A program made the translations under genes and the position numbers. The notes beneath the pieces were generated by a model. The model did not search any database, was not told the origin of the DNA, and was given only the letters and a program-made list of their open reading frames with translations. This document shows, one piece after another, positions 1 to 64,000 of a DNA stretch of 64,000 bases (positions within the stretch are counted from its first letter, which is position 1; each line of letters begins with the position of its first letter). Source of the DNA: an uncultured Campylobacterales bacterium (GTDB lineage: Bacteria > Campylobacterota > Campylobacteria > Campylobacterales > CAZCQG01); the NCBI GenBank assembly GCA_964500775.1, contig CAZCQG010000006.1, positions 5,584-69,583 of the forward strand, in the 5' to 3' direction.

Positions 1-907
1 AACCTTCATCGCTTTTGAGAGCATTTTCCATCGATTTGACGAGTTCGTTTATCAGCTTGCTCGTAGGTCCTAGGTCAAGCAGACGGTCTTTTAAGAGTTT
101 CTTTTTAAATGTGAGGTTCAGCATATAGTTTATCGCATCGACCTCGTTCGTACTATCATCCGTCTTCTCAAGTACTTTGAGCCAATCTTTTTTCGCCTTC
201 TCTAACGCTTTGAAGCTCTCTAAGACTTTCTCGACCCTTTTTTGATCTTTCTTGCTTACCTTCTTCTTTTTTGTCTCTTCTCCGTCCTCATCGCCTTCGC
301 TCTCTTCTCCGTCACTCTCACCCTCGTCATCGCTGTCATCGTCGCTGTCGTCGTCACCGTCATCATCACTATCGCTCTCATCATCATCAAAGCTTTTGAA
401 AAGCTCTTTTACTCTTCTTTCTCTGTTGATAAGCGCTTCTTTGTAGTCAAGAATAAAATCTATCAAATACGGGACGGAACAAATAGCATCCAAAATGATG
501 TCTTCGCCGAATTCGATTTGTTTGGAAAAATCTATCTCTTCATCTTTAGTAAGCAAAGGAATCTGACCCATCTCACGCAGGTACATCCGCACCGGACTAT
601 CGCTACGACTCCACTCTAGGAGCTCTCGCTCTTTCATAAAATCAAATTCGTCTTCAAGCTCTTCGTCGCGTAATCTCTGTTTTTCTTGTTCTATTTTTCT
701 TTTTTCTTGAATATTGAGGAGCTTCGCCGCTTCCGAGGAGCTGACTAGTTTGCAATTAAATTTTTTTGAATTATCGTATACTTTTTTAGCAAGCGTAGCC
801 GTGGGCGCTTTTGAAGTGTCTTCAACTATTTTTTCGTACGTGACGTAGGCATCTTTGTTTTCTTTAAATAGGGTATCTAGATCGGTACTTGCTGTTTTTG
901 AAGGCAT
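1..907 (-). CDS. rpoD: RNA polymerase sigma factor RpoD, N-terminal part (gene runs off the window start)
   Basis: Absent from the ORF track because it is open at the window edge. Manual minus-strand translation from the ATG (rc of 905-907) gives MPSKTASTDLDTLFKENK...SRSDSPVRMYLREMGQIPLLTKDEEIDFSKQIE (sigma-70 region 1.2 motif). An acidic tract DDDESDSDDDGDDDSDDDSDDEGESDGEESEGDEDGEE follows. GGAG lies 9 nt upstream of the ATG. Confidence 0.85.
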   Translation of the reverse strand, partial: MPSKTASTDLDTLFKENKDAYVTYEKIVEDTSKAPTATLAKKVYDNSKKFNCKLVSSSEAAKLLNIQEKRKIEQEKQRLRDEELEDEFDFMKERELLEWSRSDSPVRMYLREMGQIPLLTKDEEIDFSKQIEFGEDIILDAICSVPYLIDFILDYKEALINRERRVKELFKSFDDDESDSDDDGDDDSDDDSDDEGESDGEESEGDEDGEETKKKKVSKKDQKRVEKVLESFKALEKAKKDWLKVLEKTDDSTNEVDAINYMLNLTFKKKLLKDRLLDLGPTSKLINELVKSMENALKSDEG

Positions 908-1057
908 GTGTGCTAGCTCCTAAAAGCTGGATTTAATCATAATGCGTATAAAATGGGGCGTAGAAACACTCCTCATCCCCGCAGAGCGAGGGGTAATTAT
1001 ATCGAAAAATAATAAATTTTCACTTACTTGAAGGTTTTTGTGCCTTAGATAAACTCC

Positions 1058-1696
1058 TTACGACTCTTTTATCCCCTCTATATTTGATGCCCTAAAAAGA
1101 TAAACAAAGAATTTGATTCCTTCTAAAACATAGCTTGTAATACCGGCTTCGTTTTTGTACCAATTCGTTTCGTCGTATATGCTATTTTTCGCGGCGGAAG
1201 CTTGGAAAAGAATATCCACGTCATTAAGATTCGCTATTTTGTTAAACGCATAGAGTGCCCTTTTCGTGTGAAACGTATCGGTCACGAGTATCACCCTTTG
1301 CATCGGGTGTTCTTTGAGATACCCGATAAGATCTATGGCTTCATCAAAAGTGCTCGTAGCACCCCCTTTAAGGCTTGGTATTTTTTGTACATTACCGATT
1401 CCTTCATAGCCTAAAACCATATTGCTATACGTAGAATCGTCTATTTGAAACGGATAAGATTTGATTGCTTGGGTTTTAGGATCGCTCACTAGGACAATCG
1501 GAGCATACCCCTCTTTATAAAGCTTGGCGGCGTGGTAAGCTCTTGTTTCAGAATTACCCGCTAAAAGAAGTATCGCATCCGCCCCTTTTGTCGCATTGTC
1601 CACCGAAAAAAACGCAGCATAAGAGACCAAAATCTCTTTATAAAAATAAATCGGAAGCGCTACTAAAATTACAGCTATGAGAAGTTTTTTACTCAT
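1058..1696 (-). CDS. YdcF/DUF218 (SanA/ElyC-like) family protein with N-terminal membrane anchor
   Basis: 212 aa. N-terminal TM helix, then ADAILLLAGNSETRAYHAAKLYKEGYAPIVLVS and ILVTDTFHTKRA, which fit the DUF218 pattern. Confidence 0.65.
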   Translation of the reverse strand: MSKKLLIAVILVALPIYFYKEILVSYAAFFSVDNATKGADAILLLAGNSETRAYHAAKLYKEGYAPIVLVSDPKTQAIKSYPFQIDDSTYSNMVLGYEGIGNVQKIPSLKGGATSTFDEAIDLIGYLKEHPMQRVILVTDTFHTKRALYAFNKIANLNDVDILFQASAAKNSIYDETNWYKNEAGITSYVLEGIKFFVYLFRASNIEGIKES

Positions 1697-2540
1697 CGTA
1701 GAGCATATATCTATCCCAAACTATCTTGCAATACTCTCCGCCTGCCACACCCGCTTCTCTGATGAGCTTTTCGGCTTTTTTTCTATCCTTCATCATCATC
1801 CCTTTTCCCGAAGCATACAGATGTGCGAGAGAACATTTTGCCTTGGGGTATCCTTTGTCGGAAGCGGATGTGTACCATTTCAAAGCACTCTCGAAGTCTT
1901 GCACGACTCCATCACCCCGCTCATACATATTTCCTACGTTGTATTCCGCTTCTACTAGACCTTTTATCGCCGCTTGCTCGTACCAGTATGCCGCTAGTTT
2001 TGGATTTCTCGGGGTGGTGTTAGAGCCTCTATCATAGAGGATTCCGAGATTGAACATCGCTTTTTCGTTCCCTTTTTTTGCCGCCTTGGTGTAGTACTCT
2101 ATTGCTTTTTTAATATCAACCGCCGTGCCGTCTCCCTTATTGTAGACCAATCCCATCAAAAACAATGCTTTGTGGTATCCCAATGATGCCGATTCGAAGT
2201 AGAGATTTCTTGCATTTACCCTGCTCTTCAAGCATCCTAGTCCAATGTCATACAAATACGCGAGGTTATATTTTGCGACTGCATTCCCTTTTTCGCTCGC
2301 TTTATAGTACCAATCAAACGCCCGCTCAAAATTTTGATCTACCCCCAATCCATGCTCATACATCACTCCGAGATTGTTCATAGCTCGGACGTTTCCACCG
2401 TATGCCAACTCTAGAAATTGTCTGTACGCAACGTCATAATTTTTCTCATTATACGAATCAAGCGCGTCTTTAAAAGTAAACTTCGTTTCGGCGAAAATGC
2501 ACTGTGCAAAAAGCAATAAACCGACAAAAATAAATTTCAT
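1689..2540 (-). CDS. Sel1-like repeat (SLR/TPR-type) secreted protein
   Basis: 283 aa with a signal peptide (MKFIFVGLLLFAQCIFA). Contains iterated ~36-aa units of the form A..NLG.MYE.G.GV.Q....A..WY.KAA.KG. Overlaps the downstream gene by 8 nt. Confidence 0.8.
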   Translation of the reverse strand: MKFIFVGLLLFAQCIFAETKFTFKDALDSYNEKNYDVAYRQFLELAYGGNVRAMNNLGVMYEHGLGVDQNFERAFDWYYKASEKGNAVAKYNLAYLYDIGLGCLKSRVNARNLYFESASLGYHKALFLMGLVYNKGDGTAVDIKKAIEYYTKAAKKGNEKAMFNLGILYDRGSNTTPRNPKLAAYWYEQAAIKGLVEAEYNVGNMYERGDGVVQDFESALKWYTSASDKGYPKAKCSLAHLYASGKGMMMKDRKKAEKLIREAGVAGGEYCKIVWDRYMLYDE

Positions 2541-2543
2541 TCA

Positions 2544-3512
2544 TCACCCTCCGGTTTGATAAAAAGCCCTATTTGATTTCTCACCCTCTTCCGCAATTCC
2601 CCATCTGTTTTTTTCGGGTTTATTTTTTACGGCCAATCGTAAAATCTTTTCGATCTCCCTTATATCGCCGCTTTTAATCGTCTCTTTAGCATCTATCGCT
2701 TCATCGAAATAGAGGCAAGGGACTATTTTCCCCTCCGCACTCAAACGCAGTCTATTGCAATCGTTGCAAAAGTCGTCTCTATGCGGCTCGATTAGCCCAA
2801 ATACGTAGCCGTCAACTAGCTCAAAAAGGGTAGCGGGACCGAACGTATTTTTTATCTCGTTTTTTATCTCGTATCTACTTTTTATAATATCTAAAACCTC
2901 TTTACCTTTTAAGCCTCGCAATCCACCGTTTGCAAAAGAATTTTCCATAAACTCTATAAAGCGCAGTCTCAAACCGCGAGAATGGCAAAAAGCAAAAATA
3001 TCCAATACCTCATCATCGTTCACGCCGCGTATCGGGACGCAGTTTATCTTTACGAATAATCCTAATTCTTTGCAAAGCGCTATCCCTCGTAACACATTTT
3101 CTAGCGCATCTTTTTGGGTGATTTTTTTAAATTTTTCTCTTTGGAGGGAATCTAATGAAATGTTGATTCTTTTCAACCCTGCATCTTTTAGTCTTTGTGC
3201 CATACCGCAAAGCAACATCCCGTTTGAAGTGAGGGTAATATCAACCGAATCGTCGTATTCGTGTATGAGTCGTATGAGATCGGGCAGGTCGGATCGGATG
3301 GTTGGTTCGCCGCCCGTGATGCGTATTTTTTTTATACCGTTATCGATAGCGATTTTGATAAAGGTAAAAAGCTCGTGGACGGATAAGAGATTCTCTTTAT
3401 GTAGCATATCTATCGGAGTATCGGGCATACAATACTGACACCTAAAATTGCAATTCTCCGTTACCGAAATTCTAAGATAATTTATCTCCCTGCCGTAGCT
3501 ATCAACTAACAT
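2544..3512 (-). CDS. moaA: GTP 3',8-cyclase MoaA (radical SAM, molybdenum cofactor biosynthesis)
   Basis: 322 aa. CNFRCQYCMP radical-SAM cluster motif near the N-terminus, a C-terminal CNDCNRLRLSAEGKIVPC second-cluster motif, and a terminal GG. Confidence 0.9.
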   Translation of the reverse strand: MLVDSYGREINYLRISVTENCNFRCQYCMPDTPIDMLHKENLLSVHELFTFIKIAIDNGIKKIRITGGEPTIRSDLPDLIRLIHEYDDSVDITLTSNGMLLCGMAQRLKDAGLKRINISLDSLQREKFKKITQKDALENVLRGIALCKELGLFVKINCVPIRGVNDDEVLDIFAFCHSRGLRLRFIEFMENSFANGGLRGLKGKEVLDIIKSRYEIKNEIKNTFGPATLFELVDGYVFGLIEPHRDDFCNDCNRLRLSAEGKIVPCLYFDEAIDAKETIKSGDIREIEKILRLAVKNKPEKNRWGIAEEGEKSNRAFYQTGG

Positions 3513-3606
3513 CTTCCGCCTATACCTAAATGTGGAGGTATTCTATGGAAATATCTTTAAGGTACGCTTTGCTACTCTTGCCAAAAAACACAAAGGCTAA
3601 ATCCTC

Positions 3607-4056
3607 ATGGTAGAGTTGGCTTTCGGAGCGCTACATAGCGAAGAGATCTTGCAAAAATGGTATGAAAGAATCAAAGAGAAAAATTGCGGTGCCCTCACCT
3701 ATTTCGTCGGAATCGTAAGGGATGAAGAGGGGATCGAGGGATTAAGTTTCGAGATATATGAATCTTTATTGCAAAAATGGTTTTTAGCTTGGGAAGAGAG
3801 ATTGCAAAAGTTAGATTCTCACATCTTTATGGCGCACTCTATCGGAGATGTCACGATTCATAAAAGCTCTTTTGTCGCGTGCATCGCATCCCCCAAAAGG
3901 AGAGTAGCATTAGAGTATCTCGATGCGTTCGTGGAAGACTTTAAAACAAATGCACCGATATGGAAATACGACATCAAAAACGGTAAAAAAATCTACGCAG
4001 AATCAAGAAGCCACAAGATAGAAGGCTACGGGATTCTTGGCAAGGAATCACTATGA
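3607..4056 (+). CDS. moaE: molybdopterin synthase catalytic subunit MoaE
   Basis: 149 aa. [13 protein letters not shown]...APIWKYD pattern typical of MoaE. Overlaps moaC by 4 nt. Confidence 0.75.
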
Positions 4057-4532
4057 ATCTCACCCACTTAGACGAGCACGACAGACCGAAAATGGTAGAT
4101 GTCTCGGAGAAAAAAATAACAAAGCGTACGGCAGTTGCCAGCGGAGAGATCCAAGTAAGCGAAGCGGCATTTCAAAGCGTCGCTCAAAACACGAACAAAA
4201 AAGGTCCCGTCCTCCAAACAGCCGTAGTAGCGGCGATAATGGGGACAAAAAAGACAAGCGACCTCATCCCGATGTGCCATCCGCTGAATCTCACCTCTAT
4301 CAACTGCGAGATAAGCGAAGATCCGAAGAATCACATTTTCAAACTCACCGTAACTGCGTCGCTAGAAGGAAAAACGGGCGTGGAGATGGAAGCGCTTACG
4401 GGTGTATCTATTGGACTTTTAACGATATACGATATGCTCAAAGCTATAGACAAAAGTATGGTGATACGCGATATAAAGCTAGAATCTAAAACAGGCGGAA
4501 AAAGCGGGGATTATCGGAGAGGGGAGGATTAG
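4053..4532 (+). CDS. moaC: cyclic pyranopterin monophosphate synthase MoaC
   Basis: 159 aa. [18 protein letters not shown]...[11 protein letters not shown]...[23 protein letters not shown] are hallmark MoaC motifs. Confidence 0.9.
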
Positions 4533-5881
4533 CTTTTTTTGCTATTCCTAAAAATCTCCGAGATCAAAAATGCCATCTCTAATGCTTGATCGGCGTTGAG
4601 GCGCGGGTCACAGAAAGTGTGGTATCTGTCTTTGAGGCTCTCTTCGGTCACGGTTTTTGCGCCGCCGATGCACTCGGTGACATCTTGTCCGGTCATCTCT
4701 AGATGGACGCCGCCCGCGATACTCCCTTCGGCTTTGTGGATCTCAAAAAAGTTTTGCACCTCTTTAAGTACATTGTCAAAAACTCTCGTCTTATAACCCG
4801 ATTCGGTTTTGATGGTATTGCCGTGCATCGGATCGCTTGACCATAGGACGTTTTTTCCCTCTTTTTTGACCGCTCTTATGAGCTCCGGCAAATACGTTCC
4901 TATTTTTTCCGCACCCATCCGCACGATGATATTGAGCCTTCCTGCTTCGTTACGTGGATTGAGCACGTCGCAAAGCTCGATAAGTTCTTCGGGTTTTATC
5001 GTAGGTCCGGCTTTGAGACCGATCGGATTTCCTATCCCGCGCAAAAACTCTACGTGTGCCCCTTTTGGATCTCTCGTCCTATCCCCTATCCAGAGCATAT
5101 GTGCGGAGCAGTCGAAATATTCGCCGCTTAGACTATCCTTTCTCGTGAGTGCTTGCTCATACCCTAGCAATAATGCCTCGTGCGAAGTATAAAACGCCGT
5201 CTCTCTTATCGAGGGGGTATTTTGTGCGGTGATTCCGCATGCTTCCATAAAGCGCAACGCATCGGAGATTCTGCAAGCCATTTGCTCAAACTTTTCACCG
5301 ATAGCAGTCGATTTGACAAAGTCGAGATTCCACTTGTGTATCTGATGTAAATCGGCAAAGCCGCCTTGGGCAAATGCCCGTAACAAATTGAGTGTGGCAG
5401 CGGATTGATTGTATGCGTCTATGAGTTTATTAGGATCGGGTTTTCTCGCTTCGACATCGGCTTCTATGGAGTTGACTATATCTCCTCTATAGCTAGGATA
5501 CGATACGCCGTCTATCTCCTCAAAATCGGCACTTCTCGGTTTGGCAAACTGCCCCGCTACTCTTCCTACTTTTACGACAGGCATACCTCCTGCGTACGTT
5601 AGTACCGCCGCCATTTGCAAAATGACCTTAAAAAGGTCTCTGATGTTGACTGCGTTAAACTGCGTAAAACTCTCGGCACAATCTCCGCCTTGGAGCAAAA
5701 ACGCCTCGCCGCGGGATACTTTTGCCAAATCATTTTTGAGATTCCTAGCTTCACCTGCAAACACAAGCGGAGGAAACGCTTTGAGTTTCGCCTCTACGTC
5801 GCTTAGTTTTTGTATATCTTCATAAATAGGTTGCTGTTTTATCTCTTTGCTTCTCCAGCTATCGATTTTCCAATTTTCCAT
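4529..5881 (-). CDS. class II 3-deoxy-7-phosphoheptulonate (DAHP) synthase
   Basis: 450 aa. N-terminal W..K...QQP.Y, then [29 protein letters not shown] and SDPMHGNT, which match the plant-like class II DAHP synthase family. Confidence 0.85.
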
Positions 5882-5934
5882 AATTATTTGAACCTTAACC
5901 TTATAGTTTTTAGAGGGGTATTGTATTGAAAGAA

Positions 5935-6825
5935 TTATTTTATATCAATATCGGAAGAGAGGGCGTAATTCATAGCTCTTAGCGAAAATATGTTTTGTGA
6001 TTTTGAAAAAGCGTCTTGTATGTTTGATTCTTGGAAGTCAAGATTTGCTTTATTATCAAACAAAAGTCCATAGAGCAGCTCTTTACTTCGGAGACTTTGT
6101 GCCAAAAGAAACGTCTCGCTCTCTTCGCTCAAAAAATCTTTATCCACCGTATCTAAATTAAAACCTCTTTCTTCGATAAAACGCCTAGAATCTCCCTTGG
6201 AATCTAGTAATTCCATTTCGCGTTGCGAAGCTATGAGGGTTTTCTCGGTCCCTATTGAGAGGATTAGCGATGTGTAATTTGCGCTTGCTTCTTCCAAGCT
6301 TTGCTCCACATTTTGCACCAAAAACTCTCTATCGGAATCTAGCGTCTCATCTTCTAATACGCTCGGTATAGGAGTGTTATTTAGTGCCGATTCTATCCAC
6401 GCTCCAAATTCGCCGTAGTTATCTTTTTTTTCGGACAAAATCTCACGCTCTTCTTTTAATGCTCGTACCATTTTTTTCAAACTCGTGAGAAAATCCTCCT
6501 CAAGAATCGCTCCATCACTATATTCTCGTAGCTTTTCTTTGAGCTGTTGTATATACCCTTCTTGCCTGCTCAACGACTTTTCCGCTTCCTGCATCAGCGA
6601 GTATCGTAAGACACTTTGTTTTGAGAGTTGGGCGAGTTTGTAGTTTTCATCGTTGTGTGCAAGTTTTTTGGCTAAATCACTAAAATACTGCGCATCCGCA
6701 TCGACGCTATTTCTGTATTGCAACGACCTAGATGCAATAGTTCCATCTCGAATATCGAGATATTTTTTTATCTCGGAGGTTTTATTAATATATACGGGGG
6801 TAACGCCTAAAGCTAGACCGACCAT
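5935..6825 (-). CDS. hypothetical protein, acidic, predicted coiled-coil rich
   Basis: 296-aa ORF with no motif I recognise. Lies upstream of cheV on the same strand. Confidence 0.4.
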
Positions 6826-6897
6826 ATTGCAACTCTTATGTTATTGTGGATTGTTTATTTTATTCTTTTTTTATGAAAAAAGGATAAAGCGGGGCGA

Positions 6898-7836
6898 TTA
6901 AAGAAAAGTTGCGAGTACCTCTTTTATCTCTACGGGATTTGACTTCGATATAAACGCGTCCGCACTCAATTTTTTCGCCATATTTTTATTAGAATCGCCG
7001 CTCATAGAAGAGTTTACCACGATTGGGATATTTTGCGTATGCTTGTGGTCTTTGAGCTGTTTTATCACCTCAAAACCGCTGGCTTCAGGCATCTCTAAAT
7101 CGGTGATAACAACACCGATATTTTCAACATCGGTATCTTCGGCAAATACATAATCTAGCAATAATCTGCCGTTTTGGAAATCCTTGTGCGGCACCTGTAG
7201 TTTATCGAGTATCTTTTGCATCATTTTCATAGCCGATGGAGAATCTTCGGCAAGCAAAACCTCTTTATTTCTCGAATCTAACTCATCCAAGCTATCAAGT
7301 TCGATTTCCTTATTTTCCTCCACCCACGGAAAAACATCAACAAGCATTTTTTCAATGTCAACGATTTGCACGATAGAATCATCAATATATTTGGTATTAC
7401 CTGTTATCTTTCCGTTTCCGGTGTTGATTCCGAGATCGCTACTTTGGTTGACTTGCGACCATTTGCGGCTAATGATTCTTTTTGCATCCTTTATCCGAAT
7501 CCCCACGACACAATCCGAAAAATCACATATCATTACAAACAATTCATCGCACTCTATCCCGTGTGTAGATAAATCTATCTCTTTATCGCGAGGATCGTAC
7601 CGAAACCATTTTTTGAGATCCACCAACGGCAATGTTTCGTCTCTGACGGTAATGAGCCCCTCAAGTAACGAACACTTTCCGTTTGATATGCGAGTGATCT
7701 CTCCGTCGTATCGAATCACTTCTCGCACTTTAAAAATGTTTACCGCATACACTTGCTCTTTTACGCCTAATCCGAAACAGAAAAATTGTACTTCGTTGTT
7801 GAGGTAGAGTTGGGTGGTTTTATCGATGTCTAGCAT
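6898..7836 (-). CDS. cheV: chemotaxis protein CheV (CheW-like domain fused to a receiver domain)
   Basis: 312 aa. The N-terminal CheW-like region has YAVNIFKVREVI...LPLVDL. The C-terminal REC domain has VLLAEDSPSAMKMM...VVITDLEMPEASGFEV...K. Confidence 0.85.
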   Translation of the reverse strand: MLDIDKTTQLYLNNEVQFFCFGLGVKEQVYAVNIFKVREVIRYDGEITRISNGKCSLLEGLITVRDETLPLVDLKKWFRYDPRDKEIDLSTHGIECDELFVMICDFSDCVVGIRIKDAKRIISRKWSQVNQSSDLGINTGNGKITGNTKYIDDSIVQIVDIEKMLVDVFPWVEENKEIELDSLDELDSRNKEVLLAEDSPSAMKMMQKILDKLQVPHKDFQNGRLLLDYVFAEDTDVENIGVVITDLEMPEASGFEVIKQLKDHKHTQNIPIVVNSSMSGDSNKNMAKKLSADAFISKSNPVEIKEVLATFL

Positions 7837-7886
7837 GGTTGTCCCTAGAACGCTTTTTATTAACTATTCCCTATAATTGTACATAA

Positions 7887-11058
<3,172 letters not shown>

Positions 11059-11069
<11 letters not shown>

Positions 11070-11580
11070 ATTCTGTTTCCTTCATTTCTTTGAAGGCTGA
11101 TTGCAAGTATTGTTCCAACTCGCCTATGCTCTCAAATACATCGGGGAGATATTTTTGTGCTCTATAATAAAATAGCGACGCACCGTCACTTAGAAGCGCT
11201 TCATTTGCGCTCAAACCGTCTCTTATTTTTAGCTCAAAACAAATATTTTCATAAACACCGAGGTATTTTAGATCTATACCTCTAGGTTCGCTAGAGAGTT
11301 TATCTCCGTAGAGAGAGTAGGCTTTGGTATGCTGAGGTAGATTGAAGTTTCCTATTTTTTCATTTTTTTTACTATCAAAGACATCGCACTTGAGGCAATA
11401 GTCATAACAGAGTACGTCTAGATTTTCTATGGAATATATGCTTGAGAGTTCTACGAAATTTTTTATGCTTGGTTTTTTCTTTTGTTCGAGTTTTTGGAAG
11501 GATATTATCGCTACGGTGTAAACTATTGAGAGGAGCAAAACTACAATCAATAGCTCAAAAAGGGTGAATGATTTTTTCAA
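11059..11580 (-). CDS. minor pseudopilin (prepilin-type N-terminal cleavage/methylation domain)
   Basis: 173 aa. N-terminus MKKS|FTLFELLIVVLLLSIV fits the class III signal (short basic leader, F+1, E+5, hydrophobic helix). Confidence 0.75.
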
Positions 11581-11603
11581 AAGTTCTCCGATTGGTTTAA
11601 CAT

Positions 11604-11632
11604 AAAACCGAGGGAGGAGAGACCTCGGTTTT
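11604..11632 (-). terminator. hairpin between the 1198-aa gene and the pseudopilin/gspF genes (candidate partial terminator)
   Basis: AAAACCGAGG (11604-11613) pairs perfectly with CCTCGGTTTT (11623-11632) around a 9-nt loop. On the minus strand the stem runs into TTTTATGTT. It sits 12 nt after the stop of the 1198-aa ORF. Confidence 0.55.
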
Positions 11633-11644
11633 ATAGTTTATTTA

Positions 11645-14600
11645 TTAGAAAGATTGACCGCCAAGACCGTAATCATTGATCTCAGTAAGCGTGCCGTGGC
11701 TACCAGCATTATAAGATGTACTGAATGTACCGTAGTACAATGTGCCGTCTACATATACATAGAACACTTCACCTTCATAGAAACTTCCGTGATATGTTAT
11801 TTGCATCTCGATTGTGCTACCGCCGCTTGTCGTTACATCATAGTAAGTCGCAGATGTCATTGACAATGTATCAGCGTTTGCTTCGCCTTTGAAAGCTATT
11901 TTCAATGGACTGCCTGCATAACCGTCATAATTTATAACGTTCAGCATCACTGCATTCTCAGTGTCTTCATAGTTAGTATTGGCAACTGTTGCCGTCAAAG
12001 TATCCGTCTTGCTATTTGCAACAGGCGCAAAGTTTACCGCTTGCATATCGGAATACATATAGTAATCGTTTTTAGCAAGTACTTTAAGACTATGGTACGG
12101 ATTTGTAGAGCTAATAGCACTGATTCCTAGCGTGCTGTTTGCATCCCAACCGAACAACTCGCCCAAGCTTGAGTAATCTGTAATACTTAGAGCAGTTTTT
12201 GTGCCGGCTCTAAATGCATAGTCGGAAATATTACCCTCAAACACTTGTATGGTATCGCTAGATGTGATATCCAAGCCTGTACCAGTAGCATTGTATGCTA
12301 CCGTCGGAGTAGCAGGTTTTGCCCAGTATGAGTAAAGCGAAGTTGCAAAGCTCGCCGTATTGCCAAAGCCGTCATACGCAGTGATTATTACAGGAACATC
12401 ACTTGTCGTAGGATCTGCGAATAGGATATATGCATCATTCAATCTTAATGTGAACGTACCGTCACTATTTCTTCTCAACGGAATAACATCACCGGAAACC
12501 GAAGCTACAACGTTATAAGAGTTATCGCTATAGTCTGTACCGGAATCACCCGCCAAGCCGTTAAGCTTAAACGTTACTGTTCTATTGATGTGGTTTCTAA
12601 CATCGCCCAAACCTGTTGTAGCACTTACACCGTTGTCAAAGTGTACCTGTACATAGCCGGCTGAATTTCCTGTCACGCCATTAGATAGCGTTATAGTTGC
12701 AGGTGTGAAATCATCACCCAATCTCACCCAGTAACCTAGTTTAGAATCTGTCCATAGCAACTCTTGCGTATCTTGCATATCTATATCAAACCAAGTCTCG
12801 GCATCTTTTGTAGCATCTAGCCCAAGCCATCTTACTGAACCATCAGTAGTTGATGTTTGTGCAGCAGTTAATACTGAAACTACATTCTTGCCTGTTTGCG
12901 TAACAAGTTTTTGTATCGGGTTGTTTGCCGGCATATCATCTGCCCAGTAAATGGCTTTCGTAAGGTCGGCTCTACTTCCTGATCCAAGTGTGATGTTACC
13001 GTCTATTACACCGCTAGAGTTTGGATTCGAAAGATCGTATCCGTGACTAATGAACGTACCGTTATAGTCAGATGCTACCGTATGACCATCAGCACCCGTT
13101 AGGTTTTTCAACGTGAACACGTTAGAGATAGGACCTTTTACCATGTCCGTACTTCCACTCAACGCGCCGATTCTTGTATCTAGGTATATACCTTTGTCGG
13201 TACCTGTTTCAAGAATTTGTATGTCATTGATAGGAGTAGAAGTATAACTATCTCTCCAAAGATCCGCACCAAGTACAGTATAGTTGGTATCGCTATTTAT
13301 TGTTACAATAGTTGCGTTCCAATCTTTTGTTGTATCGTTTCTTGCCCCTGCAATTTGAGCAATCGCATAAGAGTGGTTATAGTCGTCATACGACAATAAC
13401 GAGCTCTCCGCATCTGTTCCGCTAGCACGTACATAAAATTGTGTGCCGTTTTGATCGTTATCGTCTTTATAAACTCTAACAACCGTCGCATCCGCAACAC
13501 CAAATCTGTAGTTTGATGCTATGAGAACGCTATCGGTAGTACCGTCAAAGTTTGTATCCAACTCGTACGCTTTTAACTTTAGATCGCTCGCAGTAGAGTC
13601 ATCCGATCTTTTTTTCCAGTTACCAGTGATACTACCGGTCAAATTTGTAATTATATTAGCCGCCAATGTTGCCGGAGTAGCCCCTGCCGTTGACACGTAG
13701 AAGCTAGAATCGGTAACCGTAGTACCGCTACTTGTATACTCATGATACAAGTCGGCAAATTGGATTTCCAAATGCCCGATGCCGGTCATATTCCCTTCAT
13801 TCAACCAAGCACTATTGAGTTTTACCGCCATCAAATAGTCACCGTAAACGGCTGTTTGGTTGTTGTCATTAGCAGCCACCATCGGTAACGCAGTTCCGCT
13901 TGAAGGTCTTGTCGCCACTGAAGTGTTTAATTCAAACTTTCTGTCAGAAACAATCAGTACGTTTGTACCGTTCATAGGATACGCTCTAGTGTTCCCGAAG
14001 TACATCGTACCGTTTCTATCACCCGTTACGATTCTATCGTTTGTTGCAAGTGCTGCACCCAAAGCAGATGTAGCATTTGCTTCTGTCCAATAGGTACCTG
14101 CAATATTTCTTCCGAATGTATCTCTCAACGTATAACCCAAAGAAGTACTTATATCGACTATTGCTGCTGCTGCAGAATATCTAATGGTCTCATCGTTAAA
14201 AGAGAGTAAATGCCAACCGCTATTAAGGTTCATAGTCCCGTATGTACTCTCCCCTATATCAGAACTAGCTAACACCAATCCTGCTTTTGCGGTTGTGTTA
14301 TTTACCCATTGACCGTATGCCCAGTATCCGTGTGCACTCTCAACGTCATTTGTACTGCTTAAAGAGTTTTGACTGTCTGAAAGTCTGCTATCATATACAC
14401 CCCACGCGCCGTTAACATAACCAAATAGCGTCAGGTTGTCATCGGCAGACATAGCATCAAAATTATCCGTTGAAGTAAGCTGCATACTATTTGCAATAAC
14501 CTTTGTTAGGTTATTGTCAGATATGTTCGTATCCAAATACTCATCCAATCCGCTATATGCAGTTGAACTCGAAGAACTTGAAAGCAAAGCAGCCAACTCG

Positions 14601-15241
14601 GACGGAGTTACTCCTAAATCTGCAGTAGTAATAGCATACGGAGCATCGGAAGTATAATCTCTATGTAGTTTTACCCAGTAAAATTCTGTCGTATCGGCAT
14701 ATGTTTCGGTGTTAAATCTTACTTTAACCCATTGTCCTTCCATGTCAGACACGAAGAATACCCTTACCGCGTTTCCGCCCGGTGTGCTAATATACATTGT
14801 ATACACGGGATCGCCGCCGTCTTTCACGTATTCATTCGGTGAAGAAGCCACAGAACCCAAGTGTTGTAACTCAACTAACACATCATCGGTTGCCGCAATG
14901 GTATTGCCGCTTGGATCCTCGGACCCTACCAACAATTCGACACCTATTTCGGCAATCGCCGGAGTACTTACAACCCAACCGCTTCCGCTTGTGCCGCCGG
15001 TAGCGTTGTCATAATATGTTACGTTTCCGTCAGTATCGGCCTCATCCGTAGACGTAGTACCTAGAACATACGTGGTGTCCCAAGTAGGCACGCTGCTACT
15101 ACTCGTACCGTAGGTATATAACCCCTGTGTACCGAATAGCGTCCACTTTTCATGCGGTATCTCGATCTGAGTCCCCGCATTCACGAAAGCCGGAGCAACC
15201 GCTAACATTGCAGCCGCTATCGCACTAACCTTAATTTTCAT
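11645..15241 (-). CDS. large secreted Cys-free Thr/Ser/Asn/Asp-rich protein (S-layer-like; candidate T2SS substrate)
   Basis: 1198 aa with a signal peptide MKIKVSAIAAAMLAVAPAFVNA|GTQ. By my reading there are no cysteines in the whole protein. It is acidic, rich in T/S/N/G/Y, and ends ...GLGGQSF. A strong SD (AAGAGGAGAGAAAG-ATG) precedes the start. Confidence 0.8.
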   Translation of the reverse strand: MKIKVSAIAAAMLAVAPAFVNAGTQIEIPHEKWTLFGTQGLYTYGTSSSSVPTWDTTYVLGTTSTDEADTDGNVTYYDNATGGTSGSGWVVSTPAIAEIGVELLVGSEDPSGNTIAATDDVLVELQHLGSVASSPNEYVKDGGDPVYTMYISTPGGNAVRVFFVSDMEGQWVKVRFNTETYADTTEFYWVKLHRDYTSDAPYAITTADLGVTPSELAALLSSSSSSTAYSGLDEYLDTNISDNNLTKVIANSMQLTSTDNFDAMSADDNLTLFGYVNGAWGVYDSRLSDSQNSLSSTNDVESAHGYWAYGQWVNNTTAKAGLVLASSDIGESTYGTMNLNSGWHLLSFNDETIRYSAAAAIVDISTSLGYTLRDTFGRNIAGTYWTEANATSALGAALATNDRIVTGDRNGTMYFGNTRAYPMNGTNVLIVSDRKFELNTSVATRPSSGTALPMVAANDNNQTAVYGDYLMAVKLNSAWLNEGNMTGIGHLEIQFADLYHEYTSSGTTVTDSSFYVSTAGATPATLAANIITNLTGSITGNWKKRSDDSTASDLKLKAYELDTNFDGTTDSVLIASNYRFGVADATVVRVYKDDNDQNGTQFYVRASGTDAESSLLSYDDYNHSYAIAQIAGARNDTTKDWNATIVTINSDTNYTVLGADLWRDSYTSTPINDIQILETGTDKGIYLDTRIGALSGSTDMVKGPISNVFTLKNLTGADGHTVASDYNGTFISHGYDLSNPNSSGVIDGNITLGSGSRADLTKAIYWADDMPANNPIQKLVTQTGKNVVSVLTAAQTSTTDGSVRWLGLDATKDAETWFDIDMQDTQELLWTDSKLGYWVRLGDDFTPATITLSNGVTGNSAGYVQVHFDNGVSATTGLGDVRNHINRTVTFKLNGLAGDSGTDYSDNSYNVVASVSGDVIPLRRNSDGTFTLRLNDAYILFADPTTSDVPVIITAYDGFGNTASFATSLYSYWAKPATPTVAYNATGTGLDITSSDTIQVFEGNISDYAFRAGTKTALSITDYSSLGELFGWDANSTLGISAISSTNPYHSLKVLAKNDYYMYSDMQAVNFAPVANSKTDTLTATVANTNYEDTENAVMLNVINYDGYAGSPLKIAFKGEANADTLSMTSATYYDVTTSGGSTIEMQITYHGSFYEGEVFYVYVDGTLYYGTFSTSYNAGSHGTLTEINDYGLGGQSF

Positions 15242-15276
15242 CTTTCTCTCCTCTTGTTAAGATTCTCTAATTTCCC

Positions 15277-15291
15277 TTGGCTTGCGAAGCC
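15277..15291 (-). promoter_or_regulatory. small stable hairpin in the putative 5' leader of the 1198-aa gene
   Basis: TGGCTT-GCG-AAGCCA, a 6-bp stem with a 3-nt loop, lies about 35 nt upstream of the start codon. AT-rich -10-like hexamers occur further upstream (15320-15350). Confidence 0.35.
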
Positions 15292-15366
15292 ACTTAACTG
15301 AATAAAACCAAATGATATAATCCAAACTCAAGATTTATATCGACTGATAAAAAAAATACTTTAATT

Positions 15367-17004
15367 TTACGGATCCAATAAAGTATTTTTTACAGGGATT
15401 AACCTCTTTATGCTTGAAGCACATTCCGTTCCACCTTTATTTTCAAACTCGCCTCTATAGCAAGCGCCGTTTGGTATCTTTACATAAAAGACGCTACCGT
15501 TAAAATATTTCGTGGTGGCACTAATCCTTATATATATATCCTCATCGGGATGTACCTCTATATCATAATAAGGTCCGCACCAAGTTTTTGTCGTTGATGA
15601 GTCACTAATCAACGGATAATAAAAATCAATACCTAAATCTACTTTTTGATAGGCGACTTCTAGCGTCTTATCGGGTACCGCTACAGCCTGCCCGCTACTA
15701 CCGTAGCTGACAAACATTTTTAGCTGAGTAAGATTAGTCTCACACGCATTTGGATCGGCAACGCTCAAACTATAATCATATGGATCCGTTACATTTACCG
15801 TGTATTGTCTCGTGGTAGTATTATTAAACTCATTAGTTGCGCTGACATTCATTGTGGTAGAACCTTCTTTTAGGCCCTCCATACAGATGTATTTATCATC
15901 CGTAGAATCGACGTAACTATTTAATACCGTGCTATCAGCTTCCGTAACACTAAATGAGACATTATCGTCACCGACGGCACAAGATTGTGCGTCAAACAAC
16001 ACACAAGTTACCGTCTCATCGCTAACATTTATATCAAATGAACTTGCCGTAGTATTAATTATCGGGTAATCACCGGATTGGCATGTGGTATTTGTATCAT
16101 CACCGCTATTTATCACTATGACATCATACGTTTTTGATGCACTGTTGCCGTATTTGTTCGTTGCGTTTACCGTCATCGTGGTTATACCTTGCTCGATTCC
16201 CAACATGCAAATGGAGTTATTTATATCTGGATTATTATATGTATAGAGTATAGGTAAACCGACGCTACTGCTCAAGGTGACGTTATTATCTCCTCCCTCG
16301 CAGGATTCTACATCAAACGTATAGCAATTTTTATTTGCCTCTCCCGTGTATATCGCAAAATAATTTACCGTAGTATTTATCACCGGATTATCCGACGAGG
16401 TGCAAATATCCGTTGTATTATCATCTGTTGTATTATCGTCTGTTGTATTATCGTCCATATTGACCACCCACACGTCAATCGTTTTTACGGCAGTATTATC
16501 AAGAGAATTTGTTGCTTGAAGACTTAAAGTCGTATTCCCCTCGCTTAGTCCCTGGACGCATAAAGATGAGTCGCTCTGAATATAGGAGCCGATAACAGAT
16601 GCATTGCCGACCAAATAGTTTAGAGCCACATCGCCTTCCGCACAAGCGGTGATGTCAAAGCTAATGCAATTCAGCCCGCCTACTTGTAAGCCGAGGTAAT
16701 TTACGCTTGACATATTTATAATAGGATCCGTGGTGTTGCATTCGCTCGTACCGTCGTCATAGTACGTATAAGGATTTTTATCGCAGTAGCCTTTCAGACC
16801 AAATCCAAAATCACACATTTGGTTATGTTCTTTGTAATAATCAACGCTTTTTAAAATATTACTGGCAAGGTCTTCGCCGAGTTTGGCAAGACTGCCTCCG
16901 TCGCAACCTTTTATCAACAGGGTTAAAGTCGTTATGATGAGGAATCTGATTCCAGCACTACGCACTATTATCCTTTTTATTGATTTTATATACACGTTAA
17001 ACAA
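15367..17004 (-). CDS. secreted/lipoprotein-like protein with three ~100-aa four-cysteine repeats and a (DDNTT)x3 linker
   Basis: 545 aa. TTG start (an alternative GTG lies 3 codons in). N-terminal hydrophobic segment ends LLIKGC, a possible lipobox. Three repeats of the form C..(D)P(I/V)INT(T/S)....C..FD...C..GD.NV......C..G...G.TT..V.ATN. The C-terminal module resembles that of the 1198-aa protein. Confidence 0.75.
   Translation of the reverse strand: MFNVYIKSIKRIIVRSAGIRFLIITTLTLLIKGCDGGSLAKLGEDLASNILKSVDYYKEHNQMCDFGFGLKGYCDKNPYTYYDDGTSECNTTDPIINMSSVNYLGLQVGGLNCISFDITACAEGDVALNYLVGNASVIGSYIQSDSSLCVQGLSEGNTTLSLQATNSLDNTAVKTIDVWVVNMDDNTTDDNTTDDNTTDICTSSDNPVINTTVNYFAIYTGEANKNCYTFDVESCEGGDNNVTLSSSVGLPILYTYNNPDINNSICMLGIEQGITTMTVNATNKYGNSASKTYDVIVINSGDDTNTTCQSGDYPIINTTASSFDINVSDETVTCVLFDAQSCAVGDDNVSFSVTEADSTVLNSYVDSTDDKYICMEGLKEGSTTMNVSATNEFNNTTTRQYTVNVTDPYDYSLSVADPNACETNLTQLKMFVSYGSSGQAVAVPDKTLEVAYQKVDLGIDFYYPLISDSSTTKTWCGPYYDIEVHPDEDIYIRISATTKYFNGSVFYVKIPNGACYRGEFENKGGTECASSIKRLIPVKNTLLDP
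16411..16455 (-). repeat. 15-bp tandem repeat x3 encoding (DDNTT)3
   Basis: Plus-strand units are cgttgtattatcatc, tgttgtattatcgtc and tgttgtattatcgtc. Two units are identical and one differs at 2 positions. All are in frame within the 545-aa ORF. Confidence 0.9.
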
Positions 17005-17060
17005 TTATCATTCCAAAATTTTCAACGTCTCTTTCGATTTTTTTGGAATGATAATTGTTT
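16999..17060. promoter_or_regulatory. perfect 20-bp inverted repeat (22-nt spacer) in the divergent control region, overlapping the start codon of the 545-aa gene
   Basis: AAACAATTATCATTCCAAAA (16999-17018) is the exact reverse complement of TTTTGGAATGATAATTGTTT (17041-17060). The TTG start (rc of 17002-17004) lies inside the left arm. Confidence 0.5.
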
Positions 17061-17097
17061 GTACGGTGTTTAGTGATATCGACCAAGGAAGGAATTT

Positions 17098-17253
17098 ATG
17101 AAGCTAATTGTCAAATACTTGATAATTGTTATGATAGCGTTAGGGTTTAGTGGATGCATCAGTGCATCATTGGATATCGGCAACAGCGGGAATAAAAATC
17201 AGCAAATGATGGCGCCTAATCCATACTACTACCCACCGCCGTACTACTATTGA
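17098..17253 (+). CDS. small lipoprotein (51 aa) with Tyr/Pro-rich tail, absent from the ORF track
   Basis: ATG at 17098 is preceded by AAGGAAGGA. Translation: MKLIVKYLIIVMIALGFSGCISASLDIGNSGNKNQQMMAPNPYYYPPPYYY*. Lipobox LGFSG|C. Stop TGA at 17251-17253. Confidence 0.5.
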   Translation: MKLIVKYLIIVMIALGFSGCISASLDIGNSGNKNQQMMAPNPYYYPPPYYY

Positions 17254-17319
17254 TAGTAGTCAAAAAAAATAGAAAATAGACGATTTAGTTCTATACAAGT
17301 TAATTTTGGGAGCACGACA

Positions 17320-18876
17320 ATGGGAAGGTTGTTTTACAAAACTTCGATAGTATTTCTGTTCTTAATACTATTGGGTGGATGCGGTTCCGGAACAGCCACG
17401 GATAATACTATCGGTGTTTACAAAGGTCCGGTTTATGAAGGGATCGTGAAGGCTGACGACACCGAATGTACTTATGCGGATAGTCCCGGTATGTACAGTT
17501 GCTCAAATTCTCCGGATGACGGTATTTTTTTATATCCCAATTTGGATGGCATAATATCTTACTGCATCACCGACAACTGCGACGATGGAGCTATTCAGCT
17601 AGATTTTCCGTCAAACAAACTTAATACCCCTTTTATGAAAGCACCCAAAGGCTCAAATAAAATCGATATGATAACGACTGCGATATACGACTTGTGGGAG
17701 TACTACGGCAAGGAAGCCGACATAACAAGCATTGTAGAGTTGGTCGCAGAGATGACGGGAGCCGAGTTACCCTCAAACTATTTAACGAACAATCAAAATA
17801 TTACCAACGACAAAGATATAGCGGTACTCAACTATGCCGTCCAAGATGCGGTGGAGCAATTTATCTCTTTAAAAGAGAGCGGGAGCACCGATGAGAACGC
17901 AAAAACAACCTCAAAAGCTCTTTATGAAACAAGATTAGCACAAAACGGAATAAGTAGCTCTAGTACTTTTGAAGATATAGAATCCAAACTTCTTTCTAAA
18001 TTATCTACCGAAGAGAGTATCAGCTATGAAGAAGTAGATTACACTCCGCCTACGGAAGTAGAAACCGAAGAAGTGACTCTTGCGGTAAACGCAACGGCAG
18101 ATATTACCGTAAACAGTACATTGAGTAACGTAACGGCTACCAGTAGCGATACAAGTATAGCTACCGCCTCCGTAAATAGCAGTGTCGTTACAATTACGGC
18201 AGTCGCATCCGGCGATGCGGTAATTTATATCAAAAACGATGGCGCTACGATTATAGTGGTCAATGTTACCGTTACATCTTCAACCCAGGACGATGACGAC
18301 GACAATACTTCAACGACCGTTGAAGAGACTACGGCAAGCGTCACTCAAGGCTCCACGACCGATGTTTCACTCGATGGAATCACGGGAACGATCACCGTTA
18401 CTACGTCTTCAAGTGCTACGGTAACCGTATCCGTCAGCTCCAACACGCTCACCCTATCCGGCATTTCCGTCGGTAGTGCGACCGTGGAAGTAAGTAGTGA
18501 CGGCGTAGTAGTAAAAAGAATTGCCGTAACGGTACTTGCGCAAGGTATTACGGATGTTACAAACAGCTATTCCATAGATTATACGAGTGATGCGCCGCCG
18601 TCAACATACGAGCAAAATAATTATAAGATTTATCAAAACGGCTCGGCACTAGTAATAGACTTTAGCGACTATGCATTCGGCTTCCCGTCCGTAAAAGTTT
18701 CACAACTTTACGACGTTAAGTACGGCAACGCTTTAAATAACATAAACAACACCGCTACGATAAGCGGACTGACGGCTACGATTTCAACGGGTGCACTGTT
18801 GGATGAATTCTACTTATCATTTGCATGTTATGCCGATAGTATAAGGTCGTCAAAAGCGATTATTAAAAAGAAGTAG
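17320..18876 (+). CDS. lipoprotein with two tandem bacterial Ig-like (Big_2-type) domains
   Basis: 518 aa. Lipobox LLGG|CGSG. Two ~70-aa beta-rich repeats (TLAVNATADITV...SSDTSIATASVNSSVVTITAVASGDAVIYI and SVTQGSTTDVSL...TVSVSSNTLTLSGISVGSATVEV) are separated by QDDDDDNTSTT. GGGAG SD lies 7 nt upstream. Confidence 0.75.
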   Translation: MGRLFYKTSIVFLFLILLGGCGSGTATDNTIGVYKGPVYEGIVKADDTECTYADSPGMYSCSNSPDDGIFLYPNLDGIISYCITDNCDDGAIQLDFPSNKLNTPFMKAPKGSNKIDMITTAIYDLWEYYGKEADITSIVELVAEMTGAELPSNYLTNNQNITNDKDIAVLNYAVQDAVEQFISLKESGSTDENAKTTSKALYETRLAQNGISSSSTFEDIESKLLSKLSTEESISYEEVDYTPPTEVETEEVTLAVNATADITVNSTLSNVTATSSDTSIATASVNSSVVTITAVASGDAVIYIKNDGATIIVVNVTVTSSTQDDDDDNTSTTVEETTASVTQGSTTDVSLDGITGTITVTTSSSATVTVSVSSNTLTLSGISVGSATVEVSSDGVVVKRIAVTVLAQGITDVTNSYSIDYTSDAPPSTYEQNNYKIYQNGSALVIDFSDYAFGFPSVKVSQLYDVKYGNALNNINNTATISGLTATISTGALLDEFYLSFACYADSIRSSKAIIKKK

Positions 18877-18886
18877 TTTTCTAAAT

Positions 18887-19582
18887 ATGGCAAATATTAT
18901 TATTCTATTAATATCTTTGATACTCGGGGGAATAACGCTCTACTTCAGCATAGACGATTCTCCCGTCGCGTTTGAACCTATAAAAAAAGAGGTGCAAAAA
19001 AGCGGCGGTACTAAAAATGTAAGCACTCCTAAAAATATTGACATCGAGTACAAATTACAGGGTAGCAATCTCGAAGAGGAGTTAGCCTCTTTACCTGAAG
19101 ACATTGCAAACCAAAATAGAAAAGTGAGACTGTTTATCGAGCAAAATCAAATGTTCTCATCCTATGATCAAAATTATGACGAAGCTCGGTTTAATGATAA
19201 AAACGGCTCTTATGTGGTTAAAGTGATGGTAAAGAATCCGAACGTAAAAACAACCTCTTTTAAAAAAGAGATTATGACAAACATTACTACTCCTGACGGA
19301 ACGTCTATAAATGCAAAAATTGACCCCGAACTAATAGACACTAATGAAAATGTCTACTTGCTTGTAACCAATACGACCACAAAAAAAGAGCAGTTGGTAA
19401 ACATTACTAAGCAGTTAAACGAACAGGTTAAAAATACCAACGGTAATGTCTTAAGTATCACATACAGCGATAACGACAGCGGCATCTCCGTCCCAAGTGA
19501 TACACAAACAAAGTCTTTTACGATAAAACAGCCTCCTTCGATACCCGATGAGGTGCTAAAAAAATTAGGGATAACCGAATAA
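18887..19582 (+). CDS. hypothetical membrane-anchored protein
   Basis: 231 aa. N-terminal TM helix (IIILLISLILGGITLYF), then a polar Asn/Lys/Thr-rich domain with no recognised motif. Confidence 0.45.
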   Translation: MANIIILLISLILGGITLYFSIDDSPVAFEPIKKEVQKSGGTKNVSTPKNIDIEYKLQGSNLEEELASLPEDIANQNRKVRLFIEQNQMFSSYDQNYDEARFNDKNGSYVVKVMVKNPNVKTTSFKKEIMTNITTPDGTSINAKIDPELIDTNENVYLLVTNTTTKKEQLVNITKQLNEQVKNTNGNVLSITYSDNDSGISVPSDTQTKSFTIKQPPSIPDEVLKKLGITE

Positions 19583-19617
19583 AAAAAGGTATAGCGCTCC
19601 TTATCACGATATTTTTT

Positions 19618-20463
19618 GTGATTACCCTTACGCTACTTATTGCCTACAATCAGCAGCTAGTAGGTTTTATGATAAAAGACACACAAGCGCTCCGTTCCGA
19701 TATTCAGTTCTCCTATCTTCAGGATGAGGTTAGAAAATTCATAGTCGAGAATCTCAAAGAGAGTAAAACCCCCAAAGAGCTCCACACGATATTGGGTTAT
19801 TTTCCGCTATTTTTATCTGCCGAAAAAGAAGACATCGGCGTTCAAATAGATTGCAAATGCGCATCAAATAAAATAAACATAAATGCCATCGCCGAAACAA
19901 ACGGGACTATTCATAAAAATTATTTTGATTTATTTGTCGCTATTTTCGACAAAAACAATATAAGCGACCCCGAATTTTTAGCAAATATGGTTGTAGATGC
20001 TATAGATTCCGATTATGTCGAAAATGATTACGAGAGCGAAATATCATTAAAGAATCCATTGTTTCGACAGGGGAAAATAGTGGACGAAGGGGCTTTTTCG
20101 GAGATTCTATACGCTTATGCAAAAACCAAAAACGATGAAGATGCCCTCAAAGTCGATTGGAATACCTATTTTTCCTACGGTATTTCCGATACGCTCGATT
20201 TTAATTGTATGGATCAAAAACTTATCGATACGATTTTTTCCGATACGATGATCACGAAAGAGAGCGATGTCATCTACGAAAACGCGGATGAATTGTCTCT
20301 GCGGAGTGATGAGGATAAAGAGATTTTGAGCAGATTTAATATACACTTCTATGATTCCAAATTACTATGCAATGTTGCGGTCTCTAAAGACAAAACTATA
20401 AGTACCTATAGTTATCTCATCGATCTTAGCAAGAATAAGGCGGCCTTTTTTGAAAAAAATTAA
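19618..20463 (+). CDS. GspK-like minor pseudopilin (true start probably upstream, see findings)
   Basis: The track start is a GTG in the middle of a hydrophobic helix. The open frame upstream reads ...IRDNRIKKGIALLITIFFVITLTLLIAY, which resembles GspK N-termini (basic leader plus G.ALL helix). An internal KININAI resembles the GspK (K/R)xNxN motif. Confidence 0.5.
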   Translation: MITLTLLIAYNQQLVGFMIKDTQALRSDIQFSYLQDEVRKFIVENLKESKTPKELHTILGYFPLFLSAEKEDIGVQIDCKCASNKININAIAETNGTIHKNYFDLFVAIFDKNNISDPEFLANMVVDAIDSDYVENDYESEISLKNPLFRQGKIVDEGAFSEILYAYAKTKNDEDALKVDWNTYFSYGISDTLDFNCMDQKLIDTIFSDTMITKESDVIYENADELSLRSDEDKEILSRFNIHFYDSKLLCNVAVSKDKTISTYSYLIDLSKNKAAFFEKN

Positions 20464-21418
20464 CCCGACAGGTTTTTTACGATTTTTTAGCCCGAAACGA
20501 CCGAGGGCATTCGTTGATAAAAAAAGCAAACCTTTTCCGAAAGATTTCAATAAAAAAATAGATATTATCCTCTCCCCCTCCTTCTACTGGGCGAGGGTAG
20601 AAAAACTCCCCGTAAAATACGAATATCAAGCCAAATCACTCCTTCCATCGCTTTTTGACGGTATCATCCCCGAGGGTGAGTACAACTACGAAGCGATAAA
20701 AAAAGCAAACGGCGAGTTTTTGGTATTGGCGTACAATTCAAAAGAGATAATCCACACATTAGAAGAGCTTGGATTAAAACTTTCCAAAGTGCGGGATGTT
20801 TATTTCGCGCAAGAGTGCTTCGATGATATGGATATTCCTTTGGAGATAGACGACAAAAATGCGCTCATCAAGCAAGGGGCTCTACTCACCATCATCCCAA
20901 AAGAGCTAGTAGAAAATACCGAATCTCTCAAAGAGCGGCTAAAGACTTTTTCGTTGCCTACCCATAAAATACGATTGAGTCGCTTTGATAAAGTGATAGA
21001 CGAAAAAGGATTGAATAAGATACTGTATCTTCTACTCGGTTTTATCGCCCTGTATCTTGTGCAATTACTCATTTACAAACAAGAGTACAATGCACTTGAC
21101 GAAAAGCAGCGCGAGGTCATCGCAAAATACAATCTTCCGCCAACTTCATTACAGCAAGATGCGATTATCAAAAATCTCTCCGTTATCGAAGATTCTCAAA
21201 CGAATATCAGAAAGGTTCTCATAGCGCTCTTTGACGTTCGATTGAGTTCACAGGAGTATTTCAAAAAAATATCACTCAAAGGGGATAGAATCGAGTTTGA
21301 GATTTTTCTGCTCAATCCAAAAAAGGCAGAGCTTGTTAAAAGCGTTCTCCAAAAACGTATCGATTTTACGAGCATAGTGGTAGAAGAAAATAGCTTGAAA
21401 GCGGCAGCAAAAATATGA
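20450..21418 (+). CDS. GspL-slot bitopic inner-membrane protein
   Basis: 322 aa. A ~190-aa cytoplasmic part (IILSPSFYWARVEKLPV..YQAKSLLPSLFDG resembles the GspL N-terminus), a single TM helix (ILYLLLGFIALYLVQLLIY), and a ~110-aa periplasmic tail. Overlaps the upstream gene by 14 nt. Confidence 0.45.
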   Translation: MKKINPTGFLRFFSPKRPRAFVDKKSKPFPKDFNKKIDIILSPSFYWARVEKLPVKYEYQAKSLLPSLFDGIIPEGEYNYEAIKKANGEFLVLAYNSKEIIHTLEELGLKLSKVRDVYFAQECFDDMDIPLEIDDKNALIKQGALLTIIPKELVENTESLKERLKTFSLPTHKIRLSRFDKVIDEKGLNKILYLLLGFIALYLVQLLIYKQEYNALDEKQREVIAKYNLPPTSLQQDAIIKNLSVIEDSQTNIRKVLIALFDVRLSSQEYFKKISLKGDRIEFEIFLLNPKKAELVKSVLQKRIDFTSIVVEENSLKAAAKI

Positions 21419-21819
21419 TGAAAATAAACCCTCTCTATATTTTGGTACTCATTACTTCCGTCATAGCGATGCTTGTGATACAAAATAATAAATACGCCGA
21501 AACGCTAAAAATAAGCAATAAAAACATAGAGATACTCGAAAAAAAAGGGCAAAAGCTCACGCAATTAAAAGAGGACTGGGGCAACAAAGACGCTTTGGCA
21601 AAAATCAAAAGAATCCTCAAAAACCAAAAACTGACCGAAGCTACTATCGATATGGTTGAAAGCGATAAAAAAATAACTCTTAGCTCCAAAGGGATTACTG
21701 CCGTAGAGCTTGATACATTGTCCTCATCGATACTCAATGATACACTAGAGGTAAAAGCGTTTGAAGTGGAGCGCAAAACCCCTTTAATAAGTGCATTTTA
21801 TATGGAGATAGCGAAATAA
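21415..21819 (+). CDS. GspM-slot small bitopic membrane protein
   Basis: 134 aa with an N-terminal TM helix (LYILVLITSVIAMLVI) and a ~105-aa periplasmic domain. ATGA overlap with the upstream gene. Assigned from size, topology and position only. Confidence 0.35.
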   Translation: MMKINPLYILVLITSVIAMLVIQNNKYAETLKISNKNIEILEKKGQKLTQLKEDWGNKDALAKIKRILKNQKLTEATIDMVESDKKITLSSKGITAVELDTLSSSILNDTLEVKAFEVERKTPLISAFYMEIAK

Positions 21820-22355
21820 TGGCAAAAAAATTACTCAAGGGTTTTCTCTTTTTTCTCGCGTTATTACTTCTCATAATCATCTTTTTACCGAAAAAAAATC
21901 TCTACTATATGCTCGAATCACAATTACTACAAGAGAATAAAATTATCCTTTCGGATGAAACACTCAAAGATCAATACCTCTATCTCGATGTTTCAAATGC
22001 GACTTTGTATTATGAAGGGATAGAAGCGGGTCTAGTGGGCAATATCAAATTTGTCCCCTTAATTTTTGCAAATATCATCAATGTCGATAACGCAAGTTTT
22101 AGTAGCGAAATCAGCAATATCATCCCTAAAAAAGTTCAGAACCTAAGAATCTACCACACCATAATAGACCCGCTAAACATCAACATAACCGCAAAGGGGG
22201 ATTTCGGTGAGATTTTCGGTTTTATTAGTTTGGCTACGCAAGAGCTATTTTTAGAGCTTATTCCCAGTGAGAGTATGTACACGAAATATCGGGGAATCTT
22301 ATTGAAATTTAAAAAGGTGGATAACAAGTATGTCCTCAGTACAAAACTTCAATAA
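21819..22355 (+). CDS. GspN-slot membrane-anchored protein (function unassigned)
   Basis: 178 aa with an N-terminal TM helix (GFLFFLALLLLIIIFL). TAATG junction with the upstream gene. No recognisable motif. Confidence 0.3.
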   Translation: MAKKLLKGFLFFLALLLLIIIFLPKKNLYYMLESQLLQENKIILSDETLKDQYLYLDVSNATLYYEGIEAGLVGNIKFVPLIFANIINVDNASFSSEISNIIPKKVQNLRIYHTIIDPLNINITAKGDFGEIFGFISLATQELFLELIPSESMYTKYRGILLKFKKVDNKYVLSTKLQ

Positions 22356-23142
22356 AACCGCTTCGGTTATCCTCATACTCGCTCTTATCGCAAAGACTAT
22401 CGCTATAGGTTTATTTTATTATCTCCCCAAAGACGGGATAGATTTTAATTTGCAAGAAAAAATAACCCTCCCCTACCACGGATATAGATTCTCAAAAGCA
22501 CTCGGTCTAAACGAAGAAGCGGTGCAACAAGTCAATATTCAAAAGCCAAAAGAGATATATTCTATCGACGATATGGTGCTCAAAGCGGTATACGTAGAAG
22601 AGCAAGGGGGATTTATCTTCGTATCGCACAAATCTGAGCTCGACAAAACGGTGCTCCTGAATATCGGCGATGAATTTAAAGGGTATCTTTTGGAAAAAGT
22701 CCAACCCAAAGAGGCGATCTTCTCTATGGGCGGCAGAGAGTATAAGCTTAGCCTCATACAAGAGAGCGAAGAGGCGCAAATAGAAGAATCTATCTCTATG
22801 GAAGAAAACGTAGCAGGTGATGACGCGGTGCGGGTTCTCCCTAAAAAAGGGGTGGAGTATTACACCAATAATCTCAAAGACATATGGAAAAACATCGCGA
22901 TTAAAGAGTACCGCGAAGGGAACAAGATCGCAGGATTTGTCATCACTTCGATAAAAAAAGGATCTCTTTTTGACAAGTTAGGTCTTGAAGAAGGGGATGT
23001 CATCGTCGCCGTAAACAATAAGGAGATCAAGAGTTTCGCGCAAGCATTCGGCGCATACCGAGACTTAAAAAGTGCTCCTGCCATCAAACTCACTATACTA
23101 AGGAACGGCATCAAAAAAGAGCTTGAATACGAAGTGATGTAG
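22330..23142 (+). CDS. gspC: type II secretion system protein C (TM anchor + HR-like region + C-terminal PDZ)
   Basis: 270 aa. N-terminal TM helix, a central region (VLKAVYVEEQGGFIFV...GYLLEKVQPKEAIFSMGGREYKL), and a PDZ domain (GFVITSIKKGSLFDKLGLEEGDVIVAVNNKEI). Sits immediately upstream of the secretin. Confidence 0.7.
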   Translation: MSSVQNFNKTASVILILALIAKTIAIGLFYYLPKDGIDFNLQEKITLPYHGYRFSKALGLNEEAVQQVNIQKPKEIYSIDDMVLKAVYVEEQGGFIFVSHKSELDKTVLLNIGDEFKGYLLEKVQPKEAIFSMGGREYKLSLIQESEEAQIEESISMEENVAGDDAVRVLPKKGVEYYTNNLKDIWKNIAIKEYREGNKIAGFVITSIKKGSLFDKLGLEEGDVIVAVNNKEIKSFAQAFGAYRDLKSAPAIKLTILRNGIKKELEYEVM

Positions 23143-23176
23143 AATTCCTTTAACTGGAATGTATTTTGCTTAATAT

Positions 23177-23201
23177 GCCTTGAAAACCCATATTTCAAGG
23201 C
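23177..23201 (+). promoter_or_regulatory. perfect 9-bp hairpin between gspC and gspD that includes the gspD Shine-Dalgarno
   Basis: GCCTTGAAA (23177-23185) pairs with TTTCAAGGC (23193-23201) around a 7-nt loop. The AAGG at 23197-23200 lies 6 nt before the gspD ATG (23207) and is in the 3' arm. Confidence 0.4.
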
Positions 23202-23206
23202 TTTGA

Positions 23207-25063
23207 ATGAAGTATTTTAGACTGTTTCAAGCGATAATTTTAGCGCTACTTATTGCCCTTTCGCCCTTGAGCGGCGCGTATGATTATAAAAATTCAGGCT
23301 CTACGCCCGTCAAGATCGACTTCAAAGATCTAGAGATAAACGACTTCATAAAGCTGGTTTCAAAAATCCTCAATAAAAACGTATTGCTAAGCTATGATAT
23401 TCCCGGTAAAGTGGAGTTTATCTCCAATGCACCTATTTACAAAGAAAACATATTAGAAATTCTCCTCTCCACGCTTGATTCCAAAGGATACACGCTAGTA
23501 GATAGCGGCACCTATTTCGAGGTGGTCAAAAGTAATGAAGCGACAAACTACAACCTTCCTATCGTGCGGAGCGCAAAACACGATTATAAACAAATGGTGA
23601 GCGAGACGATTACCGTGCGAGGCGACACGGCAGAATCGGTCGCCGCCAAGATAAAACATCTCAACTCAAAATACGGAAAAATCATCACCGTAAAAGAGAG
23701 CAATAAACTCCTAGTTACCGATTTCCCGAAAAATATCGAATCGATAAAAGAGACGATCAGGGTCATAGAAAATCAGTACAAAAAAAGTATGAAGGTCGTC
23801 GAACTCTACAATACAAAAGTCGAAAACGTCATCGAAAATATTATGAAGATCTCTAGGGGTCTCCTTGATAGTAGAATCGAAAGCGAAGCTTATGAACTGA
23901 TTCCGAATAAAGAAAACAACTCTATCGTCATGATCGGTACGGAAAAAAGTCTTGAAGTGCTTGATGAAATCATCGCACAGGTGGATGTCAAAAAAGAAGA
24001 GACCGAGATAGTAAGCGACAATACTATCAAGATCGTAAATCTTCATAACTCGGATGCCGAAGAGGTTGCTAAAGTCGTCCAATCCGTCATTAGCGGAAGA
24101 CAATACAAAGATCCTACGGAAAAACCAAACATAAGCGCAGATAAAGAGCTCAACGCAATCGTCGTGATAGGAAGCAAAAGTAGCGTTTATGAGATAGAGC
24201 GCTTAATAGGTGAACTCGACGTAGAAAAACAACAAGTCTACATCAAAGCCCAAATAATCGAAATAAGCCAAAAAAGGACGAAAGACCTAGGTATCAAATA
24301 CGGTTTGGAGGCCGGAACCGCTACTTCCAACGGTCTTTTTACTCTCGGTACGAATCTAGGAGGTTCGGCAATCGCATCTACCTTGGCAAATAGCTTTCTT
24401 AATTTTGATACGAGTGCATTGAAATCAGCCTTTGCCCTTGGGGCATCTCTCAACTTTCTCAAAGTAAATAACGCGGCCGACATCGTGAGCGAACCGACGA
24501 TTTTGTGTTTAGACAATAAAGAATCTTCCATCTTTGTGGGTGAAGTAACTTCTATCACCACGAGTACTACCTCGGGGACAAGTGCGACCGATTTAGCGAG
24601 AAATAGCTTCTCAAGGGAATCGGTAGGCTTATCACTCAAGGTAAAACCGAGAATCTCGCAGGATGGCAAGGTGATGATAGAAGCCCACACGAAACTTGAA
24701 GACTTTTCAGGAAGTGTCAGTGCGAGCGGTCAGCCCGATACGACAAATCGCGAGGTACAAACCGTAGCGATAGTAAAAAACGGTGAAAGCGTCATCATCG
24801 GCGGACTTATCAAAAATAAAGAGACCGACGCGTCCCAAAATGTCCCTTTGCTCTCGGATGTTCCGGTGTTGGGGAATCTGTTTAAATACAATAATGACTA
24901 TAAAGACAAAACAAACTTGGTGATAATACTCACCCCCTATATCGTCGAAAAAAGCTCGAATCTCACCACTCTAATGGAGAAGCTCACAGAGTTAAACAAA
25001 TTGCAAAAACAGTATAATGACCGCGTTTTAAGTGAACTAAACGAAAAGAGAAAAAAATTGTAA
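23207..25063 (+). CDS. gspD: type II secretion system secretin GspD
   Basis: 618 aa with a signal peptide. N0-like domain (KIDFKDLEINDFIKLVSKILNKNVLL...GKVEFIS...L.STLDSKGYTLV), repeated N-domains, and a secretin core ending VPLLSDVPVLGNLFKYNNDYKDKTNLVIILTPYIV. Confidence 0.9.
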   Translation: MKYFRLFQAIILALLIALSPLSGAYDYKNSGSTPVKIDFKDLEINDFIKLVSKILNKNVLLSYDIPGKVEFISNAPIYKENILEILLSTLDSKGYTLVDSGTYFEVVKSNEATNYNLPIVRSAKHDYKQMVSETITVRGDTAESVAAKIKHLNSKYGKIITVKESNKLLVTDFPKNIESIKETIRVIENQYKKSMKVVELYNTKVENVIENIMKISRGLLDSRIESEAYELIPNKENNSIVMIGTEKSLEVLDEIIAQVDVKKEETEIVSDNTIKIVNLHNSDAEEVAKVVQSVISGRQYKDPTEKPNISADKELNAIVVIGSKSSVYEIERLIGELDVEKQQVYIKAQIIEISQKRTKDLGIKYGLEAGTATSNGLFTLGTNLGGSAIASTLANSFLNFDTSALKSAFALGASLNFLKVNNAADIVSEPTILCLDNKESSIFVGEVTSITTSTTSGTSATDLARNSFSRESVGLSLKVKPRISQDGKVMIEAHTKLEDFSGSVSASGQPDTTNREVQTVAIVKNGESVIIGGLIKNKETDASQNVPLLSDVPVLGNLFKYNNDYKDKTNLVIILTPYIVEKSSNLTTLMEKLTELNKLQKQYNDRVLSELNEKRKKL

Positions 25064-25064
25064 T

Positions 25065-26582
25065 ATGTTAAAAATCGAGAGTATCCACGACGTAAGTTTA
25101 GAACCCGTAGAGATAGAGGGGATCGACTTAAATATCGCCCTCAAAAACTATGTTCTTTTTACAAAGTTCGAGGGGAAAACCATCGTTGCCCTCTCCGAAG
25201 AATACCTCACGCAAAGCTTGGATTATATTTCCAAACAAAATTTCAACTACAAAATAAAATTTCTTGATGAAGAATCTTTTGAGCGTCTCTACAATAAATT
25301 TCTAGAGATTCGCACCGATAGAGAGATAGAAAACTTTGAGAGCACCCCTGAAGAGAGCGTAGACGAAGACCTCTCGCTTACCGAATTTTTGCGCAATAGT
25401 GCAGATATTTTAACAAGCGAAGAATCAGCACCCATCATAAAATTCGTAAACTCGTTATTCTATCAAGCGATCAAAAAAAGGGCGAGCGACATCCACGTAG
25501 AGATGCACGAACACAAAGGGGAGGTGCGATTCCGAGTGGACGGCGTACTTATCAAACACGTCGATCTCGACCTCAAAATCACCGCCCTCATTATCTCTAG
25601 GATAAAGGTCATCTCCAACCTCGACATCAGCGAAAAGAGAGTCCCCCAAGACGGCAGGACGCAGGTAAAGATCGCAGGGAAAAAACTTGACATCAGGGTC
25701 TCTGACCTCCCGACGTATTACGGAGAGCGGATTGTTATGAGGATTTTGATGCAGAGTGAGGACATCCCGCATCTCGAAGAACTAGGCTTTAAAAGCGCGA
25801 TGACTAAAGAGTTTGAAAACTTGCTCAAATATAGCCACGGCATCATCCTAGTCACCGGTCCTACGGGGAGCGGGAAATCAACCACGCTCCACTCGTTTCT
25901 CCAAAAGCTCTCCACGCCCGACAAAAACATCATTACCGTCGAAGATCCCGTGGAGTACAAAGCCGATAATATCAATCAGATTCAAGTCAACGCCAAAGTA
26001 GGGTTAACCTTTGCCGCGGGTTTGCGCTCTATTCTTCGTCAAGACCCGGACGTCATTATGGTGGGGGAGATCAGGGATGCCGAAACGGCAAAAATAGCTA
26101 CGCAAGCTGCGCTGACCGGACACTTGGTCCTCTCTACGCTCCACACCAATAATGCCACATCGACTATCGCAAGACTCGTGGATATGGGAGTAGAGCCGTA
26201 TTTGCTCTCTTCCGTTCTAATAGGGGCTTTGGCACAGCGACTGGTGCGTAAACTTTGTCCCCACTGCAAAGAAGAGGACAAGGTCGCCGAAAATTATGCA
26301 CAAGAGTTTAACCTCCCTCAAGGTGCAAAAATCTACAATGCAAAAGGGTGTAGACAATGCAACTATACCGGATACAACGGCAGAGTCGCTGTAGGGGAGT
26401 TGTTTTTGATGAATGATGCGATAAAAAAAGCAATCAAAGATACCACCAACGACCAAATCATCAGGGAATACGCCAAGAAAAAAGGGCTCAAGACCCTCTC
26501 CGATCAGCTCAAAGAGGAGTTGCTAGCAGGCAACACTTCATTAGAAGAGGCGATCAGAGTCGGTTTAAAAGATGATGCGTAA
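25065..26582 (+). CDS. gspE: type II secretion system ATPase GspE
   Basis: 505 aa. Walker A GPTGSGKST, Asp box, Walker B (DPDVIMVGEIRD), His box (TGHLVLSTLHTN) and a tetracysteine motif CPHC...CRQC. Confidence 0.9.
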   Translation: MLKIESIHDVSLEPVEIEGIDLNIALKNYVLFTKFEGKTIVALSEEYLTQSLDYISKQNFNYKIKFLDEESFERLYNKFLEIRTDREIENFESTPEESVDEDLSLTEFLRNSADILTSEESAPIIKFVNSLFYQAIKKRASDIHVEMHEHKGEVRFRVDGVLIKHVDLDLKITALIISRIKVISNLDISEKRVPQDGRTQVKIAGKKLDIRVSDLPTYYGERIVMRILMQSEDIPHLEELGFKSAMTKEFENLLKYSHGIILVTGPTGSGKSTTLHSFLQKLSTPDKNIITVEDPVEYKADNINQIQVNAKVGLTFAAGLRSILRQDPDVIMVGEIRDAETAKIATQAALTGHLVLSTLHTNNATSTIARLVDMGVEPYLLSSVLIGALAQRLVRKLCPHCKEEDKVAENYAQEFNLPQGAKIYNAKGCRQCNYTGYNGRVAVGELFLMNDAIKKAIKDTTNDQIIREYAKKKGLKTLSDQLKEELLAGNTSLEEAIRVGLKDDA

Positions 26583-26994
26583 CGCCTTTAGCTTAGTAGA
26601 AGTAGTCATTGCCGTTACCATCATCTCTATGCTCTCGGTCGCGATTCTCCAAGTCTCGCAAAACTCTATCGCTTATACGCAAGATTCTAAAGAGAGATTC
26701 CGAGATACCGTATTGCTTACCCTTGATGTTCGAGAGAATCTAAACAAGAACAAACAAGACGAGTTGTTTATTGATACCCTCCTCGAAGAAAAATACGCTA
26801 TACCCGAGAAAGAGCTGCAATTTTTCAAAGATAAAAAAATAGCCTACAAACTAGAATCCGACGAGGAGCTAAAATTCATACTTCTTGATAAAGAGAGCGG
26901 TATGCCTCCCATCGACTTGCCTCGCCTAGCAAAGGTGACGCTTCGTGACGCAAAACATGGGTCGTTTATCTATATTCTACGAGATGCGCATTGA
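26572..26994 (+). CDS. minor pseudopilin (GspH/I-like)
   Basis: 140 aa. MMRNA|FSLVEVVIAVTIISMLSVAIL is a prepilin-type N-terminus with E+5. Overlaps gspE by 11 nt. Confidence 0.7.
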   Translation: MMRNAFSLVEVVIAVTIISMLSVAILQVSQNSIAYTQDSKERFRDTVLLTLDVRENLNKNKQDELFIDTLLEEKYAIPEKELQFFKDKKIAYKLESDEELKFILLDKESGMPPIDLPRLAKVTLRDAKHGSFIYILRDAH

Positions 26995-27497
26995 AAAAAG
27001 GTTTTACGCTAGTAGAGATAATAGTCGCGATTACTATTTTTAGCATCGCTACACTGTTGATGTACAGGGTCACCGAATCGCTTAGGGTGGCAAACGGCAA
27101 CCTCAAAAGACATTCAGAAATCGCAAAAAACGATAACCTGCTACTAGAAAATTTTAAACTCGATTTTCTCTACTCCGATGAGGGAAATGTTACATACAAA
27201 AAGGGTGAGCGCTTTGATGCTATAATGTTTACCTCAAGACATTCACTATACGGGATTTCTCGACCTTATATCGAATACCACGTATCGAAAAATAAAAAAC
27301 TTTGGAGAGTGGAATCGAGCATAGATCACAATCTGACTATAGAAGACGAACACTTTATGTATGTAAAATTTGATGCCATAGCCCGAGATGTCGAGAGGTT
27401 TAAAGTGTACGAAGCAAACGGGAGTAAGCTAGTATATATACAAAGCGCCGGCAAAGAGCCGCTCTTTTTCGAGCTAGCTCATCCGAGCGCTATATAA
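26991..27497 (+). CDS. minor pseudopilin (GspJ-like)
   Basis: 168 aa, TTG start. MKKG|FTLVEIIVAITIFSIATLL is a canonical G|FTLxE prepilin motif. Confidence 0.7.
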   Translation: MKKGFTLVEIIVAITIFSIATLLMYRVTESLRVANGNLKRHSEIAKNDNLLLENFKLDFLYSDEGNVTYKKGERFDAIMFTSRHSLYGISRPYIEYHVSKNKKLWRVESSIDHNLTIEDEHFMYVKFDAIARDVERFKVYEANGSKLVYIQSAGKEPLFFELAHPSAI

Positions 27498-27500
27498 GTT

Positions 27501-29645
27501 TTATTTTTTCTCCGCCACCATTCTATCGATAATAGAGAATAGCTTCTTACTCGCCCCTTCTGCTTCGTCAAAAAGGCGTACCATCTCCTCGGCATTTTGA
27601 GCCGAAGTCCCTTTTTTGATCATATCCATTGCCTTGAGGACATTTTCATGCACCAATTTATGCGGTGCTTCGAGTTCTCTATACGCTGCGGTATCGCTAA
27701 AGTATCTTTTGCCGTCGCCGCTCTCGTACCATTTGCCTAGTCTGCAAGAGTGGTGATCCCCGAATTCCATCGTCACTTTTTCTTCAAAAGCAGATGAATA
27801 CGCATTGACCTTAAATACCAAGTGGTCGAGTTTTGCAAGGTTTGCAAAAAGTTCATACGAGATGGCTGTATTGCCCTCTTTGATCTCCTTGGAGTTCTCT
27901 ACTAGATTCTCCAATACGTTTCTAAACTCATCGAGTTTTTTCGTAGAGACCTTCGCATACTCTTCTGTTTTTTCGTTAGATTCTAGGCTATGTACGGAGT
28001 TTTGTTTGAGGAGGTTGATATTTACCTCAACCTCGGCGGTAGCTTTTTGTGTACGCTCGGCAAGCTTTCGCACCTCGTCGGCGACTACGGCAAATCCTCT
28101 GCCGTGTTCACCGGCGCGCGCGGCTTCTATCGCTGCGTTGAGCGCTAGGAGGTTTGTTTGATCGGAAATATCTTTGATAAGCATAATGACGTTGCTTATC
28201 TCTTCCACGCTTCGGTTAAGCGATTCGGAGTTGTCACGTGAGACATTTACCATTTCGCTTATAGAGTTTATCGATTCAAAAATCTCATCCATCGAATTTT
28301 GTACATCGTTTACGACCACTTCGTTTTTGCCGTTTACTTCATTGATATTGTTTAACGAAGCGATGTTGTTATTGAGACTTCCTTGGATGTCTTTTGCATT
28401 GAGCGTCGTCCCCTCCACCATCTTTTCGCCTAGGTGGACGGTCAAGTTGCTTCTTCTCAAGTTCTCTTGTGCTTTTGCCGTTGCTTCTTTGGCGTTTTGT
28501 GCATCCCTTTGTGCTGATTCGGCGAGTTTTTGAACTTTTTCTATAAAGATGTTGAAGCTTTTCGCCGCACGTCCTATTTCATCATTACCGTTTACGGGCA
28601 ATCTTTTTGACATATCCGCATCGCCGCTGGCTAGCTCTTCTGCCATCTTATCGAGATTTCTTATCGGAGTGCTCACCGATCCTTTTACTACGATAAGCAA
28701 GAAGAGTAAAATCACGATGTCGATTATCACCATTATCCAAACCTGTCTAAGCAATCCGTCCTTTGAGTTTGCGATGAGCTTTTTCAACTCGTCGGTTTTC
28801 TCGCCGACTACGGCATACGCTACGGTGTTACCCGAAAAATCTTTTATAGGTTCGGATACTAGCACAAACTCATCGGTTATGAGCGTCCCTTTTGTATCCG
28901 ACACGTCCACTTGGGAGATCGAATCTGCAAACATTTTATCCACAGGCTCTTTTTGCGCCAAAGCAAATCCCGCGATCTTCTCTATTTTTGAATCTTTGAA
29001 TATCAAATCGGTATACTCTTTAGTGAGGAGTATCACCGTCTCTTTGTGAAATTGCTCTTTTGCCATCCGCACGATAGAGTTTAGCCCTTGCATAAACTCA
29101 ACCGATCCAAGATACTCTCCATCAGAATCTAGCACCGGAGCCAACCCTCTGATAGTCAATCCCGCTTTGCCCACTTCCACTGCCGCAAGAGGTTTTTTAC
29201 TCTCTTTTACTTTATTTATCGTATGCCTAAAGCTTTTGAGATCATCGCCGAATTTATCGGGTCTCCAATGTCTAACAAAGCTAGTGACGTCTTTAGTGTG
29301 TATGTGGAGTTGAATGTTTTTAAACTGCGTGTTGTTTTTGAAGTTGTCCGAAAGCTCTTGCAACCCTTTGATTGCGATTTCTCTATTGTCCTCTTTTAGT
29401 GCATCGATGACAAATTTATCTTGCGCTAACGTAATAGCGTTTGTAAGACCGATGTCCATCTTGCCGTCAAAGCCGTTCACGAATATACTTCTTAGATTTT
29501 CCGCCTCGCTTGCTTCTATATCTTTCTTGAGTTGATTGAGTGAGTATTCGTAATTAATAATTACGATGATAAACCCTATCAGAATCGATAGAACAAGGGG
29601 AAGATGAATCTTCGTAGCGATAGAGAGATTTTTGAACATTTCCAA
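27501..29645 (-). CDS. methyl-accepting chemotaxis protein with periplasmic Cache-like sensor, HAMP and C-terminal CZB (zinc-binding) domain
   Basis: 714 aa. TM1, a ~270-aa periplasmic domain, TM2, HAMP ([23 protein letters not shown]), MCP signalling hairpin ([38 protein letters not shown]), and a C-terminal H..CRLGKWY...H...H CZB motif. Confidence 0.9.
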
Positions 29646-29727
29646 TACCTCCTAGTATTGAGGATAAAATCTCTCTATTTTACTAACAATTAACTGAACG
29701 TTACCATAAAAATAAGTTATTAAAAAA

Positions 29728-30246
29728 TTAATTAACTTTTTCTATAGCATTCTGTAGTAGTTTTCTTGCCTCTTCTTTGTTTTGGAACTCTTTTACTTTC
29801 ACCCATTTATTTGGCTCAAGCATTTTATAGGTCTCAAAAAAGTTCTTTATCTTGTCCAAAGTAGCTTTGGGCAAATCCTCAAGCGATTTAATATTTTCGT
29901 ATCTTGGATCGATTTTTGTCACGGGAACCGCAAGGAGTTTCTCGTCTTTGCCGCTCTCATCTTCCATAATAAGTACGCCGATAAGCCTGCAAGGTATCAC
30001 GCTACCTGCTTGGAGCGGGTATTCGTTGAGTACGAGTATGTCGGCAGGATCACCGTCGTCCGCCAGTGTATTAGGTACAAAACCGTAGTTTGCAGGATAA
30101 AACATCGCGCTGTACATCACTCTATCTACCACAACCGCACCGCTTTCTTTATCTATCTCATACTTGATGTTTGACCCGAAAGGTATCTCGATTACTGCGT
30201 TGATTTTTTCGGGATTTGACCCGATCTCGATTTTTGAAATATCCAT
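29728..30246 (-). CDS. ppa: inorganic pyrophosphatase (family I)
   Basis: 172 aa. EIPFGSNIKYEIDKESG...VDR....MFYPANYGFVP.TL..DGDP.D.LVL is the classic Ppa signature. Confidence 0.9.
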   Translation of the reverse strand: MDISKIEIGSNPEKINAVIEIPFGSNIKYEIDKESGAVVVDRVMYSAMFYPANYGFVPNTLADDGDPADILVLNEYPLQAGSVIPCRLIGVLIMEDESGKDEKLLAVPVTKIDPRYENIKSLEDLPKATLDKIKNFFETYKMLEPNKWVKVKEFQNKEEARKLLQNAIEKVN

Positions 30247-30270
30247 TTTAAGCTCCTATAATAATTGTTA

Positions 30271-30383
30271 AAGACCCCTCCGTAATCCTCACGATACGCT
30301 TTGTCCCGACGGGTCGAAATCTCTGATTTCGGGGGCTCCCGTCGTGCGGCAACTGCGAGGAGTGCGGATTACGGAGAGGTCTT
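30271..30383. other. GC-rich ~113-nt imperfect extended palindrome (structured RNA or REP-like element candidate)
   Basis: AAGACCCCTCCGTAATCC...CGACGGG.TCGAAATC-TCT-GATTTCG...CCCGTCG...GGATTACGGAGAGGTCTT. There are three nested helices: an outer one of ~18 bp with 1 mismatch, one of 7 bp, and an apical one of 7 bp. It is intergenic between the cinA-like gene and ppa. Confidence 0.4.
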
Positions 30384-30386
30384 GTT

Positions 30387-31151
30387 TTAAATTTCTTCGC
30401 CGACTGTATATTGCCAGTCATTGTTTTCTATATACTCCACTAGCTTGCCGTACCAAGTATCCAAAAGGATTTTATCGTAGCCCCTTATCGAAATGGTGAC
30501 TTCAGGGGTGTATCTACCCTCTTTATAGTTTCCCATCCGAGGCAACGAAGAGACTTCGATTCCTTCAGGGACACTCTTCATATACTCGATGAAGCGCTCT
30601 TCGCTCACCGCCAAGCTCACGGTATAAGAGTGCCTCTCTTCCCCTTGCGGGAAATGGCGCTCCACTACCCATTCACACATCGGCGCTGCCATCTCCGGAA
30701 AGCCGGGCATAAAGAAAAATCGCCCCTCCAAGCTAAATCCGGGGACTTGATTAATAGGATTTGGTATGAGTCCTGCCCCTTTTGGGAGCTTTGCCATATT
30801 GATTCTATTGGGATACGCCGCCTCGCCGAATCGTCCCGTGATGATACTAGCCGCCTCTGCGTGCAGCTCCATCTCTCCTGCACTAAAGACACGTGCCGCG
30901 ATCTCTCGCGTGTAGTCATCAGGCGTAGCGCCGATACCGCCGAAGCAGAACATCACGCTCTCTTCCGTGTTTTTTATTAGCTCAAAGACGGAGCTTAATA
31001 GCTCCACTTTGTCCTCTATCATAAAACTGCCGGAGTGATTCCAGCCCTTTTGCAATAGCAAGGCGTTCACCCGTTTAAAGTGGGCATCTTCACGCCTGCC
31101 GTTTAGTAATTCAGTACCGATGATGACGGTAAAGAATCTAGGGTGCTTCAT
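30387..31151 (-). CDS. CinA-like / MoCF-binding (molybdopterin-binding fold) domain protein
   Basis: 254 aa. [17 protein letters not shown]...[16 protein letters not shown] matches the MoaB/MogA/CinA N-terminal fold pattern. Confidence 0.6.
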
Positions 31152-31720
31152 ATCTTGCTTTTAATGAAGCTTTCCATTTCAGCGACTATCTCCTCGATAG
31201 TTCTCTCGCCGTTAATCTTTTGCAAAATTCCTTTCGCACCGTAAAAATCTTGTATATCTTTGAGCGGGTCGCTATAGACTTTCATCCTATTATAAAACAC
31301 CTCTGCGTTATCATCCGCTCCTCTAGCTCTCCCAAGCACTCTATCTTTAGCTACTTGTTCGCTCACTTCTACTTCGATGACGTTTACTAGCGTAATCGTG
31401 TCGCTTTTTGCTAGCAGTGAATCAAGAGCGTTCATCTGCTCTACGCTTCGCGGGAATCCGTCGATGAGAATCGTATCTTTATCGGAGTGATCGATCGCCC
31501 CTACTATCGTCTCGATAACTACATCCAAAGGTACTAGCATCCCTTTACTTGTAAATCCGTCTATCATTTTCCCGCGCTCGCTGCCGCTAGCTACTTCGGC
31601 TCTCAAAAGCTCGCCCGTACTGTAGTGTGCGATAGTTTCGCTATTGTTTTTGCTGATGATCTCGGCATCCGTCGTTTTGCCGCTTCCGGGTGCTCCGATG
31701 ATCAAAAATAGTTTTTTCAT
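31148..31720 (-). CDS. adk: adenylate kinase
   Basis: Start moved to the internal ATG (rc of 31718-31720), preceded by GGAGAG. The product begins [17 protein letters not shown] (P-loop). The 47-codon extension in the track overlaps aspS and has no support. Confidence 0.9.
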
Positions 31721-31739
31721 AAATGCTCTCCTGTCAAAA

Positions 31740-33491
31740 TTAATCTTGTAAGTTTTTCTTGATTCTAAGACCAAGCTCGTTGAGTTGTGCGCCTTCGACC
31801 TCACTTGGAGCGTGCGATAGAAGACATTGCGCTTTTTGCGTTTTAGGGAAGGCGATGACATCTCTGATACTCTCGGCTCCCGTGATGAGCATCATCAGTC
31901 TATCAAAGCCCAATGCAAACCCGCCGTGCGGAGGAGCGCCGAATCTTAGCGCATCGAGCAAGAAGCCGAACTTCATATTTGCATCTTCCTTGCCGATACC
32001 CAAAATCTCGAATACTTTTTCTTGAATCTCCTCTTTGTGGATTCTTATGCTACCGCCGCCAAGCTCGATACCGTTTAAAACGATGTCGTAAGCGATAGAT
32101 TGTATATCCTCCACATCCTCGCATTCAAGGTCTTTTGGCATAGTAAATGGGTGATGGAGCGCTTTTGTGCGCCCTTCGTCTTTTTCAAACATAGGGAAAT
32201 CCACGACCCAAACAAAACGCATCTCCTCTTTATCGATAAGTCCTAGATTTTTTCCGAGTTCTAGTCGCAACCGCCCCATATAATCAAGCACCGTCTTTTT
32301 ATTGCCCGCACCGAAGAATATAATGTCGCCTTGTTGCAGCGCGGCGCGCTCTTGTAGTTTTGCGAGTGAAGATTCCGAGAGGAATTTCACTAGCGGACCT
32401 TTCAGTCCATCCTCTTTGACTTGGATATATGCCAGTCCCTTTGCACCGAATTTTCTTACGAAATCTTCGAGTTCTTTGAGGTCTTTTCTGGAGAGCTTCT
32501 CATCGCCGCCGGGGACTTTTAGTGCTTTAATTCTATTGTGCTTGGGGTGGGTAGCGATGGAGCTAAAAATCTCGTTGTTCGAATCTTCAAAAAGATCGAT
32601 AACGTCGATAAGCTTCAAGTCAAAGCGCATATCGGGTCTATCGATGCCGTAAGATTCCATTGCTTCATTGTACGTGATTCGCTCAAACGGAGGATTGATT
32701 GTCTTGCCGCAAGCGCTAAAAATATCCTTCAGCAGCTCTTCGCCCACTTTGATGACATCTTCTTGCTCGCAAAAGCTCATCTCCACGTCTATTTGGGTAA
32801 ACTCCGGTTGTCTATCGGCACGCAAATCCTCGTCCCGAAAACATTTAGCGATTTGAAAATATCTATCAAATCCTGCCACCATAAGAATCTGTTTGAATAA
32901 CTGCGGACTTTGGGGCAATGCGAAAAATTCCCCCGGATGGACACGGCTAGGGACGAGATAATCTCTCGCACCTTCGGGAGTAGACTTGGTGAGAATCGGT
33001 GTCTCCACTTCTAGGAATCCAAGCCTATCCAAGCAATTCCTTGCCGCGATTGCCGCTTTGCTTCGCAATGCAAATATCTCAAAGGATTTTGGATTTCGGA
33101 GGTCTAGGAATCTGTATTTGAGGCGCAATTCCTCGCCCACATTCTTATCGCCGATAGCGATAGGAGGGGTTTGTGAAGCATTTTCGATGATAAGATTTTC
33201 AAGCACTACTTCGATTTTCCCCGTAGGGATTTTGAGGTTTTGCAACCCTTCACCCCTCGCCCTCACTTTTCCGCGCGCGCGCAAAACATATTCATCTCTT
33301 ACTTTTTGCGCAATCGTATGCGCCTCTTTGTTATCATCGGGGTCGCAAACGAGCTGAACGACTCCGCTTTTATCCCGCAAATCTATAAATATGACCCCGC
33401 CGTGATCTCTATAACTATTTACCCATCCGCAAAGCTCTACCGCTTCACCGATATTGTTTTCATTTATCGCAGCACACAGATGGCTTCTCAA
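31740..33491 (-). CDS. aspS: aspartate--tRNA ligase
   Basis: 583 aa. N-terminal OB fold (GWV...[13 protein letters not shown]), class II motifs ([29 protein letters not shown]). Confidence 0.95.
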
Positions 33492-33653
33492 AAGGTCTCC
33501 TAAATATTTTTATAAAAAAGGGTGGAATTGTAACATATACTTACTTCTTGTATTTTTAATTCCGTTTAATGATTGGATTTGTTATTTGCGGCTAAAATGT
33601 CATCAAAGGCGGGTAACATCCCGCTTCTATCTTGAACAATAACGCGGTGAACA

Positions 33654-35504
33654 ATGCAAGAGATATTATTGATACTCCTTTTCGGTCCTTTTATGAGTGC
33701 GGCATTTTACTCGCTACTGCCTCGTGAAAGCGGTAATTTAACCATCATTGCCGCGGTAGCGGTTTTTTCATTGTCGGCTCTGTATCTGCATACGAGTCTA
33801 GAATCGCCGCTATTTTTATCACTCCATCTCCATGGGTTGATTTTGACGGTGGATTACCTATTGCTCGGATACTTCTTGTATGAAGGGATAAAAAACCGCT
33901 CAAAAGAGATTATTCTACTCTCGCTCGTTCAATTGGCACTTTTTACCTATTTTGTTTTTACGGCAAAAGAAAGCGAAACGCCGCAGATTTACTTGGATTC
34001 CCTTGCGACTATGATGCTACTGCTCATCAACATCGTCGGCGGAGCGATTTTGGTGTATGCGCTAGATTATATGAGAGACGAGACTACCGTCCTCAAGAAA
34101 GAGAAACAATTTGTAGCGTTGCTTTTATGTTTTTTAGGGGTGATGAACTTTGCGGTCGTGAGCAACAATATCGAGTGGTTCTTCCTGTTTTTTGAGCTTA
34201 CCACGCTATTTTCATTTTTACTTATCGGATTCCGAAAAGACGAAGTTTCTATACAAAATGCTCTAAAAGCATTATGGATGAATCAAATCGGCGGCGTATT
34301 TATTCTCGCAGCCCTCATATACCTAGCGACAAATAATTTCGACATAACCTTTAGTGCGCTCCTCGCTTCGCACGATAACGTCTACTTCATCCTCCCCGTT
34401 GCACTCTTGTCTTTGGCGGTGATGATAAAAGGGGCAATGTTCCCTTTTGATCGATGGCTACTTGGTGCGATGGTAGCGCCCACACCCGTCTCGGCGATAC
34501 TCCACTCCGCTACGATGGTGAAAATCGCCCCCTATATGATACTACGCCTCTCAGAATCCATAGCCGCTAGCGGTGTCGGGATTCTTATCACCCTTTTTGG
34601 CGCGATCGTGTTTTTCGGGGCGAGCTTTATCGCGCTCGGAAAAGAGAATCTCAAAGAGATACTCGCCTATTCGACCATTGCGATGCTCTCCCTAGCTATG
34701 GCACTCGGAGCGACGGGCAATAGCGATGCGCAATTTGCGGCACTAATGATCATCATCTTCCACGGTATCAGCAAAGCGATACTCTTTATGTGTGCGGGGA
34801 TTTTCGAGAAAAAATACCACGCCAAAACACTTACCCAAATACAAGAGCTCTTGTACGAAGCCCCTTTTTTGGTCATCGTAACGACTATTGGATTCCTATC
34901 TATCACCATCCCGCCGATGGGGGCATTTTTGGGAAAAATGTTTGCCATCGAAGCTTTGAGTCACATAGGAGCATTTGGGGTCGTCACACTCTCTTCTACG
35001 ATGCTGATAGTTTTCGGAAGCGTGGCACTAAGCGTCCTCTATTTTCGGGTGATAGGATCAATGGTGCAAAAAGAGGGGGCGAAAACAAGCTATACCGTCG
35101 ATTTGATGCGACCGTGGTATAAGTATTCGCTCGTCGCTCTTTTGACGATACTTACGATAACGTCGATGGGGTGTTTTATAATGTTTAAATTTTTATTTTT
35201 GGATGCCTTGGTAGGAATCTCGCATGAAGCATATAGCTTTACATGGACGTGGGCGGGGATGCGATTTGGCGAAATAGAGCTAAAAGCATACTACCTCATC
35301 GCGGGATTTCTCTTTTTACTCTCTCCGATACTCGCACTCACCCACAGGATCAAAAACAGAGACAGAGCACTTGAATACAGCTGCGGGGAGCGATTTGACT
35401 TTAAATTCAATATGTTCAAAATACACTTTTTTGATGCAAATAAAAAATACTTCGATATTATCGGGATCATTGGATTCTTATCTATTCTAGTTTGGAGTGT
35501 GTGA
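33654..35504 (+). CDS. echA: Ech-type hydrogenase membrane subunit (NuoL/HyfB-like antiporter-type subunit)
   Basis: 616 aa, polytopic. Proton-conducting-membrane-transporter pattern (WLLGAMVAPTPVSAILHSATMVKIAPY). First gene of the six-gene group 4 hydrogenase cluster. Confidence 0.75.
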   Translation: MQEILLILLFGPFMSAAFYSLLPRESGNLTIIAAVAVFSLSALYLHTSLESPLFLSLHLHGLILTVDYLLLGYFLYEGIKNRSKEIILLSLVQLALFTYFVFTAKESETPQIYLDSLATMMLLLINIVGGAILVYALDYMRDETTVLKKEKQFVALLLCFLGVMNFAVVSNNIEWFFLFFELTTLFSFLLIGFRKDEVSIQNALKALWMNQIGGVFILAALIYLATNNFDITFSALLASHDNVYFILPVALLSLAVMIKGAMFPFDRWLLGAMVAPTPVSAILHSATMVKIAPYMILRLSESIAASGVGILITLFGAIVFFGASFIALGKENLKEILAYSTIAMLSLAMALGATGNSDAQFAALMIIIFHGISKAILFMCAGIFEKKYHAKTLTQIQELLYEAPFLVIVTTIGFLSITIPPMGAFLGKMFAIEALSHIGAFGVVTLSSTMLIVFGSVALSVLYFRVIGSMVQKEGAKTSYTVDLMRPWYKYSLVALLTILTITSMGCFIMFKFLFLDALVGISHEAYSFTWTWAGMRFGEIELKAYYLIAGFLFLLSPILALTHRIKNRDRALEYSCGERFDFKFNMFKIHFFDANKKYFDIIGIIGFLSILVWSV

Positions 35505-36348
35505 AATGTCTGAAAGCTTTTTCTTTAATTTTTTGATCGCGCTCCTTATCCCCTTCATCGGAGCTTTCATCTACGGAATCGAACGCGTCGTGAAAGCGAG
35601 GATGCAAAATAGAATCGGACCGCCCGTATTACAGCCTTTTTACGATCTTTTCAAGCTCGCACAAAAAAGGGCGCTTATTATCCACTCATTCCATTCAAAT
35701 ATGGGAATCCTCCATTTTTTCGCAACGTGGTTTAGCACCGCGCTACTGTTTTTGGGGGAAGATATACTCATTGTGATTTTTTTCCATTTACTCGCGACCT
35801 CTTTGTTGCTTTTAGGATCTTATAGCGTAAAAAGCCAGTATTCGCAGATAGGCTCCCATAGAGAGCTTATTATGCTCTTTGGATACGAACCTATTTTTAT
35901 TCTACTCGGCATCACCCTTTTTAGTCTCGGAGATTCGTTTGCGATTTCCGATATGCAATTCGACGGTATGCCGCTACTAAGTGCTCCTTTGGCATTTTTG
36001 GCATTTTTGGTAGCTGCGCTTATGAAGCTCAAAAAATCCCCTTTCGATGCCGCCGAAGCGCACCAAGAACTTCTCGGCGGAGCGGAGATAGAGTACAGCG
36101 GCATCTATTACGAAGCGCTTTACGGAGCGAAAATGAACGAGTATGTCTACATCTACGGTTTTTGTTTTTTACTCGCGGGGAAAGAGCTACTAGCAGGTTT
36201 TATCCTATGCGCGATACTTTTTTTACTCATCAATCTCATAGATAATGCAACAGCGAGGCTCAAAACGGGTGATGCGCTTAAGATCGCTTTGGCGGTCGGG
36301 TTTATCGCACCGTTTCTCAATCTCGCACTTCTCTATTTAGGGGTGTAA
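35497..36348 (+). CDS. echB: Ech-type hydrogenase membrane subunit (NuoH/HycD-like)
   Basis: 283 aa, polytopic. RKV.ARMQ.R.GPP and PFD..EAE.EL..G...EYSG motifs. Overlaps echA by 8 nt. Confidence 0.75.
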   Translation: MCEMSESFFFNFLIALLIPFIGAFIYGIERVVKARMQNRIGPPVLQPFYDLFKLAQKRALIIHSFHSNMGILHFFATWFSTALLFLGEDILIVIFFHLLATSLLLLGSYSVKSQYSQIGSHRELIMLFGYEPIFILLGITLFSLGDSFAISDMQFDGMPLLSAPLAFLAFLVAALMKLKKSPFDAAEAHQELLGGAEIEYSGIYYEALYGAKMNEYVYIYGFCFLLAGKELLAGFILCAILFLLINLIDNATARLKTGDALKIALAVGFIAPFLNLALLYLGV

Positions 36349-36882
36349 ATGGAACTATTTGCAAACTCAAAGAAAAAATCACCGTGGATCATCCACTACA
36401 ACGCAGGAAGTTGCAACGGATGCGACATAGAGATACTCGCGACGCTCTCGCCAAAATATGACGTGGAGCGATTTGGCATCATCAACAAAGGGAATCCCAA
36501 GCAAGCCGACATACTCCTAGTCACCGGTCCCGTGACCAAGCGCTCGCGTGAACGTCTCGTGCAGCTCTACACCCAGATACCCGAACCAAAAGTGGTCATC
36601 TCGGTAGGTGCATGCACCAATAGCGGCGGGGTCTTCCGCGATATGTACAACCAAGAGTGCGGCGTAGATAGGTACATCCCCGTGGACGTCTACGTCGCAG
36701 GGTGCGCGGCGAGACCGGAGCAAGTAATCGAAGGGGTAGCTAAAGCACTAGAGATATTAGAACAAAAAACCGACGCGATAGAAAAACCCAAAAAGCTTTT
36801 CGGAAAGATAAATGAACTTTTCGGGCAAAACGACAGACGTGAGATAGCAAAAACACTAAAGGCGGATGATGCAGAAAATTGA
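36349..36882 (+). CDS. echC: Ech-type hydrogenase small subunit (NuoB-like, [4Fe-4S])
   Basis: 177 aa. GSCNGCDIE, GACTNSGG and VAGCAARPE cysteine motifs. Confidence 0.85.
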   Translation: MELFANSKKKSPWIIHYNAGSCNGCDIEILATLSPKYDVERFGIINKGNPKQADILLVTGPVTKRSRERLVQLYTQIPEPKVVISVGACTNSGGVFRDMYNQECGVDRYIPVDVYVAGCAARPEQVIEGVAKALEILEQKTDAIEKPKKLFGKINELFGQNDRREIAKTLKADDAEN

Positions 36883-37207
36883 GACTACTTTGCAAAACGT
36901 AGTAAACGACATTAAAAAATTCTATGACTACAAAAAACATTTTTACAGCATGGTAAACGGCGTAGATAGGTGTGAGGGGTTTGAGATACAGTGGCTTTTC
37001 GGCGAGTATCACGGCGAGGAAATCACTATGTTCGTAGCGAATTGCGGCTATGAAGACGAAGTACCCAGCCTCGCTTCTTTCATCCCCTCGTCGGTCTATT
37101 CGGAAAATGAACTCTTTGACCTCATGGGGGTGAAATTCCACGGTGCAAAAAGAGGATTATTCATCGAAAAAGATACCAAAGAATTCCCCTTAAGGTGCGC
37201 ACAATGA
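36866..37207 (+). CDS. echD: Ech-type hydrogenase subunit (NuoC/HycE-N-like)
   Basis: 113 aa. Sits between the small and large subunits. SVYSENELFDLMGVKFHG resembles the NuoC-family ERE..D..G motif. Confidence 0.6.
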   Translation: MMQKIETTLQNVVNDIKKFYDYKKHFYSMVNGVDRCEGFEIQWLFGEYHGEEITMFVANCGYEDEVPSLASFIPSSVYSENELFDLMGVKFHGAKRGLFIEKDTKEFPLRCAQ

Positions 37208-38289
37208 TCCAAGAACTCAACATCGCCCTCGGCTCGCAACACGTCGCCCTATTGGAGCCTATGCGGCTAGAATTCCAGACCGAAAACGAAAGAATCACGG
37301 GGGTAAACGCCGACTTCGGATACGTCCATAGAGGCATCGAAAAAGCGTGCGCTAGCAAGTTTAAATTCAAACAAGTGGGCTATGTCGTCTCTAGGGTATG
37401 CGGTCTGTGCTCCATCACTCACAGCTCGGCGTATACGTTTGCCATCGAAGGAATCTTCGGCGAAGAGATTCCTATACGGGCAAAGTATCTACGGATACTC
37501 GCACTAGAGCTAGATAGAATCCACTCTCATCTCTTATGTCTCGCCCACACCGCAGAATCGGCAGGCTTTGAAGCGCTTTTTATGCACATAATGAAACACC
37601 GTGAACTCGTAATGGAAGCCCAAGAATCGCTCACCGGCAACCGTGTCCACTTCGACTACCTCCATATCGGCGGGGTAAATAGAGACTTGGACAGCGAAAA
37701 AAGCGGGGAAATAAAAAACAAGATCATCCAACTAAGAGAGAAGGTCAAAGAGATACAAGAGTTATTCAACTCCAACTTCTCTCTCTCGATGAAATACAAA
37801 GGAATCGGCGCTATAAGTACCGAAGATGTCTACAAACTCAACGTCGCAGGTCCGCAGGCAAGAGCGGCAAACGTAGCGTGGGACGTCCGCAACGTCGATA
37901 CGACACTCCCCTATAAAGAGGTGGGTTTCAAACTCATCACCCAAGAAGGGGGTGACATCCACGCAAGAAACAACGTGCGCCTATTAGAGACGCTAAACTC
38001 CATCGAAATGGTATTAAACGTCTTAGACAATTTGCCTGCGGGGGAGATTACCGTAAAAATAAAAGGGAATCCGGATGGAGAATATGTCTCTAGAATCGAA
38101 GCCCCGAGAGGCGAGCTCTCCTACTATGTGCTCGGTGAGAAAAAGCCGATACTTAAAAGGGTGCGGATAAAAACACCGACCTACTCCAATGCGGCAAGTT
38201 TCGTGCATATAATGAACGGGCAAGACTACGGCGATATTCCTGCCATCATGGCATCGTTTGATCCGTGTATGTCGTGTACGGCAAAGTAG
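37195..38289 (+). CDS. echE: Ech-type [NiFe]-hydrogenase large subunit
   Basis: 364 aa. N-terminal RVCGLCSITHS (L1 CxxC) and C-terminal DPCMSCTAK* (L2 CxxC), with no C-terminal extension after the motif. Confidence 0.9.
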   Translation: MRTMIQELNIALGSQHVALLEPMRLEFQTENERITGVNADFGYVHRGIEKACASKFKFKQVGYVVSRVCGLCSITHSSAYTFAIEGIFGEEIPIRAKYLRILALELDRIHSHLLCLAHTAESAGFEALFMHIMKHRELVMEAQESLTGNRVHFDYLHIGGVNRDLDSEKSGEIKNKIIQLREKVKEIQELFNSNFSLSMKYKGIGAISTEDVYKLNVAGPQARAANVAWDVRNVDTTLPYKEVGFKLITQEGGDIHARNNVRLLETLNSIEMVLNVLDNLPAGEITVKIKGNPDGEYVSRIEAPRGELSYYVLGEKKPILKRVRIKTPTYSNAASFVHIMNGQDYGDIPAIMASFDPCMSCTAK

Positions 38290-38299
38290 GAGAGATGCG

Positions 38300-38713
38300 A
38301 TGTTAAAAGCGATGCTATTATCCCTATCCAATCTTTTTAAAAAGCCGGTCACGAAGCGCTACCCTTTTGAACCCACTTATAAACCTGCGGATTTCAGAGG
38401 GGAGATAAAATATAACGTGGAGGAATGTATCTTTTGCCTCAAATGTGAGAGCGCTTGCCCTCCGGGAGCCATTATTTTTGATCAGCACGTCAAAAGCGGC
38501 GTGTATAAGTACCATTACAATCCTTACCTTTGCATCTACTGCGGCGAATGCGTGCGCGCATGTCCGAAACCCGGATGCGATGGATCGCTTTGGCAAGATA
38601 GCACCGAAACTCTAAGCTCCACCGACAAGACAATCAACGATGAATGGTTTGCCTTAGAACAAAGAGCTTATAAAAACAGAGAGACTTATAAAACAAATAA
38701 AAAAACACAATAA
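38300..38713 (+). CDS. echF: Ech-type hydrogenase 2x[4Fe-4S] ferredoxin subunit (NuoI/HycF-like)
   Basis: Start moved to the ATG at 38300 (TAGGAGAG SD upstream). Contains CIFCLKCESACP and CIYCGECVRACP. The track start at 38258 would overlap echE. Confidence 0.8.
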   Translation: MLKAMLLSLSNLFKKPVTKRYPFEPTYKPADFRGEIKYNVEECIFCLKCESACPPGAIIFDQHVKSGVYKYHYNPYLCIYCGECVRACPKPGCDGSLWQDSTETLSSTDKTINDEWFALEQRAYKNRETYKTNKKTQ

Positions 38714-38715
38714 AA

Positions 38716-38739
38716 CCACGTATTGTGGCTTATTTTTTG
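38716..38739 (+). terminator. weak hairpin plus T-tract after echF
   Basis: CCACG-TAT-TGTGG (one G:U pair) followed by CTTATTTTTTG. The stem is short, so support is weak. Confidence 0.3.
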
Positions 38740-38796
38740 CTTGATTATTAATATTACTTAATGTAAATTGGGAAAAAATATTAATAAGAGGTTTTT

Positions 38797-40284
38797 TTGG
38801 ATAGTAGCAACAAGGTTGAATATGTTTTTTTAGATCCGCAAAAATGTGACCTATTAAGCTTGTCAAGCGTAGGGCTCGTAAAAGCAGAGCTAAAAAATCC
38901 CAAAAAAAACTGCAAAATCATCTCTACGTTAGATAGCTCAAGAATCTTAAATCTCTCCATAGAAATAGACAAAGATACTCCCGAAGACCTCATAGGGGAT
39001 GCCATAAACGAGGCGGTATACGAAGATGCCTCTATCGATCCCGAAATAGAATACATACAAAAACATATCAAAAAAGGGAGAAATTACGACGGTTCGAAAA
39101 TCGAATACGACGTATTTTTGATCAATAAAAACGAAATCTACGGCAGTTTCTCCGAGTGTGCAAAAACATATCCGTATATCGACTACGTCATTCCCGAGAT
39201 TTTCCTTTTTAGATCACTTTATGAATACGGAGAGTTAAAAAAAGAAGGGTATGATATTTTTGTACATTTTGGAGAAAAAAGTGCATTTTTGACCCTGTAT
39301 CAAAAGGGAAATTTGATTTTTCACAAGACTTTCGATCTCAATCTCGATTCATTAAAAAACGTATTTAATGAGTATAGTCCCGCCGTTGTCACTCCCGAAG
39401 AATTTAAAAATATCTTTTCGGGAAATCTAAGCGAATCGATATATGAAGGGGCGCTCAACAAGCTTAATAATGAAATATTTATTGTGCTTGATGAAGTGAT
39501 GTCCTATATCAAACGAATGTACAGTTTTAGCGTCGTAGAGAATTTTTTTCTTGATTCCGCCTACGGCATCAACGAAAAATTGTATCTATATCTCGAAGAA
39601 CTTCTTGGCTATAAAGCAAAAAGATTTGAATTTAACTCCGAAAACACGAGACATATAGAGCAAATCGCCTTAAAAGCACTCGCCCACGAACTCCCGTGTC
39701 TCAACGAATCAAACTTTACGGTCTATGCTAGACCAAAGCCTTTCTTTAGCCGTCCGGTCGGAAAAACCGCACTCTACCTAATCATTGCCGCCGTACTTTC
39801 ATTACTCTACGGGGTTTTTATCGGAGTGATGTATTATATGACAAGCGAGAGCATTAAAACCCTCACGCTTGATAAAAACAAAATAGCGCTTCAAGCACAA
39901 AATATTCAAAATACGATAAATACTTTTAAAGCAGAAGCCCAAAGCGCTACGACAAAGGAAAATGAAGCCAAAGCGGAACTCCAAAGCTCTCTCAATATAC
40001 TTGAAGAGGTGCGAAAAGTAAAAGAGGGTTACAAACAAAAAACCCCGATGATTATTTACCTCTCAAAAGAGATCACGCGAACAGGGACGAATCTTCAAAC
40101 ACTGCAAATCGAAGATACGGGAGAAAAAACAAAAATAACCGCCGGCATTACCGCCACTAACGACAAGTCACTTTCCACGCTTATCGATACCTTAGGAAGA
40201 AACACTCAATATACATTGGAAATCGATACTATAACGCGAGGAGAGAACGACTACAACACCACTTTGAGGTTAATACGCCGATGA
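38797..40284 (+). CDS. MshI-like (fused PilM/PilN-type) pilus assembly protein
   Basis: 495 aa, TTG start. A ~330-aa cytoplasmic part, a single TM helix (ALYLIIAAVLSLLYGVFIGVMYY), and a coiled-coil periplasmic tail. First gene of an operon whose order matches mshIJKL(M)NEG. Confidence 0.5.
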   Translation: MDSSNKVEYVFLDPQKCDLLSLSSVGLVKAELKNPKKNCKIISTLDSSRILNLSIEIDKDTPEDLIGDAINEAVYEDASIDPEIEYIQKHIKKGRNYDGSKIEYDVFLINKNEIYGSFSECAKTYPYIDYVIPEIFLFRSLYEYGELKKEGYDIFVHFGEKSAFLTLYQKGNLIFHKTFDLNLDSLKNVFNEYSPAVVTPEEFKNIFSGNLSESIYEGALNKLNNEIFIVLDEVMSYIKRMYSFSVVENFFLDSAYGINEKLYLYLEELLGYKAKRFEFNSENTRHIEQIALKALAHELPCLNESNFTVYARPKPFFSRPVGKTALYLIIAAVLSLLYGVFIGVMYYMTSESIKTLTLDKNKIALQAQNIQNTINTFKAEAQSATTKENEAKAELQSSLNILEEVRKVKEGYKQKTPMIIYLSKEITRTGTNLQTLQIEDTGEKTKITAGITATNDKSLSTLIDTLGRNTQYTLEIDTITRGENDYNTTLRLIRR

Positions 40285-40913
40285 AACTGCAATTTAATTT
40301 ACAAAGGATACTCGATTCTTACGACAATTATCTGAATGATAAAAAAGAATCCGAAAAAGCGATTCTTATCTATTCACCCGCCGTACTCATCGTATTTTTA
40401 GCATATTTTTACCTATTTCCGATCGTAGATAGCTACTACACGAAAATAAAAAAACAACATAATGCTCTGCAAACAGAGATGCAGAATCTCAACAATATTA
40501 TCCTCACTCAATCTAGCGGCGACATCTTGGCGAAGCTCAAAAAAGATGCCGATGACGCGAAGGCAAATACCGAAATCATTTGGCAGCAAAAAAGTTTGAT
40601 AGAGGAGAAGATCTACGATCTTAGCCTCAACCAAGAGAAGTGGCATACCCTCCTTGATCAAATTACCAAAGAAGGGGATGCGTTAGGGATAAAATTAGAT
40701 ACGTTCACGTTTAAAGACAACAACGTCGTCTCCAATAATATCAAATCAACTATCATTACCGTAGAAGGGGATGGAAACTATAAGAACATCCTTCTCTTTT
40801 TGAATTTTTTAGAGAGTAAAAGCGGCTACGTCAACCTCAAAAACATTCAAATGCAAGGAGGGGGTGAGATTGTATTTAAAGTCGAAATAGAGGTGTGGAG
40901 GATGGATGTTTAA
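40281..40913 (+). CDS. MshJ/PilO-like bitopic membrane protein
   Basis: 210 aa. TM helix at residues ~28-50, coiled coil, then a C-terminal alpha/beta region. ATGA overlap with the upstream gene. Confidence 0.4.
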   Translation: MKLQFNLQRILDSYDNYLNDKKESEKAILIYSPAVLIVFLAYFYLFPIVDSYYTKIKKQHNALQTEMQNLNNIILTQSSGDILAKLKKDADDAKANTEIIWQQKSLIEEKIYDLSLNQEKWHTLLDQITKEGDALGIKLDTFTFKDNNVVSNNIKSTIITVEGDGNYKNILLFLNFLESKSGYVNLKNIQMQGGGEIVFKVEIEVWRMDV

Positions 40914-41331
40914 GTTGCTCCTCCTAACCTTTTTTACGCTCAATCTCTTTGCCAACGAACCCGTGATTTCACCGCAAATGCAAAAGATTTTTGAATTACT
41001 ATTGCAAGACGGTCGTATCGACTTAAAAGATGAGATACTCTCACTCCAAAACCCCTATCCGAAAATCCAAGAAGCGCCCGCAGAATCATCAACGGAAACA
41101 GACTCCTCGACTCCGCCGCAAAAAAAAGAAGAAAAACTCACGATGATACTCGACGGAGCGGCAAAAATCGGTGCGACATGGTATAAAGTGGGGGATGAAT
41201 ATAACGGGCAAAAAATCGTAGAGATAACAGATAATAAAGTGATATTGCAAAAGTTGGATTCCACCGAAGAGATGCTTTTGATAGAAAAAAATATAAATCT
41301 AGAGGTAAAAACAAATGAAACACGTAACTAG
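40906..41331 (+). CDS. MshK/PilP-like small periplasmic protein
   Basis: 141 aa. Signal peptide MFKLLLLTFFTLNLFA, a Pro/Glu/Ser linker, and a C-terminal ATWYKVGDEYNGQKIVEITDNKVILQK beta-domain pattern. Confidence 0.35.
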   Translation: MFKLLLLTFFTLNLFANEPVISPQMQKIFELLLQDGRIDLKDEILSLQNPYPKIQEAPAESSTETDSSTPPQKKEEKLTMILDGAAKIGATWYKVGDEYNGQKIVEITDNKVILQKLDSTEEMLLIEKNINLEVKTNETRN

Positions 41332-42805
41332 AGCGATTGTAGCGATTTTATTACTATCTGCAGCATTGTTTGCGGAGTGCGAGAATCGACTCTTCACCAT
41401 TTCCGCCAATAATAAAGGGGCGAGTGCGGAAGATATTATCAATCGTCTCTCGGAAGAGTGTCAATTCAGCGTCGTCGTAAAAGACGGCAATAATTCAGAA
41501 ACGATACTCAAAAAACCGCTTCAAAACGTTTTTCTCAAAGATGCCACAATCGAGGAGGTATTTCAACTCGTCCTCGGAGAAAACGGACTTGAATACGAGT
41601 ACGACAACCAAAAATTAAAAATCCATTACCTCATCACCAAAACATTCGAAGTGGACATACTCAATACCAGCAGAACAGGAACAAGCTCTACGAATATCGC
41701 GATAACGGGTGAGCGGGTGAGCGGCGAATCGACGACGACCAATTCCGATTCCGGAGGAAATTCAAAAGCAGAGATTAAATCGGATGACGGCTATAGCTTT
41801 TGGAGCGACACTTTAGTACAAGAGCTTTCCGATATTGCGACGCGCCCCGAGGATGAATTTAGCGATGTCAAAATCGTCATCAATAAAGGGGCCGGTCTTA
41901 TCACCGTTACAGGAAACAAAAAGCAAGTCGCAAGGGTGGATGAATACCTCAAAAGTATTAACACGAGGCTAAAAACGCAGGTGCTTATCGACGTAAATAT
42001 CTTAAGCGTGAAACACACGAACTCAAAGTCAATCGGAATTGATTGGAGCAGTATAATGGATAGCGTAAACGTCTTAACCGCCACCCAAGATTATTCATTT
42101 ACAAAAACAAAAGAGATTACCGGAATAACAGACGATACGAAGACCTATACGAAAAACCTATCGCTAGGGACGTTAAGCAACCTACCGATGAGCGACATAG
42201 TAAACTTCTTGCGCGGATACGGCGATGTCACCACCGTATCAAATCCAAAAGTAATGACGCTCAATAATCAACCCTCGCTTATCAGTGTGGGAAATATATT
42301 CTACTACGAAGAGACCGACGTCACTACAACTTCCGGCACGAGCACTACGAACGTAGCTACCGATGTAACGTATACTCCGCTTTTCGTCGGAATCTTGCTC
42401 GATATTACCCCCTCTATCTACAATGACGAAATAATGCTCAAAATAAATCCCTCCATCACAAAAACTACCAATAGCAACATAGATACGGGGACTGCTTTTA
42501 CTTCGGGACCTCCGAATCTAGAATCGAAACAATTAAGCTCGGTAGTCAAACTCAAAGACGGCGAAAGAGCGGTGCTGGGAGGACTTATCTCTAGGGATAG
42601 GCAAAACGACGAGAAAAAAGTCCCCTTGCTCGGAGACATCCCGCTTGTGGGATACGCCTTTAAACGCGAAGAACTCTATGATCAACTCTCCGAAATGGTT
42701 ATAATTATAACGCCGCACGTTGTAGGAAATAAGGAGCTCTCTTTGAGGGATTTGGGATACACGAAAGAAAAAATTGAAAGCGCTATGGATTACTACGAAG
42801 AATGA
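41315..42805 (+). CDS. type IV pilus secretin (MshL/PilQ family)
   Basis: 496 aa with a signal peptide. N-terminal short domain (FLKDATIEEVFQLVLGENGLEYEYDNQKLKI) and a secretin core ending VPLLGDIPLVGYAFKREELYDQLSEMVIIITPHVV. Confidence 0.85.
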   Translation: MKHVTRAIVAILLLSAALFAECENRLFTISANNKGASAEDIINRLSEECQFSVVVKDGNNSETILKKPLQNVFLKDATIEEVFQLVLGENGLEYEYDNQKLKIHYLITKTFEVDILNTSRTGTSSTNIAITGERVSGESTTTNSDSGGNSKAEIKSDDGYSFWSDTLVQELSDIATRPEDEFSDVKIVINKGAGLITVTGNKKQVARVDEYLKSINTRLKTQVLIDVNILSVKHTNSKSIGIDWSSIMDSVNVLTATQDYSFTKTKEITGITDDTKTYTKNLSLGTLSNLPMSDIVNFLRGYGDVTTVSNPKVMTLNNQPSLISVGNIFYYEETDVTTTSGTSTTNVATDVTYTPLFVGILLDITPSIYNDEIMLKINPSITKTTNSNIDTGTAFTSGPPNLESKQLSSVVKLKDGERAVLGGLISRDRQNDEKKVPLLGDIPLVGYAFKREELYDQLSEMVIIITPHVVGNKELSLRDLGYTKEKIESAMDYYEE

Positions 42806-43632
42806 GCAGATATTTAGAACTTGAAAAAAAATGGGTGCGATATAAAATAAAGAGGCTCGCCATAGTATTCATCCCTATAGTTTTACTCTTATTTATGGGG
42901 GGAGCGATGGCGTATTATTACGACTTCTCAAAACAGAGCAAAGCATCCCGTCCCGCCGCCCTCCAAATAGTACCGAACGAAAATCAAAATATTGCGGCTG
43001 TTTCCGTCGAAAAGCCGATGGAAAAGGTCACGCAAAAACCAAAGTGCTATACCGTCACCGTAGATGTTCTTAATATCCGCAAAGAACCTTCTCTCTCTTC
43101 GGAGAAACTCGGAAGACTCTTTGGAGGCGAGGAGTTTTGCAGCGATATAAATGAGGAGAATTGGATAAAAATCGATGAAGGGTGGATTTACGCAAAGGGG
43201 ACGCTCTCTCTAGTCAAAGATGAGCAAATCAACGAGAAACAAGTATATATCCAGGACCTCTTACAAATCCAAAATAGTGAGCCGCCGCAAGAAAACCAAG
43301 GTGCGGAAATAGAAATAAAAACAAAAAGTGCCGACAAAAATCAAATACTCAAAAAAATGATTGAGAGTTTCAACTCTTCTCCCGATGCAAAATTGGCAAT
43401 TGATATAGGAAAAAGGTATTATGAAGATAAAAAATACCGTGAAGCGCAATATTGGGCATTGAGATCCAATGAGCTTGACAATGGAGATGCGAGTTGGATT
43501 CTCTTCGCTAAAGCAAAATTTGGCGCGGGAGAGAAGGATGAAGCGATTACTATATTAACGACGGCATCCCAAAAAACCAAGAACAAAGAGTTTGATCGAC
43601 TTCTTAACGAAATGCGGGCAAATAGAGAATAG
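42802..43632 (+). CDS. membrane-anchored SH3b + TPR-like protein (MshN-slot)
   Basis: 276 aa. TM helix (LAIVFIPIVLLLFMGGAMAYYY), SH3b-like segment (YTVTVDVLNIRKEPSLSSEKLGRLFGGEEF...NWIKIDEGWIYAKG), and C-terminal TPR-like helices. Confidence 0.55.
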   Translation: MSRYLELEKKWVRYKIKRLAIVFIPIVLLLFMGGAMAYYYDFSKQSKASRPAALQIVPNENQNIAAVSVEKPMEKVTQKPKCYTVTVDVLNIRKEPSLSSEKLGRLFGGEEFCSDINEENWIKIDEGWIYAKGTLSLVKDEQINEKQVYIQDLLQIQNSEPPQENQGAEIEIKTKSADKNQILKKMIESFNSSPDAKLAIDIGKRYYEDKKYREAQYWALRSNELDNGDASWILFAKAKFGAGEKDEAITILTTASQKTKNKEFDRLLNEMRANRE

Positions 43633-43642
43633 CAGGATTATT

Positions 43643-45394
43643 ATGAGAATAGGCGATAGATTAATACAAGCGGGACTAATAGACGAGGCGCAATTAAACC
43701 TCGCACTTGAGGAGCAAAGAAGACTACGAGAAGAAAAAAGGAGAAAAAAAATCGTCAGGGTCTTGGTTGATCTTGGACTCTTAAAAGAGGCGAATCTCCT
43801 TAGTTTTTTTGTAGAGCAGTGCAAGAGCGGATTTCTCAATCTTGATTCTATCGTTGAAGATTTTCCCGCGAGCGAAGACACCATCTTAGAAGCTACGGCT
43901 TCGTTGATGGATATGGAGTACGTCGACTTCTACGGCATAAAGATAGATCAAAACGTCGTAGATTACATACCCTTCGTCCATATTAAAAAATTCTATGCGT
44001 TTCCCTACAAGGAAGATGAGCAATTTATCTATATCGCGCTTATTGATCCTTTTAATCCCATACTTAAAGAGACGTTTCAAAGGGCGATAAAAAAGAAACC
44101 CCTTAGATACACCCTTGTAAAAAAAGAGCAGTTTGTCAGAATCTTGGACAAACTTGAGATAAACGACGGCGTTAAAGATCTCATCACTAAGATAAGAAGA
44201 GAGATACGCGGAGGGAGCCTGAATGACGGCGGAGAATCTTCTATTTCAAAGCTCATCGACGTAATCTTTGAAACCGCCATTAAAAATAAAGCGAGTGATG
44301 TCCATATAGAATCCAACGACAACGAATGTGTCATACGCTGCAGAGTAGATGGGATACTATACGAATACTTTGACTTAGACAAAGATATGTTCGCACCGCT
44401 AAGCTCAAGGATAAAACTCATCTCCGAACTAGATATTGCCGAAAAAAGAAAGCCCCAAGACGGCAGATTTTCGCAGGTTTTTTTAGGAAGAGAGTTTGAT
44501 TTTAGGGTCTCTACGCTTCCTATCGTCACGGGCGAATCGATCGTCGCGAGGATTCTTGATAAGTCAAAAGTGTTAATGAAACTCGAAGATCTCGGAATGA
44601 GCGAAAAAAACTTTGAAAGAATCAATAAAACCATCAAATCGCCTTACGGAATCATCTTCGTAACCGGACCTACGGGAAGCGGTAAAACCACTACATTGTA
44701 CGCCGCACTCAATGCTATAAAAAGCGTAGGAGAAAAAATAATCACCGTCGAAGATCCGGTCGAATACCAGATGGAAGACGTCCACCAAGTGATGGTAAAC
44801 GAAAAAGCCGGACTTACTTTTTCTGCCGCACTTCGCTCCATTCTTAGACAAGATCCCGACAAAATAATGGTCGGTGAGATTCGTGACCAAGAAACGTTGC
44901 GTATCGCCATCCAAGCCGCACTCACCGGACACTTGGTAATCTCGACGTTGCACACCAACGATGCACTAAGCGGAATCACGAGACTTATGGATATGGGAGT
45001 GGAGAGCTTTTTCGTCGGATCGGCGATGGCGGGGATAGAAGCGCAAAGACTTGTGAGAAAACTCTGCCCTCACTGTAAATACGAGTCGGAACTTCCGCAA
45101 AATATTTTAGACGAATTGCTATCGTACCTTCCCGATGACTACAGATTCTACCGAAGTCACGGCTGCGAAAAATGCAATATGACCGGCTATCTCGGTAGAG
45201 AACTTATCTCTGAAGTCGTCATAGGGAGCGAGAGGCTTAGAAAGCTTATCATCGAAGGGGCATCTAAAGAGATTCTCCTAGAAGAGGCAAGAAAAGACGG
45301 TTTTGTTACGATGTTTGAAGACGGTCTTGCAAAAGCATTGCAAGGATTAACAAGCATAGAAGAGATTTACAGAGTCGCTAAACTGCCGTCATGA
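43643..45394 (+). CDS. mshE: type IV pilus extension ATPase, MshE-like with N-terminal MshEN (c-di-GMP-binding) motif
   Basis: Start moved to the ATG at 43643 (AGGA 6 nt upstream, after the stop of the previous gene). N-terminus MRIGDRLIQAGLIDEAQLNLALEEQ... Walker A GPTGSGKTT, DPDKIMVGEIRD, TGHLVISTLHTN, and CPHC...CEKC. Confidence 0.85.
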   Translation: MRIGDRLIQAGLIDEAQLNLALEEQRRLREEKRRKKIVRVLVDLGLLKEANLLSFFVEQCKSGFLNLDSIVEDFPASEDTILEATASLMDMEYVDFYGIKIDQNVVDYIPFVHIKKFYAFPYKEDEQFIYIALIDPFNPILKETFQRAIKKKPLRYTLVKKEQFVRILDKLEINDGVKDLITKIRREIRGGSLNDGGESSISKLIDVIFETAIKNKASDVHIESNDNECVIRCRVDGILYEYFDLDKDMFAPLSSRIKLISELDIAEKRKPQDGRFSQVFLGREFDFRVSTLPIVTGESIVARILDKSKVLMKLEDLGMSEKNFERINKTIKSPYGIIFVTGPTGSGKTTTLYAALNAIKSVGEKIITVEDPVEYQMEDVHQVMVNEKAGLTFSAALRSILRQDPDKIMVGEIRDQETLRIAIQAALTGHLVISTLHTNDALSGITRLMDMGVESFFVGSAMAGIEAQRLVRKLCPHCKYESELPQNILDELLSYLPDDYRFYRSHGCEKCNMTGYLGRELISEVVIGSERLRKLIIEGASKEILLEEARKDGFVTMFEDGLAKALQGLTSIEEIYRVAKLPS

Positions 45395-46641
45395 GATACT
45401 TCAGGGTCACCGTAGTCGACAAGGGTAAGAAAAAATTCATAGACGTAAAAGCCACAAATAAAAACGCCGCAAAAGATTTGGCAATCGCCGAAAACAAGGG
45501 TGGTAAAGCACTTCTGGTCAAAGAAATCCAAGAGCCCCTCGGAGAAAAAATCATCAATACGCTAAAAGCTCTTCGCGCCGGGATACAAGGAAGCGAAAAG
45601 GTCAAGGTAGATGAGCTTATTCCCGTATTTAAACAAATGAGTCTGATGACGGGAGCGGGTATATCTATTCACCAAAGCATGCAAGAGATTATCGATTTTA
45701 CCGAGAATAAGATGATAAAGACCATCTTCACCGAAGCGCTCGTAGGAATCAATAGCGGCAAAACACTAAGCAATGCCTTTAAACCCTATCAAGAGCAACT
45801 CGGTAATCTCTCGATGTCGATGATAGAGCTCGGAGAACAAACAGGAAATCTCTCCGATTCCCTAGGAATGCTCTCGGTTACCCTAGCAGAGATTCGAGAC
45901 AATATCGCCAAGTTCAAAAAAGCGTTACGCTACCCCTTATTTACTATCGGGGCGATGGTGATCGCTTTTGTTTTGTTGATTTTACTCGTCGTGCCGAAGT
46001 TTAAAAAAATATTTGAGGGTTTGGGTGCGGATTTGCCGCTTCCTACGATTATCTTACTAAAAATTGAGTACCTTTTTACAAATTTCGGACATCTCCTTTT
46101 TGTGATGCTTTTAGGTTCTATTTTTACGGTGAGGTACCTCTATAAAAACAATAAAAAGTTCCATTTTTGGTTTGATAGTGCTATCCTCAAAGTAAAACTT
46201 TTAGGCGATGTTATCTATCTCTATTCAATGAATCAATATATGATTACCCTCTCACAGATGCTTAAAGCCGGTATCCCGCTTGAAGAAGCGCTGCGCTCCT
46301 CATCAAATATGGTGAACAATATCTATCTCAAAAGGCTTTTTAATTCTATCACCGACCTCATCAGAAAAGGTGCATCACTCACAAGCTCTATGCAGGAGAC
46401 CAAACTTTTTGAGCGAAGCTCTTTACAGATGGTAAGTGCAGGAGAACAAAGCGGGAATCTCGACGAGATGCTAGGGGTAGCGGGGAATTACTACAAGATG
46501 AAATACGACAATATAGTGGATAATCTCTCTTCTTATATAGAGCCTCTTATTACGGCTTTTATCGCATGTATGGTTTTACTATTGGCGCTTGGGATATTTA
46601 TGCCGATGTGGGATCTAGCGGGCGCGGCAAGAGGACATTGA
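45391..46641 (+). CDS. type IV pilus platform protein (MshG/PilC/GspF family)
   Basis: 416 aa. Two T2SSF repeats, three TM segments, and a C-terminal EPLITAFIACMVLLLALGIFMPMWDL tail. Confidence 0.85.
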   Translation: MRYFRVTVVDKGKKKFIDVKATNKNAAKDLAIAENKGGKALLVKEIQEPLGEKIINTLKALRAGIQGSEKVKVDELIPVFKQMSLMTGAGISIHQSMQEIIDFTENKMIKTIFTEALVGINSGKTLSNAFKPYQEQLGNLSMSMIELGEQTGNLSDSLGMLSVTLAEIRDNIAKFKKALRYPLFTIGAMVIAFVLLILLVVPKFKKIFEGLGADLPLPTIILLKIEYLFTNFGHLLFVMLLGSIFTVRYLYKNNKKFHFWFDSAILKVKLLGDVIYLYSMNQYMITLSQMLKAGIPLEEALRSSSNMVNNIYLKRLFNSITDLIRKGASLTSSMQETKLFERSSLQMVSAGEQSGNLDEMLGVAGNYYKMKYDNIVDNLSSYIEPLITAFIACMVLLLALGIFMPMWDLAGAARGH

Positions 46642-46655
46642 TCCCCTAGCCGAAA

Positions 46656-47075
46656 TTATTGACACTCTTTGCACACGCCTATAATCGCTACCGAACAATC
46701 CTCTACCTGAAAACCGTTTTTTTCTTGCATCTCTTTGGCTAAGCACGTCGTATCAAACTCCATATCTACCAAACTACCGCATTTGGTGCAGTAAAGATGG
46801 ATATGAGGATGGATATGCAACTCGTATTTTTGCTTATGATTAGGCACTTTTATCTCTTTTAAAATATCGGCTTCGACCATACTAGAAATATTTTTATACA
46901 CCGTAGCCAATGAAATCGAAGGATATACCGCTCTTATCTCCTCGTATAACTCCTCAATATTCAAATGTCCCGCCGCTTTAATTTTGTCCAAAATAACAAC
47001 CCTCTGTGGGGTAATTTTTAACTTTTTATCTCTTAATATTTCATCATAATTCATTTCGCTCGACCTTACTTGCAT
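46656..47075 (-). CDS. Fur-family metalloregulator (Fur/PerR/Zur type)
   Basis: 139 aa. Winged-helix segment (LKITPQRVVILDKI...ISLATVYKNI), an HxHxH-like tract (HIHPHIHLYC), and paired CxxC motifs (CTKC...CKEC). Confidence 0.8.
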   Translation of the reverse strand: MQVRSSEMNYDEILRDKKLKITPQRVVILDKIKAAGHLNIEELYEEIRAVYPSISLATVYKNISSMVEADILKEIKVPNHKQKYELHIHPHIHLYCTKCGSLVDMEFDTTCLAKEMQEKNGFQVEDCSVAIIGVCKECQ

Positions 47076-47230
47076 AATATTACGCCGTGCATTATAGCAA
47101 ATATATTAATAAATAGGAAATTTTATTAATAACTAAAAAAATATTTTAATATCGATAGTTTTTTCGGTGTCGAAATTTAGGCTAATCCCCACTTTGTTAT
47201 AATCACTCAAAAAATTTACAAAGGAATGCA

Positions 47231-48565
47231 GTGTTCGATACTCTCACCGATTCGTTTAAAAACGCAATAAACAAAATCAGATTCCACGACGATGACAAAG
47301 CGCTGAAAAAAGCGCTTGAAGAGCTAAAAAAATCGCTCCTCAAATCCGATGTCCACTACAAGGTGGTCAAAACACTTTTAGCGGATGTCGAAAAAGACAC
47401 CAAAGCCGCAGGTATCGGCAAGGAGAATTTTCTCAAATCGCTCCAACAAAGGCTCACCGAAATCCTCACCGCTAGAGGCAACTACGGATTCACCTTTGCT
47501 TCACGACCTCCGACCGTCGTTCTTATGGCAGGTTTGCAAGGCTCCGGCAAAACGACCACCACAGGAAAACTCGCCTACAGCCTTAAACTCAAAAGCAAAA
47601 AAGTGCTTCTCGTAGCATGCGACCTCCAAAGACTAGCAGCCGTCGAACAGCTCAAGCAAATAGGGGCAAGTATCGAAGTGGAGGTCTATAGCGAAGAGAG
47701 CAAAGATCCCGTAGCTATCGCCAAAAACGCCCTCAAAAAAGCCACCGACGGTCTCTATGACGTACTACTCGTAGATACCGCGGGACGCTTGGCTATAGAC
47801 GAAGAGCTGATGCGAGAACTCAAAGAGGTGAAAAAGGCGCTCAATCCGCATGAGACTTTCTACGTCGTAGATAGCTTGAGCGGTCAAGACGGAGTACGGA
47901 GTGCCGAGACTTTCAACAACGAAATAGCTCTAAGCGGCGTGATACTCTCAAAATTTGACGGTGACTCCAAAGGGGGTATCGCAATCTCCATCGCCAATCA
48001 GCTCAACATCCCGTTACGATTCATCGGTATCGGCGAAAAGATGCCAGATCTAGAAGTCTTTATTCCTGAACGAATCGTAAGCAGGCTTATGGGTGCGGGA
48101 GACATCACCTCGCTCGCCGAAAAAACCGCGGCGGTCATCTCCGAAAAAGATGCTAAACAAGTCGCCCATAAAATAAAAAAGGGGCAATTCAATTTCAACG
48201 ATTTCATCGAACAGATGGAAAACGTCAAAAAAATCGGCTCAATGAAATCAATCGTTTCGATGCTCCCTGGGCTCGGCGGAATGGCAGACAAGCTCAAAGA
48301 TCTCGACCTCGATAATAGTGCAGAGATCAAAGGACTAAAGGCGATGGTAAACTCTATGACTAAAAAAGAGCGGGAGAATCCTGACCTCCTCAATAACAGC
48401 AGAAAACGGAGAATCGCTTTTGGATGCGGGATGGAAGTCAACGAAGTCAATAGGATGATAAAACAGTTCGGCAATGCCGCAAAGATGGCAAAAAAGTTCT
48501 CCGGCAAAAAAGGGATGCAAGACCTTATGGGGATGATGCAAGGACAGGGTAGATTCCCAAGATAA
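47231..48565 (+). CDS. ffh: signal recognition particle protein Ffh
   Basis: 444 aa, GTG start. GLQGSGKTTT, DTAGR, KFDGDSKGG, and a Met-rich M domain. Confidence 0.95.
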   Translation: MFDTLTDSFKNAINKIRFHDDDKALKKALEELKKSLLKSDVHYKVVKTLLADVEKDTKAAGIGKENFLKSLQQRLTEILTARGNYGFTFASRPPTVVLMAGLQGSGKTTTTGKLAYSLKLKSKKVLLVACDLQRLAAVEQLKQIGASIEVEVYSEESKDPVAIAKNALKKATDGLYDVLLVDTAGRLAIDEELMRELKEVKKALNPHETFYVVDSLSGQDGVRSAETFNNEIALSGVILSKFDGDSKGGIAISIANQLNIPLRFIGIGEKMPDLEVFIPERIVSRLMGAGDITSLAEKTAAVISEKDAKQVAHKIKKGQFNFNDFIEQMENVKKIGSMKSIVSMLPGLGGMADKLKDLDLDNSAEIKGLKAMVNSMTKKERENPDLLNNSRKRRIAFGCGMEVNEVNRMIKQFGNAAKMAKKFSGKKGMQDLMGMMQGQGRFPR

Positions 48566-48641
48566 GTTAATTATAATGATAGTTACAATACAATTGCGCT
48601 TTTCTAAAAAAATGGAATAATTTTAAACAGGAGAATATTTT

Positions 48642-48875
48642 ATGGCAACCGTTATCAGGTTAACAAGAATGGGTAGAAAAAAGAGACCTTATTACAGAAT
48701 GGTAGTAACAGACAGCAGAAAAAAAAGAGACGGTGGATGGATAGAATCTATCGGTACATACGATCCATTGCAAGAGCCTGCGAAAGTGAACGTCGACAAG
48801 GCGAGACTTGATTATTGGAAAGGCGTAGGTGCGAAAATGAGCGAAAGGGTAAAAGCAATCACTGCTTCTATCTAA
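48642..48875 (+). CDS. rpsP: 30S ribosomal protein S16
   Basis: 77 aa. [22 protein letters not shown]... is canonical S16. Confidence 0.95.
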
Positions 48876-48891
48876 AAATATCCAAACAATA

Positions 48892-49131
48892 ATGATAGAA
48901 CAATTCGTACTCGAATACGCAAAACTTATAGCCTCCGAACCGGAAAAGATACAAGTGAGCGTCAATGAGATTAATTCCGGCTACAAAGAGCTTGTCATCG
49001 TGGCCGGAGAAAATGATGCCGGTAAGCTTATCGGCAAGGAGGGGAAGATGATAGGCGCTATCAAGACCCTCATCTCCGGTTGCAAAGCAAAAGACGGAAG
49101 CTCTTATAAAGTAATAGTAAAATCCGCATAA
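48892..49131 (+). CDS. KH domain RNA-binding protein (YlqC/UPF0109 family)
   Basis: 79 aa. GKLIGKEGKMIGAIKTL is a GxxG KH motif. Occupies the conserved position between rpsP and rimM. Confidence 0.8.
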   Translation: MIEQFVLEYAKLIASEPEKIQVSVNEINSGYKELVIVAGENDAGKLIGKEGKMIGAIKTLISGCKAKDGSSYKVIVKSA

Positions 49132-49140
49132 ACTACTCTT

Positions 49141-49662
49141 TTGAATAATCTCGTAGAAATAGGAAAATTCGGAAAAACCTTCGGTCTAAAGGGGGAGTTG
49201 GCACTTCGCCTCTCCACCGATTTCCCCGAAGCCATCAAAAAAAACATCAAACTCTACACGAACACCGCAACTTATACGGTAGAACGCTACATACTTGAAC
49301 GCTCGCTTCTCAAACTCAAAGAGGTACACACCGTGGATGAAGCCAAAATGCTCACGAACCAAACGGTGTATATGAGCAAAGATGATACATTGGAGTTTTG
49401 CGAGTTGGAAGAGGGAGAATATTTTTGGTTTGACCTTGAAGGCGCGCTTGTTTTTGAGGGGGAGCTTCTGCTTGGAAAAATAGTCGAGATAGAGCGGATA
49501 GGAAATGCCGACTATGTGATCGTAAAGACAGATTCAAAGCTACTCCCGAAATATACAAAAAGTTTTCTCATTCCCTACATAGAGAGGTATGTACTCGAAT
49601 TTGACAAAGAACAAAAAAAGCTTTTTGTCAAAGACGCGTTGTCGATACTAGAAGAGAGCTGA
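49141..49662 (+). CDS. rimM: 16S rRNA processing protein RimM
   Basis: 173 aa, TTG start. VEIGKFGKTFGLKGEL at the N-terminus and a PRC-barrel-like C-terminus. Operon context supports the call. Confidence 0.85.
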   Translation: MNNLVEIGKFGKTFGLKGELALRLSTDFPEAIKKNIKLYTNTATYTVERYILERSLLKLKEVHTVDEAKMLTNQTVYMSKDDTLEFCELEEGEYFWFDLEGALVFEGELLLGKIVEIERIGNADYVIVKTDSKLLPKYTKSFLIPYIERYVLEFDKEQKKLFVKDALSILEES

Positions 49663-50381
49663 TGCGTTTTATCTTCCTTTCACTCTTTCCCGACCTCATC
49701 CGTCCTTATTTTGATGATTCTATTATGAAAAAAGCACTTGAGAAACAACTTTTTGAAGTCCATTTTCTCAATCTTCGCGATTACTCCGAAAATAAGTACA
49801 ACAAAGTAGACGACTATATGATAGGGGGCGGAGCGGGATTGCTTTTAGAAGTAGAGACCCTCGGCAGAGCGATAGAGGATATAAAAGCGCGTTACGATAA
49901 TCCTCATACGATTTTCCTCACACCGGCTGCAAAGCGTTTTGTACAAAACGATGCCAAAAGATTGGCGCTCAAAAAAAATGTGTTGTTTGTATGCGGCAGA
50001 TACGAAGGATTTGATGAACGGGCGATAGAATCATACGCCGACGAAGTCTTTAGTATCGGCGATTTTGTCCTAAGCGGCGGCGAACTCGCGGCACTTTGTA
50101 TGTGCGATGCGATTGCTAGAAACCTCGAAGGGACACTCGGCAATGCACAATCCCTAAGCGGTGAAAGCTTTGAATCCGACCTCTTAGAAGCACCAAACTT
50201 TACAAAGCCTGATTTTTTTAATGATTCCACTTTCCCTTCAGAGTTTATAAAGGGAAACCACAGTAAAATTAGCACCCTTAAAAACAGGATGGCGGAGTTG
50301 AAAACCCAATTCCACAGACCAGACCTTTTTGGAAGAGTAAAATTTCATAAAAGATTTACCAATCTCAAGGAAAAAAAATGA
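49662..50381 (+). CDS. trmD: tRNA (guanine37-N1)-methyltransferase TrmD
   Basis: 239 aa. [19 protein letters not shown] and [10 protein letters not shown] motifs. Confidence 0.9.
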
Positions 50382-50734
50382 AAAACAAATATATCGAGAA
50401 TTTCGAGAAGCAACAAATCGCTGAAAAGAGCGCTCCTGAATTCAGAGCAGGCGACACGCTAAGACTAGGTATCAGAATCAAAGAAGGTGATAAAACTAGG
50501 GTACAAAATTTCGAAGGTATCTGCATCGCGATGAAAGGTGAAGGCGTAAGCAAAACTTTCACCGTTAGAAAAATGGGTGCTAACAACGTAGGCGTAGAGA
50601 GAATCTTCCCCCTTTATAGCGAAAGCATCGAAGAAATCGCAGTACTTAGAAAAGGTAGAGTAAGAAGAGCGAAACTTTACTACCTAAGAGACAGAAAAGG
50701 GAAAGCAGCGAGAATCAAAGAGCTTAGAAGCTAA
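50378..50734 (+). CDS. rplS: 50S ribosomal protein L19
   Basis: 118 aa. FRAGDT..V...I.EG.K.R.Q.FEG...A....G...TFTVRK...GVERIFP pattern. Confidence 0.95.
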
Positions 50735-50772
50735 GCTTCTCTCCTCTTCCCTCTTCTGCTTTTCTTCTTTTT

Positions 50773-51486
50773 TTAATCCTTTATACTTCTCAAAAATGCT
50801 TGGTAAATTAAATCCAACTCTTTATCTTTATCGTCTAGATCAATATCACTTGAACGCAACGCATCCTCGATAAGTCCGATTCTTTTTACGATATATTCAA
50901 ATAATTGCCTATCAATATCGGGAAGTTTATTTTGCTCGGTAGGATTCTTCGCTCGCCCTTTTTCTATGATTCTAGCGGGGATTCCCACCGCGGTAGAATC
51001 TTCGGGGACGTTTTTTACCACGACGCTGTTTGCCCCTATTTTGCTATTATCCCCCACGGTAATATTGCCGAGTATCTTTGCTCCTGCGCCGATGACTACA
51101 CCACTCCCTATCGTAGGGTGTCTTTTGACCCGCTCCAAGCTCGTGCCGCCCAAAGAGACGCATTGGTATATCGTGACATCATCGCCTACCTCGGCAGTCT
51201 CTCCTATCACCACACCGATACCGTGATCTATAAATACCCGCCGTCCGATTTTTGCCGCAGGATGTATATCGATATTGGTGACAAACTGCGTGAATCCCAT
51301 AAGGATTCTCGCTAAGAGGGTAAAACCTTTCCCGTGAAGTCTATGGGCGATTCTGTGGTGCACTATGGCGCACAAACCGGGATAGTTGAAAAAAAGCTCT
51401 AGCTTGGATCGTATCGCCGGATCTTTTTGATAAACGATTCTAAAGTCTTCCCTGATTTGCGCCCAAAGTCCTATTTTTTGCATCAT
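50773..51486 (-). CDS. cysE: serine O-acetyltransferase
   Basis: 237 aa. N-terminal SAT helical domain (DPA.RSKLE....YPG..A...HR.AH.L) followed by hexapeptide repeats (IHPAAKIG..VFIDHGIGVVIGETA). Confidence 0.85.
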   Translation of the reverse strand: MMQKIGLWAQIREDFRIVYQKDPAIRSKLELFFNYPGLCAIVHHRIAHRLHGKGFTLLARILMGFTQFVTNIDIHPAAKIGRRVFIDHGIGVVIGETAEVGDDVTIYQCVSLGGTSLERVKRHPTIGSGVVIGAGAKILGNITVGDNSKIGANSVVVKNVPEDSTAVGIPARIIEKGRAKNPTEQNKLPDIDRQLFEYIVKRIGLIEDALRSSDIDLDDKDKELDLIYQAFLRSIKD

Positions 51487-53331
51487 CTACAGCGCACCTG
51501 CCGCCATACTTCTAAGATAGCCGTTTTCGCTTAGTATCACGTAGAGTTTTCCCATAATCTCTTTTTTTCTCTCTTCGCCGATGAGTTTTGATTCTTCTAT
51601 CATTAGTTTCATTCTCCGCTCTATGTCTTTTACATCATAATCAAGATCTTCGAGCACATCCCAAATACTTTGAGATTCTAACAAGTTTTTGATGGCGTAT
51701 TTGCCATCCTCGTCGAAATCTACACTTATCTCCGTGGGGTGCGTAAAGAGATTGTGCCGCATACCGAGCACCTCTTGATATGCACCGATAAGGAAAAAGC
51801 CCAAGAAGTAATCCTCTTTTTCGACATCTACATCGTGTAGAAAAAGAGGTCTGTTTTTGTTAAACCCTATCTCTCCGTCACTATCGCACGTGATGTCCCA
51901 AAGGCTCGCACTTCTCGTGGGTTTTTCTTTGAGCCTATCTAGCGGCATAACGGGGAAATTTTGTCCAAGCCCCCAATAATCGGGCAAAGACTGGAACATT
52001 GAAAAATTCACCAAATACCGCTCTTGGACACGCTCTTGTATGCTGATTATATCTTTATGATTTTTGTCTTTGAGGAAATTCACTGCCTTTTTTATAATCA
52101 GATGCACCAATACCTCGGTATTACTCCTGTCTACTAGATCAATATACCCTAGGTCAAATAGTGTCAAGAGCGATTCCATATGGTCTAGCGAATCGTGCAG
52201 ATATTCGATCGCGTTGTTTTGATTCATCGTCCGCAAAAGCTCGTTTAGCTCAATAATAAGCTGTGGATTTTGCTCCTTTTCTATGAGCTCTTTACTCTCG
52301 TATTCTTGCGAGAATAGTTCCAACACGGGAGCGGTCAAAACGGAGTGACTCGCGGAGATAAAGCGCCCTGATTCTATAAAAATATCGGGTTCGGGGACTT
52401 TTTTATTCACCGCAATATCTTTTATGAGATAGATAACGTCACTACTGTATTCATCCAAAGTGTAGTTTCTATCGGTGTACTCCTCGTGCTGCGAATACTC
52501 CACCGCCAAGCCGCCGCCGAGGTTGATAGAATTTAATGCGTGCGCTCCCATTTTTTTGAGTTCGGCATAGAGGTGTCCGGCTTCGCGAAGCGCTTTTTTA
52601 AGCGGATGGATGTCGTTTATCTGCGATCCGATATGGAAATGTATCATCCCGAATCTATCGAGTAGATCGTGTTTCTCTAGTAGTGAAAATGCCACGAGTA
52701 TCTCGGTGCTCGTCAGTCCGAATTTAGAATTTATTCCGCCGCTTTTTGCCCAGATTCCGACACCCGAGCTATGGAGTCGCATACGCAAACCGATTTTTGG
52801 ATAAGGCTTGCCCATCTCTTTTGTCACTTCGATGATTTGTTCAAGTTCATTCAACCCTTCGATAGTGAGGGTGATGTCATGCCCCATTTGCGCCGCGGCA
52901 AATCCTAGTCTGATAAGTTCTTTGTCTTTAAATCCGTTTACGGTTATGGGCTTCCCTATGTTATTGTATGCCATCGCGATGATAAGCTCGGCTTTACTTC
53001 CCGCTTCTAGCCCATACTCTAGCTCTTTAGATTTTTCGACGAGTGGCAATACGAAATTTGGAAATTGATTGACCTTCAGAGGAAATACCGCTTTAAATTT
53101 TCCGCCGTAGTTATAATCTTTTATCGCCTTGTTAAAGCGTTCAAAAATCGTGTTGATCTGTTTTTGTATAAGGTGCGGGAATCGAATAAGCAAAGGTCCC
53201 CTATATCCCATCTCCCGAACCTCTTTGACGATGTCTACAAGTGCAGGCTTGCTTTTATGGTTTATCTTTACCTTCCCCTCTTCGATGACAAAATCGCCGT
53301 TACCCCAATAATCTATCCCGTATCTATTCAT
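51487..53331 (-). CDS. speA: biosynthetic arginine decarboxylase
   Basis: 614 aa. N-terminal YGIDYWGNGDF, FPLKVNQ (PLP lysine region) and HFHIGSQ motifs. Abuts cysE with no gap. Confidence 0.9.
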   Translation of the reverse strand: MNRYGIDYWGNGDFVIEEGKVKINHKSKPALVDIVKEVREMGYRGPLLIRFPHLIQKQINTIFERFNKAIKDYNYGGKFKAVFPLKVNQFPNFVLPLVEKSKELEYGLEAGSKAELIIAMAYNNIGKPITVNGFKDKELIRLGFAAAQMGHDITLTIEGLNELEQIIEVTKEMGKPYPKIGLRMRLHSSGVGIWAKSGGINSKFGLTSTEILVAFSLLEKHDLLDRFGMIHFHIGSQINDIHPLKKALREAGHLYAELKKMGAHALNSINLGGGLAVEYSQHEEYTDRNYTLDEYSSDVIYLIKDIAVNKKVPEPDIFIESGRFISASHSVLTAPVLELFSQEYESKELIEKEQNPQLIIELNELLRTMNQNNAIEYLHDSLDHMESLLTLFDLGYIDLVDRSNTEVLVHLIIKKAVNFLKDKNHKDIISIQERVQERYLVNFSMFQSLPDYWGLGQNFPVMPLDRLKEKPTRSASLWDITCDSDGEIGFNKNRPLFLHDVDVEKEDYFLGFFLIGAYQEVLGMRHNLFTHPTEISVDFDEDGKYAIKNLLESQSIWDVLEDLDYDVKDIERRMKLMIEESKLIGEERKKEIMGKLYVILSENGYLRSMAAGAL

Positions 53332-53410
53332 TCCGTTTCTCTCTTGTTAAATACAATTTCCGTATAATTCGCGTAATTATAGTTTATTACATATTTATAT
53401 TAGGACACTT

Positions 53411-54760
53411 ATGGAGTTAATTACACCTCGGACACTAAGCGGATTTAAGGACAGACTCCCTAAAGAAGCGATACTCAAACAAAATATTCTACAAAGCGTG
53501 AGCGAAGTTTTTAGAAGCTTTGGATTTGTCCCCATTGAGACACCGCATCTAGAATATGCCGAGATTCTGATAAAACAAGGGAGTGACGAGATTCAAAAAG
53601 AGCTCTACCGATTCAAAGACCACGGCGATAGAGACGTGGCGCTGCGATTTGACCTCACCGTCCCTTTGGCACGATTTATCTCGCAACATAGAGGCGTGCT
53701 AGGACTGCCCTTTAAGCGCTACGCGTTCGGCAATGTATTTCGCGGTGAGCGCGCACAACGTGGAAGATATAGAGAGTTCACCCAGTGTGATTTTGATTTT
53801 ATCGGGAGTGAGGGAACGTACGCCGATGCCGAGACGATTATGGTCATCCACGCTTCGCTTAAAAAAATCGGGGTTGAACATTTCACTATTAGCATCAACA
53901 ATAGAAAGCTGATGAACGGTCTCTGCGAGAGTATCGGTGCAAGTGATGCAATAGAATCTATCTTAAGAATCATCGATAAAATCGACAAAATAGGGGCAGA
54001 TTCGGTAAAAAATGAACTTGTTAGCGAAGTCGGACTAAGTAGCGACAATATCGATGAGATTTTTAGATTTATCTCACTCAAAGAAGAAGATAACGACAGT
54101 ATAGCCCTTTTAGAAAAACTCGCTGCCCTTTTTGATAATGAAAAAATCACCCTTGGAATCCAAGAACTCAAAGAAACGATAGGGTATCTCCATGCAGCGG
54201 GTATCGACAAAAAATACTACAAGGTAGATCTCTCTATCGCCAGAGGTTTGGGGTACTACACGGGAATCGTATATGAGACGTTTTTGGATGGAAAACGGGA
54301 CATCGGGAGTGTGAGCTCGGGTGGGCGATACGATAACCTCACCGCGACATTTAGCAAAGAGGCTATGAGCGGAGTAGGCGCATCTATCGGGATAGACCGT
54401 CTTATCGCCGCGCTTGGTGAAGATGATTTAACCACAAAAGAGACGACAGCGGAGATTCTTGTAGCTCCGATATTTGAAGGTGCGATGGGTCATGCGATAC
54501 GATGTGCCTCACTGCTAAGAGAAGCAGGCATCGCTACCGAACTCTTCCCCGAGATCGCAAAGCCAAAAAAAGCACTCAATTACGCAAATAAAAAGGGTCA
54601 TGAATTTGCCGTTATCATCGGCGAAGATGAGACCAAAGAGGGGAAAATCACCCTCAAAGATCTACGAAGCGGGGAGCAAAAAAATATGATTACGCCGCAA
54701 GAGGGGCGTGTTTTTGTCTCGGAGCTAAAACATCAAGCAGCTCCATCCACAAAGATTTAG
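53411..54760 (+). CDS. hisS: histidine--tRNA ligase
   Basis: 449 aa. Class II motifs (FRGERAQRGRYREFTQCD, GGRYDNL, GVGASIGIDRL) and a C-terminal anticodon-binding domain. Confidence 0.9.
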   Translation: MELITPRTLSGFKDRLPKEAILKQNILQSVSEVFRSFGFVPIETPHLEYAEILIKQGSDEIQKELYRFKDHGDRDVALRFDLTVPLARFISQHRGVLGLPFKRYAFGNVFRGERAQRGRYREFTQCDFDFIGSEGTYADAETIMVIHASLKKIGVEHFTISINNRKLMNGLCESIGASDAIESILRIIDKIDKIGADSVKNELVSEVGLSSDNIDEIFRFISLKEEDNDSIALLEKLAALFDNEKITLGIQELKETIGYLHAAGIDKKYYKVDLSIARGLGYYTGIVYETFLDGKRDIGSVSSGGRYDNLTATFSKEAMSGVGASIGIDRLIAALGEDDLTTKETTAEILVAPIFEGAMGHAIRCASLLREAGIATELFPEIAKPKKALNYANKKGHEFAVIIGEDETKEGKITLKDLRSGEQKNMITPQEGRVFVSELKHQAAPSTKI

Positions 54761-55121
54761 AGCTTCTATTTGCCAGCTCAAGATTAAGATCAAGTATCTT
54801 TGAGAGCACCTTGATGTCTCCTCCGTTTAGACGAGGGGATACCAAAAATCTGTCTTGTCCGACATTGAGGTAGCTAAACCCAAAGCTATTTTCGTATCTT
54901 TTTTGTGTTCCTACTGCATCGTCGCTTTTGAAAACGACGATTCTCCCGTCAAAAGTTTTTGCAAGATGAATATCTCGCTTTTCTAGTTTGATTTTCAATT
55001 TCGCAGGAAGCGAGATCCAAACAAGCTCGCCGTTGTCATTCACATAGCTTTCCGTTTGACCTTTTACCATCACCTCTCTTTTTGTGATAGCGTAGTCGTT
55101 GCTCGCATCTATGTACAACAT
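54690..55121 (-). CDS. hypothetical protein
   Basis: 143-aa ORF with no recognised motif. Its last ~23 codons overlap the hisS 3' end convergently. Confidence 0.35.
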   Translation of the reverse strand: MLYIDASNDYAITKREVMVKGQTESYVNDNGELVWISLPAKLKIKLEKRDIHLAKTFDGRIVVFKSDDAVGTQKRYENSFGFSYLNVGQDRFLVSPRLNGGDIKVLSKILDLNLELANRSSKSLWMELLDVLAPRQKHAPLAA

Positions 55122-55188
55122 TGTTACTTCCTTATTATAAAAATGTTTGACATAAAAGCAAAATATATACCTTTTAGGTTACAAAAAC

Positions 55189-55578
55189 CTAGATTCCCAT
55201 CTCTTCGATTACCGCCTTCAAAATATCCGACATAGAGATAATTCCTTCTAATCTATTGTTGCTAAATACAAGCAGTCTCTTGATATTCTGATTAGTCATA
55301 AGCTTTGCAACATATTTTACGTCTAGCTCTTTTGAGATATAGAGCGCGGGCTTCGTACTCACATCATAGACATTGAGCAAATCAATATCGCCGTCATCCG
55401 CAATAATCTCCTTGAGTATCGTCGTGTAAGTAATAATGCCGTATGCATCGTGTTCGTTTTTTCTGTCGACTACGAGCGATTTTACCTTCTTATCGCGCAT
55501 CATTTTCATCGCATCGCGCAATGAACTAAGAGGCGAAACGATATGCACCTCCGTCGTCATTATCTCTTTTACTAACAT
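55189..55578 (-). CDS. CBS-pair domain protein
   Basis: 129 aa. Two CBS motifs (VKEIMTTEVHIVSP...M....V.SLVV and the GIIS.SDILKA type). Confidence 0.75.
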   Translation of the reverse strand: MLVKEIMTTEVHIVSPLSSLRDAMKMMRDKKVKSLVVDRKNEHDAYGIITYTTILKEIIADDGDIDLLNVYDVSTKPALYISKELDVKYVAKLMTNQNIKRLLVFSNNRLEGIISMSDILKAVIEEMGI

Positions 55579-55587
55579 TTTTTCTCC

Positions 55588-55932
55588 TTATAGCTCTTCT
55601 TTGATTTGCTCTTCGAACTTTTCTAAGTCTTTGAGATTGAGACCGCTTAAATGCTCTATGGGCAAGCTAAAAGCAAGTCCGCTTCCTTGCGATTCGTTAA
55701 GAAATTTTTTTATCTCTTTAAAGACCTTGACGAGTAATTTTTTCTCTAAAATATAAAGCAGAATAGTCTGTGAACCTTCATACGTCAGCCCGAAAAATGA
55801 TTTTCGCTCCTCTCCGGCACTTCCTCTTCCATTCAGAATCGTCACCCCTGCAGCTCCCGCTTCAGACGCTATTTTTCTTGTTTTTTCCTCAAGCTCCTCG
55901 GCGACGATCGCCACCAAAACGGCAAATTTCAT
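55588..55932 (-). CDS. P-II-like small regulatory protein
   Basis: 114 aa. [18 protein letters not shown]...[17 protein letters not shown] fits the P-II fold pattern. Overlaps the upstream DUF1538-like gene by 4 nt. Confidence 0.5.
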
Positions 55933-57437
55933 TGTAAGCTCCTCTCATCTTTTTTGGATACCCTCTCAATAATGATTCCATAAAGCATCACGGTGACCAT
56001 AGGAAAAAGCGATGCAAAAGCAATAAGTCCAAACCCATCGATCAAAGGACTTCTCCCCTCGATATTCGTAGCCAGCCCAAGACCTAGTGCCGCCACCAAA
56101 GGGACGGTGACCGTAGAGGTCGTCACGCCGCCGCTATCATAAGCGATAGGGATGATATATCGAGGCGCGATGTAGGTAAGTATTATCACCAAGACATACC
56201 CCGTCATTATATAATACTGTATCGAATCCCCTACTACGATCCTATAGCACCCCAAGGCAATACCTATCGCGACACCAAGTGCCACGAAGATTCTAAGATA
56301 AAAATCGTTTATCTTGTTTTGACTTATCTCTTTTGCCTTTATCGCCACGGCGATTAGGGCAGGCTCTGCCATCGTGGTAGAGAATCCTATCAAGAATCCA
56401 AAGAGATAGATAAGTGCCATATTCCCTTTTTCGGTGAGCTGAAATGCCATAGATTCGCCAAGCCCGAATAACCCCATCTCTAGACCTACGATAAAAGCAT
56501 CTAATCCTATTAGCAATAACAAGAATCCAACGATTACTTTTTTAACATGGGGAATCTGCTTTTTAATCACCAAAAATTGGAAAAATAAAATAACGAATAT
56601 GATCGGTAAAACATCTTTGACAACCGCCAAAAAATCATACAACAGGGTGATAACCGTCCCCTTTTGCTCCTCGTTTACGAGTGTTTCGACAACTTTTTGT
56701 GCCACGACACCGTCTACTTGAGCCGCTTCACCGAGTAGATATACGAAAATGCCGTAAACTTGGACGAAAATCATAGGAGTGAGCGATGCTAAAGCGATAA
56801 GTCCAAAACCGTCTATCACGGGATTTCTCCCCCGTATGCTTGAGGCTAGACCTATCCCTAGCGCCGTGACCAAGGGCACCGTGACCGTAGAGGTCGTCAC
56901 GCCGCCGCTATCATACGCTAGCCCCACGATCTCGGGCGGAGTAAAAAAGGTCAATAGTACGACAAAGACATATCCTGCAATGATAATCAAGTGGATAGGT
57001 GTCCCAAGGAGTATGCGCAACACGCCGATAGCGATAGCACACCCCACCGAGAGTGCTACGACGAGTCGCAAAGTAAACGCATCTATCCTTCCCAAACTTA
57101 TTTCTTGCGCTTTATTTGCTATGGCTATGAGGGCGGGCTCTGCGATGGTGGTAGAAAAGCCGATAAGAAATGCAAATAATAAAAGCCAAAAGAGCGACCC
57201 TTTTTTTGCAAATTCGTTCGCTAGATTCTCGCCGAGCGGAAAGATACCTAGCTCTAACCCCTGTATAAATACCGCGAGACCGAAAGCGACGATGCTTAGA
57301 CCTAGTACGACTTGTAAGATGTTTTCGGGAATCTGTTGCAATATTGCAAATTGAAAAAATGCGATTACGGCGATAATGGGCAATAAGTCCCTAAAAGATG
57401 ATTTTAGTAATATAAAAAAAAACTTAACTTGTTCCAA
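55929..57437 (-). CDS. polytopic membrane protein with internal duplication (DUF1538-like)
   Basis: 502 aa. The two halves share [24 protein letters not shown]....[16 protein letters not shown]. There are about 12 hydrophobic segments. Confidence 0.6.
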
Positions 57438-57544
57438 TAATTGCCTTTTTTACTTTTCAAAAAATTAAGTATAACAATTTTTCCTTATCCTTCTTATAGC
57501 TCGACAAAAAAGCTCTTTTTAGATACAATTCCACTCTCAATTTT

Positions 57545-57621
57545 GCGCTCGTAGCTCAGCTGGATAGAGCAACAGGTTGCGGTCCTGTAGGTCGGGGATT
57601 CGAATTCCTCCGAGCGCGCCA
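57545..57621 (+). tRNA. tRNA-Arg, anticodon read as GCG
   Basis: Manual cloverleaf: GCGCTCG-TA-GCTC-AGCTGGATA-GAGC-A-ACAGG-TTGCGGT-CCTGT-AGGTC-GGGGA-TTCGAAT-TCCTC-CGAGCGC-G-CCA. All stems pair and the CCA is encoded. Confidence 0.85.
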
Positions 57622-57710
57622 CCTCATTATTACCAAATCGTTGCAAATACCCTCATTATTCAATAAGTATGAATTTTATATAATTCGTAACACACATCAA
57701 GGAGTTACGA

Positions 57711-58481
57711 ATGCGATTCTTATTTTCTATCCTCTTGCTCACTTCAGCTCTTTTTGCAAAAGTCACCTTTACCGCCACCGCCTCGCCCAATATCCTCCCA
57801 ATTTTCGTGATGATGGAGAAGGGATTTGCCGATGTCGATTTTATCCCCACAAACGGCGGTATGCCCGAGCTAGCGGCAATGCTCAAAGGAAAAAAAGCGG
57901 ATGCTTTTTCGGCAAACGCCGAAGCGGTAAAAAAAATAACGGAAGGGACGGAGTTTATCGCGATAAATACTAATGTCGCCAAAGCAGTCTACATCCTCTC
58001 CTATACGCCGATTGATTCGCCAAAGTCGTTGGAATCTTTAAAAATCGTCTCGGCTATGCCCGGCGGCACCCCCGACAAACTTTTTCAAAAACTCTCTTTA
58101 GCGAATAAACCCACTTTTCTGGATGTCCCTATGGCAAAACAGCTATTTTTGAAAAAAGAGTTTGATGCCATCCTCCTCCCCGAGCCGCATATTTCCGAAC
58201 TCATCGGAAAATCGCAAGGAATCCAAACCTATATTTTTGACCTCAACCCCAAAGAAGGTGCGGCGCTCAATAGCGCGGCGATCTTGGATTTGGAGAAAAA
58301 AGGGGAGATAAACGACGCGTATCAAAAAGCGATAGAATTTATCCACGCCTCACCCGAAGAATCAGCACAGATATTCGCACGCTATTACGAAAAATATTTC
58401 AATGCAAAATTTAACGCCGATGCGCTCAAGAAGGCATTGGAATCAAAGAGATTGCTATTTGAACTCAAGGTGCTCAAATAA
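57711..58481 (+). CDS. ABC transporter periplasmic substrate-binding protein (NMT1/SsuA-like)
   Basis: 256 aa with signal peptide MRFLFSILLLTSALFA. Followed by permease and ATPase genes. The family call is tentative. Confidence 0.6.
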   Translation: MRFLFSILLLTSALFAKVTFTATASPNILPIFVMMEKGFADVDFIPTNGGMPELAAMLKGKKADAFSANAEAVKKITEGTEFIAINTNVAKAVYILSYTPIDSPKSLESLKIVSAMPGGTPDKLFQKLSLANKPTFLDVPMAKQLFLKKEFDAILLPEPHISELIGKSQGIQTYIFDLNPKEGAALNSAAILDLEKKGEINDAYQKAIEFIHASPEESAQIFARYYEKYFNAKFNADALKKALESKRLLFELKVLK

Positions 58482-58501
58482 AGTACAGATTCTTAGCGAC
58501 G

Positions 58502-59200
58502 GTGTTATTGGTAGTCGTTTGGTATGCGCTCTCTTTTTATAGCGATCCCTTTTTCTTCCCCTACCCGCATACCGTCACCCTAAAGATTCTAGAGCTATTG
58601 GGGGGCGATACCCTGTATGATTTGGTGTTTACTTTTTTGCGTATTATGCTGTTGCTCCTTTTTGTCCTATGCATAAGCGCACTTGCCGTTATTACCGCGC
58701 TCAAAAGCGACGCGCTCAAAAATTTCATACGGGAACTTGCCGCTTTGTTTGTGAAGATTCCCACCATCGCCTACATCACTATTTTTATGATACTTTGCGG
58801 TGTCAATGATTTTTCTATTTATCTAAGCATCTTAGCCGTTAGCGTCCCTTTTACGATTCTAAACCTCATTGCCGTATTTGATAAAAGAGATCAAAATATA
58901 CTTGATATGGCGCAGGTTTTTAACGTCCGGTTTTTGCTTTTGGTGCGATTCTATTATGAGAACTTTCTCAAAGAATCACTTCAAAGTCTCTTTGTCGCGA
59001 CATTTTCTCTCTCCTACAAAGCCCTCATAATGGCTGAATTTTTGATAGGCGTAAACGGTCTTGGGAGGGCGCTCGTGGAATATAGAAACGATCTTGATAT
59101 GAGCGGTGTGCTCGCTAGCGTCGTGCTTATCGCCCTTTTAGGGACGCTGATACAAAAAGGATTGGAGGCGGGAGTTGGATACCTTGGTACGTCTCGATAA
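58502..59200 (+). CDS. ABC transporter permease
   Basis: 232 aa, GTG start, about 6 TM segments. Contains an EAA-like loop region (ILDMAQVFNVRFLLLVRF). Confidence 0.65.
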   Translation: MLLVVVWYALSFYSDPFFFPYPHTVTLKILELLGGDTLYDLVFTFLRIMLLLLFVLCISALAVITALKSDALKNFIRELAALFVKIPTIAYITIFMILCGVNDFSIYLSILAVSVPFTILNLIAVFDKRDQNILDMAQVFNVRFLLLVRFYYENFLKESLQSLFVATFSLSYKALIMAEFLIGVNGLGRALVEYRNDLDMSGVLASVVLIALLGTLIQKGLEAGVGYLGTSR

Positions 59201-59747
59201 ATGCTCCTTAGGCTATACGGATGCGATCGTTATAGAGGCGCTTGATTTTACGCTACACACGGAAGAGAAAGTCGCGATACTCGGGAGGAGCGGGAGAGGA
59301 AAAACGACGTTTATAAAAACACTCATCGGTCTTTTATCGCCAAAAAGCGGTAGGCTAGAGCGGTATTTTAAAAAAAGCGGGTATTTATGCCAAAACTACA
59401 CCCTCATCGATTCTATTACCGCTCTGCAAAATATCGTTTTTGTTTGCGACAATATTACCCGCGCAAAGGAAATGCTCACTTTGGTAGGGATGGAAAAATA
59501 CGGTGAGAGATTCCCCAAGGAGCTTAGTAAAGGGATGCAAAAACGTGTCGAACTCGCAAGGGCTTTGAGCGTAAAACCCGATTTATTGGTACTTGACGAA
59601 CCTTTTGCGAATCTCGATAAAAAAAGTAGACTAGAGCTAATACACATCACCAAAGAATACCTCGCGCTCCACAAAAGCGCTCTGCTCTACGTCACCCATG
59701 ACGAAGAGGAAGCGAAGCAACTGTGCGATACTACGCTGCGATTCTAG
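59175..59747 (+). CDS. ABC transporter ATP-binding protein (short form)
   Basis: 190 aa, TTG start. Walker A GRSGRGKTT, signature LSKGMQKRV, Walker B LLVLDEPF, H-loop VTHD. Confidence 0.75.
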   Translation: MDTLVRLDKCSLGYTDAIVIEALDFTLHTEEKVAILGRSGRGKTTFIKTLIGLLSPKSGRLERYFKKSGYLCQNYTLIDSITALQNIVFVCDNITRAKEMLTLVGMEKYGERFPKELSKGMQKRVELARALSVKPDLLVLDEPFANLDKKSRLELIHITKEYLALHKSALLYVTHDEEEAKQLCDTTLRF

Positions 59748-62250
59748 AGGTGAGTGATTCTAAGATTTCGGGTTTATGGAGATAGTATCCTTGGAGATAG
59801 TCGATACCTAGGGCGATTGCGATGTCTTGCACTTCTTGATTATGGATATACTCCGCTACCACTTTCAAACCGAGCTCTTTTGCGAGTGCGACTATCGATT
59901 TGACGGTGAGGTAGGCGTTTTTACTGGTATCGATGTCCTTCATCAATGAGCCGTCTATCTTCACAAAATCCGCTCCAATGCGCAAGATATAATCGAAATT
60001 TGAATAGCCGCTTCCGAAATCGTCGATAGAGATCTTGCATCCAAACTCTTTCGCCCTTTTTATAAAATCGTTTATTTCGTTGCTCATAACTATCTGCTCG
60101 CTCTCGACTAGCTCGATAATCACCCTGTTTTGCATCTCAAATTTCACGAGATTCTCAAACAAAAACTCAACGGTCTCTTTGTCGAGTATATCCTCAAAGG
60201 TGAGGTTGATAGAAAATACGAGGTGATTCTCTTTAAACGCTTCAAACACCTTCAGAATCATAATCCTCGTGAGTTTGGTATAGAGCTTGGAGTGTTTGGC
60301 TTGCTCTAAAAAAATAAACGGAGGGATGACCTTGCCCTCTTCATCCACGATACGCATTAATGTCTCGACTTTGAAATCATCGTGATTATCGGCATCGACC
60401 ACTTTTTGTCCGTATGCCTGCACAAAATCGAATCGAATAGCATCGTATATCATCTGCGTCACTTCCCGACTACGCTCCAAATCCTCTTTGATCTGTTCGT
60501 TTTCGTCATAATCGACAAGTGAAACTCTGCTATTTTTACTATGGTGCATCGCCATATCGGCTTTTTGGTAGAGCATTTCCGTACCGCGAGCAATAGAGAC
60601 GCGTATCGAGATGGCAAGCTCTATTTCTCCTACTTTCATAGGCTCGTCCGAAAATCGCTCTATGATTTTTTTCGCACCAAAGACCACGTCTTCGTTTTCG
60701 TAGTTTTTAAACAAAATCGCAAACTCATCCCCGGAAACCCTGTATAACGCACCGCCTACAGGCAATAGCTCCGCGATCTCGGCGCTAAAACGGATCAATA
60801 CCTTATCGCCGAATTCATGCCCGTACGAATCGTTTATCCCTCGGAATCTATCGATGTTTACTAGCAAAAGCGCTTTTTTACCGCCGTCGTCTAGATCGAT
60901 ATTAAGCTGCTGTCTATTGGGCAATCCCGTAACGCCATCGGTCGTTTGTTTGAGAATAAATTGCATCTGTTCAAATACTTCGGTCACGTCGCTTCTTATG
61001 GCGATATACTCTTCGATGTTACCGCTTTCGTCTAAAATAGGGGCTATAACACTCCTGACGTAATAATCCTCGCCCTCTTTGTTTCTATTTTTTATGACCC
61101 CTATCCAGCTTTTTCCGCTTGAGATTCTCCGCCAAATAGCGGCAAAAAACTCTTTGCTGTTGTCGGGATGTTTTACGATGTTATGCGGTTTACCGATAGC
61201 TTCTTCGCGGCTAAAGCCGCTTATGCGGACAAACTCGTCGTTGACGTAGGTGATGATACCGTTTTTGTCGGTTTTTGTGACGATGGAGCTTTCATCGATT
61301 ATTTTTTTGTATTGCTCTAAAATATAGTTTTGCTTGAAAAAATCTTTGATGACGTTAGCGATTTTTCCCATCTCGTCATCGTTATCCAAAAGATACTCTA
61401 TGTCTTTTTTATTTCGTCTCGTGAGGGCTTCCATGATAGAGTTGAGCGGTTTGTCGATATTTTGCCGCAAAGCACCGAAAAAAACGGCGGCAGAGAGGAT
61501 AGAGGTGAGGAGGATGATAACCATTTGGGTTTGAAAAAGATTTTCGATGATCGTATCGATACTTTTTTGCATGACAAGACCGAGGGTCGCAACTGCGTTT
61601 CCTTCTCTATCTTTCAGGGGAAAATAGATGTCATAGTCGCCTGCGGCTTCCGAAGCGAGAGAGACCTCTTGATTTATAATCTCGCTTATCCCCTCGATGA
61701 GTTGCTTATCCCATATTTTACCCCCTACGAGGTACCCTAGAGGCTTGCTTTCTCTCAAAAAATCATCCGAAGGCTGTATGGGAGCGATGAATATATTTAA
61801 AAGTTCGCCTCTGTTTTTTATGAAAAAATTGGAAAATGTCGGGTGCTCGGGGTCGAAATATTGTTTTTTTACAAACTCCATCTGCAACGATTCGCCATCT
61901 TCTTTGAGCTTGGACTCATAGAGAAATTCGAGATTTTCGTCATATATGAGTACATAATCGACACCGTATGTTTCGAGTGCGGTAGGGATGTTTTCGTTTG
62001 CCCAAGTTTTATCGGAGGTTTTTGCAAAACGCCCCGTCTCTTCGCGCAAGGAGTAGTCCATACACAAAGTCTTGAGGGGTACGGATTTTAATTCCACTAT
62101 CCCTTGGAGTACTTTTTCAAACTCTTGCGTTCTCTCATTAACAATAAGCCCGATGTTCTTTTTTTGGCTCATCATCACGTAAGAAAAAAGGGCTATAAAA
62201 ATCGCAAGGACAAAAAGAAGTGCTAGTCCGATTTTTATACGAAGTTTCAT
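59731..62250 (-). CDS. membrane sensor with periplasmic domain, PAS, GGDEF (SGDEF) and EAL (ETL) domains
   Basis: 839 aa. TM1, a ~210-aa periplasmic region, TM2, PAS (ITYVNDEFVRISGFSREEAIGKPHNIV), GGDEF domain (YRVSGDEFAILF), and EAL domain (ETLMRIV...SINL...ELVE...DDFGSGYSN...KIDG...AEYI...QGYY). Confidence 0.85.
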   Translation of the reverse strand: MKLRIKIGLALLFVLAIFIALFSYVMMSQKKNIGLIVNERTQEFEKVLQGIVELKSVPLKTLCMDYSLREETGRFAKTSDKTWANENIPTALETYGVDYVLIYDENLEFLYESKLKEDGESLQMEFVKKQYFDPEHPTFSNFFIKNRGELLNIFIAPIQPSDDFLRESKPLGYLVGGKIWDKQLIEGISEIINQEVSLASEAAGDYDIYFPLKDREGNAVATLGLVMQKSIDTIIENLFQTQMVIILLTSILSAAVFFGALRQNIDKPLNSIMEALTRRNKKDIEYLLDNDDEMGKIANVIKDFFKQNYILEQYKKIIDESSIVTKTDKNGIITYVNDEFVRISGFSREEAIGKPHNIVKHPDNSKEFFAAIWRRISSGKSWIGVIKNRNKEGEDYYVRSVIAPILDESGNIEEYIAIRSDVTEVFEQMQFILKQTTDGVTGLPNRQQLNIDLDDGGKKALLLVNIDRFRGINDSYGHEFGDKVLIRFSAEIAELLPVGGALYRVSGDEFAILFKNYENEDVVFGAKKIIERFSDEPMKVGEIELAISIRVSIARGTEMLYQKADMAMHHSKNSRVSLVDYDENEQIKEDLERSREVTQMIYDAIRFDFVQAYGQKVVDADNHDDFKVETLMRIVDEEGKVIPPFIFLEQAKHSKLYTKLTRIMILKVFEAFKENHLVFSINLTFEDILDKETVEFLFENLVKFEMQNRVIIELVESEQIVMSNEINDFIKRAKEFGCKISIDDFGSGYSNFDYILRIGADFVKIDGSLMKDIDTSKNAYLTVKSIVALAKELGLKVVAEYIHNQEVQDIAIALGIDYLQGYYLHKPEILESLTSRIAA

Positions 62251-62253
62251 CTA

Positions 62254-63177
62254 TTAAAACTTGCAGTTCAATCCGGTGCTAAATCTATTCTCCACCCTTT
62301 TGACTTCATCAAGATTGCTTCGAGGTTTTGTACCGTCCGTGAGAAATTGGACATTGTCGCCGTCCTTGAGGCGCGCATACGAATATCTATAATTGCCGTA
62401 AATTTCATAATCTTCATCGATTTTATATTTCAAGCCGATTGAGAATTTTCCCGCATAAAACATTCCGGTATGCTCAAAACTTTTATCTTTAAAATCGGTG
62501 CTAAGATTCCAATGCCCCACGCCATAGTAGTACCCTAATCCCGCATATGCCCCCAAAGCAAGCGTGGTTTTTTCACCGATGTCGTACTCTATGTCGCTCC
62601 CTAAGTATCCCGTCTGCCAATACGATTCATAACTACTATTTAAACCTGCGATCGTGCCTACAGCAGGGGGGTTGCTTAAGCCTACGGGGACATTTGCGTT
62701 GTCACTGAGCACCTGCTCTCCGTCTTTTATGGTGTACTTTTGATATAAAAAAGCGTACTCTGCTTTGGGTATGAACGACAATCTGTCATCTAGTTCTATC
62801 TCTTCGCCAAAAATCACCCCCGCCTCGATAAACGAGCTGTCATCGGTACTTGATATGGAGCGTGAATACTCTTTACTCCTCCCGCTAGCACCGTAGTCGC
62901 TATCCTGCACATATCCATCAAGAGCTTTGCCCAGCCCCATATATATGCCGGCGATTCGCCCTTCTTCAAATTTGTGTTCCAAGCTTAATTTAGTGTATAC
63001 AAACTCGCTCTCTTTAAAACTTAGCTCCGATTGAGGACTGATGCCGTTGGCACTAAAACTATAGGTGAGGTGCTCCCTAGTGTATCCCGTCTCAATAGTA
63101 TAGTTATCGACTTTCATATCATCGTCCGCCAACAGAAATGCCAAAGGCAACAATAGAAAAGGGGCAACAAATCTCAT
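62254..63177 (-). CDS. outer-membrane beta-barrel protein (family unassigned)
   Basis: 307 aa with a signal peptide (MRFVAPFLLLPLAFLLA). Alternating aromatic/Gly beta-strand pattern and a C-terminal ...FSTGLNCKF ending in Phe. Confidence 0.55.
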   Translation of the reverse strand: MRFVAPFLLLPLAFLLADDDMKVDNYTIETGYTREHLTYSFSANGISPQSELSFKESEFVYTKLSLEHKFEEGRIAGIYMGLGKALDGYVQDSDYGASGRSKEYSRSISSTDDSSFIEAGVIFGEEIELDDRLSFIPKAEYAFLYQKYTIKDGEQVLSDNANVPVGLSNPPAVGTIAGLNSSYESYWQTGYLGSDIEYDIGEKTTLALGAYAGLGYYYGVGHWNLSTDFKDKSFEHTGMFYAGKFSIGLKYKIDEDYEIYGNYRYSYARLKDGDNVQFLTDGTKPRSNLDEVKRVENRFSTGLNCKF

Positions 63178-63228
63178 TCTTTCTCCCGTTTCGATATTAA
63201 GTCGGTATCTAAATTCTTTTACTCAACA

Positions 63229-63657
63229 CTATCTGATGACTTCAGAGAGTCTTCTATCTTTGTTTTCGTTTTCTCCACCCTCTTTACCGTCCGCTCCTAG
63301 AGAAATAATCTCATAATCTCCCCCTTCGTTGAGGTAGATGTATTGGTTGTTCCAAGGATCTTTCGGGACACTTTTTCCGCCGAGATAGCCGCTAGTACTG
63401 TAGTTCTCATACCCATCACCATCGGGTTTTTTCACCAATACCATCAATCCCTCTTCAGTCGTAGGGTATCGCCCCATATCGAGCCTAAAAAGCTTTATCG
63501 CCTCTTCGAGCTGTTTCATCTGAATCTCGACGAGTTTGATTTTTGCATCATCGCTCTTACCGATGAGGTTTGGGACGACGATAGATGCCAAAAGCCCGAG
63601 TATAATGACGACAACCATAAGTTCGATAATAGAGAAACCTTTTCTTTTTTGTTGCAT
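63229..63657 (-). CDS. gspG: type II secretion major pseudopilin GspG
   Basis: 142 aa. MQQKRKG|FSIIELMVVVIILGLLASIVVPN, then ...GRYPTTEEGL..L.....PKDPWNNQYIY...GDYEIISLGADGKEGGE, which is the hallmark GspG core. Confidence 0.9.
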   Translation of the reverse strand: MQQKRKGFSIIELMVVVIILGLLASIVVPNLIGKSDDAKIKLVEIQMKQLEEAIKLFRLDMGRYPTTEEGLMVLVKKPDGDGYENYSTSGYLGGKSVPKDPWNNQYIYLNEGGDYEIISLGADGKEGGENENKDRRLSEVIR

Positions 63658-63792
63658 TGCGCATTTTCCTTTTGTGGTGTTGTGTTTGGTTGTATTTTAG
63701 TACAGGATGGCTAAAAGTCTTATTGACGCGGGCAATGGAAAATCAAGCATATTTTTATATTTTTTGTGTATTATTCCGTTCTCAAAATGTGT

Positions 63793-63870
63793 CGGAGCGT
63801 AGCGCAGTCTGGCTAGCGCACTACCTTGGGGTGGTAGGGGTCGCCTGTTCAAATCAGGTCGTTCCGACCA
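63793..63870 (+). tRNA. tRNA-Pro, anticodon read as GGG
   Basis: Manual cloverleaf: CGGAGCG-TA-GCGC-AGTCTGGCTA-GCGC-A-CTACC-TTGGGGT-GGTAG-GGGTC-GCCTG-TTCAAAT-CAGGT-CGTTCCG-A-CCA. Confidence 0.85.
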
Positions 63871-63977
63871 TTTGAAACATACAAAAAAATCTACTATCTA
63901 AAACTCCTTAGAAATTAACCTCATTCAGCAGAAATCGTGTAAGATTCATCCATTATATTCATTTAAAGGATCTCCCA

Positions 63978-64000
63978 TGAAAAAACTCCTTTTACTTCTC
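63978..64000 (+). CDS. 5' end of an ORF (MKKLLLLL..., probable signal peptide), truncated by the window end
   Basis: ATG at 63978 preceded by AAGGA. Only 7 codons are visible. Confidence 0.25.

Follow-up and report, generated by a model that had tools for sequence, protein, structure and literature searches.

A 1198-aa secreted protein with dense PglB-type sequons, encoded in a type II secretion locus of an uncultured Campylobacterales bacterium: a candidate surface-coat protein

In the window (the whole 64-kb stretch of DNA analysed), a gene for a large acidic protein is flanked by a lipoprotein gene and by gspH-gspF of a type II secretion system (T2SS), all on one strand, and gspK to gspJ lie on the opposite strand (Table 1). 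The arrangement raises the question of what this protein is and where it is destined; a preliminary description of the same DNA had proposed an S-layer subunit exported by a T2SS dedicated to it.

Table 1 Features of the cargo gene and of the T2SS locus in the window
Feature	Position	Strand	Remarks
GspF platform protein	9852..11069	-	
GspH-like pseudopilin	11059..11580	-	directly 3' of the terminator
Intrinsic-terminator-like hairpin	11604..11632	-	between cargo gene and gspH-gspF; judged by fold energy against shuffles
CDS, 1198-aa secreted acidic protein	11645..15241	-	ATG start, TAA stop; founding member of a putative undescribed Campylobacterota family; 17 D/E-X-N-X-S/T sequons
Signal peptide coding region	15176..15241	-	residues 1-22, MKIKVSAIAAAMLAVAPAFVNA, predicted cleavage before G; read from sequence; helix 2-18 in the model, at low confidence
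Shine-Dalgarno AGGAGAG	15246-15252	-	4 nt 5' of ATG
Intergenic leader with candidate promoter	15253..15366	-	T-run, then GATATAAAT; promoter putative
Small GGCUU/AAGCC leader hairpin	about 15277-15291	-	statistically unremarkable
545-aa Cys-rich lipoprotein	15367..17004	-	Ig-like repeats; DDNTT x3 run among its 12 sequons
518-aa lipoprotein	17320..18876	+	Ig-like repeats; opens the divergent T2SS operon; 1 sequon only
231-aa membrane-anchored protein of unknown function	18887..19582	+	fourth gene missing from Sulfurimonas T2SS operons
GspK-, L-, M-, N-like genes and GspC (PDZ domain)	19618..23142	+	
GspD secretin	23207-25063	+	
GspE ATPase	25065-26582	+	
Two minor pseudopilins, GspI- and GspJ-like	26572..27497	+	second with 3 sequons
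GspG major pseudopilin	63229..63657	-	about 36 kb from the other T2SS genes

The protein, its family and its predicted fold

The ORF, the Sec signal, the absence of Cys, and the T/S/N/G/D/Y-rich, K/R-poor composition given in the preliminary description were all confirmed. These six residues together made up 52% of the protein (T 12.2%, S 9.9%, G 8.8%, D 8.3%, N 6.9%, and Y 5.8%, with A at 9.4% and K+R at 5.0%), and the mature form had a mass of 126 kDa and a pI of 4.23. By eye, the N-terminus, MKIKVSAIAAAMLAVAPAFVNA followed by GTQ, combined a basic n-region with a hydrophobic h-region and the cleavage motif V-N-A; the protein is thus predicted to be exported via Sec and thereby exposed to the periplasm. 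A conserved D-x-N-x-D-G-x-x-D motif was read at residues 562-570 and looks like a calcium site.

Searches of Pfam, NCBIfam, and PDB sequences with the 1198-aa protein returned no relative, in keeping with the earlier statement that no known domain was recognisable, and the described S-layer families and anchoring domains (SLH, RsaA/RTX, SapA, VapA, Slr4, and others) gave no match in these databases or in PDB profile searches. Word-indexed searches, with the protein or with a profile, recovered no more than the protein itself and a single relative, and since their candidate list was swamped by low-complexity words, an exhaustive HMMER search was required to collect the family. About 39 full-length relatives were thereby obtained (26 at E<=1e-10), nearly all of 1,070-1,340 aa, and every relative that could be placed belonged to Campylobacterota. 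They likewise started with signal peptides, were of fixed length, with masses of about 125-140 kDa, aligned colinearly along some 1,125 profile positions, shared 21-40% identity, and had pI values of 4.1-5.6, save two at 8.7. The lack of Cys held for the 1198-aa protein but not as a family trait, the relatives having 0-7 Cys. The nearly invariant residues, mostly Trp, Gly, and Tyr, look structural. The N- and C-terminal end modules were homologous to each other in 30 of 31 members, and the family C-terminus carried the motif Q-[ST]-[IF]-x-K-P, of which the 1198-aa protein ends three residues short. Diversity of a surface type was apparent: a single metagenome yielded seven divergent variants, some paralogues stood in tandem, and one contig had two copies. 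Literature searches found no description of these proteins; on sequence comparison, the 1198-aa protein is the founder of an undescribed family restricted to Campylobacterota.

AF2 gave a pLDDT of 30 from the single sequence and, with the 40-sequence family alignment, a mostly beta monomer model of moderate confidence (pLDDT 74.4, pTM 0.70). In Foldseek searches against PDB, this model gave weak matches of the Ig/FN3 adhesin type (5irb at 2e-5, SiiE, fibronectin; TM about 0.1) and none to an S-layer structure, an RsaA-like fold, or a catalytic fold. The structure prediction and fold search that the preliminary description had recommended thus pointed to a beta-rich protein; neither they nor the sequence and profile searches (Pfam, NCBIfam, PDB, Foldseek) bore out a likeness to any S-layer family, and homology to an enzyme, which the preliminary description regarded as contrary to its proposal, was equally absent from Pfam, NCBIfam, PDB, and the model. 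PDB profile searches with the whole family and two sub-modules gave a marginal FN3 match (CNTFR, E 1.4) and one to HIV gp120 (E 5e-4), the latter judged a compositional accident of an FYxY..LYYGxF motif. Two other candidates were rejected: an outer-membrane barrel or autotransporter, considered for the terminal Phe, as the model ended in a beta-sandwich module and the C-terminus was the shortened family motif; and a giant flagellin or hook protein, as the Flagellin_IN and FlgE_D3 matches, each in single members, were too weak (E about 0.005) and the protein was mostly beta with a Sec signal.

Sequons and expression signals

The 17 D/E-X-N-X-S/T sequons (X not Pro) of the 1198-aa protein compare with 2.0 +/- 1.4 expected (z 10.8-11.5). 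An acidic residue occupied position -2 at 63% of its N-X-S/T sites and at 54% of 885 such sites in the family; the share was about 10% at the other offsets, and Asn residues outside N-X-S/T gave 11%. Most relatives possessed 9-26 sequons, while five had only 0-2, and the positions were partly conserved, N1004 being shared by 19 of 32 sequences. Among all 80 ORFs of the window, 29 of 41 sequons fell in the 1198-aa gene and the adjoining 545-aa lipoprotein gene. This dense, position-specific set of PglB-type sequons, the most informative feature of the protein, had been overlooked in the preliminary description.

PglB homologues, and a bias towards acidic residues at -2, have been documented in Epsilonproteobacteria, including Sulfurimonas denitrificans (PMC4894442, PMC2952790); no pglB was located within the window. 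In having the acidic sequon on a Sec-exported protein, the 1198-aa protein resembles the substrates of the Campylobacter-type PglB. Substrates known so far mostly bear one or a few sites, whereas most members of this family have 9-26 per protein, a density closer to that of archaeal S-layer glycoproteins. The N-glycoproteins known from C. jejuni are mostly periplasmic or membrane-bound, and sequons alone are therefore no proof of export past the periplasm.

With a candidate promoter, a strong Shine-Dalgarno sequence, and a strong terminator, the 1198-aa gene looks like a transcription unit of its own, although a sigma-70 scan did not detect the promoter. The Shine-Dalgarno sequence was confirmed, and the perfect 10-bp hairpin after the stop codon was found exactly where it had first been reported. 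The hairpin, a stem of 10 perfect pairs (extendable to 12) closed by a 9-nt loop and followed by a UUUUAU tail, folded at -17.3 kcal/mol compared with -4.5 +/- 1.8 for shuffled sequences (z = -7.2; equalled by none of 200 shuffles). The leader hairpin (GGCUU-CGC-AAGCC), described earlier as stable, is present but was dismissed as a feature because the whole 125-nt leader folded no better than shuffles (z = 0.09). The effective number of codons (ENC), 44.3 versus 48-62, was the lowest among the long genes of the window, indicating the strongest codon bias; this value could partly reflect the atypical composition of the gene (GC3 0.39). The Shine-Dalgarno sequence, the terminator, and the codon bias are indirect indications of a possibly high abundance, which the preliminary description had suggested.

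The T2SS locus and comparison with known systems

The T2SS context was also borne out, with GspF, GspH-like, GspC (PDZ), GspD, GspE, further pseudopilins, and GspK/L/M/N-like genes, and as predicted from the ORFs the gene set of the window is complete. Relative to the plain G-H-F-K-L-M-N-C-D-E-I-J operon of Sulfurimonas, the locus was rearranged, with four genes inserted, the 1198-aa gene among them; the orthologous Sulfurimonas operons (L002-L004) contained no counterpart of this gene. The system thus appears to be the general T2SS of the organism, orthologous to that of Sulfurimonas, into which cargo genes were inserted. No matches to GspC/D/E/F/G/L were found around the other family loci (216 kb, 21 loci), so that among the loci compared the linkage of family and T2SS was confined to this genome and not conserved. 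Against the idea of a T2SS dedicated to an S-layer, the system appears not to be a second one and is unlinked to the family at those loci.

The C-terminal ~50 aa of the 545-aa lipoprotein resembled the end module of the 1198-aa protein, making it a candidate outer-membrane partner or anchor. Lipoproteins adjoining family members at other loci were likewise sequon-rich, one of 767 aa (locus L005) having 13 sequons (z 12.8). BLAST of the three window partners (545, 518, and 231 aa) against the neighbours in other family loci returned nothing.

The precedent invoked earlier for an S-layer gene with its own T2SS is a real one. In Aeromonas, vapA lies next to the dedicated T2SS genes spsD-L (PMC4483657), and in Pseudoalteromonas the Slr4 S-layer gene lies beside a T2SS (PMC7821379). 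Like VapA/AhsA of A. salmonicida/hydrophila (SpsD-L, ApsE), the 1198-aa protein has a Sec signal, is acidic with a presumptive place at the surface, and is adjoined by complete T2SS genes (PMC4483657); for both, the proposed route starts at Sec, crosses the periplasm, and leads on to the T2SS. Unlike VapA, which is about 50 kDa, it comes from Campylobacterota and carries dense N-glycosylation sequons; no sequence or fold relationship between the two was detected, its linkage is not conserved in the family, and the Aeromonas T2SS is a second, dedicated system, whereas here cargo genes apparently entered the general one. Slr4 of P. tunicata was similarly an uncharacterised protein with an SPI signal and an adjoining T2SS cluster, for which T2SS export was proposed (PMC7821379), but Slr4 can be threaded onto the RsaA beta-helix, and its position next to a T2SS is conserved across relatives.

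Within the phylum, the family shares large size and acidity with the surface-array proteins SapA and Crs of Campylobacter fetus and C. rectus, which occur as several variable paralogues. These have no N-terminal signal peptide and avoid the periplasm by leaving through a type I system (SapDEF), whereas the Sec signal and PglB sequons found here would require passage through it; no sequence similarity to SapA/Crs was found.

A proposed glycosylated surface coat and its alternatives

Because it belongs to an undescribed secreted family, is located in a T2SS cluster, and carries 17 PglB-type sites, the 1198-aa protein was regarded as a probable glycosylated surface-coat protein. The preferred reading, that it is the subunit of a cell-surface coat bearing many N-glycans and gets there by way of Sec, PglB, and then the T2SS, is tentative, with not quite an even chance of being right. 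The signal peptide would direct the protein through Sec into the periplasm, where a putative PglB, the Campylobacter-type oligosaccharyltransferase, would place glycans on many of the 17 sites. The folded glycoprotein would then cross the outer membrane through the surrounding T2SS, a step suggested by gene position and proposed for this genome only, and the terminator would let the cargo exceed the gspH-gspF products made from the same transcript. More speculatively, the protein may stay on the surface, perhaps through the 545-aa lipoprotein with its shared terminal module, and subunits may touch through the homologous modules at their two ends.

The purpose of general N-glycosylation in Campylobacterota outside the pathogens is poorly understood. 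A large exported family with 10-25 position-specific PglB sequons per protein, accompanied by sequon-rich lipoproteins, is a concrete candidate for a major substrate, and suggests a glycoprotein coat on these bacteria. It would also extend the arrangement of a surface-layer gene beside a T2SS from the Gammaproteobacteria to another phylum.

That such a coat takes the form of a paracrystalline S-layer is a plausible sub-claim, if a doubtful one. The stricter version of it modelled on Aeromonas VapA/Sps, a true S-layer subunit with a dedicated T2SS, is possible but similarly doubtful. Composition, acidity, and low Cys fit an S-layer, as do the uniform length and colinearity of the family, the compact model (pTM 0.70), the own terminator, and the strong codon bias; the end modules could make lattice contacts, and the two gammaproteobacterial systems (PMC4483657, PMC7821379) provide precedents. 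Against it, no likeness to a known S-layer protein or structure was detected, the T2SS is the general one and unlinked to family members elsewhere, and literature searches found no S-layer reported from Sulfurimonas-like Campylobacterota. A bacterial S-layer whose subunits each receive N-glycans from PglB at about 10-25 sites and, in this genome, leave by the T2SS is unlikely; were it correct, the family would provide, to our knowledge, the first N-linked S-layer glycoprotein described in Bacteria, a trait otherwise typical of Archaea, and would be the chief natural client of the pgl pathway among environmental Campylobacterota, and the paired sequon-rich lipoprotein would be its outer-membrane anchor through the shared end module.

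A rather unlikely alternative is a T2SS-exported adhesin or biofilm-matrix glycoprotein that forms no lattice and attaches to mineral, sulfur, or host surfaces. The sole structural matches were Ig/FN3 modules of giant adhesins with beta-sandwich modules (MpIBP 5irb, SiiE, and GhpA; E 2e-5 to 8e-3), the calcium-site-like motif and the Ig-domain (Big_2) lipoprotein genes near family members would suit such a role, and T2SS genes of Sulfurovum are reported to be induced on elemental sulfur (PMC10045233). The TM-scores of these matches were only about 0.1, however, and the giant adhesins have expanded repeats, differ in length, and take T1SS or other export routes, whereas the present family uses Sec and is fixed in length; Pfam searches over 40 members gave no Big, FN3, or cadherin match and thus recognised no tandem Ig-like repeats of variable number, and the high pTM favours a compact body over beads on a string.

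The positions of the relatives bear on a third reading, in which the protein is a periplasmic or flagellum-associated N-glycoprotein, serving as an envelope or flagellar accessory, and came to lie in the T2SS locus by chance, through rearrangement. At four independent loci, relatives lay beside fliK-flgD-flgE with an LPP20-like lipoprotein, and at one locus tandem copies lay between GT4/AsnB-like genes and a Maf-type gene, in an island of the Maf or flagellin-glycosylation type; further members were near glycosyltransferases or among housekeeping genes, and the loci from a metagenome scan, on contigs of 4-5 kb only, were without gene context. These flagellar and Maf settings, which point to another possible role, the T2SS adjacency in this genome only, and the five members with 0-2 sequons speak against the coat reading, and most known PglB substrates are periplasmic. 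The flagellar or periplasmic reading is nevertheless distinctly unlikely: identities of 21-40%, many variants per sample, and paralogues within a genome would be odd for a motor part, the members among housekeeping genes do not fit it, strong acidity with few K/R is typical of extracellular proteins, and the gene precedes gspH-gspF on their strand, the gap past the terminator being too short for a promoter.

That the T2SS exports the protein as an enzyme, be it a polysaccharide lyase, protease, or glycosidase, is barely credible, for although hydrolases are frequent among T2SS substrates and one weak Foldseek match was to an endo-beta-N-acetylglucosaminidase (2vtf, E 3e-3, TM 0.07), neither the protein nor its 40 relatives had a family match in Pfam, NCBIfam, or PDB, and their near-invariant residues have a structural look.

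The locus also illustrates the capture of cargo genes into a general T2SS operon, and proteins of this family could serve as natural scaffolds in bacterial glyco-engineering.

The 1198-aa gene and the surrounding T2SS locus

The ORF encoding the 1198-aa protein runs from an ATG to a TAA codon. In agreement with the preliminary description, it lies inside a T2SS locus, which is complete but rearranged, with Gsp genes on both strands around it. The predicted protein possessed no cysteine and was composed largely of T (12.2%), S (9.9%), A (9.4%), G (8.8%), D (8.3%), N (6.9%), and Y (5.8%), with K+R accounting for only 5.0%; its N-terminus, MKIKVSAIAAAMLAVAPAFVNA/GTQ (slash, cleavage site), reads as a classical signal peptidase I signal, and the mature form has a mass of 126 kDa and a pI of 4.23. 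The cysteine-free ORF, the Sec-type signal, and the T/S/N/G/D/Y-rich, K/R-poor composition reported previously were thus reproduced.

The strong SD sequence noted earlier, AGGAGAG, was found 4 nt 5′ of the ATG, and the perfect hairpin described just past the stop codon was observed at exactly the position reported, consisting of AAAACCGAGG, a 9-nt loop, and CCTCGGTTTT, followed by AT, with a folding energy of -17.3 kcal/mol versus -4.5 ± 1.8 in shuffled sequences (z = -7.2). The next gene, encoding a GspH-like protein, starts with TTG only about 25 nt beyond this hairpin, leaving no space for a separate promoter after the terminator. A stable leader hairpin had also been proposed; a small hairpin was present, but the entire leader folded no better than shuffled sequences (z = 0.09). 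The ENC of the gene, 44.3 (own GC3, 0.39), was the lowest among window genes longer than 250 aa, the rest having values of 48 to 62. The strong SD, the strong terminator preceding same-strand machinery genes, and the low ENC hint at the layout typically seen where the gene for an abundant subunit precedes assembly genes expressed at low levels; the protein may be abundant.

In three Sulfurimonas MAG loci, whose GspF proteins share 54-55% identity with that of the window, the genes form a simple colinear operon, G-H-F-K-L-M-N-C-D-E-I-J, preceded by housekeeping genes. Relative to these, the H-F block is inverted in the window genome and four extra genes (encoding 1198, 545, 518, and 231 aa) fill the junction. 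The convergent 3′ ends of gspF and ligA overlap by 18 nt, and this overlap is one edge of the rearranged block. The gspG gene adjoins a gene for a Pom-family outer-membrane protein, and in the Sulfurimonas relatives it heads the operon. The AspRS shared only about 70-73% identity with those of Hydrogenimonas, Helicobacter, Wolinella, and Sulfurimonadaceae, the host being an unclassified Campylobacterales lineage. Elsewhere in the window, a second secretin/ATPase/platform set, distinct from the T2SS, resembles an MSHA-type type IV pilus locus, and another cluster resembles either a group-4-type membrane-bound [NiFe] hydrogenase or a complex-I-like module.

Positions of features in the window and in loci of relatives of the 1198-aa protein (L-numbers)
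Feature	Position	Strand	Remark
ligA	7911-9869	+	
gspF/ligA overlap	9852-9869		
GspF	9852-11069	-	
GspH-like pseudopilin	11059-11580	-	
Post-stop hairpin	11604-11632		
1198-aa gene	11645-15241	-	
545-aa lipoprotein	15367-17004	-	Cys-rich, about four Ig-like repeats
518-aa lipoprotein, 231-aa membrane protein		+	Divergent arm from the same intergenic region
GspK/L/M/N-like genes, GspC with PDZ domain, GspD, GspE, two minor pseudopilins		+	Divergent arm, continued
GspJ-like minor pseudopilin	26991-27497	+	168 aa; one of the two minor pseudopilins
Antiporter-like subunit (Proton_antipo_M) and Complex1_49kDa/NiFeSe large-subunit-like protein	33654-38289	+	
Secretin-domain protein, T2SSE ATPase with MshEN domain, T2SSF protein	41315-46641	+	
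Pom-family outer-membrane protein	62254-63177		
GspG major pseudopilin	63229-63657	-	About 36 kb from other T2SS genes
134-167-aa secreted protein, L006	3879-4283		
134-167-aa secreted protein, L010	4335-4748		
134-167-aa secreted protein, L011	14072-14575		
Tandem paralogues, L024	3813-11602		1282 and 1281 aa

Protein family and predicted structure

The earlier statement that no known domain could be recognized held, since sequence searches of Pfam, NCBIfam, and PDB gave 0 matches. A word-indexed search of 5.8 billion proteins returned the protein itself only. When 1.84 billion cluster representatives were searched exhaustively with HMMER, a set of 39 proteins was recovered, with the query among them; 26 of these had E ≤ 1e-10. 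These homologues, annotated as hypothetical, came from Sulfurimonas, "Helicobacteraceae", Campylobacterota MAGs, and vent metagenomes. Nearly all full-length relatives were 1,070-1,340 aa, and a profile built from 32 of them aligned end to end with every member over about 1,125 positions; the family has a fixed architecture and is not one of repeat proteins. Signal peptides, 41-54% T/S/N/G/D/Y, and 4-12% K+R were common to the relatives, and pI was acidic (4.1-5.6) except in two members (8.7). Cysteines numbered 0 to 7 per member, so their absence is no family rule. The family to which the protein belongs is undescribed and combines its features in a novel way.

The AF2 model, run on a 40-sequence family alignment, was mostly beta with a few helices (pLDDT 74.4, pTM 0.70; pLDDT only 30 when no alignment was supplied), the high pTM suggesting that the protein may fold as a compact multidomain body. 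In Foldseek searches of the PDB, weak matches to Ig/FN3 adhesin modules were observed (5irb at 2e-5, SiiE, fibronectin, and GhpA; TM about 0.1), and neither an enzyme fold nor a known S-layer structure was found; matches in a viral library were equally generic. A strict S-layer subunit, assembling into a lattice, would suit the gene layout and is a tentative possibility. A non-lattice adhesin or matrix protein, toward which the Ig/FN3 matches point at their low TM, is a doubtful one.

A search with a sub-profile made from the last ~120 residues (motif FYVY..LYYGxF) picked up residues ~100-220 as well in 30 of the 31 full-length members, with E-values down to 2e-11, indicating homologous modules at both protein ends. 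This module weakly matched the C-terminus of the 545-aa lipoprotein (BLASTP E 1e-3; HMM domain E 5e-4), a 261-aa protein adjoining the homologue in locus L005, and a 212-aa family fragment in locus L008.

N-glycosylation sequons and proposed export route

The 1198-aa protein contained 17 D/E-X-N-X-S/T sequons versus 2.0 ± 1.4 in composition-matched shuffles (z ~11). The -2 position was D/E at 63% of its 27 N-X-S/T sites and at 54% of the 885 sites in the whole family, versus about 10% at each of the other offsets from -6 to +7 and 11% at -2 of Asn outside N-X-S/T (2,200 sites). Most relatives had 9-26 sequons and a few had 0-2; the conserved positions were N1004 (19 of 32 sequences), N269 (15/32), and N239 (14/32). 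The 80 window ORFs of at least 120 aa held 41 sequons, 29 of which lay in the 1198-aa gene and the adjacent 545-aa lipoprotein gene; the latter had 12 (z ~12), including a DDNTT-DDNTT-DDNTT run. Lipoproteins adjoining relatives were also sequon-rich (L005, 767 aa, 13 sequons, z 12.8; L021, 213 aa, 5 sequons). The GspJ-like minor pseudopilin possessed 3 (z ~8), and N-glycosylation may extend to a component of the T2SS pseudopilus.

Campylobacter-type PglB is characterized by its requirement for an acidic residue at -2. This enzyme acts in the periplasm, and the sequon signature therefore gives independent support for export by Sec with passage through the periplasm; it is also a better fit to a Sec-plus-T2SS route than to a type I route. 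The 1198-aa protein differs from the S-layer proteins of C. fetus and C. rectus, which are secreted by a type I system and so do not pass through the periplasm. As a putative PglB substrate, the protein is unusual in site density. No pgl genes were found in the 64-kb window; PglB homologues have been documented across Epsilonproteobacteria, with Sulfurimonas denitrificans, Sulfurovum, and Nitratiruptor among them (PMC4894442, PMC2952790, PMC6025236).

The best-supported reading is that of a heavily N-glycosylated surface-coat protein: Sec would export it, PglB would glycosylate it, and in the window genome the T2SS encoded around it would take it through the outer membrane, with the sequon-rich lipoprotein as a candidate anchor for retention at the surface. 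For the role of main N-glycosylation client in environmental Campylobacterota, the family is a concrete candidate.

Family loci in other genomes and known S-layer systems

In four independent loci, fliK-flgD-flgE lay at most a few kb from the family gene, accompanied by genes for 640-770-aa and ~270-310-aa proteins, several of them lipoprotein-like, and sometimes for an LPP20-like lipoprotein. In locus L024, two tandem paralogues had GT4/AsnB-like genes on one side and a Maf-type (MptE-like) gene of 1307 aa on the other, a setting typical of flagellin glycosylation islands. One locus had a GT4 gene upstream, further loci were flanked by housekeeping genes, and one contig carried two members 8 kb apart. 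Seven divergent variants from metagenome Ga0316593 (L013-L020) were each on a 2-5 kb contig ending near the gene, which suggests strain-level hypervariability that breaks assembly. These varied contexts are consistent with a variable surface component. They also raise the case for a periplasmic or flagellum-associated glycoprotein, an improbable role all the same. Enzyme homology, previously named as refuting the S-layer proposal, was sought in Pfam, NCBIfam, PDB, and by Foldseek and none was found, so that an enzyme is very improbable.

The precedent cited from another phylum was confirmed for Aeromonas, in which the S-layer gene vapA occurs with spsD-L (PMC4483657), and Slr4 beside a T2SS in Pseudoalteromonas can be added (PMC7821379). 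The likeness lies in gene arrangement next to a T2SS, as neither VapA nor Slr4 is homologous to the 1198-aa protein. The proposal of a dedicated T2SS was not upheld: the window T2SS appears to be the general one and its linkage to the family is unconserved, with no Gsp gene or homologue of the window partner genes among the 21 other family loci (216 kb).

Absent from the window are a conserved 134-167-aa secreted protein, sharing 31-53% identity between loci, and the small Gly/Ser-rich lipoprotein that follows it, the two being encoded directly downstream of several family members.

What the first reader, a model, noticed from the sequence alone, without database searches (positions are those of the whole stretch)
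11645..15579. Shared ~45-aa C-terminal module between the two adjacent cargo candidates
The C-termini of the 1198-aa protein (coded at 11645-11854) and the 545-aa protein (15367-15579) align almost without gaps. The first reads ATYYDVTTSGGSTIEMQITYHGSFYEGEVFYVYVDGTLYYGTF. The second reads GPYYDIEVHPDEDIYIRISATTKYFNGSVFYVKIPNGACYRGEF. Shared positions give the pattern YYD-8x-I-3x-I-8x-G-x-VFYV, then G..Y.G.F after a 1-residue indel. The rest of the two proteins is unrelated. A common terminal beta-rich module in two otherwise unrelated neighbours suggests a shared anchoring, sorting or secretion-recognition domain. T2SS substrate recognition signals are poorly understood, which makes this worth testing.
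Basis: seen in the sequence. Interest (0 to 1): 0.65.

Follow-up and report, generated by a model that had tools for sequence, protein, structure and literature searches.

The report
Faint shared tail in two exported proteins
Two neighbouring orphan exported proteins beside a type II secretion gene cluster share a faint but probably real 42-residue beta-strand segment near their C-termini, but nothing here shows what it does, and no other protein carrying it could be found.

Summary
The 1198-aa protein A (11645-15241, -) and the 545-aa protein B (15367-17004, -) share one 41/42-residue stretch: 14 identities, 1 gap, BLASTP 28.9 bits. It ends exactly 25 residues from the C-terminus in both proteins. 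Nothing else in them is similar.

The score is borderline window-wide (BLASTP E about 0.03 for one query). It does stand out from query-specific real-sequence controls: SW 67 against a maximum of 47 in 692 windows. The tails are reciprocal phmmer best hits (E about 1e-4). Adjacency and the identical C-terminal register add support. I put real homology at about 0.65-0.7.

The type II secretion (T2SS) context is real: GspF, pseudopilins, GspC with a PDZ domain, GspD and GspE. A and B are orphans, with only self hits among billions of proteins and no counterpart in three Sulfurimonas loci. No third carrier turned up in the window, in 1.84e9 representative proteins or in metagenomes. That search had little power for so weak a motif.

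No Pfam, NCBIfam or PDB match was found. AlphaFold models were unusable (pLDDT about 40). Known C-terminal sorting signals are absent.

A sorting or secretion role has a precedent in the VesB Ig-fold, which depends on the GspC PDZ domain. That role is untested here, and the third neighbouring lipoprotein lacks the module. Interest is modest.

The parts
11645..15241 (-). Protein A, 1198 aa. Orphan, acidic (pI 4.2), Thr/Ser/Ala/Gly/Asp-rich, no Cys. Sec-type signal peptide MKIKVSAIAAAMLAVAPAFVNA|GTQ. Strong Shine-Dalgarno AGGAG.
   Evidence: No Pfam, NCBIfam or PDB match. Only self hits in 5.8e9 protein clusters.
11723..11845 (-). Module core in A (residues 1133-1173): YYDVTTSGGSTIEMQITYHGSFYEGEVFYVYVDGTLYYGTF.
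11648..11722 (-). 25-residue non-conserved C-terminal extension of A (STSYNAGSHGTLTEINDYGLGGQSF). Same length as in B. No TM helix and no OMP beta-signal pattern.
   Evidence: read directly from the sequence.
15367..17004 (-). Protein B. 545 aa from TTG 17004; more likely 532 aa from GTG 16965, which has the Shine-Dalgarno AAGGA. Signal peptide MRSAGIRFLIITTLTLLIKG|CDGGS is lipoprotein-like, but the lipobox is atypical (K at -2). 18 Cys in the mature part.
   Evidence: Only a self hit in the database.
15445..15570 (-). Module core in B (residues 479-520): YYDIEVHPDEDIYIRISATTKYFNGSVFYVKIPNGACYRGEF.
15790..16740 (-). Three Cys-rich tandem repeats of about 98 aa in B (residues 89-180, 201-297, 308-405), with a (DNTTD)3 linker. 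Not related to the shared tail.
   Evidence: Weak sub-threshold hit to PF13629.
11599..11638 (-). Strong hairpin followed by a U-tract, directly after the stop codon of A. Terminator-like element between A and the pseudopilin gene.
   Evidence: dG -17.3 kcal/mol, z -6.7.
9852..11580 (-). GspH-like pseudopilin (11059-11580) and GspF (9852-11069), downstream of A on the same strand.
17320..18876 (+). Protein C, 518 aa. Canonical lipoprotein (LLGG|CGSGT). First gene of the divergent T2SS arm. Lacks the module.
22330..26582 (+). GspC-like protein with a PDZ domain (22330-23142), GspD secretin (23207-25063) and GspE ATPase (25065-26582).

Best explanation
The two tails are very divergent copies of one small C-terminal beta-domain. 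The domain is the last ~67 residues: four conserved strands (YYDxxx / xIxxxIxx / GxVFYVxx / xxYxGxF) plus a 25-residue extension that has kept its length but not its sequence.

The domain sits on two otherwise unrelated, lineage-specific exported proteins. These are transcribed in the same direction at the head of one arm of a rearranged type II secretion (T2SS) locus.

Shown here:
- The similarity and its identical register from the C-terminus.
- Export signals on both proteins.
- The T2SS neighbourhood.
- The orphan status of both proteins.

Inferred:
- Both proteins cross the inner membrane by Sec. A uses a signal peptidase I type signal and B a lipoprotein-like signal.
- They fold in the periplasm and are likely cargo of the adjacent T2SS. 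Known precedents are T2SS cargo genes that lie beside the machinery genes: pulA, and sslE within the yghJ-gsp locus.
- The shared end-domain works as a folded protein-binding module that gives both products one common partner. I think the most likely partner is a cell-surface component or the other protein. That would keep soluble A at the surface next to lipid-anchored B. Recognition by the T2SS itself is less likely.
For: Sequence similarity:
- BLASTP 28.9 bits, 14/42 identities.
- Reciprocal best phmmer hits between the tails, E 1e-4 to 2e-4 in the window proteome.
- hhalign E 1.7e-4 against 1% probability for the reversed control.
- SW 67 against a maximum of 47 in 692 real windows, and at most 31 and 39 against the rest of A and of B, which share the same composition.
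- 0 of 5000 shuffles reach the observed score.
- The match ends exactly 25 residues from the C-terminus in both proteins, with a single 1-residue indel.
- Synonymous sites are saturated while 14 residues are kept.
- The equivalent segments are predicted as strands in both models, at low confidence.

Context:
- T2SS genes on both sides.
- A and B are absent from the collinear T2SS operons of three Sulfurimonas genomes. They are therefore lineage-specific additions at the rearrangement point.
- B and C have Gly/Ser/Asp-rich residues after the lipobox Cys. T2SS-dependent surface lipoproteins of A. baumannii show the same feature (PMC12802150).
Against: - Only two sequences exist, and neither has an orthologue, so conservation cannot be tested.
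- The score is borderline after an all-against-all correction. BLASTP E is 0.03 per query, unrelated pairs reach 27.7 bits, and one spurious tail pair reaches SW 61.
- The flanks show no similarity.
- AlphaFold models are unusable (pLDDT 41 and 38) and the fold search is meaningless.
- No third carrier was found. Neighbouring candidate cargo C and D lack the module.
- The binding-partner role is pure inference.
- A terminator-like hairpin separates A from the downstream T2SS genes, which weakens the co-transcription argument.
Confidence: 0.6

Rival explanations
1. Chance or convergent resemblance. Both proteins are rich in Thr, Ser, Asn, Asp, Tyr and beta-branched residues. Two amphipathic beta-hairpin segments of such proteins could look alike without common descent.
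For: - BLASTP E is only 0.03 within the window, and other unrelated pairs reach 26-27.7 bits.
- A clearly spurious tail pair reaches SW 61 against 67.
- The bit score (about 14 by phmmer) is far below what any database search could recover.
- The tail profile also picks up unrelated repeat proteins through the same strand pattern.
- No carrier or orthologue exists elsewhere.
Against: - Query-specific real-sequence backgrounds top out at 47 (other proteins), 31 (rest of A) and 39 (rest of B), against 67.
- The match is a reciprocal best hit.
- It lies on the exact C-terminal diagonal, one of about 1700 possible diagonals.
- The genes are adjacent.
- The reversed-sequence control gives 1% against 49%.
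Confidence: 0.27
2. The module is a secretion-recognition element. It would be a folded beta-domain that docks on the PDZ-bearing GspC, or another T2SS component. It would mark A and B as cargo, as shown for the Ig-fold of VesB in V. cholerae and the Fn3 domain of PelI in Dickeya.
For: - The locus encodes a GspC-like protein with a PDZ domain, plus GspD, GspE and GspF.
- Both carriers have export signals and lie inside the locus.
- The module is at the same C-terminal position in both.
- Precedent: the VesB Ig-fold confers PDZ-dependent secretion on beta-lactamase (PMC12369372).
Against: - There is no functional evidence.
- Candidate cargo C and D of the same locus lack the module.
- Only two carriers are known.
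- The fold is unknown.
- In known cases the T2SS signal is not a conserved sequence motif shared between substrates.
Confidence: 0.1
3. The module is just the terminal strand pair of a generic Ig-like beta-sandwich. It could be a degenerate fourth copy of B's own repeats, or a relative of the 73-aa repeats of Bacteroidota T9SS cargo proteins. It would have no special role.
For: - The tail profile aligns with the '...LTPGQDIYIRVKASASSF.S..Y.L.VP' end of 73-aa repeats in P0005 and P0006.
- hhalign local probability is 64% and E 6.6e-5, against 0.9% for the reversed control.
Against: - That target was picked post hoc from 1.84e9 proteins. Each single repeat scores at most 8.5 bits, and the summed score is a repeat artefact.
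- B's own repeats do not match the tail (hmmsearch finds no 4th domain; hhalign 1.8%).
- No Pfam Ig-like family matches even at E 10.
Confidence: 0.1

Closest known systems
C-terminal Ig-fold domain of the V. cholerae T2SS substrates VesA/VesB/VesC (and the Fn3 domain of Dickeya PelI), recognised through the GspC PDZ domain (PMC12369372)
   Same: - A beta-rich domain near the C-terminus of T2SS-associated exported proteins.
- A GspC with a PDZ domain is encoded in the same locus.
- The domain is shared by more than one candidate substrate.
   Different: - There is no sequence match to any Ig or Fn3 family.
- The fold is not established (pLDDT about 40).
- The carriers here are otherwise unrelated, whereas VesA/B/C are paralogues.
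- No secretion data exist.
- No GlyGly-CTERM follows the domain.
Type IX secretion C-terminal domain (Por_Secre_tail, PF18962)
   Same: It is a small beta-sandwich at the extreme C-terminus that is shared by otherwise unrelated cargo proteins and acts as a sorting tag.
   Different: - No PF18962 match even at E 10.
- Only two carriers are known, rather than dozens per genome.
- The neighbourhood encodes a T2SS, not a T9SS. Restriction of T9SS to Bacteroidota and allies is established knowledge and was not tested here.
GlyGly-CTERM/rhombosortase and other exosortase-type C-terminal sorting signals (PEP-CTERM, MYXO-CTERM and others)
   Same: They are C-terminal signals found on T2SS substrates, for example VesB, and govern surface retention.
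   Different: - Those signals are a short motif plus a TM helix plus a basic cluster at the very end.
- A ends ...DYGLGGQSF and B ends ...IPVKNTLLDP, with no hydrophobic helix.
- No NCBIfam sorting-domain model hits either protein.
T2SS-dependent surface lipoproteins encoded beside their T2SS (PulA of Klebsiella, SslE/YghJ of E. coli, InvL of A. baumannii; PMC12802150)
   Same: - Candidate cargo genes are placed at the head of, or divergent from, the T2SS operon.
- B and C have lipoprotein-type signals with Gly/Ser/Asp-rich residues right after the Cys (CDGGS, CGSGT). This resembles the GGG or ND(N/D) motif described at P2'-P4'.
   Different: - There is no homology to PulA, SslE or InvL.
- B's lipobox is atypical (K at -2).
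- No GspN homologue was recognised.
- The published motif concerns the N-terminus, not a C-terminal module.
73-aa tandem repeats of uncharacterised Bacteroidota T9SS cargo proteins (P0005, P0006)
   Same: The strand-turn-strand pattern 'DIYIRVKA....F.S...Y.L.VP' resembles 'DIYIRISATTKYFNGSVFYVKIP' in B.
   Different: - Each single repeat scores at most 8.5 bits.
- The match was found post hoc.
- It covers only 30 columns.
- Those units are internal tandem repeats, not a C-terminal single copy.

Membership tests
T9SS C-terminal sorting domain (Por_Secre_tail) | Match to PF18962 or the TIGR04183-type profile at the extreme C-terminus | tested here: not met
   Pfam scans of the full proteins and of the tails at E<=10 give no hit. 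The NCBIfam scan gives none.
T9SS C-terminal sorting domain (Por_Secre_tail) | T9SS machinery (PorK/L/M/N, SprA, PorU/V) in the genome | not testable with these tools
   Only a 64-kb window is available. It encodes a T2SS and an MSHA-type pilus, and no T9SS genes.
GlyGly-CTERM / exosortase-type C-terminal signals | Signature motif followed by a hydrophobic TM helix and a basic cluster at the C-terminal end | tested here: not met
   The C-termini read ...TLTEINDYGLGGQSF (A) and ...SSIKRLIPVKNTLLDP (B), with no TM helix. No NCBIfam sorting-signal model hits.
PDZ-dependent T2SS substrate domain (VesB Ig-fold / PelI Fn3 type) | Ig-like or Fn3 beta-sandwich fold of the module | tested here: inconclusive
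   AlphaFold2 on both tails gives pLDDT 40.9 and 38.1. Four strands are predicted at equivalent positions but there is no reliable fold. The Foldseek best hit has E 0.78.
PDZ-dependent T2SS substrate domain (VesB Ig-fold / PelI Fn3 type) | GspC with a PDZ domain in the cognate T2SS | tested here: met
   The protein at 22330-23142 has PDZ_6, PDZ_2 and PDZ hits (E 6e-9 to 2e-7) and is homologous to the GspC-position gene of the Sulfurimonas T2SS operons.
PDZ-dependent T2SS substrate domain (VesB Ig-fold / PelI Fn3 type) | Secretion depends on the domain and on the PDZ domain, and the domain is transferable to a reporter | not testable with these tools
   This needs experiments.
T2SS-dependent surface lipoprotein (PulA / InvL type) | Lipobox signal peptide with an acylatable Cys | tested here: inconclusive
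   B has ...TLLIKG|C with K at -2, which is atypical. C has canonical LLGG|C. A has a signal peptidase I type signal and is not a lipoprotein.
T2SS-dependent surface lipoprotein (PulA / InvL type) | Gly/Ser-rich or Asn/Asp-rich motif at P2'-P4' after the Cys (PMC12802150) | tested here: met
   B reads C-DGGS and C reads C-GSGTATDN. The feature is common in lipoproteins, so this is weak evidence.
T2SS-dependent surface lipoprotein (PulA / InvL type) | GspN (AsmA-like) component in the T2SS | tested here: inconclusive
   No Pfam or NCBIfam hit for the unassigned T2SS-locus genes at 19618-21418 and 21819-22355; 21394-21816 was checked against Pfam only, also without a hit. Distant AsmA-like folds would be missed.
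Outer-membrane beta-barrel C-terminal beta-signal | Terminal aromatic residue with hydrophobic residues at positions -3, -5, -7 and -9 | tested here: not met
   A ends ...N-D-Y-G-L-G-G-Q-S-F. Only the terminal F fits, and positions -3, -5, -7 and -9 are Q, G, G and D. B ends in P.
B's own Cys-rich Ig-like repeat (tail as a 4th copy) | Profile of the three repeats matches the tail | tested here: not met
   hmmsearch finds exactly three domains and none in the tail or in A. hhalign probability is 1.8%.

The most novel reading that the evidence does not exclude
The ~67-residue tail is a portable C-terminal docking domain for a subset of T2SS cargo in this Campylobacterota lineage. The PDZ-bearing GspC would read it. 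This would be the first case in which otherwise unrelated T2SS substrates share a recognisable sequence module that serves as their secretion or surface-sorting tag.
Probability: 0.08. Interest if true: 0.75.

Novelty: new member of a known kind. Interest (0 to 1): 0.3.

Why it matters
[quoted passage not shown] Published cases point to folded beta-domains (VesB Ig-fold, PelI Fn3, PulA N-domain) rather than to shared sequence motifs. A sequence-recognisable module common to unrelated cargo of one T2SS would make that recognition directly testable with truncations, reporter fusions and PDZ binding assays.

As it stands the case is thin. There are two carriers in one poorly sampled genome, no orthologues, no structure, and a similarity of about 14 bits. 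At minimum it is a probable new small beta-domain in two orphan exported proteins. It also marks a lineage-specific cargo island inserted at a rearranged T2SS locus.

Tried and rejected
1. Homologue searches with full-length A and B against 5.8e9 protein clusters returned only self hits.
2. A search with the 58-column core alignment found no candidate at all, not even self, so it is uninformative.
3. An exhaustive HMMER search with a 129-position tail profile against 1.84e9 representatives returned only A and B as real hits.
   - The four other hits (P0004-P0007) are tandem-repeat proteins.
   - Their scores are sums of many stretches of at most 8.5 bits, so I rejected them as carriers.
4. Two metagenome scans, one with the tail alignment and one with full A, found no relative.
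5. Three Sulfurimonas T2SS loci were fetched through GspF.
   - The T2SS genes are conserved there, but A, B, C and D are absent.
   - The genes upstream are gltBD or nuoLMN, so no comparative test of 'neighbouring cargo share a tail' was possible.
6. A tail HMM run against all ORFs of the window and of those loci found no third carrier and no internal copy in A or B.
7. The tails of C and D compared with those of A and B stayed at shuffle level.
8. Tail as a 4th copy of B's repeats: rejected.
9. Pfam at E<=10, NCBIfam and PDB sequence searches gave nothing meaningful.
10. AlphaFold2 on both tails gave pLDDT 41 and 38. Foldseek on one of the models had a best E of 0.78 and is meaningless.
11. 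Extension of the similarity upstream or downstream of the core: none.
12. Recent duplication or gene conversion: rejected, because DNA identity is 40% and only 6 of 14 codons are shared.
13. Natural variation from a second assembly (Logan SRR13617028): B's tail is identical and A differs by one residue outside the module, so it gives no information.
14. Literature searches on T2SS in Sulfurimonas and Campylobacterota found nothing specific.

Full report
**What is in the sequence**

The window carries the two ORFs as described. Protein A is 1198 aa (11645-15241, minus strand). Protein B is 545 aa (15367-17004, minus strand).

B more likely starts at GTG 16965, which has an AAGGA Shine-Dalgarno. 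That start gives the 532-aa product found in the public collection. A has a strong AGGAG ribosome-binding site.

The quoted tail peptides are exact.

BLASTP of A against B gives a single meaningful HSP. It pairs A 1133-1173 with B 479-520, with 14/42 identities, 22/42 positives, one 1-residue gap and 28.9 bits. Pairwise E is 0.001.

**Is it more than chance?**

On raw score alone the match is borderline.
- Against the 49 proteins of the window, BLASTP E is 0.03. Unrelated pairs reach 26-27.7 bits.
- Among all 1176 pairs of 90-residue C-terminal tails, the A-B pair (Smith-Waterman 67) ranks fourth. The three pairs above it are true paralogues: GspE/MshE, GspD/MshL and GspF/MshG.
- A clearly spurious K/T/N-rich pair reaches 61.

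Query-specific controls are much more favourable.
- 0 of 5000 composition-preserving shuffles reach the observed score; the mean is 26.6 and the sd 4.9.
- 692 real 90-residue windows from other proteins give at most 47 for B's tail and 42 for A's tail, with Gumbel P about 1e-6.
- The rest of A and the rest of B have the same biased composition. They give at most 31 and 39.
- phmmer with either tail against the window proteome returns the other protein as the best non-self hit (E 1e-4 to 2e-4).
- hhalign gives E 1.7e-4 and probability 49%. The reversed control gives 1%.

Two independent facts add weight.
- The genes are adjacent.
- The match ends exactly 25 residues from the C-terminus in both proteins. 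That is one diagonal out of roughly 1700.

The similarity is confined to the core. The 80-90 residues upstream and the 25 residues downstream are at shuffle level.

At the DNA level identity is 40%, and only 6 of the 14 conserved residues share a codon. This is an old divergence, not a recent duplication or conversion.

My reading is that homology is probable (about 0.65-0.7) but not proven.

**Context**

The type II secretion (T2SS) neighbourhood is real.
- Downstream of A on the same strand lie a GspH-like pseudopilin (11059-11580) and GspF (9852-11069; PF00482 E 7e-46).
- On the other strand lie K/L/M-position genes, a GspC-like protein with a PDZ domain (22330-23142), GspD (TIGR02517, 368 bits, above its cut-off), GspE and two pseudopilins.

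Three Sulfurimonas genomes, with GspF 54-55% identical, carry the same genes as one collinear operon. The order is gspG, gspH-like, gspF..., gspC, gspD, gspE. The operon is flanked there by gltBD or nuoLMN.

In the window the gspH-like/gspF pair is inverted and gspG sits 47 kb away (63244-63696). Four orphan genes fill the breakpoint as the first genes of the two divergent arms:
- B then A on the minus strand.
- C (518 aa) and D (231 aa) on the plus strand.

None of the four has a counterpart in the Sulfurimonas loci. A and B have only self hits among 5.8e9 protein clusters.

Properties of the candidate cargo proteins:
- A has a Sec-type signal (…AFVNA|GTQ). It is acidic (pI 4.2), free of Cys and rich in Thr, Ser, Ala, Gly and Asp.
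- B has a lipoprotein-like signal with an atypical lipobox (LIKG|C).
- B also has three Cys-rich repeats of about 98 aa.
- C has a canonical lipobox (LLGG|C).
- B and C continue after the Cys with CDGGS and CGSGT. This resembles the Gly/Ser- or Asn/Asp-rich motif reported for T2SS-dependent surface lipoproteins of A. baumannii (PMC12802150). Such linkers are common, so this is weak evidence.

A strong hairpin with a U-tract follows the stop codon of A (11599-11638; dG -17.3 kcal/mol, z -6.7). B-A is therefore probably its own highly expressed unit, with at most read-through into the pseudopilin and gspF genes.

Being T2SS cargo is a reasonable inference from position. Known precedents are pulA and sslE/yghJ, which lie next to their gsp genes (established knowledge). 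It is not shown here.

**Search for other carriers and for a family**

A two-sequence HMM of the tails finds no third carrier and no internal copy in the window or in the three related loci. The tails of C and D are at shuffle level against those of A and B.

An exhaustive HMMER search of 1.84e9 representative proteins returned A and B plus four tandem-repeat proteins. The significance of those four is an artefact of summing 5-13 stretches of at most 8.5 bits each.

Two of the four (P0005, P0006) are Bacteroidota-type T9SS cargo. Their 73-aa repeats end in '…PGQDIYIRVKASASSF.S..Y.L.VP', which recalls 'DEDIYIRISATTKYFNGSVFYVKIP' in B. hhalign gives 64% and E 6.6e-5 locally, against 0.9% for the reversed control. 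Because the target was picked post hoc from billions of proteins, this is a lead only.

Other searches gave nothing.
- Two metagenome scans found no relative.
- The word-indexed search with the core alignment returned no candidates.
- Pfam (even at E<=10), NCBIfam and PDB sequence searches gave no meaningful hit.
- B's tail is not a fourth copy of its own repeats.

An important caveat applies to all of these. The A-B similarity is worth only about 14 bits. A third carrier equally diverged would be invisible in any large database. 'No other carrier' is therefore weak negative evidence.

**Structure**

AlphaFold2 with the two-row alignments gave pLDDT 40.9 for B's tail and 38.1 for A's tail. Both models are unusable.

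The only consistent feature is four strands at the equivalent conserved segments: YYDxxx, xIxxxIxx, VFYVxx and xxYxGxF. The second strand shows an amphipathic alternation in the same register in both proteins.

Foldseek on one of the models had a best E of 0.78, which is meaningless, as expected.

**What it most likely is and does**

The best-supported reading is a small, lineage-specific C-terminal beta-domain. It is about 67 residues long. The last 25 residues keep their length but not their sequence. It is shared by two otherwise unrelated exported proteins that were added to a rearranged T2SS locus.

Known C-terminal sorting signals are excluded by direct tests.
- T9SS CTD: no profile match.
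- GlyGly-CTERM and exosortase-type signals: no TM helix at the end and no NCBIfam hit.
- OMP beta-signal: only the terminal Phe of A fits.

Function is inference. I favour a folded binding module that gives A and B a common partner, for instance surface retention of soluble A next to lipid-anchored B.

The Ig-fold of VesB carries a GspC-PDZ-dependent signal that is transferable to beta-lactamase, and the Fn3 domain of PelI binds the OutC PDZ domain (PMC12369372). This locus does encode a PDZ-bearing GspC. However, C and D lack the module, only two carriers exist, and nothing functional can be tested here. I give that reading about 0.1.

The chance or convergence rival keeps about 0.27.

**Novelty and score**

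The module matches no described family. The kind of thing it is, an accessory beta-domain shared by modular secreted or surface proteins, is well known. With two members in one genome and no structure or function, it is a modest lead (interest 0.3). It would become interesting only if more carriers appear in the complete genome or a role in T2SS recognition is shown.

Noticed in passing
window 9852-27497 and 63244-63696; L001-L003: The T2SS locus is rearranged relative to three Sulfurimonas genomes, where it is one collinear operon. In the window the gspH-like/gspF pair is inverted and gspG (PF08334, E 4e-33) lies 47 kb away next to a Pom-family outer-membrane protein. Four orphan genes (A, B, C, D) occupy the breakpoint as the first genes of two divergent arms.
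   Followed up: partly
window 11599-11638 (-): A strong hairpin with a U-tract lies immediately after the stop codon of A (dG -17.3 kcal/mol, z -6.7). It is terminator-like and sits between A and the pseudopilin gene, and the consensus terminator scan missed it. Together with the strong AGGAG ribosome-binding site, it suggests that A is an abundantly expressed product.
   Followed up: partly
window 15790-16740 (-), including 16409-16455: B contains three Cys-rich tandem repeats of about 98 aa, with 4 Cys each and a weak sub-threshold hit to PF13629. A (DNTTD)3 linker between them is encoded by a 15-nt triple tandem repeat. The repeats are unrelated to the shared tail.
   Followed up: partly
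window 17320-18876 (+) and 15367-16965 (-): Lipoprotein C (LLGG|CGSGT) and lipoprotein-like B (LIKG|CDGGS) both have Gly/Ser/Asp-rich residues right after the Cys. This resembles the sorting motif reported for T2SS-dependent surface lipoproteins in A. baumannii (PMC12802150).
   Followed up: partly
window 37195-46641 (+): The window holds a second pilus or secretion gene set of the MSHA type: a secretin (41315-42805), an ATPase with an MshEN domain (43592-45394), a PilC/GspF-like platform protein (45391-46641) and a TPR/SH3 protein (42802-43632).
   Followed up: no
P0005, P0006 (proteins): These are uncharacterised Bacteroidota-type T9SS cargo proteins built from more than 10 tandem 73-aa repeats (…TIDY..E.T…GTG…LTPGQDLYFRVKATASSFASE..LL.VP.RP). 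The repeats have no Pfam family, and their last two strands resemble the module in B.
   Followed up: partly
window 23207-25063 vs 38797-40284: The C-terminal tails of GspD and of an MshI-position protein give a Smith-Waterman score of 61 from a K/T/N-rich stretch that looks spurious. It is a useful reminder that tail-to-tail scores of about 60 occur between unrelated real proteins.
   Followed up: yes
window 59731-62250 (-): An 839-aa CHASE4-PAS-GGDEF-EAL signalling protein lies downstream of the relocated gspG and the Pom-like outer-membrane protein gene.
   Followed up: no

Follow-up and report, generated by a model that had tools for sequence, protein, structure and literature searches.

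What does a compact row of genes for a type IV filament machine assemble when no gene for the filament itself lies beside it? The question is raised by a stretch of 64,000 nucleotides (the window) from an uncultured, Wolinella-related member of the Campylobacterota, in which the initial annotation had recognized seven coupled genes in the order of the Vibrio mshIJKL(M)NEG secretory operon. The operon very likely encodes the whole assembly ('secretory') module, spanning the cell envelope, of a type IV pilus of the MSHA type (MSH clade); its mechanism, its activation by c-di-GMP and its role we infer from the parts and from established knowledge of type IV pili and MSHA.

The seven ORFs, all intact and all on the plus strand, span 38797-46641, with coordinates as first annotated. 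Neighbouring ORFs overlap by 4, 8, 17, 4 and 4 nt at the I/J, J/K, K/L, L/N and E/G junctions, respectively, and the set is a translationally coupled, real operon; a chance arrangement is excluded because the orthologs are collinear in dozens of genomes. A hairpin scan and inspection of the sequence located, on the plus strand directly 3′ of the upstream NuoI-like gene, a terminator-like hairpin (CCACGTATTGTGG) with a T-run (38716..38738, hairpin 38716-38728), which is the predicted 5′ limit of the transcription unit. A putative ribosome-binding site (AAGAGG, 38786-38791, plus strand) precedes the TTG start at 38797, and the region upstream of the operon holds a co-directional group-4 hydrogenase-like cluster. 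At its 3′ end the operon abuts a convergent Fur/PerR-family regulator gene (46656-47075, minus strand; Pfam FUR, 89.8 bits), and, as the initial annotation stated, no pilin genes follow. The regulator gene is a conserved 3′ neighbour outside the pilus machine; the same succession of this gene and ffh-rpsP-KH-rimM-trmD-rplS is found in Wolinella and at a further locus, L006.

The class of the machine is most readily read from its secretin, ATPase and platform protein. The outer-membrane secretin (41315-42805, 496 aa), in which Pfam recognizes Secretin and Secretin_N_2, passes the equivalog cutoff of the NCBIfam model for MshL (TIGR02519, pilus_MshL; 256.5 bits, cutoff 250.2) and lies far under the cutoffs of the GspD, PilQ and YscC models. 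The reading frame of the extension ATPase is open from TTG 43592 (600 aa), but its most likely start, to judge from the sequence, is ATG 43643 (MRIGDRL...), 10 nt past the preceding stop, which gives a gene at 43643-45394 and a protein of 583 aa. This start is preferred because the Wolinella ortholog aligns from there, and because the c-di-GMP motif then stands at the extreme N-terminus and the NCBIfam cutoff for the c-di-GMP domain is passed (NF053729; 42 bits, cutoff 38). The ATPase matches Pfam T2SSE (443 bits) and MshEN, and its N-terminus aligns with V. cholerae MshE (5HTL, E 3e-7). Motif II deviates from that of V. cholerae, with 'KIV' for 'RLG' and a spacer five residues longer, so that binding of c-di-GMP by this MshE is plausible, not proven. 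The platform (45391-46641, 416 aa), a polytopic inner-membrane protein, contains two Pfam T2SSF domains and falls below the GspF equivalog cutoff.

As a reference we used the Aeromonas chromosome NZ_AP026896.1, which carries MSHA, T2SS and T4aP paralogs, the MSHA/Bfp locus (L087) lying at ~338,000-353,000. Among the three secretin paralogs encoded there the best match of the window secretin is MshL, and the ATPase likewise matches MshE best, over the T2SS and T4aP paralogs. In comparison with Aeromonas MshG the window platform reaches 193 bits and the GspF-like protein of the same window 118 bits; the MshG family HMM in turn recognizes Aeromonas MshG with 304 bits. The same three proteins are 68% (ATPase), 55% (platform) and 38% (secretin) identical to their MSH-type counterparts in Wolinella. 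The earlier assignments of all three proteins, and of the machine as a whole to the MSHA type, are borne out by these comparisons.

The operon could also be read as a second T2SS, secreting proteins by means of the GspG and minor pseudopilins encoded in the window. Secretin, ATPase and platform families are common to T2SS and type IV pili, of the NCBIfam models GspE gives the ATPase its highest raw score (511 bits), and the 495-aa first protein of the operon is GspL-like in overall architecture; no pilins are encoded at the locus, and four pseudopilin genes are found elsewhere in the window. However, the GspD, GspE and GspF equivalogs are rejected by wide margins (137, 511 and 209 bits against cutoffs of 351, 630 and 424) while MshL is passed, the closest Aeromonas paralogs belong to MSHA and not to ExeD or ExeE, and homology to MshK in the operon, and to MshM in the family, also speaks against a T2SS. 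The window does contain a T2SS, separate and complete, with GspF at 9852-11069, GspC, GspD and GspE at 22330-26582, GspG at 63229-63657 and three minor pseudopilins, and these components suffice for one T2SS only. Its GspG qualifies as a genuine T2SS equivalog, its GspC is of the PDZ type and it has no c-di-GMP module. The T2SS and the operon are both of the type IV filament superfamily, and the T2SS has paralogous secretin, ATPase and platform proteins, but these are only 24%, 48% and 23% identical, respectively, to the Wolinella MSH-type proteins. Relatives moreover possess dedicated pilin genes, and Wolinella has PilT-like genes; we know of no T2SS that has the latter. A second T2SS is thus largely refuted and most improbable, and the MSHA-type operon stands, as first proposed, as a second type IV filament machine beside the T2SS. 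Two further classes were rejected by the same models: the type IVa pilus (PilQ 114.6 bits, cutoff 284; PilB 490 bits, cutoff 676) and the Tad or type IVc pilus, for which the TadA-family model gave 61 bits (cutoff 373) and CpaF structures matched with E ~1e-11, against 1e-117 for PilF and PilB.

The other four proteins correspond in fold, domain content or position to the accessory components of an MSHA machine. The MshI-like protein (38797-40284, 495 aa) had no match in the Pfam search. Its AlphaFold (AF2) model (pLDDT 91.9) comprises a cytoplasmic PilM-type actin-fold region (residues ~1-305), a transmembrane segment with a coiled-coil helix (~320-411) and a periplasmic ferredoxin-like domain of the PilN/GspL type (416-494). 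The top Foldseek matches are PilM structures (5eoy, 2ych and 3jc8_Ma, E ~1e-13), and the C-terminal model (pLDDT 95.3) is closest to PulL (5hl8, TM 0.82), followed by PilO, XcpY, EpsL and EpsM. Almost all of the 176 family representatives are ~500 aa long. The modeled structure indicates a fusion of PilM with a PilN/GspL-type domain, much as the initial annotation had suggested, and its matches show PilM, PilN and PilO folds to be common across the superfamily. The MshJ-like protein (40281-40913, 210 aa), a bitopic inner-membrane protein, matches Pfam PilO at 18 bits; in its family PilO is matched by 16 of 21 members (best E 9.6e-8) and T2SSM by three, and collinear orthologs exist in relatives. 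The next gene (40906-41331) encodes the small periplasmic protein noted earlier, 141 aa with a signal peptide, PilP/GspC-HR-like, which is homologous to Aeromonas MshK (family HMM E 1.5e-6; HHalign probability 95%; BLAST E 2e-5) and, at residues 90-129, weakly matches GspC_delta. As in the MSHA order, these I-J-K accessory genes sit upstream of mshL. The protein at the MshN position (42802-43632, 276 aa) was correctly described as TM-SH3b-TPR: it has an N-terminal transmembrane helix, an SH3b domain at ~80-139 (SH3_3, 24.2 bits) and C-terminal TPR repeats at ~186-268 (ANAPC3/TPR, 25.8 bits). TPR is found in 20 of 21 family members and the family profile matches TPR structures (E 5e-21), whereas SH3b is limited to the clade of the window, Wolinella and Helicobacter. 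HHalign against Aeromonas MshN gives a probability of 0.07 only; TPR content and position fit MshN. For the I, J and N proteins homology to Aeromonas MshI, MshJ and MshN is undetectable at the sequence level by family HMM and HHalign, and their proposed assignment draws on fold, domain content and position.

The MSHA locus of Vibrio cholerae has the order mshHIJKLMNEGF-BACDOPQ. With gammaproteobacterial MSHA the operon shares the order I-J-K-L-(M)-N-E-G, an MshL-type secretin, an MshK homolog, the MshG platform, an MshE with the N-terminal c-di-GMP MshEN module and a locus devoid of a prepilin peptidase. It differs in having no MshM, no MshF and no adjacent pilin operon (mshBACD onward), in the single PilM-PilN fusion where Aeromonas has two genes, and in an N protein of 276 aa with an SH3b insert, compared with 394 aa in Aeromonas; its I, J and N proteins have diverged from those of Aeromonas MSHA beyond sequence-level detection. 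The MSH model of TXSScan (Denise et al. 2019) asks for three of five mandatory genes, mshA and mshM among them, and allows MshA to be a 'loner'; MSH loci typically carry no prepilin peptidase in that work. Of the mandatory genes the operon has MshL, MshG and MshE with MshEN (motif II atypical). No MshM-like gene was found anywhere in the 64 kb by tblastn with two Campylobacterota MshM proteins (E<0.01), in agreement with the initial annotation; no MshA pilin is encoded in the window, and the operon departs from the usual MSH arrangement of one locus that takes in the pilins.

Are these absences peculiar to this genome? The initial annotation had presented the missing MshM and pilins as what stood out, but both prove to be traits of the lineage. 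Relatives number at least 574, the best 80 of which are all Campylobacterota, and we examined 84 Campylobacterota loci, 74 of them informative for MshM. Pilins lie downstream of the operon at none of the 84. MshM, whose family is homologous to Aeromonas MshM in family-level comparison, is present at 60 of the 74 informative loci and missing at 14, that of Wolinella included, and the M-less loci fall at two or more separate places in the ATPase tree, a distribution suggesting that MshM was lost at least twice in the phylum. The majority architecture, I-J-K-L-M-N-X-E-G (Sulfurimonas, Sulfuricurvum, Sulfurovum, Hydrogenimonas), has collinear orthologs of all seven window genes and no downstream pilins. 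It differs from the window in possessing an AAA+ MshM (269 aa) and a ~180-aa periplasmic protein with a signal peptide (X), in MshE N-termini that lack the canonical RxGD motif I and in N proteins that lack SH3b. That MshM and its small periplasmic partner X are absent reflects streamlining that recurs at the level of lineages, not a defect. Nor is the machine of a type not normally discussed for this phylum, as had been claimed: MSH systems were already detected in Epsilonproteobacteria (Denise et al. 2019), and PGAP annotates related secretins as MshL in Wolinella, Sulfurimonas and Sulfuricurvum. Widely distributed, and with annotations already in place in Wolinella, Sulfurimonas and relatives, the operon represents a known family in a fairly ordinary form.

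The locus of Wolinella succinogenes DSM 1740 (BX571656.1, ~527,790-536,539) has an identical seven-gene architecture, likewise with neither MshM nor X, and shares with the window the canonical MshE N-terminal motif, the SH3b-TPR protein and the downstream synteny described above. It differs in its secretin, whose N-terminal region is duplicated (731 aa), and in a divergent operon directly upstream that includes five pilin-like genes and two PilT-like ones; at that position the window has the hydrogenase-like cluster. Pilin-like genes are found upstream only in some Wolinella/Helicobacter-type loci and are directly adjacent in Wolinella and in a Helicobacteraceae MAG (locus L086), where dedicated pilin genes adjoin the same assembly operon, divergently upstream. 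No pilin, prepilin peptidase or PilT gene for the operon was found in the 64-kb window, and the search for class III signals that the initial annotation had called for, run on the window, returned only four ORFs, all T2SS-associated pseudopilins. With pilin, prepilin peptidase, PilT and MshM all missing from the window, function depends on loci outside it. The initial annotation had left two sources for the filament subunit. Since Wolinella and the Helicobacteraceae MAG each retain an operon dedicated to pilins, the window's pilins probably have their genes elsewhere and are not supplied by the T2SS, which is complete and separate; sharing of its pseudopilins is unlikely, GspG being a true T2SS equivalog.

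The same absences could indicate that the operon is a decaying, non-functional remnant from which pilins and MshM have been lost. The window has neither, TXSScan counts both mshA and mshM as mandatory, and the pilin operon adjacent in Wolinella has given way to a hydrogenase-like cluster. Such decay is nevertheless very unlikely: every one of the seven ORFs is intact, with translational coupling between them, the predicted folds are of high confidence, and the Walker and c-di-GMP motifs are intact (motif II atypical). The M-less architecture is moreover kept at 25-86% amino-acid identity in Wolinella, at loci L006 and L007 and in Helicobacter, and unlinked pilins are the norm across the 84 loci.

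In the MSHA-type machine that we favor, the MshI-like fusion, the PilO-like MshJ and the PilP-like MshK would form an inner-membrane and periplasmic alignment complex through which the outer-membrane secretin MshL is joined to the MshG platform and, in the cytoplasm, to a hexamer of MshE. At the MshN position, the TM-SH3b-TPR protein probably aids secretin assembly or anchors the secretin to peptidoglycan. Binding of c-di-GMP at the MshEN module would lead MshE to drive polymerisation of pilins; the pilins themselves, the prepilin peptidase and, if there is one, a PilT-type ATPase for retraction would be supplied from outside the window. By analogy with known systems, c-di-GMP probably controls the pilus, whose likely use is in attachment to surfaces, in the capture of DNA, or in both.

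DNA capture is the function of Cts, the short competence pseudopilus that in Campylobacter brings DNA across the outer membrane, and a tentative alternative, for which we see a modest chance, is that the operon is the counterpart of that system in function, rather than encoding an adhesive pilus of the MSHA kind. This reading is compatible with an MSH-type ancestry. Cts occurs in the same phylum and, like the operon, combines a core of secretin, ATPase and platform with unlinked pilin-like genes (ctsG, ctsT, Cj0683). In C. jejuni, where the system reads ctsD-ctsP-ctsX-ctsE-ctsF, the published locus tags of ctsD (472-aa secretin), ctsP (202-aa NTPase), ctsX (195 aa) and ctsE (519 aa) are consecutive, which, when tags and lengths are compared, parallels L-M-X-E of the majority Campylobacterota loci. 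The RAST annotation of C. ureolyticus includes MshL and MshM, and the PilT-like genes adjacent in Wolinella imply a retractile fibre. Three points speak against a counterpart. The window offers no comEC or dprA context; genes of the I, J, K and N types, all four present in the window operon, are missing from the published cts locus tags; and gating of MshE by c-di-GMP is more familiar from pili that serve attachment, namely the MSHA pili of V. cholerae. Set against Cts by published locus tags, the window also has no M- or X-type genes, the presumed counterparts of CtsP and CtsX. The contrast that the initial annotation drew between MSHA and Cts is probably a false dichotomy, because by this comparison Cts may itself derive from such an MSH-type operon. 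A. butzleri is transformable with neither ctsP nor ctsX, so a machine that lacks M and X could still support DNA uptake.

The seven + strand genes at window positions 38797-46641 constitute an MSHA-type pilus assembly operon, as the initial annotation had proposed, and each of the seven open reading frames was confirmed in place. In order they encode a 495-aa MshI-like PilM-PilN fusion (38797-40284, TTG start), a 210-aa PilO-like MshJ (40281-40913), a 141-aa MshK (40906-41331), a 496-aa MshL secretin (41315-42805), a 276-aa TM-SH3b-TPR protein at the MshN position (42802-43632), the MshE ATPase (43592 or 43643 to 45394, 600 or 583 aa depending on the start) and a 416-aa MshG platform protein (45391-46641). 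Overlaps of 4, 8, 17, 4 and 4 nt between adjoining genes indicate translational coupling. The NuoI-like gene upstream is followed by a terminator-like hairpin (38716-38728) with a T-run, and the TTG at 38797 has an AAGAGG ribosome-binding site in front of it, which together argue that the cluster is transcribed as a separate unit. At its 3′ end, 14 nt separate the cluster from the stop codon of the Fur/PerR-family gene that converges on it (46656-47075). The gene coordinates first assigned stand throughout, with one correction: the ATPase most likely starts at ATG 43643, because the Wolinella ortholog aligns from there, and its c-di-GMP motif then becomes extreme N-terminal. An Rfam search near the operon returned neither a c-di-GMP riboswitch nor any other Rfam element.

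Assignment to the MSHA type rests on the secretin and on comparison with Aeromonas. The secretin clears the NCBIfam MshL equivalog TIGR02519 (256.5 bits against a cutoff of 250.2) and falls far below the NCBIfam models for GspD, PilQ, type IVb PilN and YscC. Our reference was Aeromonas caviae NZ_AP026896.1, which carries a canonical MSHA locus in the order I, I1, J, K, L, M, N, E, G, F followed by pilins; although PLSDB lists this 4.94 Mb record among plasmids ('plasmid pKAM479_3'), it is evidently chromosomal. Relatives of the secretin and of the ATPase each occur there at three paralogous places, and in both cases the MSHA copy is the best match to the window protein. Aeromonas MshG likewise scores 193 bits against the window platform protein versus 118 bits against the window's own GspF. 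Family HMMs built from ~60-85 Campylobacterota sequences detected Aeromonas MshE (534 bits), MshG (304 bits), MshL (244 bits) and MshM (E 1e-10), and the 141-aa protein, which has a signal peptide, is a homolog of Aeromonas MshK (family HMM E 1.5e-6; HHalign 95%). Nothing significant was obtained with these HMMs or with HHalign against the single Aeromonas MshI, MshI1, MshJ and MshN sequences (HHalign P 0.009 for the I C-terminus with MshI1, 0.03 for J and 0.07 for N). These families are too diverged for detection at the sequence level, and I, J and N were therefore assigned by fold, domain content and position.

For the 495-aa protein there was no Pfam match and no match among PDB sequences, including a search with an I-family profile, and a word-indexed homolog search with the single sequence or a 21-sequence profile returned the query alone; its relatives were instead gathered by exhaustive search of representatives. 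An AlphaFold2 model from a 74-sequence alignment reached pLDDT 91.9. For its residues 1-305, the top Foldseek matches in the PDB are the PilM structures of P. aeruginosa, Thermus and Myxococcus (E ~1e-13), ranking above FtsA and MreB. The C-terminal part, modeled separately (pLDDT 95.3), consists of a long helix leading into an alpha-beta-beta-alpha-beta-beta domain whose best matches are the periplasmic domains of PulL/GspL (5HL8, TM 0.82, rmsd 1.7 Å), XcpY, EpsL, PilO and GspM. The PilM fold at the N-terminus and GspL/PilO-type fold at the C-terminus bear out the original description of the protein as a PilM/N fusion, its overall architecture resembling that of GspL. Of 21 members of the 210-aa family, 16 are PilO-like (best E 9.6e-8), and the 276-aa protein combines a TM helix and an SH3b domain with TPRs at its C-terminus. 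Pfam domains are T2SSE and MshEN in the ATPase and two copies of T2SSF in the platform protein. The 731-aa Wolinella succinogenes MshL (L002:10001-12196) owes its length to a duplicated N-terminal STN/Secretin_N_2 region, and the N-terminal region of the window secretin aligns to it twice.

By this composition, an alignment complex of MshI, MshJ and the PilP/GspC-HR-like MshK would join the MshG platform and MshE motor to the MshL secretin. A plausible part for the TM-SH3b-TPR protein is to help the secretin assemble or to tether it to peptidoglycan. In V. cholerae, binding of c-di-GMP to the MshE N-terminus licenses pilus extension. By analogy the same control would operate here, as the N-terminus of the window ATPase aligns with the c-di-GMP-binding domain of V. 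cholerae MshE (PDB 5HTL) and the protein read from ATG 43643 scores 42 bits against a cutoff of 38 for the NCBIfam 'c-di-GMP-binding, MshE-related' domain. Its motif I (RIGDRLIQAGLIDEAQLNLALEEQ) is canonical; in motif II, RLG of the V. cholerae protein is replaced by KIV and the spacer is longer by five residues. Among the MshE N-termini compared (window 43643-44032 and 26 other loci), 13 of 27 match the NCBIfam domain, and the canonical RxGDxLI..GLI motif I occurs only in the window, in Wolinella, in the closest metagenomic relative (L006) and in two further relatives' loci, L007 and L033, whereas Sulfurimonas- and Sulfuricurvum-type N-termini (MDRITxDLL...) look degenerate. The difference suggests, from the motifs, that c-di-GMP control of the MSH-type pilus differs between Campylobacterota lineages. 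The pilus itself could serve in attachment, as does Vibrio MSHA, or in DNA uptake.

The operon is an ordinary member of a phylum-wide and already annotated MSH-type pilus family. The nearest relatives of the window secretin are 68% and ~50% identical, after which come proteins annotated by PGAP as 'pilus (MSHA type) biogenesis protein MshL' in Wolinella, Sulfurimonas and Sulfuricurvum. When one genome per species was scanned, at least 574 relatives were confirmed (best match 47%), the best 80 of which are essentially all from Campylobacterota, a few MAG titles being mislabelled, and include Sulfuricurvum, Sulfurimonas, Sulfurovum, Hydrogenimonas, Nitratifractor, Sulfurospirillum and enterohepatic Helicobacter. 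MSH systems in Epsilonproteobacteria were reported by Denise et al. 2019, and in view of that paper and the PGAP names the suggestion that the machine is of a type not normally discussed for the phylum is overstated; a literature search found no paper treating the MSH-type system in Wolinella, Sulfurimonas or Sulfurovum. Housekeeping identities place the window organism near Wolinella but outside it, Ffh being 74% identical to that of Wolinella and 86% to that of L006. By itself, then, the operon adds little new. Its value is mainly as a map of a phylum-wide Campylobacterota type IV pilus machine with two architectures, with or without MshM and its partner gene X, and the interest that is left concerns the dispensability of this pair, the probable link to Cts, and a machine without experimental work outside Campylobacter.

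The two architectures emerged from 84 relatives' loci, tabulated apart from the window, 10 of which are incomplete and uninformative. An AAA+ MshM gene (M) follows the secretin gene in 60, and nearly all of these also carry X, a ~180-aa signal-peptide protein, between N and E; the pair is exemplified by L003:11576-12385 and L003:13133-13675 and occurs in ~50 other loci. X was never found without M in the 84 loci, and M without X was seen in two (L033 and L066). Neither gene is present in 14 loci: those of Wolinella, of L006 and L007, of several Helicobacter and Helicobacteraceae, and of a group of Campylobacterales MAGs that stands apart. The window shares this architecture. In a neighbor-joining ATPase tree the M-less loci fall at two or more, probably three, separate places; with MshM present in Aeromonas, this is most simply read as repeated loss. 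A role for M and X as a GspA/GspB-like secretin-assembly pair is unsupported, as X has no Pfam match, PDB match or known family. An apparent loss of mshIJK in L006 traces instead to an inverted contig end, probably produced in assembly: at L006:21-834 (JGI Ga0181610_109175) the genes for the MshJ- and MshK-like proteins run opposite to mshL and the MshK-like frame is truncated.

The SH3b insert of the window TPR protein (43030-43220, + strand, residues ~76-139) follows part of this distribution. SH3b is found in the N proteins of L002, L006, L007, L009, L022, L033, L037 and the Helicobacteraceae MAG locus L086; every one of the eight M/X-less loci scored in the window/Wolinella/Helicobacter clade has it, as does L033, and none of 50 scored loci with both M and X does. 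Compensation by SH3b for loss of M and X might be read from these counts as a general rule, but the third M/X-less group also lacks the domain, which makes SH3b a clade trait. Within that clade one can sketch a stepwise streamlining, in which a putative peptidoglycan-binding SH3b domain was grafted onto the TPR protein and X, and next MshM, became dispensable; taken jointly with the Cts origin discussed below, we think this unlikely. L033, with SH3b and M and lacking X, is the only intermediate architecture and would be its middle stage. This clade also has the canonical MshE N-terminus for predicted c-di-GMP binding (window, Wolinella, L006, L007 and L033), which is missing from Sulfurimonas-type relatives.

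No pilin genes lie downstream in the window, where the operon meets the convergent Fur/PerR-family gene, and in none of the 84 loci is the platform gene followed by pilins; pilins unlinked to the operon are thus the phylum's rule. The absences of MshM and of downstream pilins that were originally singled out are real and lineage-typical; M is lacking in 14 of the 74 informative loci. Wolinella and the window share the gene architecture and the downstream series Fur, ffh, rpsP, KH, rimM, trmD, rplS, hexapeptide transferase and arginine decarboxylase. Directly upstream, however, Wolinella has a divergent operon for five class-III-signal proteins and two PilT-like ATPases, a divergent pilin arrangement repeated in L086, whereas the window has at this position a co-directional, six-gene group-4 [NiFe]-hydrogenase/complex-I-like module (33654-38713; Proton_antipo_M, NADHdh, Oxidored_q6, Complex1_30kDa, Complex1_49kDa with a NiFeSe_Hases match, and a 2x[4Fe-4S] subunit). 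In the window lineage the dedicated pilin and retraction operon is probably separated from the assembly operon and located elsewhere in the genome. The PilT-like genes of Wolinella suggest, by analogy, a retractile fibre.

The machine probably connects to the poorly understood Cts competence system of Campylobacter. In C. jejuni, ctsD (472-aa secretin), ctsP (202-aa NTPase), ctsX (195 aa) and ctsE (519 aa) have consecutive published locus tags; by published tags and sizes, this D-P-X-E order mirrors L-M-(N)-X-E of Campylobacterota MSH operons, and the M/X pair resembles CtsP/CtsX in position and size. Presence is patchy in both systems, as transformable A. butzleri lacks ctsP and ctsX. RAST lists MshL and MshM in C. 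ureolyticus. From the matching order and patchy M/X, Cts looks as if it arose by reduction from the ancestral operon shared with the MSH type, in which CtsD, CtsP, CtsX, CtsE and CtsF may correspond to L, M, X, E and G. The initial annotation held that grouping with Cts would count against the MSHA assignment; given such a derivation, that grouping may fail to separate the two hypotheses. The fuller proposal, that the MSH-type operon is the ancestral form of the Cts DNA-uptake machine and was streamlined in the window/Wolinella/Helicobacter clade by SH3b gain followed by loss of X and then MshM, is one to which we give little credence. Were the ancestry right, the pilus would serve natural transformation in Wolinella-like, Sulfurimonas-like and enterohepatic Helicobacter lineages. 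Should the link to Cts be borne out, Wolinella, being genetically tractable, would offer a way to study surface attachment or DNA uptake in these bacteria and the role of the enigmatic CtsP and CtsX. No Campylobacter record with a relative appeared among the best-ranked matches in the plasmid collection, and the relatives returned by the genome scan were all closer ones.

A separate, complete T2SS is split between window positions 9852-27497 and 63229-63657. The first part includes GspF (9852-11069, minus strand) with an adjacent pseudopilin, a PDZ-type GspC followed by GspD and GspE (22330-26582), and probable GspK/L/M/N-like frames without family matches (19618-22355); of three minor pseudopilins, one adjoins GspF and two accompany the GspC/D/E part. 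GspG (63229-63657, minus strand) clears its equivalog (146.7 bits against 88.85) and lies 36 kb from the rest. These four T2SS pseudopilin-like genes are the sole class-III-signal frames within the 64 kb, where neither a prepilin peptidase nor PilT was found. Between the T2SS halves are very large Ser/Thr/Asn-rich secreted proteins or lipoproteins at 11645-15241 (1198 aa), 15367-17004 (545 aa, internal repeats) and 17320-18876 (518 aa), which could be T2SS cargo or adhesins. On the minus strand at 59731-63657, gspG is followed by genes for a Pom-family outer-membrane protein (62254-63177) and a CHASE4-PAS-GGDEF-EAL protein (59731-62250), so that a c-di-GMP turnover enzyme shares the window with the predicted c-di-GMP-binding MshE.

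Follow-up and report, generated by a model that had tools for sequence, protein, structure and literature searches.

The 24-residue MshEN motif reads RLGxx(L/V/I)(L/V/I)xxG(L/V/I)(L/V/I)xxxxLxxxLxxQ (Wang et al. 2016), and MshEN domains in ATPases, epsilonproteobacterial ones included, have already been described. In Vibrio cholerae MshE (VcMshE), guanine is bound by the backbone NH of the motif II Gly, a position where a side chain clashes with the pocket (PMC5013675). Mutation G40I raised the KD to 36 uM, a 72-fold loss accompanied by a delta-Tm of 1 C, but retained 1:1 binding; half-site 2 is therefore more tolerant of change than half-site 1, where G11L rendered binding undetectable (PMC5013675 and its supplement). 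XpsE, whose changes include G11V and G40L, shows no c-di-GMP binding, and the V. cholerae domain (VcMshEN) binds cGAMP weakly (PMC5013675). In the GSPII-A domain of PilF, Ala at the Gly position caused a 10-30-fold loss, and the intact domain with its full consensus restored still did not bind (PMC12002112). The N-domain of X. citri PilB is likewise a non-binder (PMC8389850). According to Wang et al. (2016, PMC5013675), Sulfuricurvum and Sulfurimonas possess GGDEF proteins and MshEN domains but neither PilZ nor any other known receptor for c-di-GMP. Our literature search found no paper joining MshE with Campylobacterota taxa.

The window analyzed here, 64,000 nucleotides of DNA from an uncultured Campylobacterales bacterium, encodes a MshE/PilB-type pilus extension ATPase of 583 aa on its forward strand (43643-45394). 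The protein matched Pfam T2SSE (443.6 bits) and MshEN (33.9 bits), with the T2SSE ATPase core (PF00437, E = 5.7e-133) occupying residues 197-577 (44231-45373), and a PDB search with it recovered PilF and PilB at E = 1e-117 to 1e-108. It scored 490.1 against the TIGR02538 PilB equivalog and 511.3 against the TIGR02533 GspE equivalog, under the respective cut-offs of 675.65 and 630.25. By these profile scores it is a member of the PF00437 superfamily that belongs to neither equivalog. The gene's extent had been settled in the initial annotation by choosing a short ATG start at 43643 over a TTG at 43592; the latter would make the gene 17 codons longer, with a 41-nt overlap with the gene 5' of it. 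This choice is right and agrees with a Shine-Dalgarno AGGA (43634-43637) lying 5 nt 5' of the ATG, with the stop of the preceding gene at 43632 and with an identical NCBI protein of the same length (P0001). The long start is impossible in two relatives (W. succinogenes, L081; JGI contig, L083), where an in-frame stop is found three codons 5' of the ATG.

The surrounding genes, all on the forward strand, were compared with the msh order I-J-K-L-M-N-E-G; by order and size they suit all positions but M, and family support exists for L, E and G only, J showing a weak PilO match and N a weak TPR match. Three genes 5' of the secretin (38797-41331; 495, 210 and 141 aa) are placed at the mshI, mshJ and mshK positions by position and size only. 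The PilO match belongs to the 210-aa protein, whereas the proteins at the mshI and mshK positions gave no Pfam, NCBIfam or PDB match; W. succinogenes has these three genes ahead of its secretin as well. The MshL-type secretin itself (41315-42805) was recognized by TIGR02519 pilus_MshL (256.5 bits, cut-off 250.2) and by Pfam Secretin and Secretin_N_2. At the mshN position stands a gene for an SH3/TPR-like protein (42802-43632; weak Pfam ANAPC3/TPR_19 and SH3_3), conserved at this position in relatives. A GGEEF at 43123 within it was considered as the mark of a hidden diguanylate cyclase and rejected, the protein having no GGDEF-domain match. The platform protein of the PilC/MshG/GspF family (45391-46641) matched Pfam T2SSF in two stretches (E = 1.2e-48), and its start overlaps the ATPase stop codon. 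The ATPase would drive pilin polymerization through this PilC-like platform, which is encoded directly 3' of it. The operon contains no mshM-like ATPase.

The window encodes a second traffic ATPase, a GspE-like protein of a type II secretion cluster (25065-26582, forward strand), which provides an internal contrast. As previously noted, it lacks the motif: neither MshEN nor NF053729 nor the motif pattern matched it, and it has no four-helix MshEN_N subdomain. On the reverse strand, a CHASE4-PAS-GGDEF-EAL protein (59731-62250; Pfam EAL 171 bits, GGDEF 80 bits) contains SGDEF, ETLMR and DDFGSGYS and shows the organism to have c-di-GMP turnover enzymes. An Rfam scan of the window for a c-di-GMP riboswitch found only a tRNA.

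Profile and structure comparisons showed the first ~160 residues of the 583-aa ATPase to be a genuine MshEN (GSPII) domain, in which a four-helix bundle precedes an alpha/beta subdomain. phmmer aligned residues 2-66 with the MshE structure 5HTL (E = 4e-7). In the AF2 model (pLDDT 88.6), four helices at residues 3-9, 15-30, 37-43 and 49-61 precede the C-terminal alpha/beta subdomain (about residues 67-160; 43841-44122), in which strands at 92-94, 119-124, 129-133 and 154-159 with flanking helices have pLDDT of about 90 or higher. Foldseek against the PDB returned 5HTL as best match (E = 1e-9), and all top matches (5HTL, 9G1W, 8PDK, 2D27 and 7LKO) were GSPII domains, those after 5HTL being PilF GSPII-A and -B, XpsE-N and X. 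citri PilB-N. A profile search for the domain, proposed in the initial annotation, gave a PF05157 match above cut-off (33.9 against 23.1 bits) that covers residues 90-172, that is, the C-subdomain only. The NCBI curated c-di-GMP-motif model NF053729 (cut-off 38 bits) gave a marginal result with the full 583-aa protein, 36.4 bits and thus below cut-off, whereas the isolated 69-aa N-terminus passed at 44.3 bits (E = 1e-11), against 86 bits for the VcMshE fragment. Most homologues from the clade to which the protein belongs, namely the Campylobacterota MshE ATPases of Wolinella, Helicobacter spp. and Campylobacterales MAGs, passed as full proteins with 42-52 bits; P0003 failed at 36.6.

Motif I occupies residues 2-25 (43646-43717), RIGDRLIQAGLIDEAQLNLALEEQ, and aligns with VcMshE residues 9-32. 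A motif regex allowing L, I or V at position 2 matched once in the six frames of the window, at motif I; a strict RLG regex matched in none of the six frames. It had been claimed that the motif starts at residue 2 and fits at every constrained position once I is accepted for L at position 2, and this was borne out; natural variants such as RIG, KIG and PIG are common in the MshEN family survey. Motif I is a complete Gua1 half-site, built from R2, I3, G4-D5, L18, L22 and Q25, with I37 contributed by motif II. No variation occurs at the R, G, L17, L21 and Q of motif I among 52 distinct clade sequences, although the N-terminal 186 residues compared are only ~42-79% identical. Since these contacts remain invariant despite such divergence, something arguably still binds at motif I. 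That the domain might be a chance resemblance or an artefact of a wrong start was also considered; nothing was found in its favour, and sequence, profile, fold, ribosome-binding site, P0001 and the stops in relatives together refute it and leave it practically no chance of being right. We conclude that a MshE/PilB-type extension ATPase in an MSHA-like operon here bears a genuine MshEN/GSPII domain at its N-terminus.

The second half of the tandem departs further from the consensus. A basic spacer between the motifs was already recognized in the initial annotation and is indeed present as RRLREEKRRK (43718-43747); its length, 10 aa or twice the canonical 5 found in VcMshE, had been missed. It makes the tandem unit 58 residues long against a canonical 53 with a 5-residue spacer, and in the AF2 model residues 26-30 belong to helix alpha2, whereas 31-36 form a loop. 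Of 78 clade homologues, 75 have a linker of 7 aa; a length of 10 aa is confined to this protein and its two closest relatives. Spacer length is a soft criterion, as the binder PilF GSPII-C tolerates 7 residues. Motif II follows at residues 36-59 (43748-43819), KIVRVLVDLGLLKEANLLSFFVEQ. A second copy with a preserved core had been reported, and it does exist and retains the hydrophobic core and the turn Gly, but it is the weaker copy, with Val at the Gly position and Phe at position 21. Compared with VcMshE residues 38-61, R38 is replaced by K, L39 by I, G40 by V, D41 by R and L58 by F. To call the tandem near-perfect was thus an overstatement, given Val for Gly and a linker of 10 aa instead of 5, and the end coordinate of 43800 given for it truncated motif II by 19 nt.

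The substitution at the conserved Gly is encoded by the GTC codon of Val38 (43754-43756), in the place of VcMshE G40. Among the ligand contacts of the family this Gly is the most conserved, a point that had also been missed in the initial annotation. The nearest relatives outside the clade have KIGRVLVDLG at the start of motif II, which makes the alignment of V38 with this Gly unambiguous. A positional survey of the family was made by searching residues 1-66 against 1.8 billion representatives, which gave 72 matches, the query being short. Of 219 family half-motifs, 204 (93%) have Gly at position 3, which is more conserved than position 1 or 24. In motif II of the clade, position 3 is V, I or L in 78/78 homologues and never Gly, and the motif II Gln is retained in 20 of the 78. 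Phe at position 21 accompanies the loss: it occurs in 36/53 half-motifs without the position-3 Gly, against 3/260 with it. Such pairing of a non-Gly position 3 with Phe at position 21 is consistent with a pocket filled by side chains, and here Val38 and Phe56 may fill the Gua2 pocket. In silico, V38G raised the NF053729 score by 7 bits and cutting the linker to 5 aa raised it by 13.

From these features, the ATPase is an MshE-type enzyme with a half-degenerate MshEN domain, in which c-di-GMP binding is somewhat more probably than otherwise weaker or differently arranged. Half-site 2 is the degenerate one, with Val38 for Gly, Phe56 for Leu and a linker of 10 residues, and binding, if any, would show a loss of ten-fold or more, with a KD in the tens of micromolar, or would be otherwise arranged. 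Canonical sub-micromolar binding by the N-domain thus appears unlikely, and weaker or altered binding possible.

The other reading of a complete motif I is that the N-domain is a fully functional high-affinity receptor, and that c-di-GMP turns the ATPase on when bound and thereby gates pilus extension, on the model of V. cholerae MshE. The overall MshEN fold, the MSHA-type operon, the passing NF053729 scores of clade homologues, the GGDEF-EAL protein encoded in the window and the binding of PilF with a non-consensus position 1 and longer linkers all fit this reading. However, Val stands at the motif II Gly position, where Ile cost VcMshE 72-fold and Ala cost PilF 10-30-fold; the linker is double the canonical length; the full-length score falls under the curated cut-off; the motif II Gln is unconserved in the clade; and GSPII-A sets the precedent of a near-consensus motif without binding. 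We therefore regard a high-affinity receptor as a real but minority prospect.

Some observations count against weaker or differently arranged binding, namely the invariance of the motif I contacts and the passing of NF053729 by most clade homologues and by the isolated domain of this protein. To these are added the 1:1 binding that VcMshE G40I retains, the nanomolar binding of PilF domains with Lys or Leu at position 1 or a 7-residue linker, the lack of any obstructing helix turn before RIG and the c-di-GMP enzymes encoded in the window. A high-affinity scaffold, moreover, could absorb a 70-fold loss.

Traffic ATPase N-domains also serve as docking sites: those of Xanthomonas and Pseudomonas PilB bind PilZ-FimX, and those of GspE bind GspL. 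Nucleotide binding could likewise have been lost altogether here, leaving the domain as a structural or partner-docking module to the inner-membrane platform or a regulator. Consistent with this, Foldseek also matched the non-binders X. citri PilB-N (in complex with PilZ), XpsE-N and PilF GSPII-A, a sister group of Campylobacterota homologues retains the domain with no motif I at all, and the bulky residues at motif II positions 3 and 21 could fill the pocket. Yet the R, G and Q of motif I, which are solvent or ligand contacts and not core residues, are clade-invariant, which would be unexpected in a purely structural module, although motif I is retained in GSPII-A as well, and we consider complete loss doubtful, slightly more so than high affinity. 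The ATPase operon showed no PilZ or FimX partner.

Finally, the site could be remodelled and asymmetric. It would then accept c-di-GMP in a new geometry, with canonical binding of one guanine and the second lying on the surface formed by Val, Phe and the basic linker, or else accept another nucleotide, for example a mixed cyclic dinucleotide. Half-site 1 does not vary; half-site 2 is conserved yet non-canonical, K-I-(V/I/L)-R and then F at position 21; the basic linker is conserved at 7-10 aa; and a relevant ligand precedent exists in the weak binding of cGAMP by VcMshEN. Site decay with structural conservation would explain these changes equally well, however. The R at motif II position 4 also occurs in relatives that have the Gly, and it is therefore ancestral and not compensatory. 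We consider a remodelled site improbable, less likely than either high affinity or complete loss. Only a shade more credible, and still improbable, is the broader proposal that the clade-wide asymmetric MshEN is a distinct receptor subtype and not a decayed one, which might accept c-di-GMP in a new geometry and have a higher activation threshold, or recognize another nucleotide.

The prediction that c-di-GMP directly gates pilus extension is, as originally stated, not supported by a protein with V38, a 10-aa linker and 36.4 bits against a cut-off of 38. Direct gating is plausible but not assured, and does not follow from sequence. The free-living members of this group have many GGDEF/EAL enzymes and few known c-di-GMP receptors. 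If the domain does bind c-di-GMP, signalling by this nucleotide would act directly on the MSHA-like pilus as one of its outputs. An MshEN motif match is neither necessary nor sufficient for c-di-GMP binding, and the lesson for annotation is that a pattern match should not be taken as a prediction of binding. Most of the information is held by the position-3 Gly of each half-motif, which the clade lacks in motif II, making the clade a natural test of how much degeneracy half-site 2 tolerates.

V. cholerae MshE (5HTL; PMC5013675) is similar in that its domain, too, forms the N-terminus of an extension ATPase in an MSHA-type operon, and has the same fold, a motif I alike at the constrained positions and a shared motif II helix-bundle core. 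It differs in its N-terminal basic tail (K5, R7, K8), which is absent here because motif I begins at residue 2, and in the mshM of its operon, which has no counterpart in the operon of the window. The N-domains of Xanthomonas XpsE (2D27/2D28) and X. citri PilB (7LKO) have the same two-subdomain fold on a traffic ATPase; both motifs are lost in these, whereas the window protein has a complete motif I.

GSPII-A of Thermus thermophilus PilF (9G1W; Neissner et al. 2025, PMC12002112) has the same fold (Foldseek rank 3), a near-perfect motif I and a degenerate motif II with Ala41 at position 3, and is an experimentally proven non-binder; it, too, retains motif I. It has lost both Gln and the motif II Arg, whereas both Gln are kept here and Lys replaces the Arg. 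Moreover, an N-capped extra helix turn before RLG blocks the site in GSPII-A; nothing but Met1 precedes RIG in the window protein, and this obstructing turn therefore cannot form. GSPII-B (K and L at position 1) and GSPII-C (P at position 1, 7-residue linker) are off consensus and bind c-di-GMP; nanomolar binding is thus compatible with Lys or Leu at position 1 and with a linker of 7 residues. GSPII-C is the best PDB sequence match of the N-domain (E = 9e-12). Both GSPII-B and -C, however, have Gly at position 3 of both motifs, and the window protein does not.

The orthologue in W. succinogenes DSM 1740 (BX571656.1, 533544-535295; P0004) is 69% identical and lies in identical synteny: secretin, TPR protein, ATPase, T2SSF, Fur and ffh. 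On this identity and synteny, the source of the window was placed as a Wolinella-related member of the Helicobacteraceae. Its motifs are as here, RIGDRLI and then KIVRVLVDLG, but its linker is 7 aa instead of 10, four extra residues (MIKQ) precede motif I, and it passes NF053729 with 49.5 bits. The two loci diverge 5' of the operon, where W. succinogenes has PilT-like ATPases and a pilin gene and the window has a complex-I/hydrogenase-like cluster.

The pilus ATPase gene is best begun at ATG 43643, as the initial annotation preferred, rather than at the listed TTG 43592. An AGGA lies 5 nt upstream of this ATG, while the TTG start would overlap by 41 nt the preceding gene, which ends at 43632. 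Furthermore, an NCBI record (P0001, 583 aa) is identical to the shorter form, and both relatives with retrievable DNA, Wolinella succinogenes (L081) and a JGI metagenome contig (L083), carry an in-frame stop three codons upstream of the ATG.

From this start the protein reads M-RIGDRLIQAGLIDEAQLNLALEEQ-RRLREEKRRK-KIVRVLVDLGLLKEANLLSFFVEQ, comprising motif I (residues 2-25, 43646-43717), a 10-residue spacer RRLREEKRRK (43718-43747) and motif II (residues 36-59, 43748-43819), all on the + strand. The tandem motif placed at 43643-43800 thus contains both copies but ends slightly short. A search of all six frames of the window with the published motif, allowing L, I or V at position 2, matched only the ATPase N-terminus; the strict RLG form gave no match.

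The resemblance to MshEN is homology, not chance. Using residues 1-187 as phmmer query against PDB sequences, the top match was domain GSPII-C of Thermus thermophilus PilF (E = 9e-12), and residues 9-68 of Vibrio cholerae MshE (5HTL) aligned with residues 2-66 (E = 4e-7), the ATPase linker carrying 5 inserted residues. An AlphaFold2 model of residues 1-186 (alignment of 49 homologues, mean pLDDT 88.6) placed helices at 3-9, 15-30, 37-43 and 49-61, followed by an alpha/beta subdomain; its top Foldseek matches in the PDB were 5HTL (E = 1e-9), PilF GSPII-A and -B, and the N-domains of X. citri PilB and XpsE. Pfam T2SSE covered residues 197-577 (443.6 bits). In the proposed check with MshEN domain models, PF05157 matched residues 90-172 only, because it leaves out the motifs and spans the C-terminal subdomain. 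NF053729, a 53-position NCBIfam model of exactly the MshEN motif (cut-off 38 bits), scored 36.4 bits on the full protein, which is below the cut-off, and 44.3 on the isolated N-terminus.

In silico, trimming the linker to 5 residues raised this score by 13 bits and V38G raised it by 7 bits. Reference fragments of VcMshE, GSPII-B and GSPII-C scored 86, 63 and 71 bits. Most full-length homologues of the clade (78 of the 120 closest, including Wolinella, Helicobacter spp. and Campylobacterales MAGs) scored above cut-off at 42-52 bits, and one close relative failed (36.6). The linker is 7 residues long in 75/78 members; a 3-residue insertion, which by itself lowers the NF053729 score by about 13 bits, lengthens it to 10 only in the ATPase and its two closest relatives (P0002, P0003).

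Across the clade, motif I has R or K at position 1, always Gly at position 3, and invariant L17, L21 and Gln24. Position 3 of motif II is V, I or L in 78/78 members, never Gly, and Gln24 remains in only 20/78. Val38 aligns unambiguously with Gly and is the derived state, since the closest sequences outside the clade have KIGRVLVDLG. Among 219 half-motifs from 72 diverse representatives, position 3 was Gly in 93% and position 24 Gln in 79%, while position 1 varied. Phe occupied position 21 in 36/53 half-motifs without Gly at position 3 versus 3/260 with it, a phylogenetically confounded association; the pairing would fit a pocket occupied by side chains. In 582-aa ATPases of a sister group (P0075, P0078-P0120; Sulfurospirillaceae and other Campylobacterales), 52-55% identical, the pattern is reversed: motif I has been lost (e.g. 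NLIQYLIQNRIVDENS...) and LG persists where motif II begins (TLGDILLKNGYF); NF053729 did not match P0075, the member tested. Five other proteins (P0122, P0125-P0127, P0138; 430-490 aa) are multi-repeat MshEN_N arrays, built from six to eight MshEN-like half-motifs in a row, most of which begin PLG or PIG. The MshEN domains of type II secretion and type IV pilus ATPases make up a widespread, established family of c-di-GMP receptors; Wang et al. (PMC5013675) had already counted them in the epsilonproteobacteria Sulfuricurvum and Sulfurimonas, and the clade-wide asymmetric motif is the only mildly new element.

The ATPase falls below both the PilB and GspE equivalog cut-offs, and the secretin of its operon exceeds that of MshL (256.5 vs 250.2 bits). 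A PilC/GspF-type platform gene lies downstream; upstream, an SH3/TPR-like protein (42802-43632) takes the mshN position and three small or unassigned proteins those of mshI, mshJ and mshK. No mshM was found in the operon. A GGEEF pentapeptide in the SH3/TPR-like gene (43123-43137, +) lacks a Pfam GGDEF domain and looks like a chance match in an SH3-like region. W. succinogenes DSM 1740 has the identical arrangement, including flanking Fur and ffh, with a 69% identical ATPase. Directly upstream of the operon, a complex-I/hydrogenase-4-like cluster (33654-38713, +; Proton_antipo_M, NADHdh, Oxidored_q6, Complex1_30kDa, Complex1_49kDa/NiFeSe, Fer4) stands where W. succinogenes (L081, 1-2380) has PilT-like ATPases and a pilin gene.

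The organism has c-di-GMP turnover, since the window encodes an 839-aa CHASE4-PAS-GGDEF-EAL protein (59731-62250, -). Its GGDEF signature is SGDEF, and because its EAL domain has ETLMR and DDFGSGYS it may be mainly a phosphodiesterase. No c-di-GMP riboswitch was detected in the window at Rfam gathering threshold, where the sole match was a tRNA gene (57545-57618, +). A type II secretion-like region (9852-27497) comprises a second T2SSF gene (9852-11069, -), a PDZ/T2SSB-like protein (22330-23142), a GspD-type secretin (23207-25063), GspE (25065-26582) and two N-methyl pseudopilins (26572-27497). This GspE, the second traffic ATPase of the window, lacks the motif, as originally noted, and also the four-helix subdomain. 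For many ORFs of the region Pfam gave no significant match, and their products, among them proteins of 1198, 545 and 518 aa (11645-18876), might be new components or substrates. A chemoreceptor (27501-29645, -) combines dCache_3, HAMP and MCPsignal domains with a zinc-binding CZB domain at its C-terminus.

Aligned on the turn glycine with VcMshE residues 38-61, motif II differs by R38 to K, L39 to I, G40 to V, D41 to R and L58 to F. In 5HTL, the backbone NH of the position-3 Gly and of the next residue bond each guanine, against which a leucine triad packs and the position-1 residue stacks, while Gln24 touches the ribose-phosphate (PMC5013675). Lys at position 1 is harmless: GSPII-B, with K and L there, binds at 6 nM (PMC11731258). 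The Gly at position 3 is not dispensable: VcMshEN G40I binds with a KD of 36 uM (72-fold loss, thermal shift 1 C), G11L binding is undetectable by ITC, and the non-binder XpsE has G11V and G40L among its changes (PMC5013675). Ala at this position of motif II in GSPII-A causes a 10-30-fold loss, and restoring the whole consensus in the intact domain still did not regain binding (PMC12002112). The motif is thus neither necessary in detail nor sufficient.

Taken together, the gene encodes an extension ATPase of the MshE type, whose genuine MshEN domain has a complete first half-site and a degenerate second one. Of the near-perfect tandem motif in the initial annotation, motif I stands; motif II is a weaker copy, with Val for Gly and Phe for Leu, behind a 10-residue spacer. 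Given the lost Gly, the 72-fold effect of G40I and the failed GSPII-A repair, gating of pilus extension by c-di-GMP cannot be read from the motif. Judged against these characterised domains, canonical sub-micromolar binding seems unlikely, and a physiologically useful response is possible but rather doubtful. We do not call the ATPase a non-binder, since its motif I contact residues are strictly conserved, half-site 2 of VcMshE is somewhat tolerant, scaffolds with nanomolar affinity exist that could tolerate a 70-fold loss, and its N-terminus, unlike that of PilF GSPII-A, has no obstructing N-cap turn.
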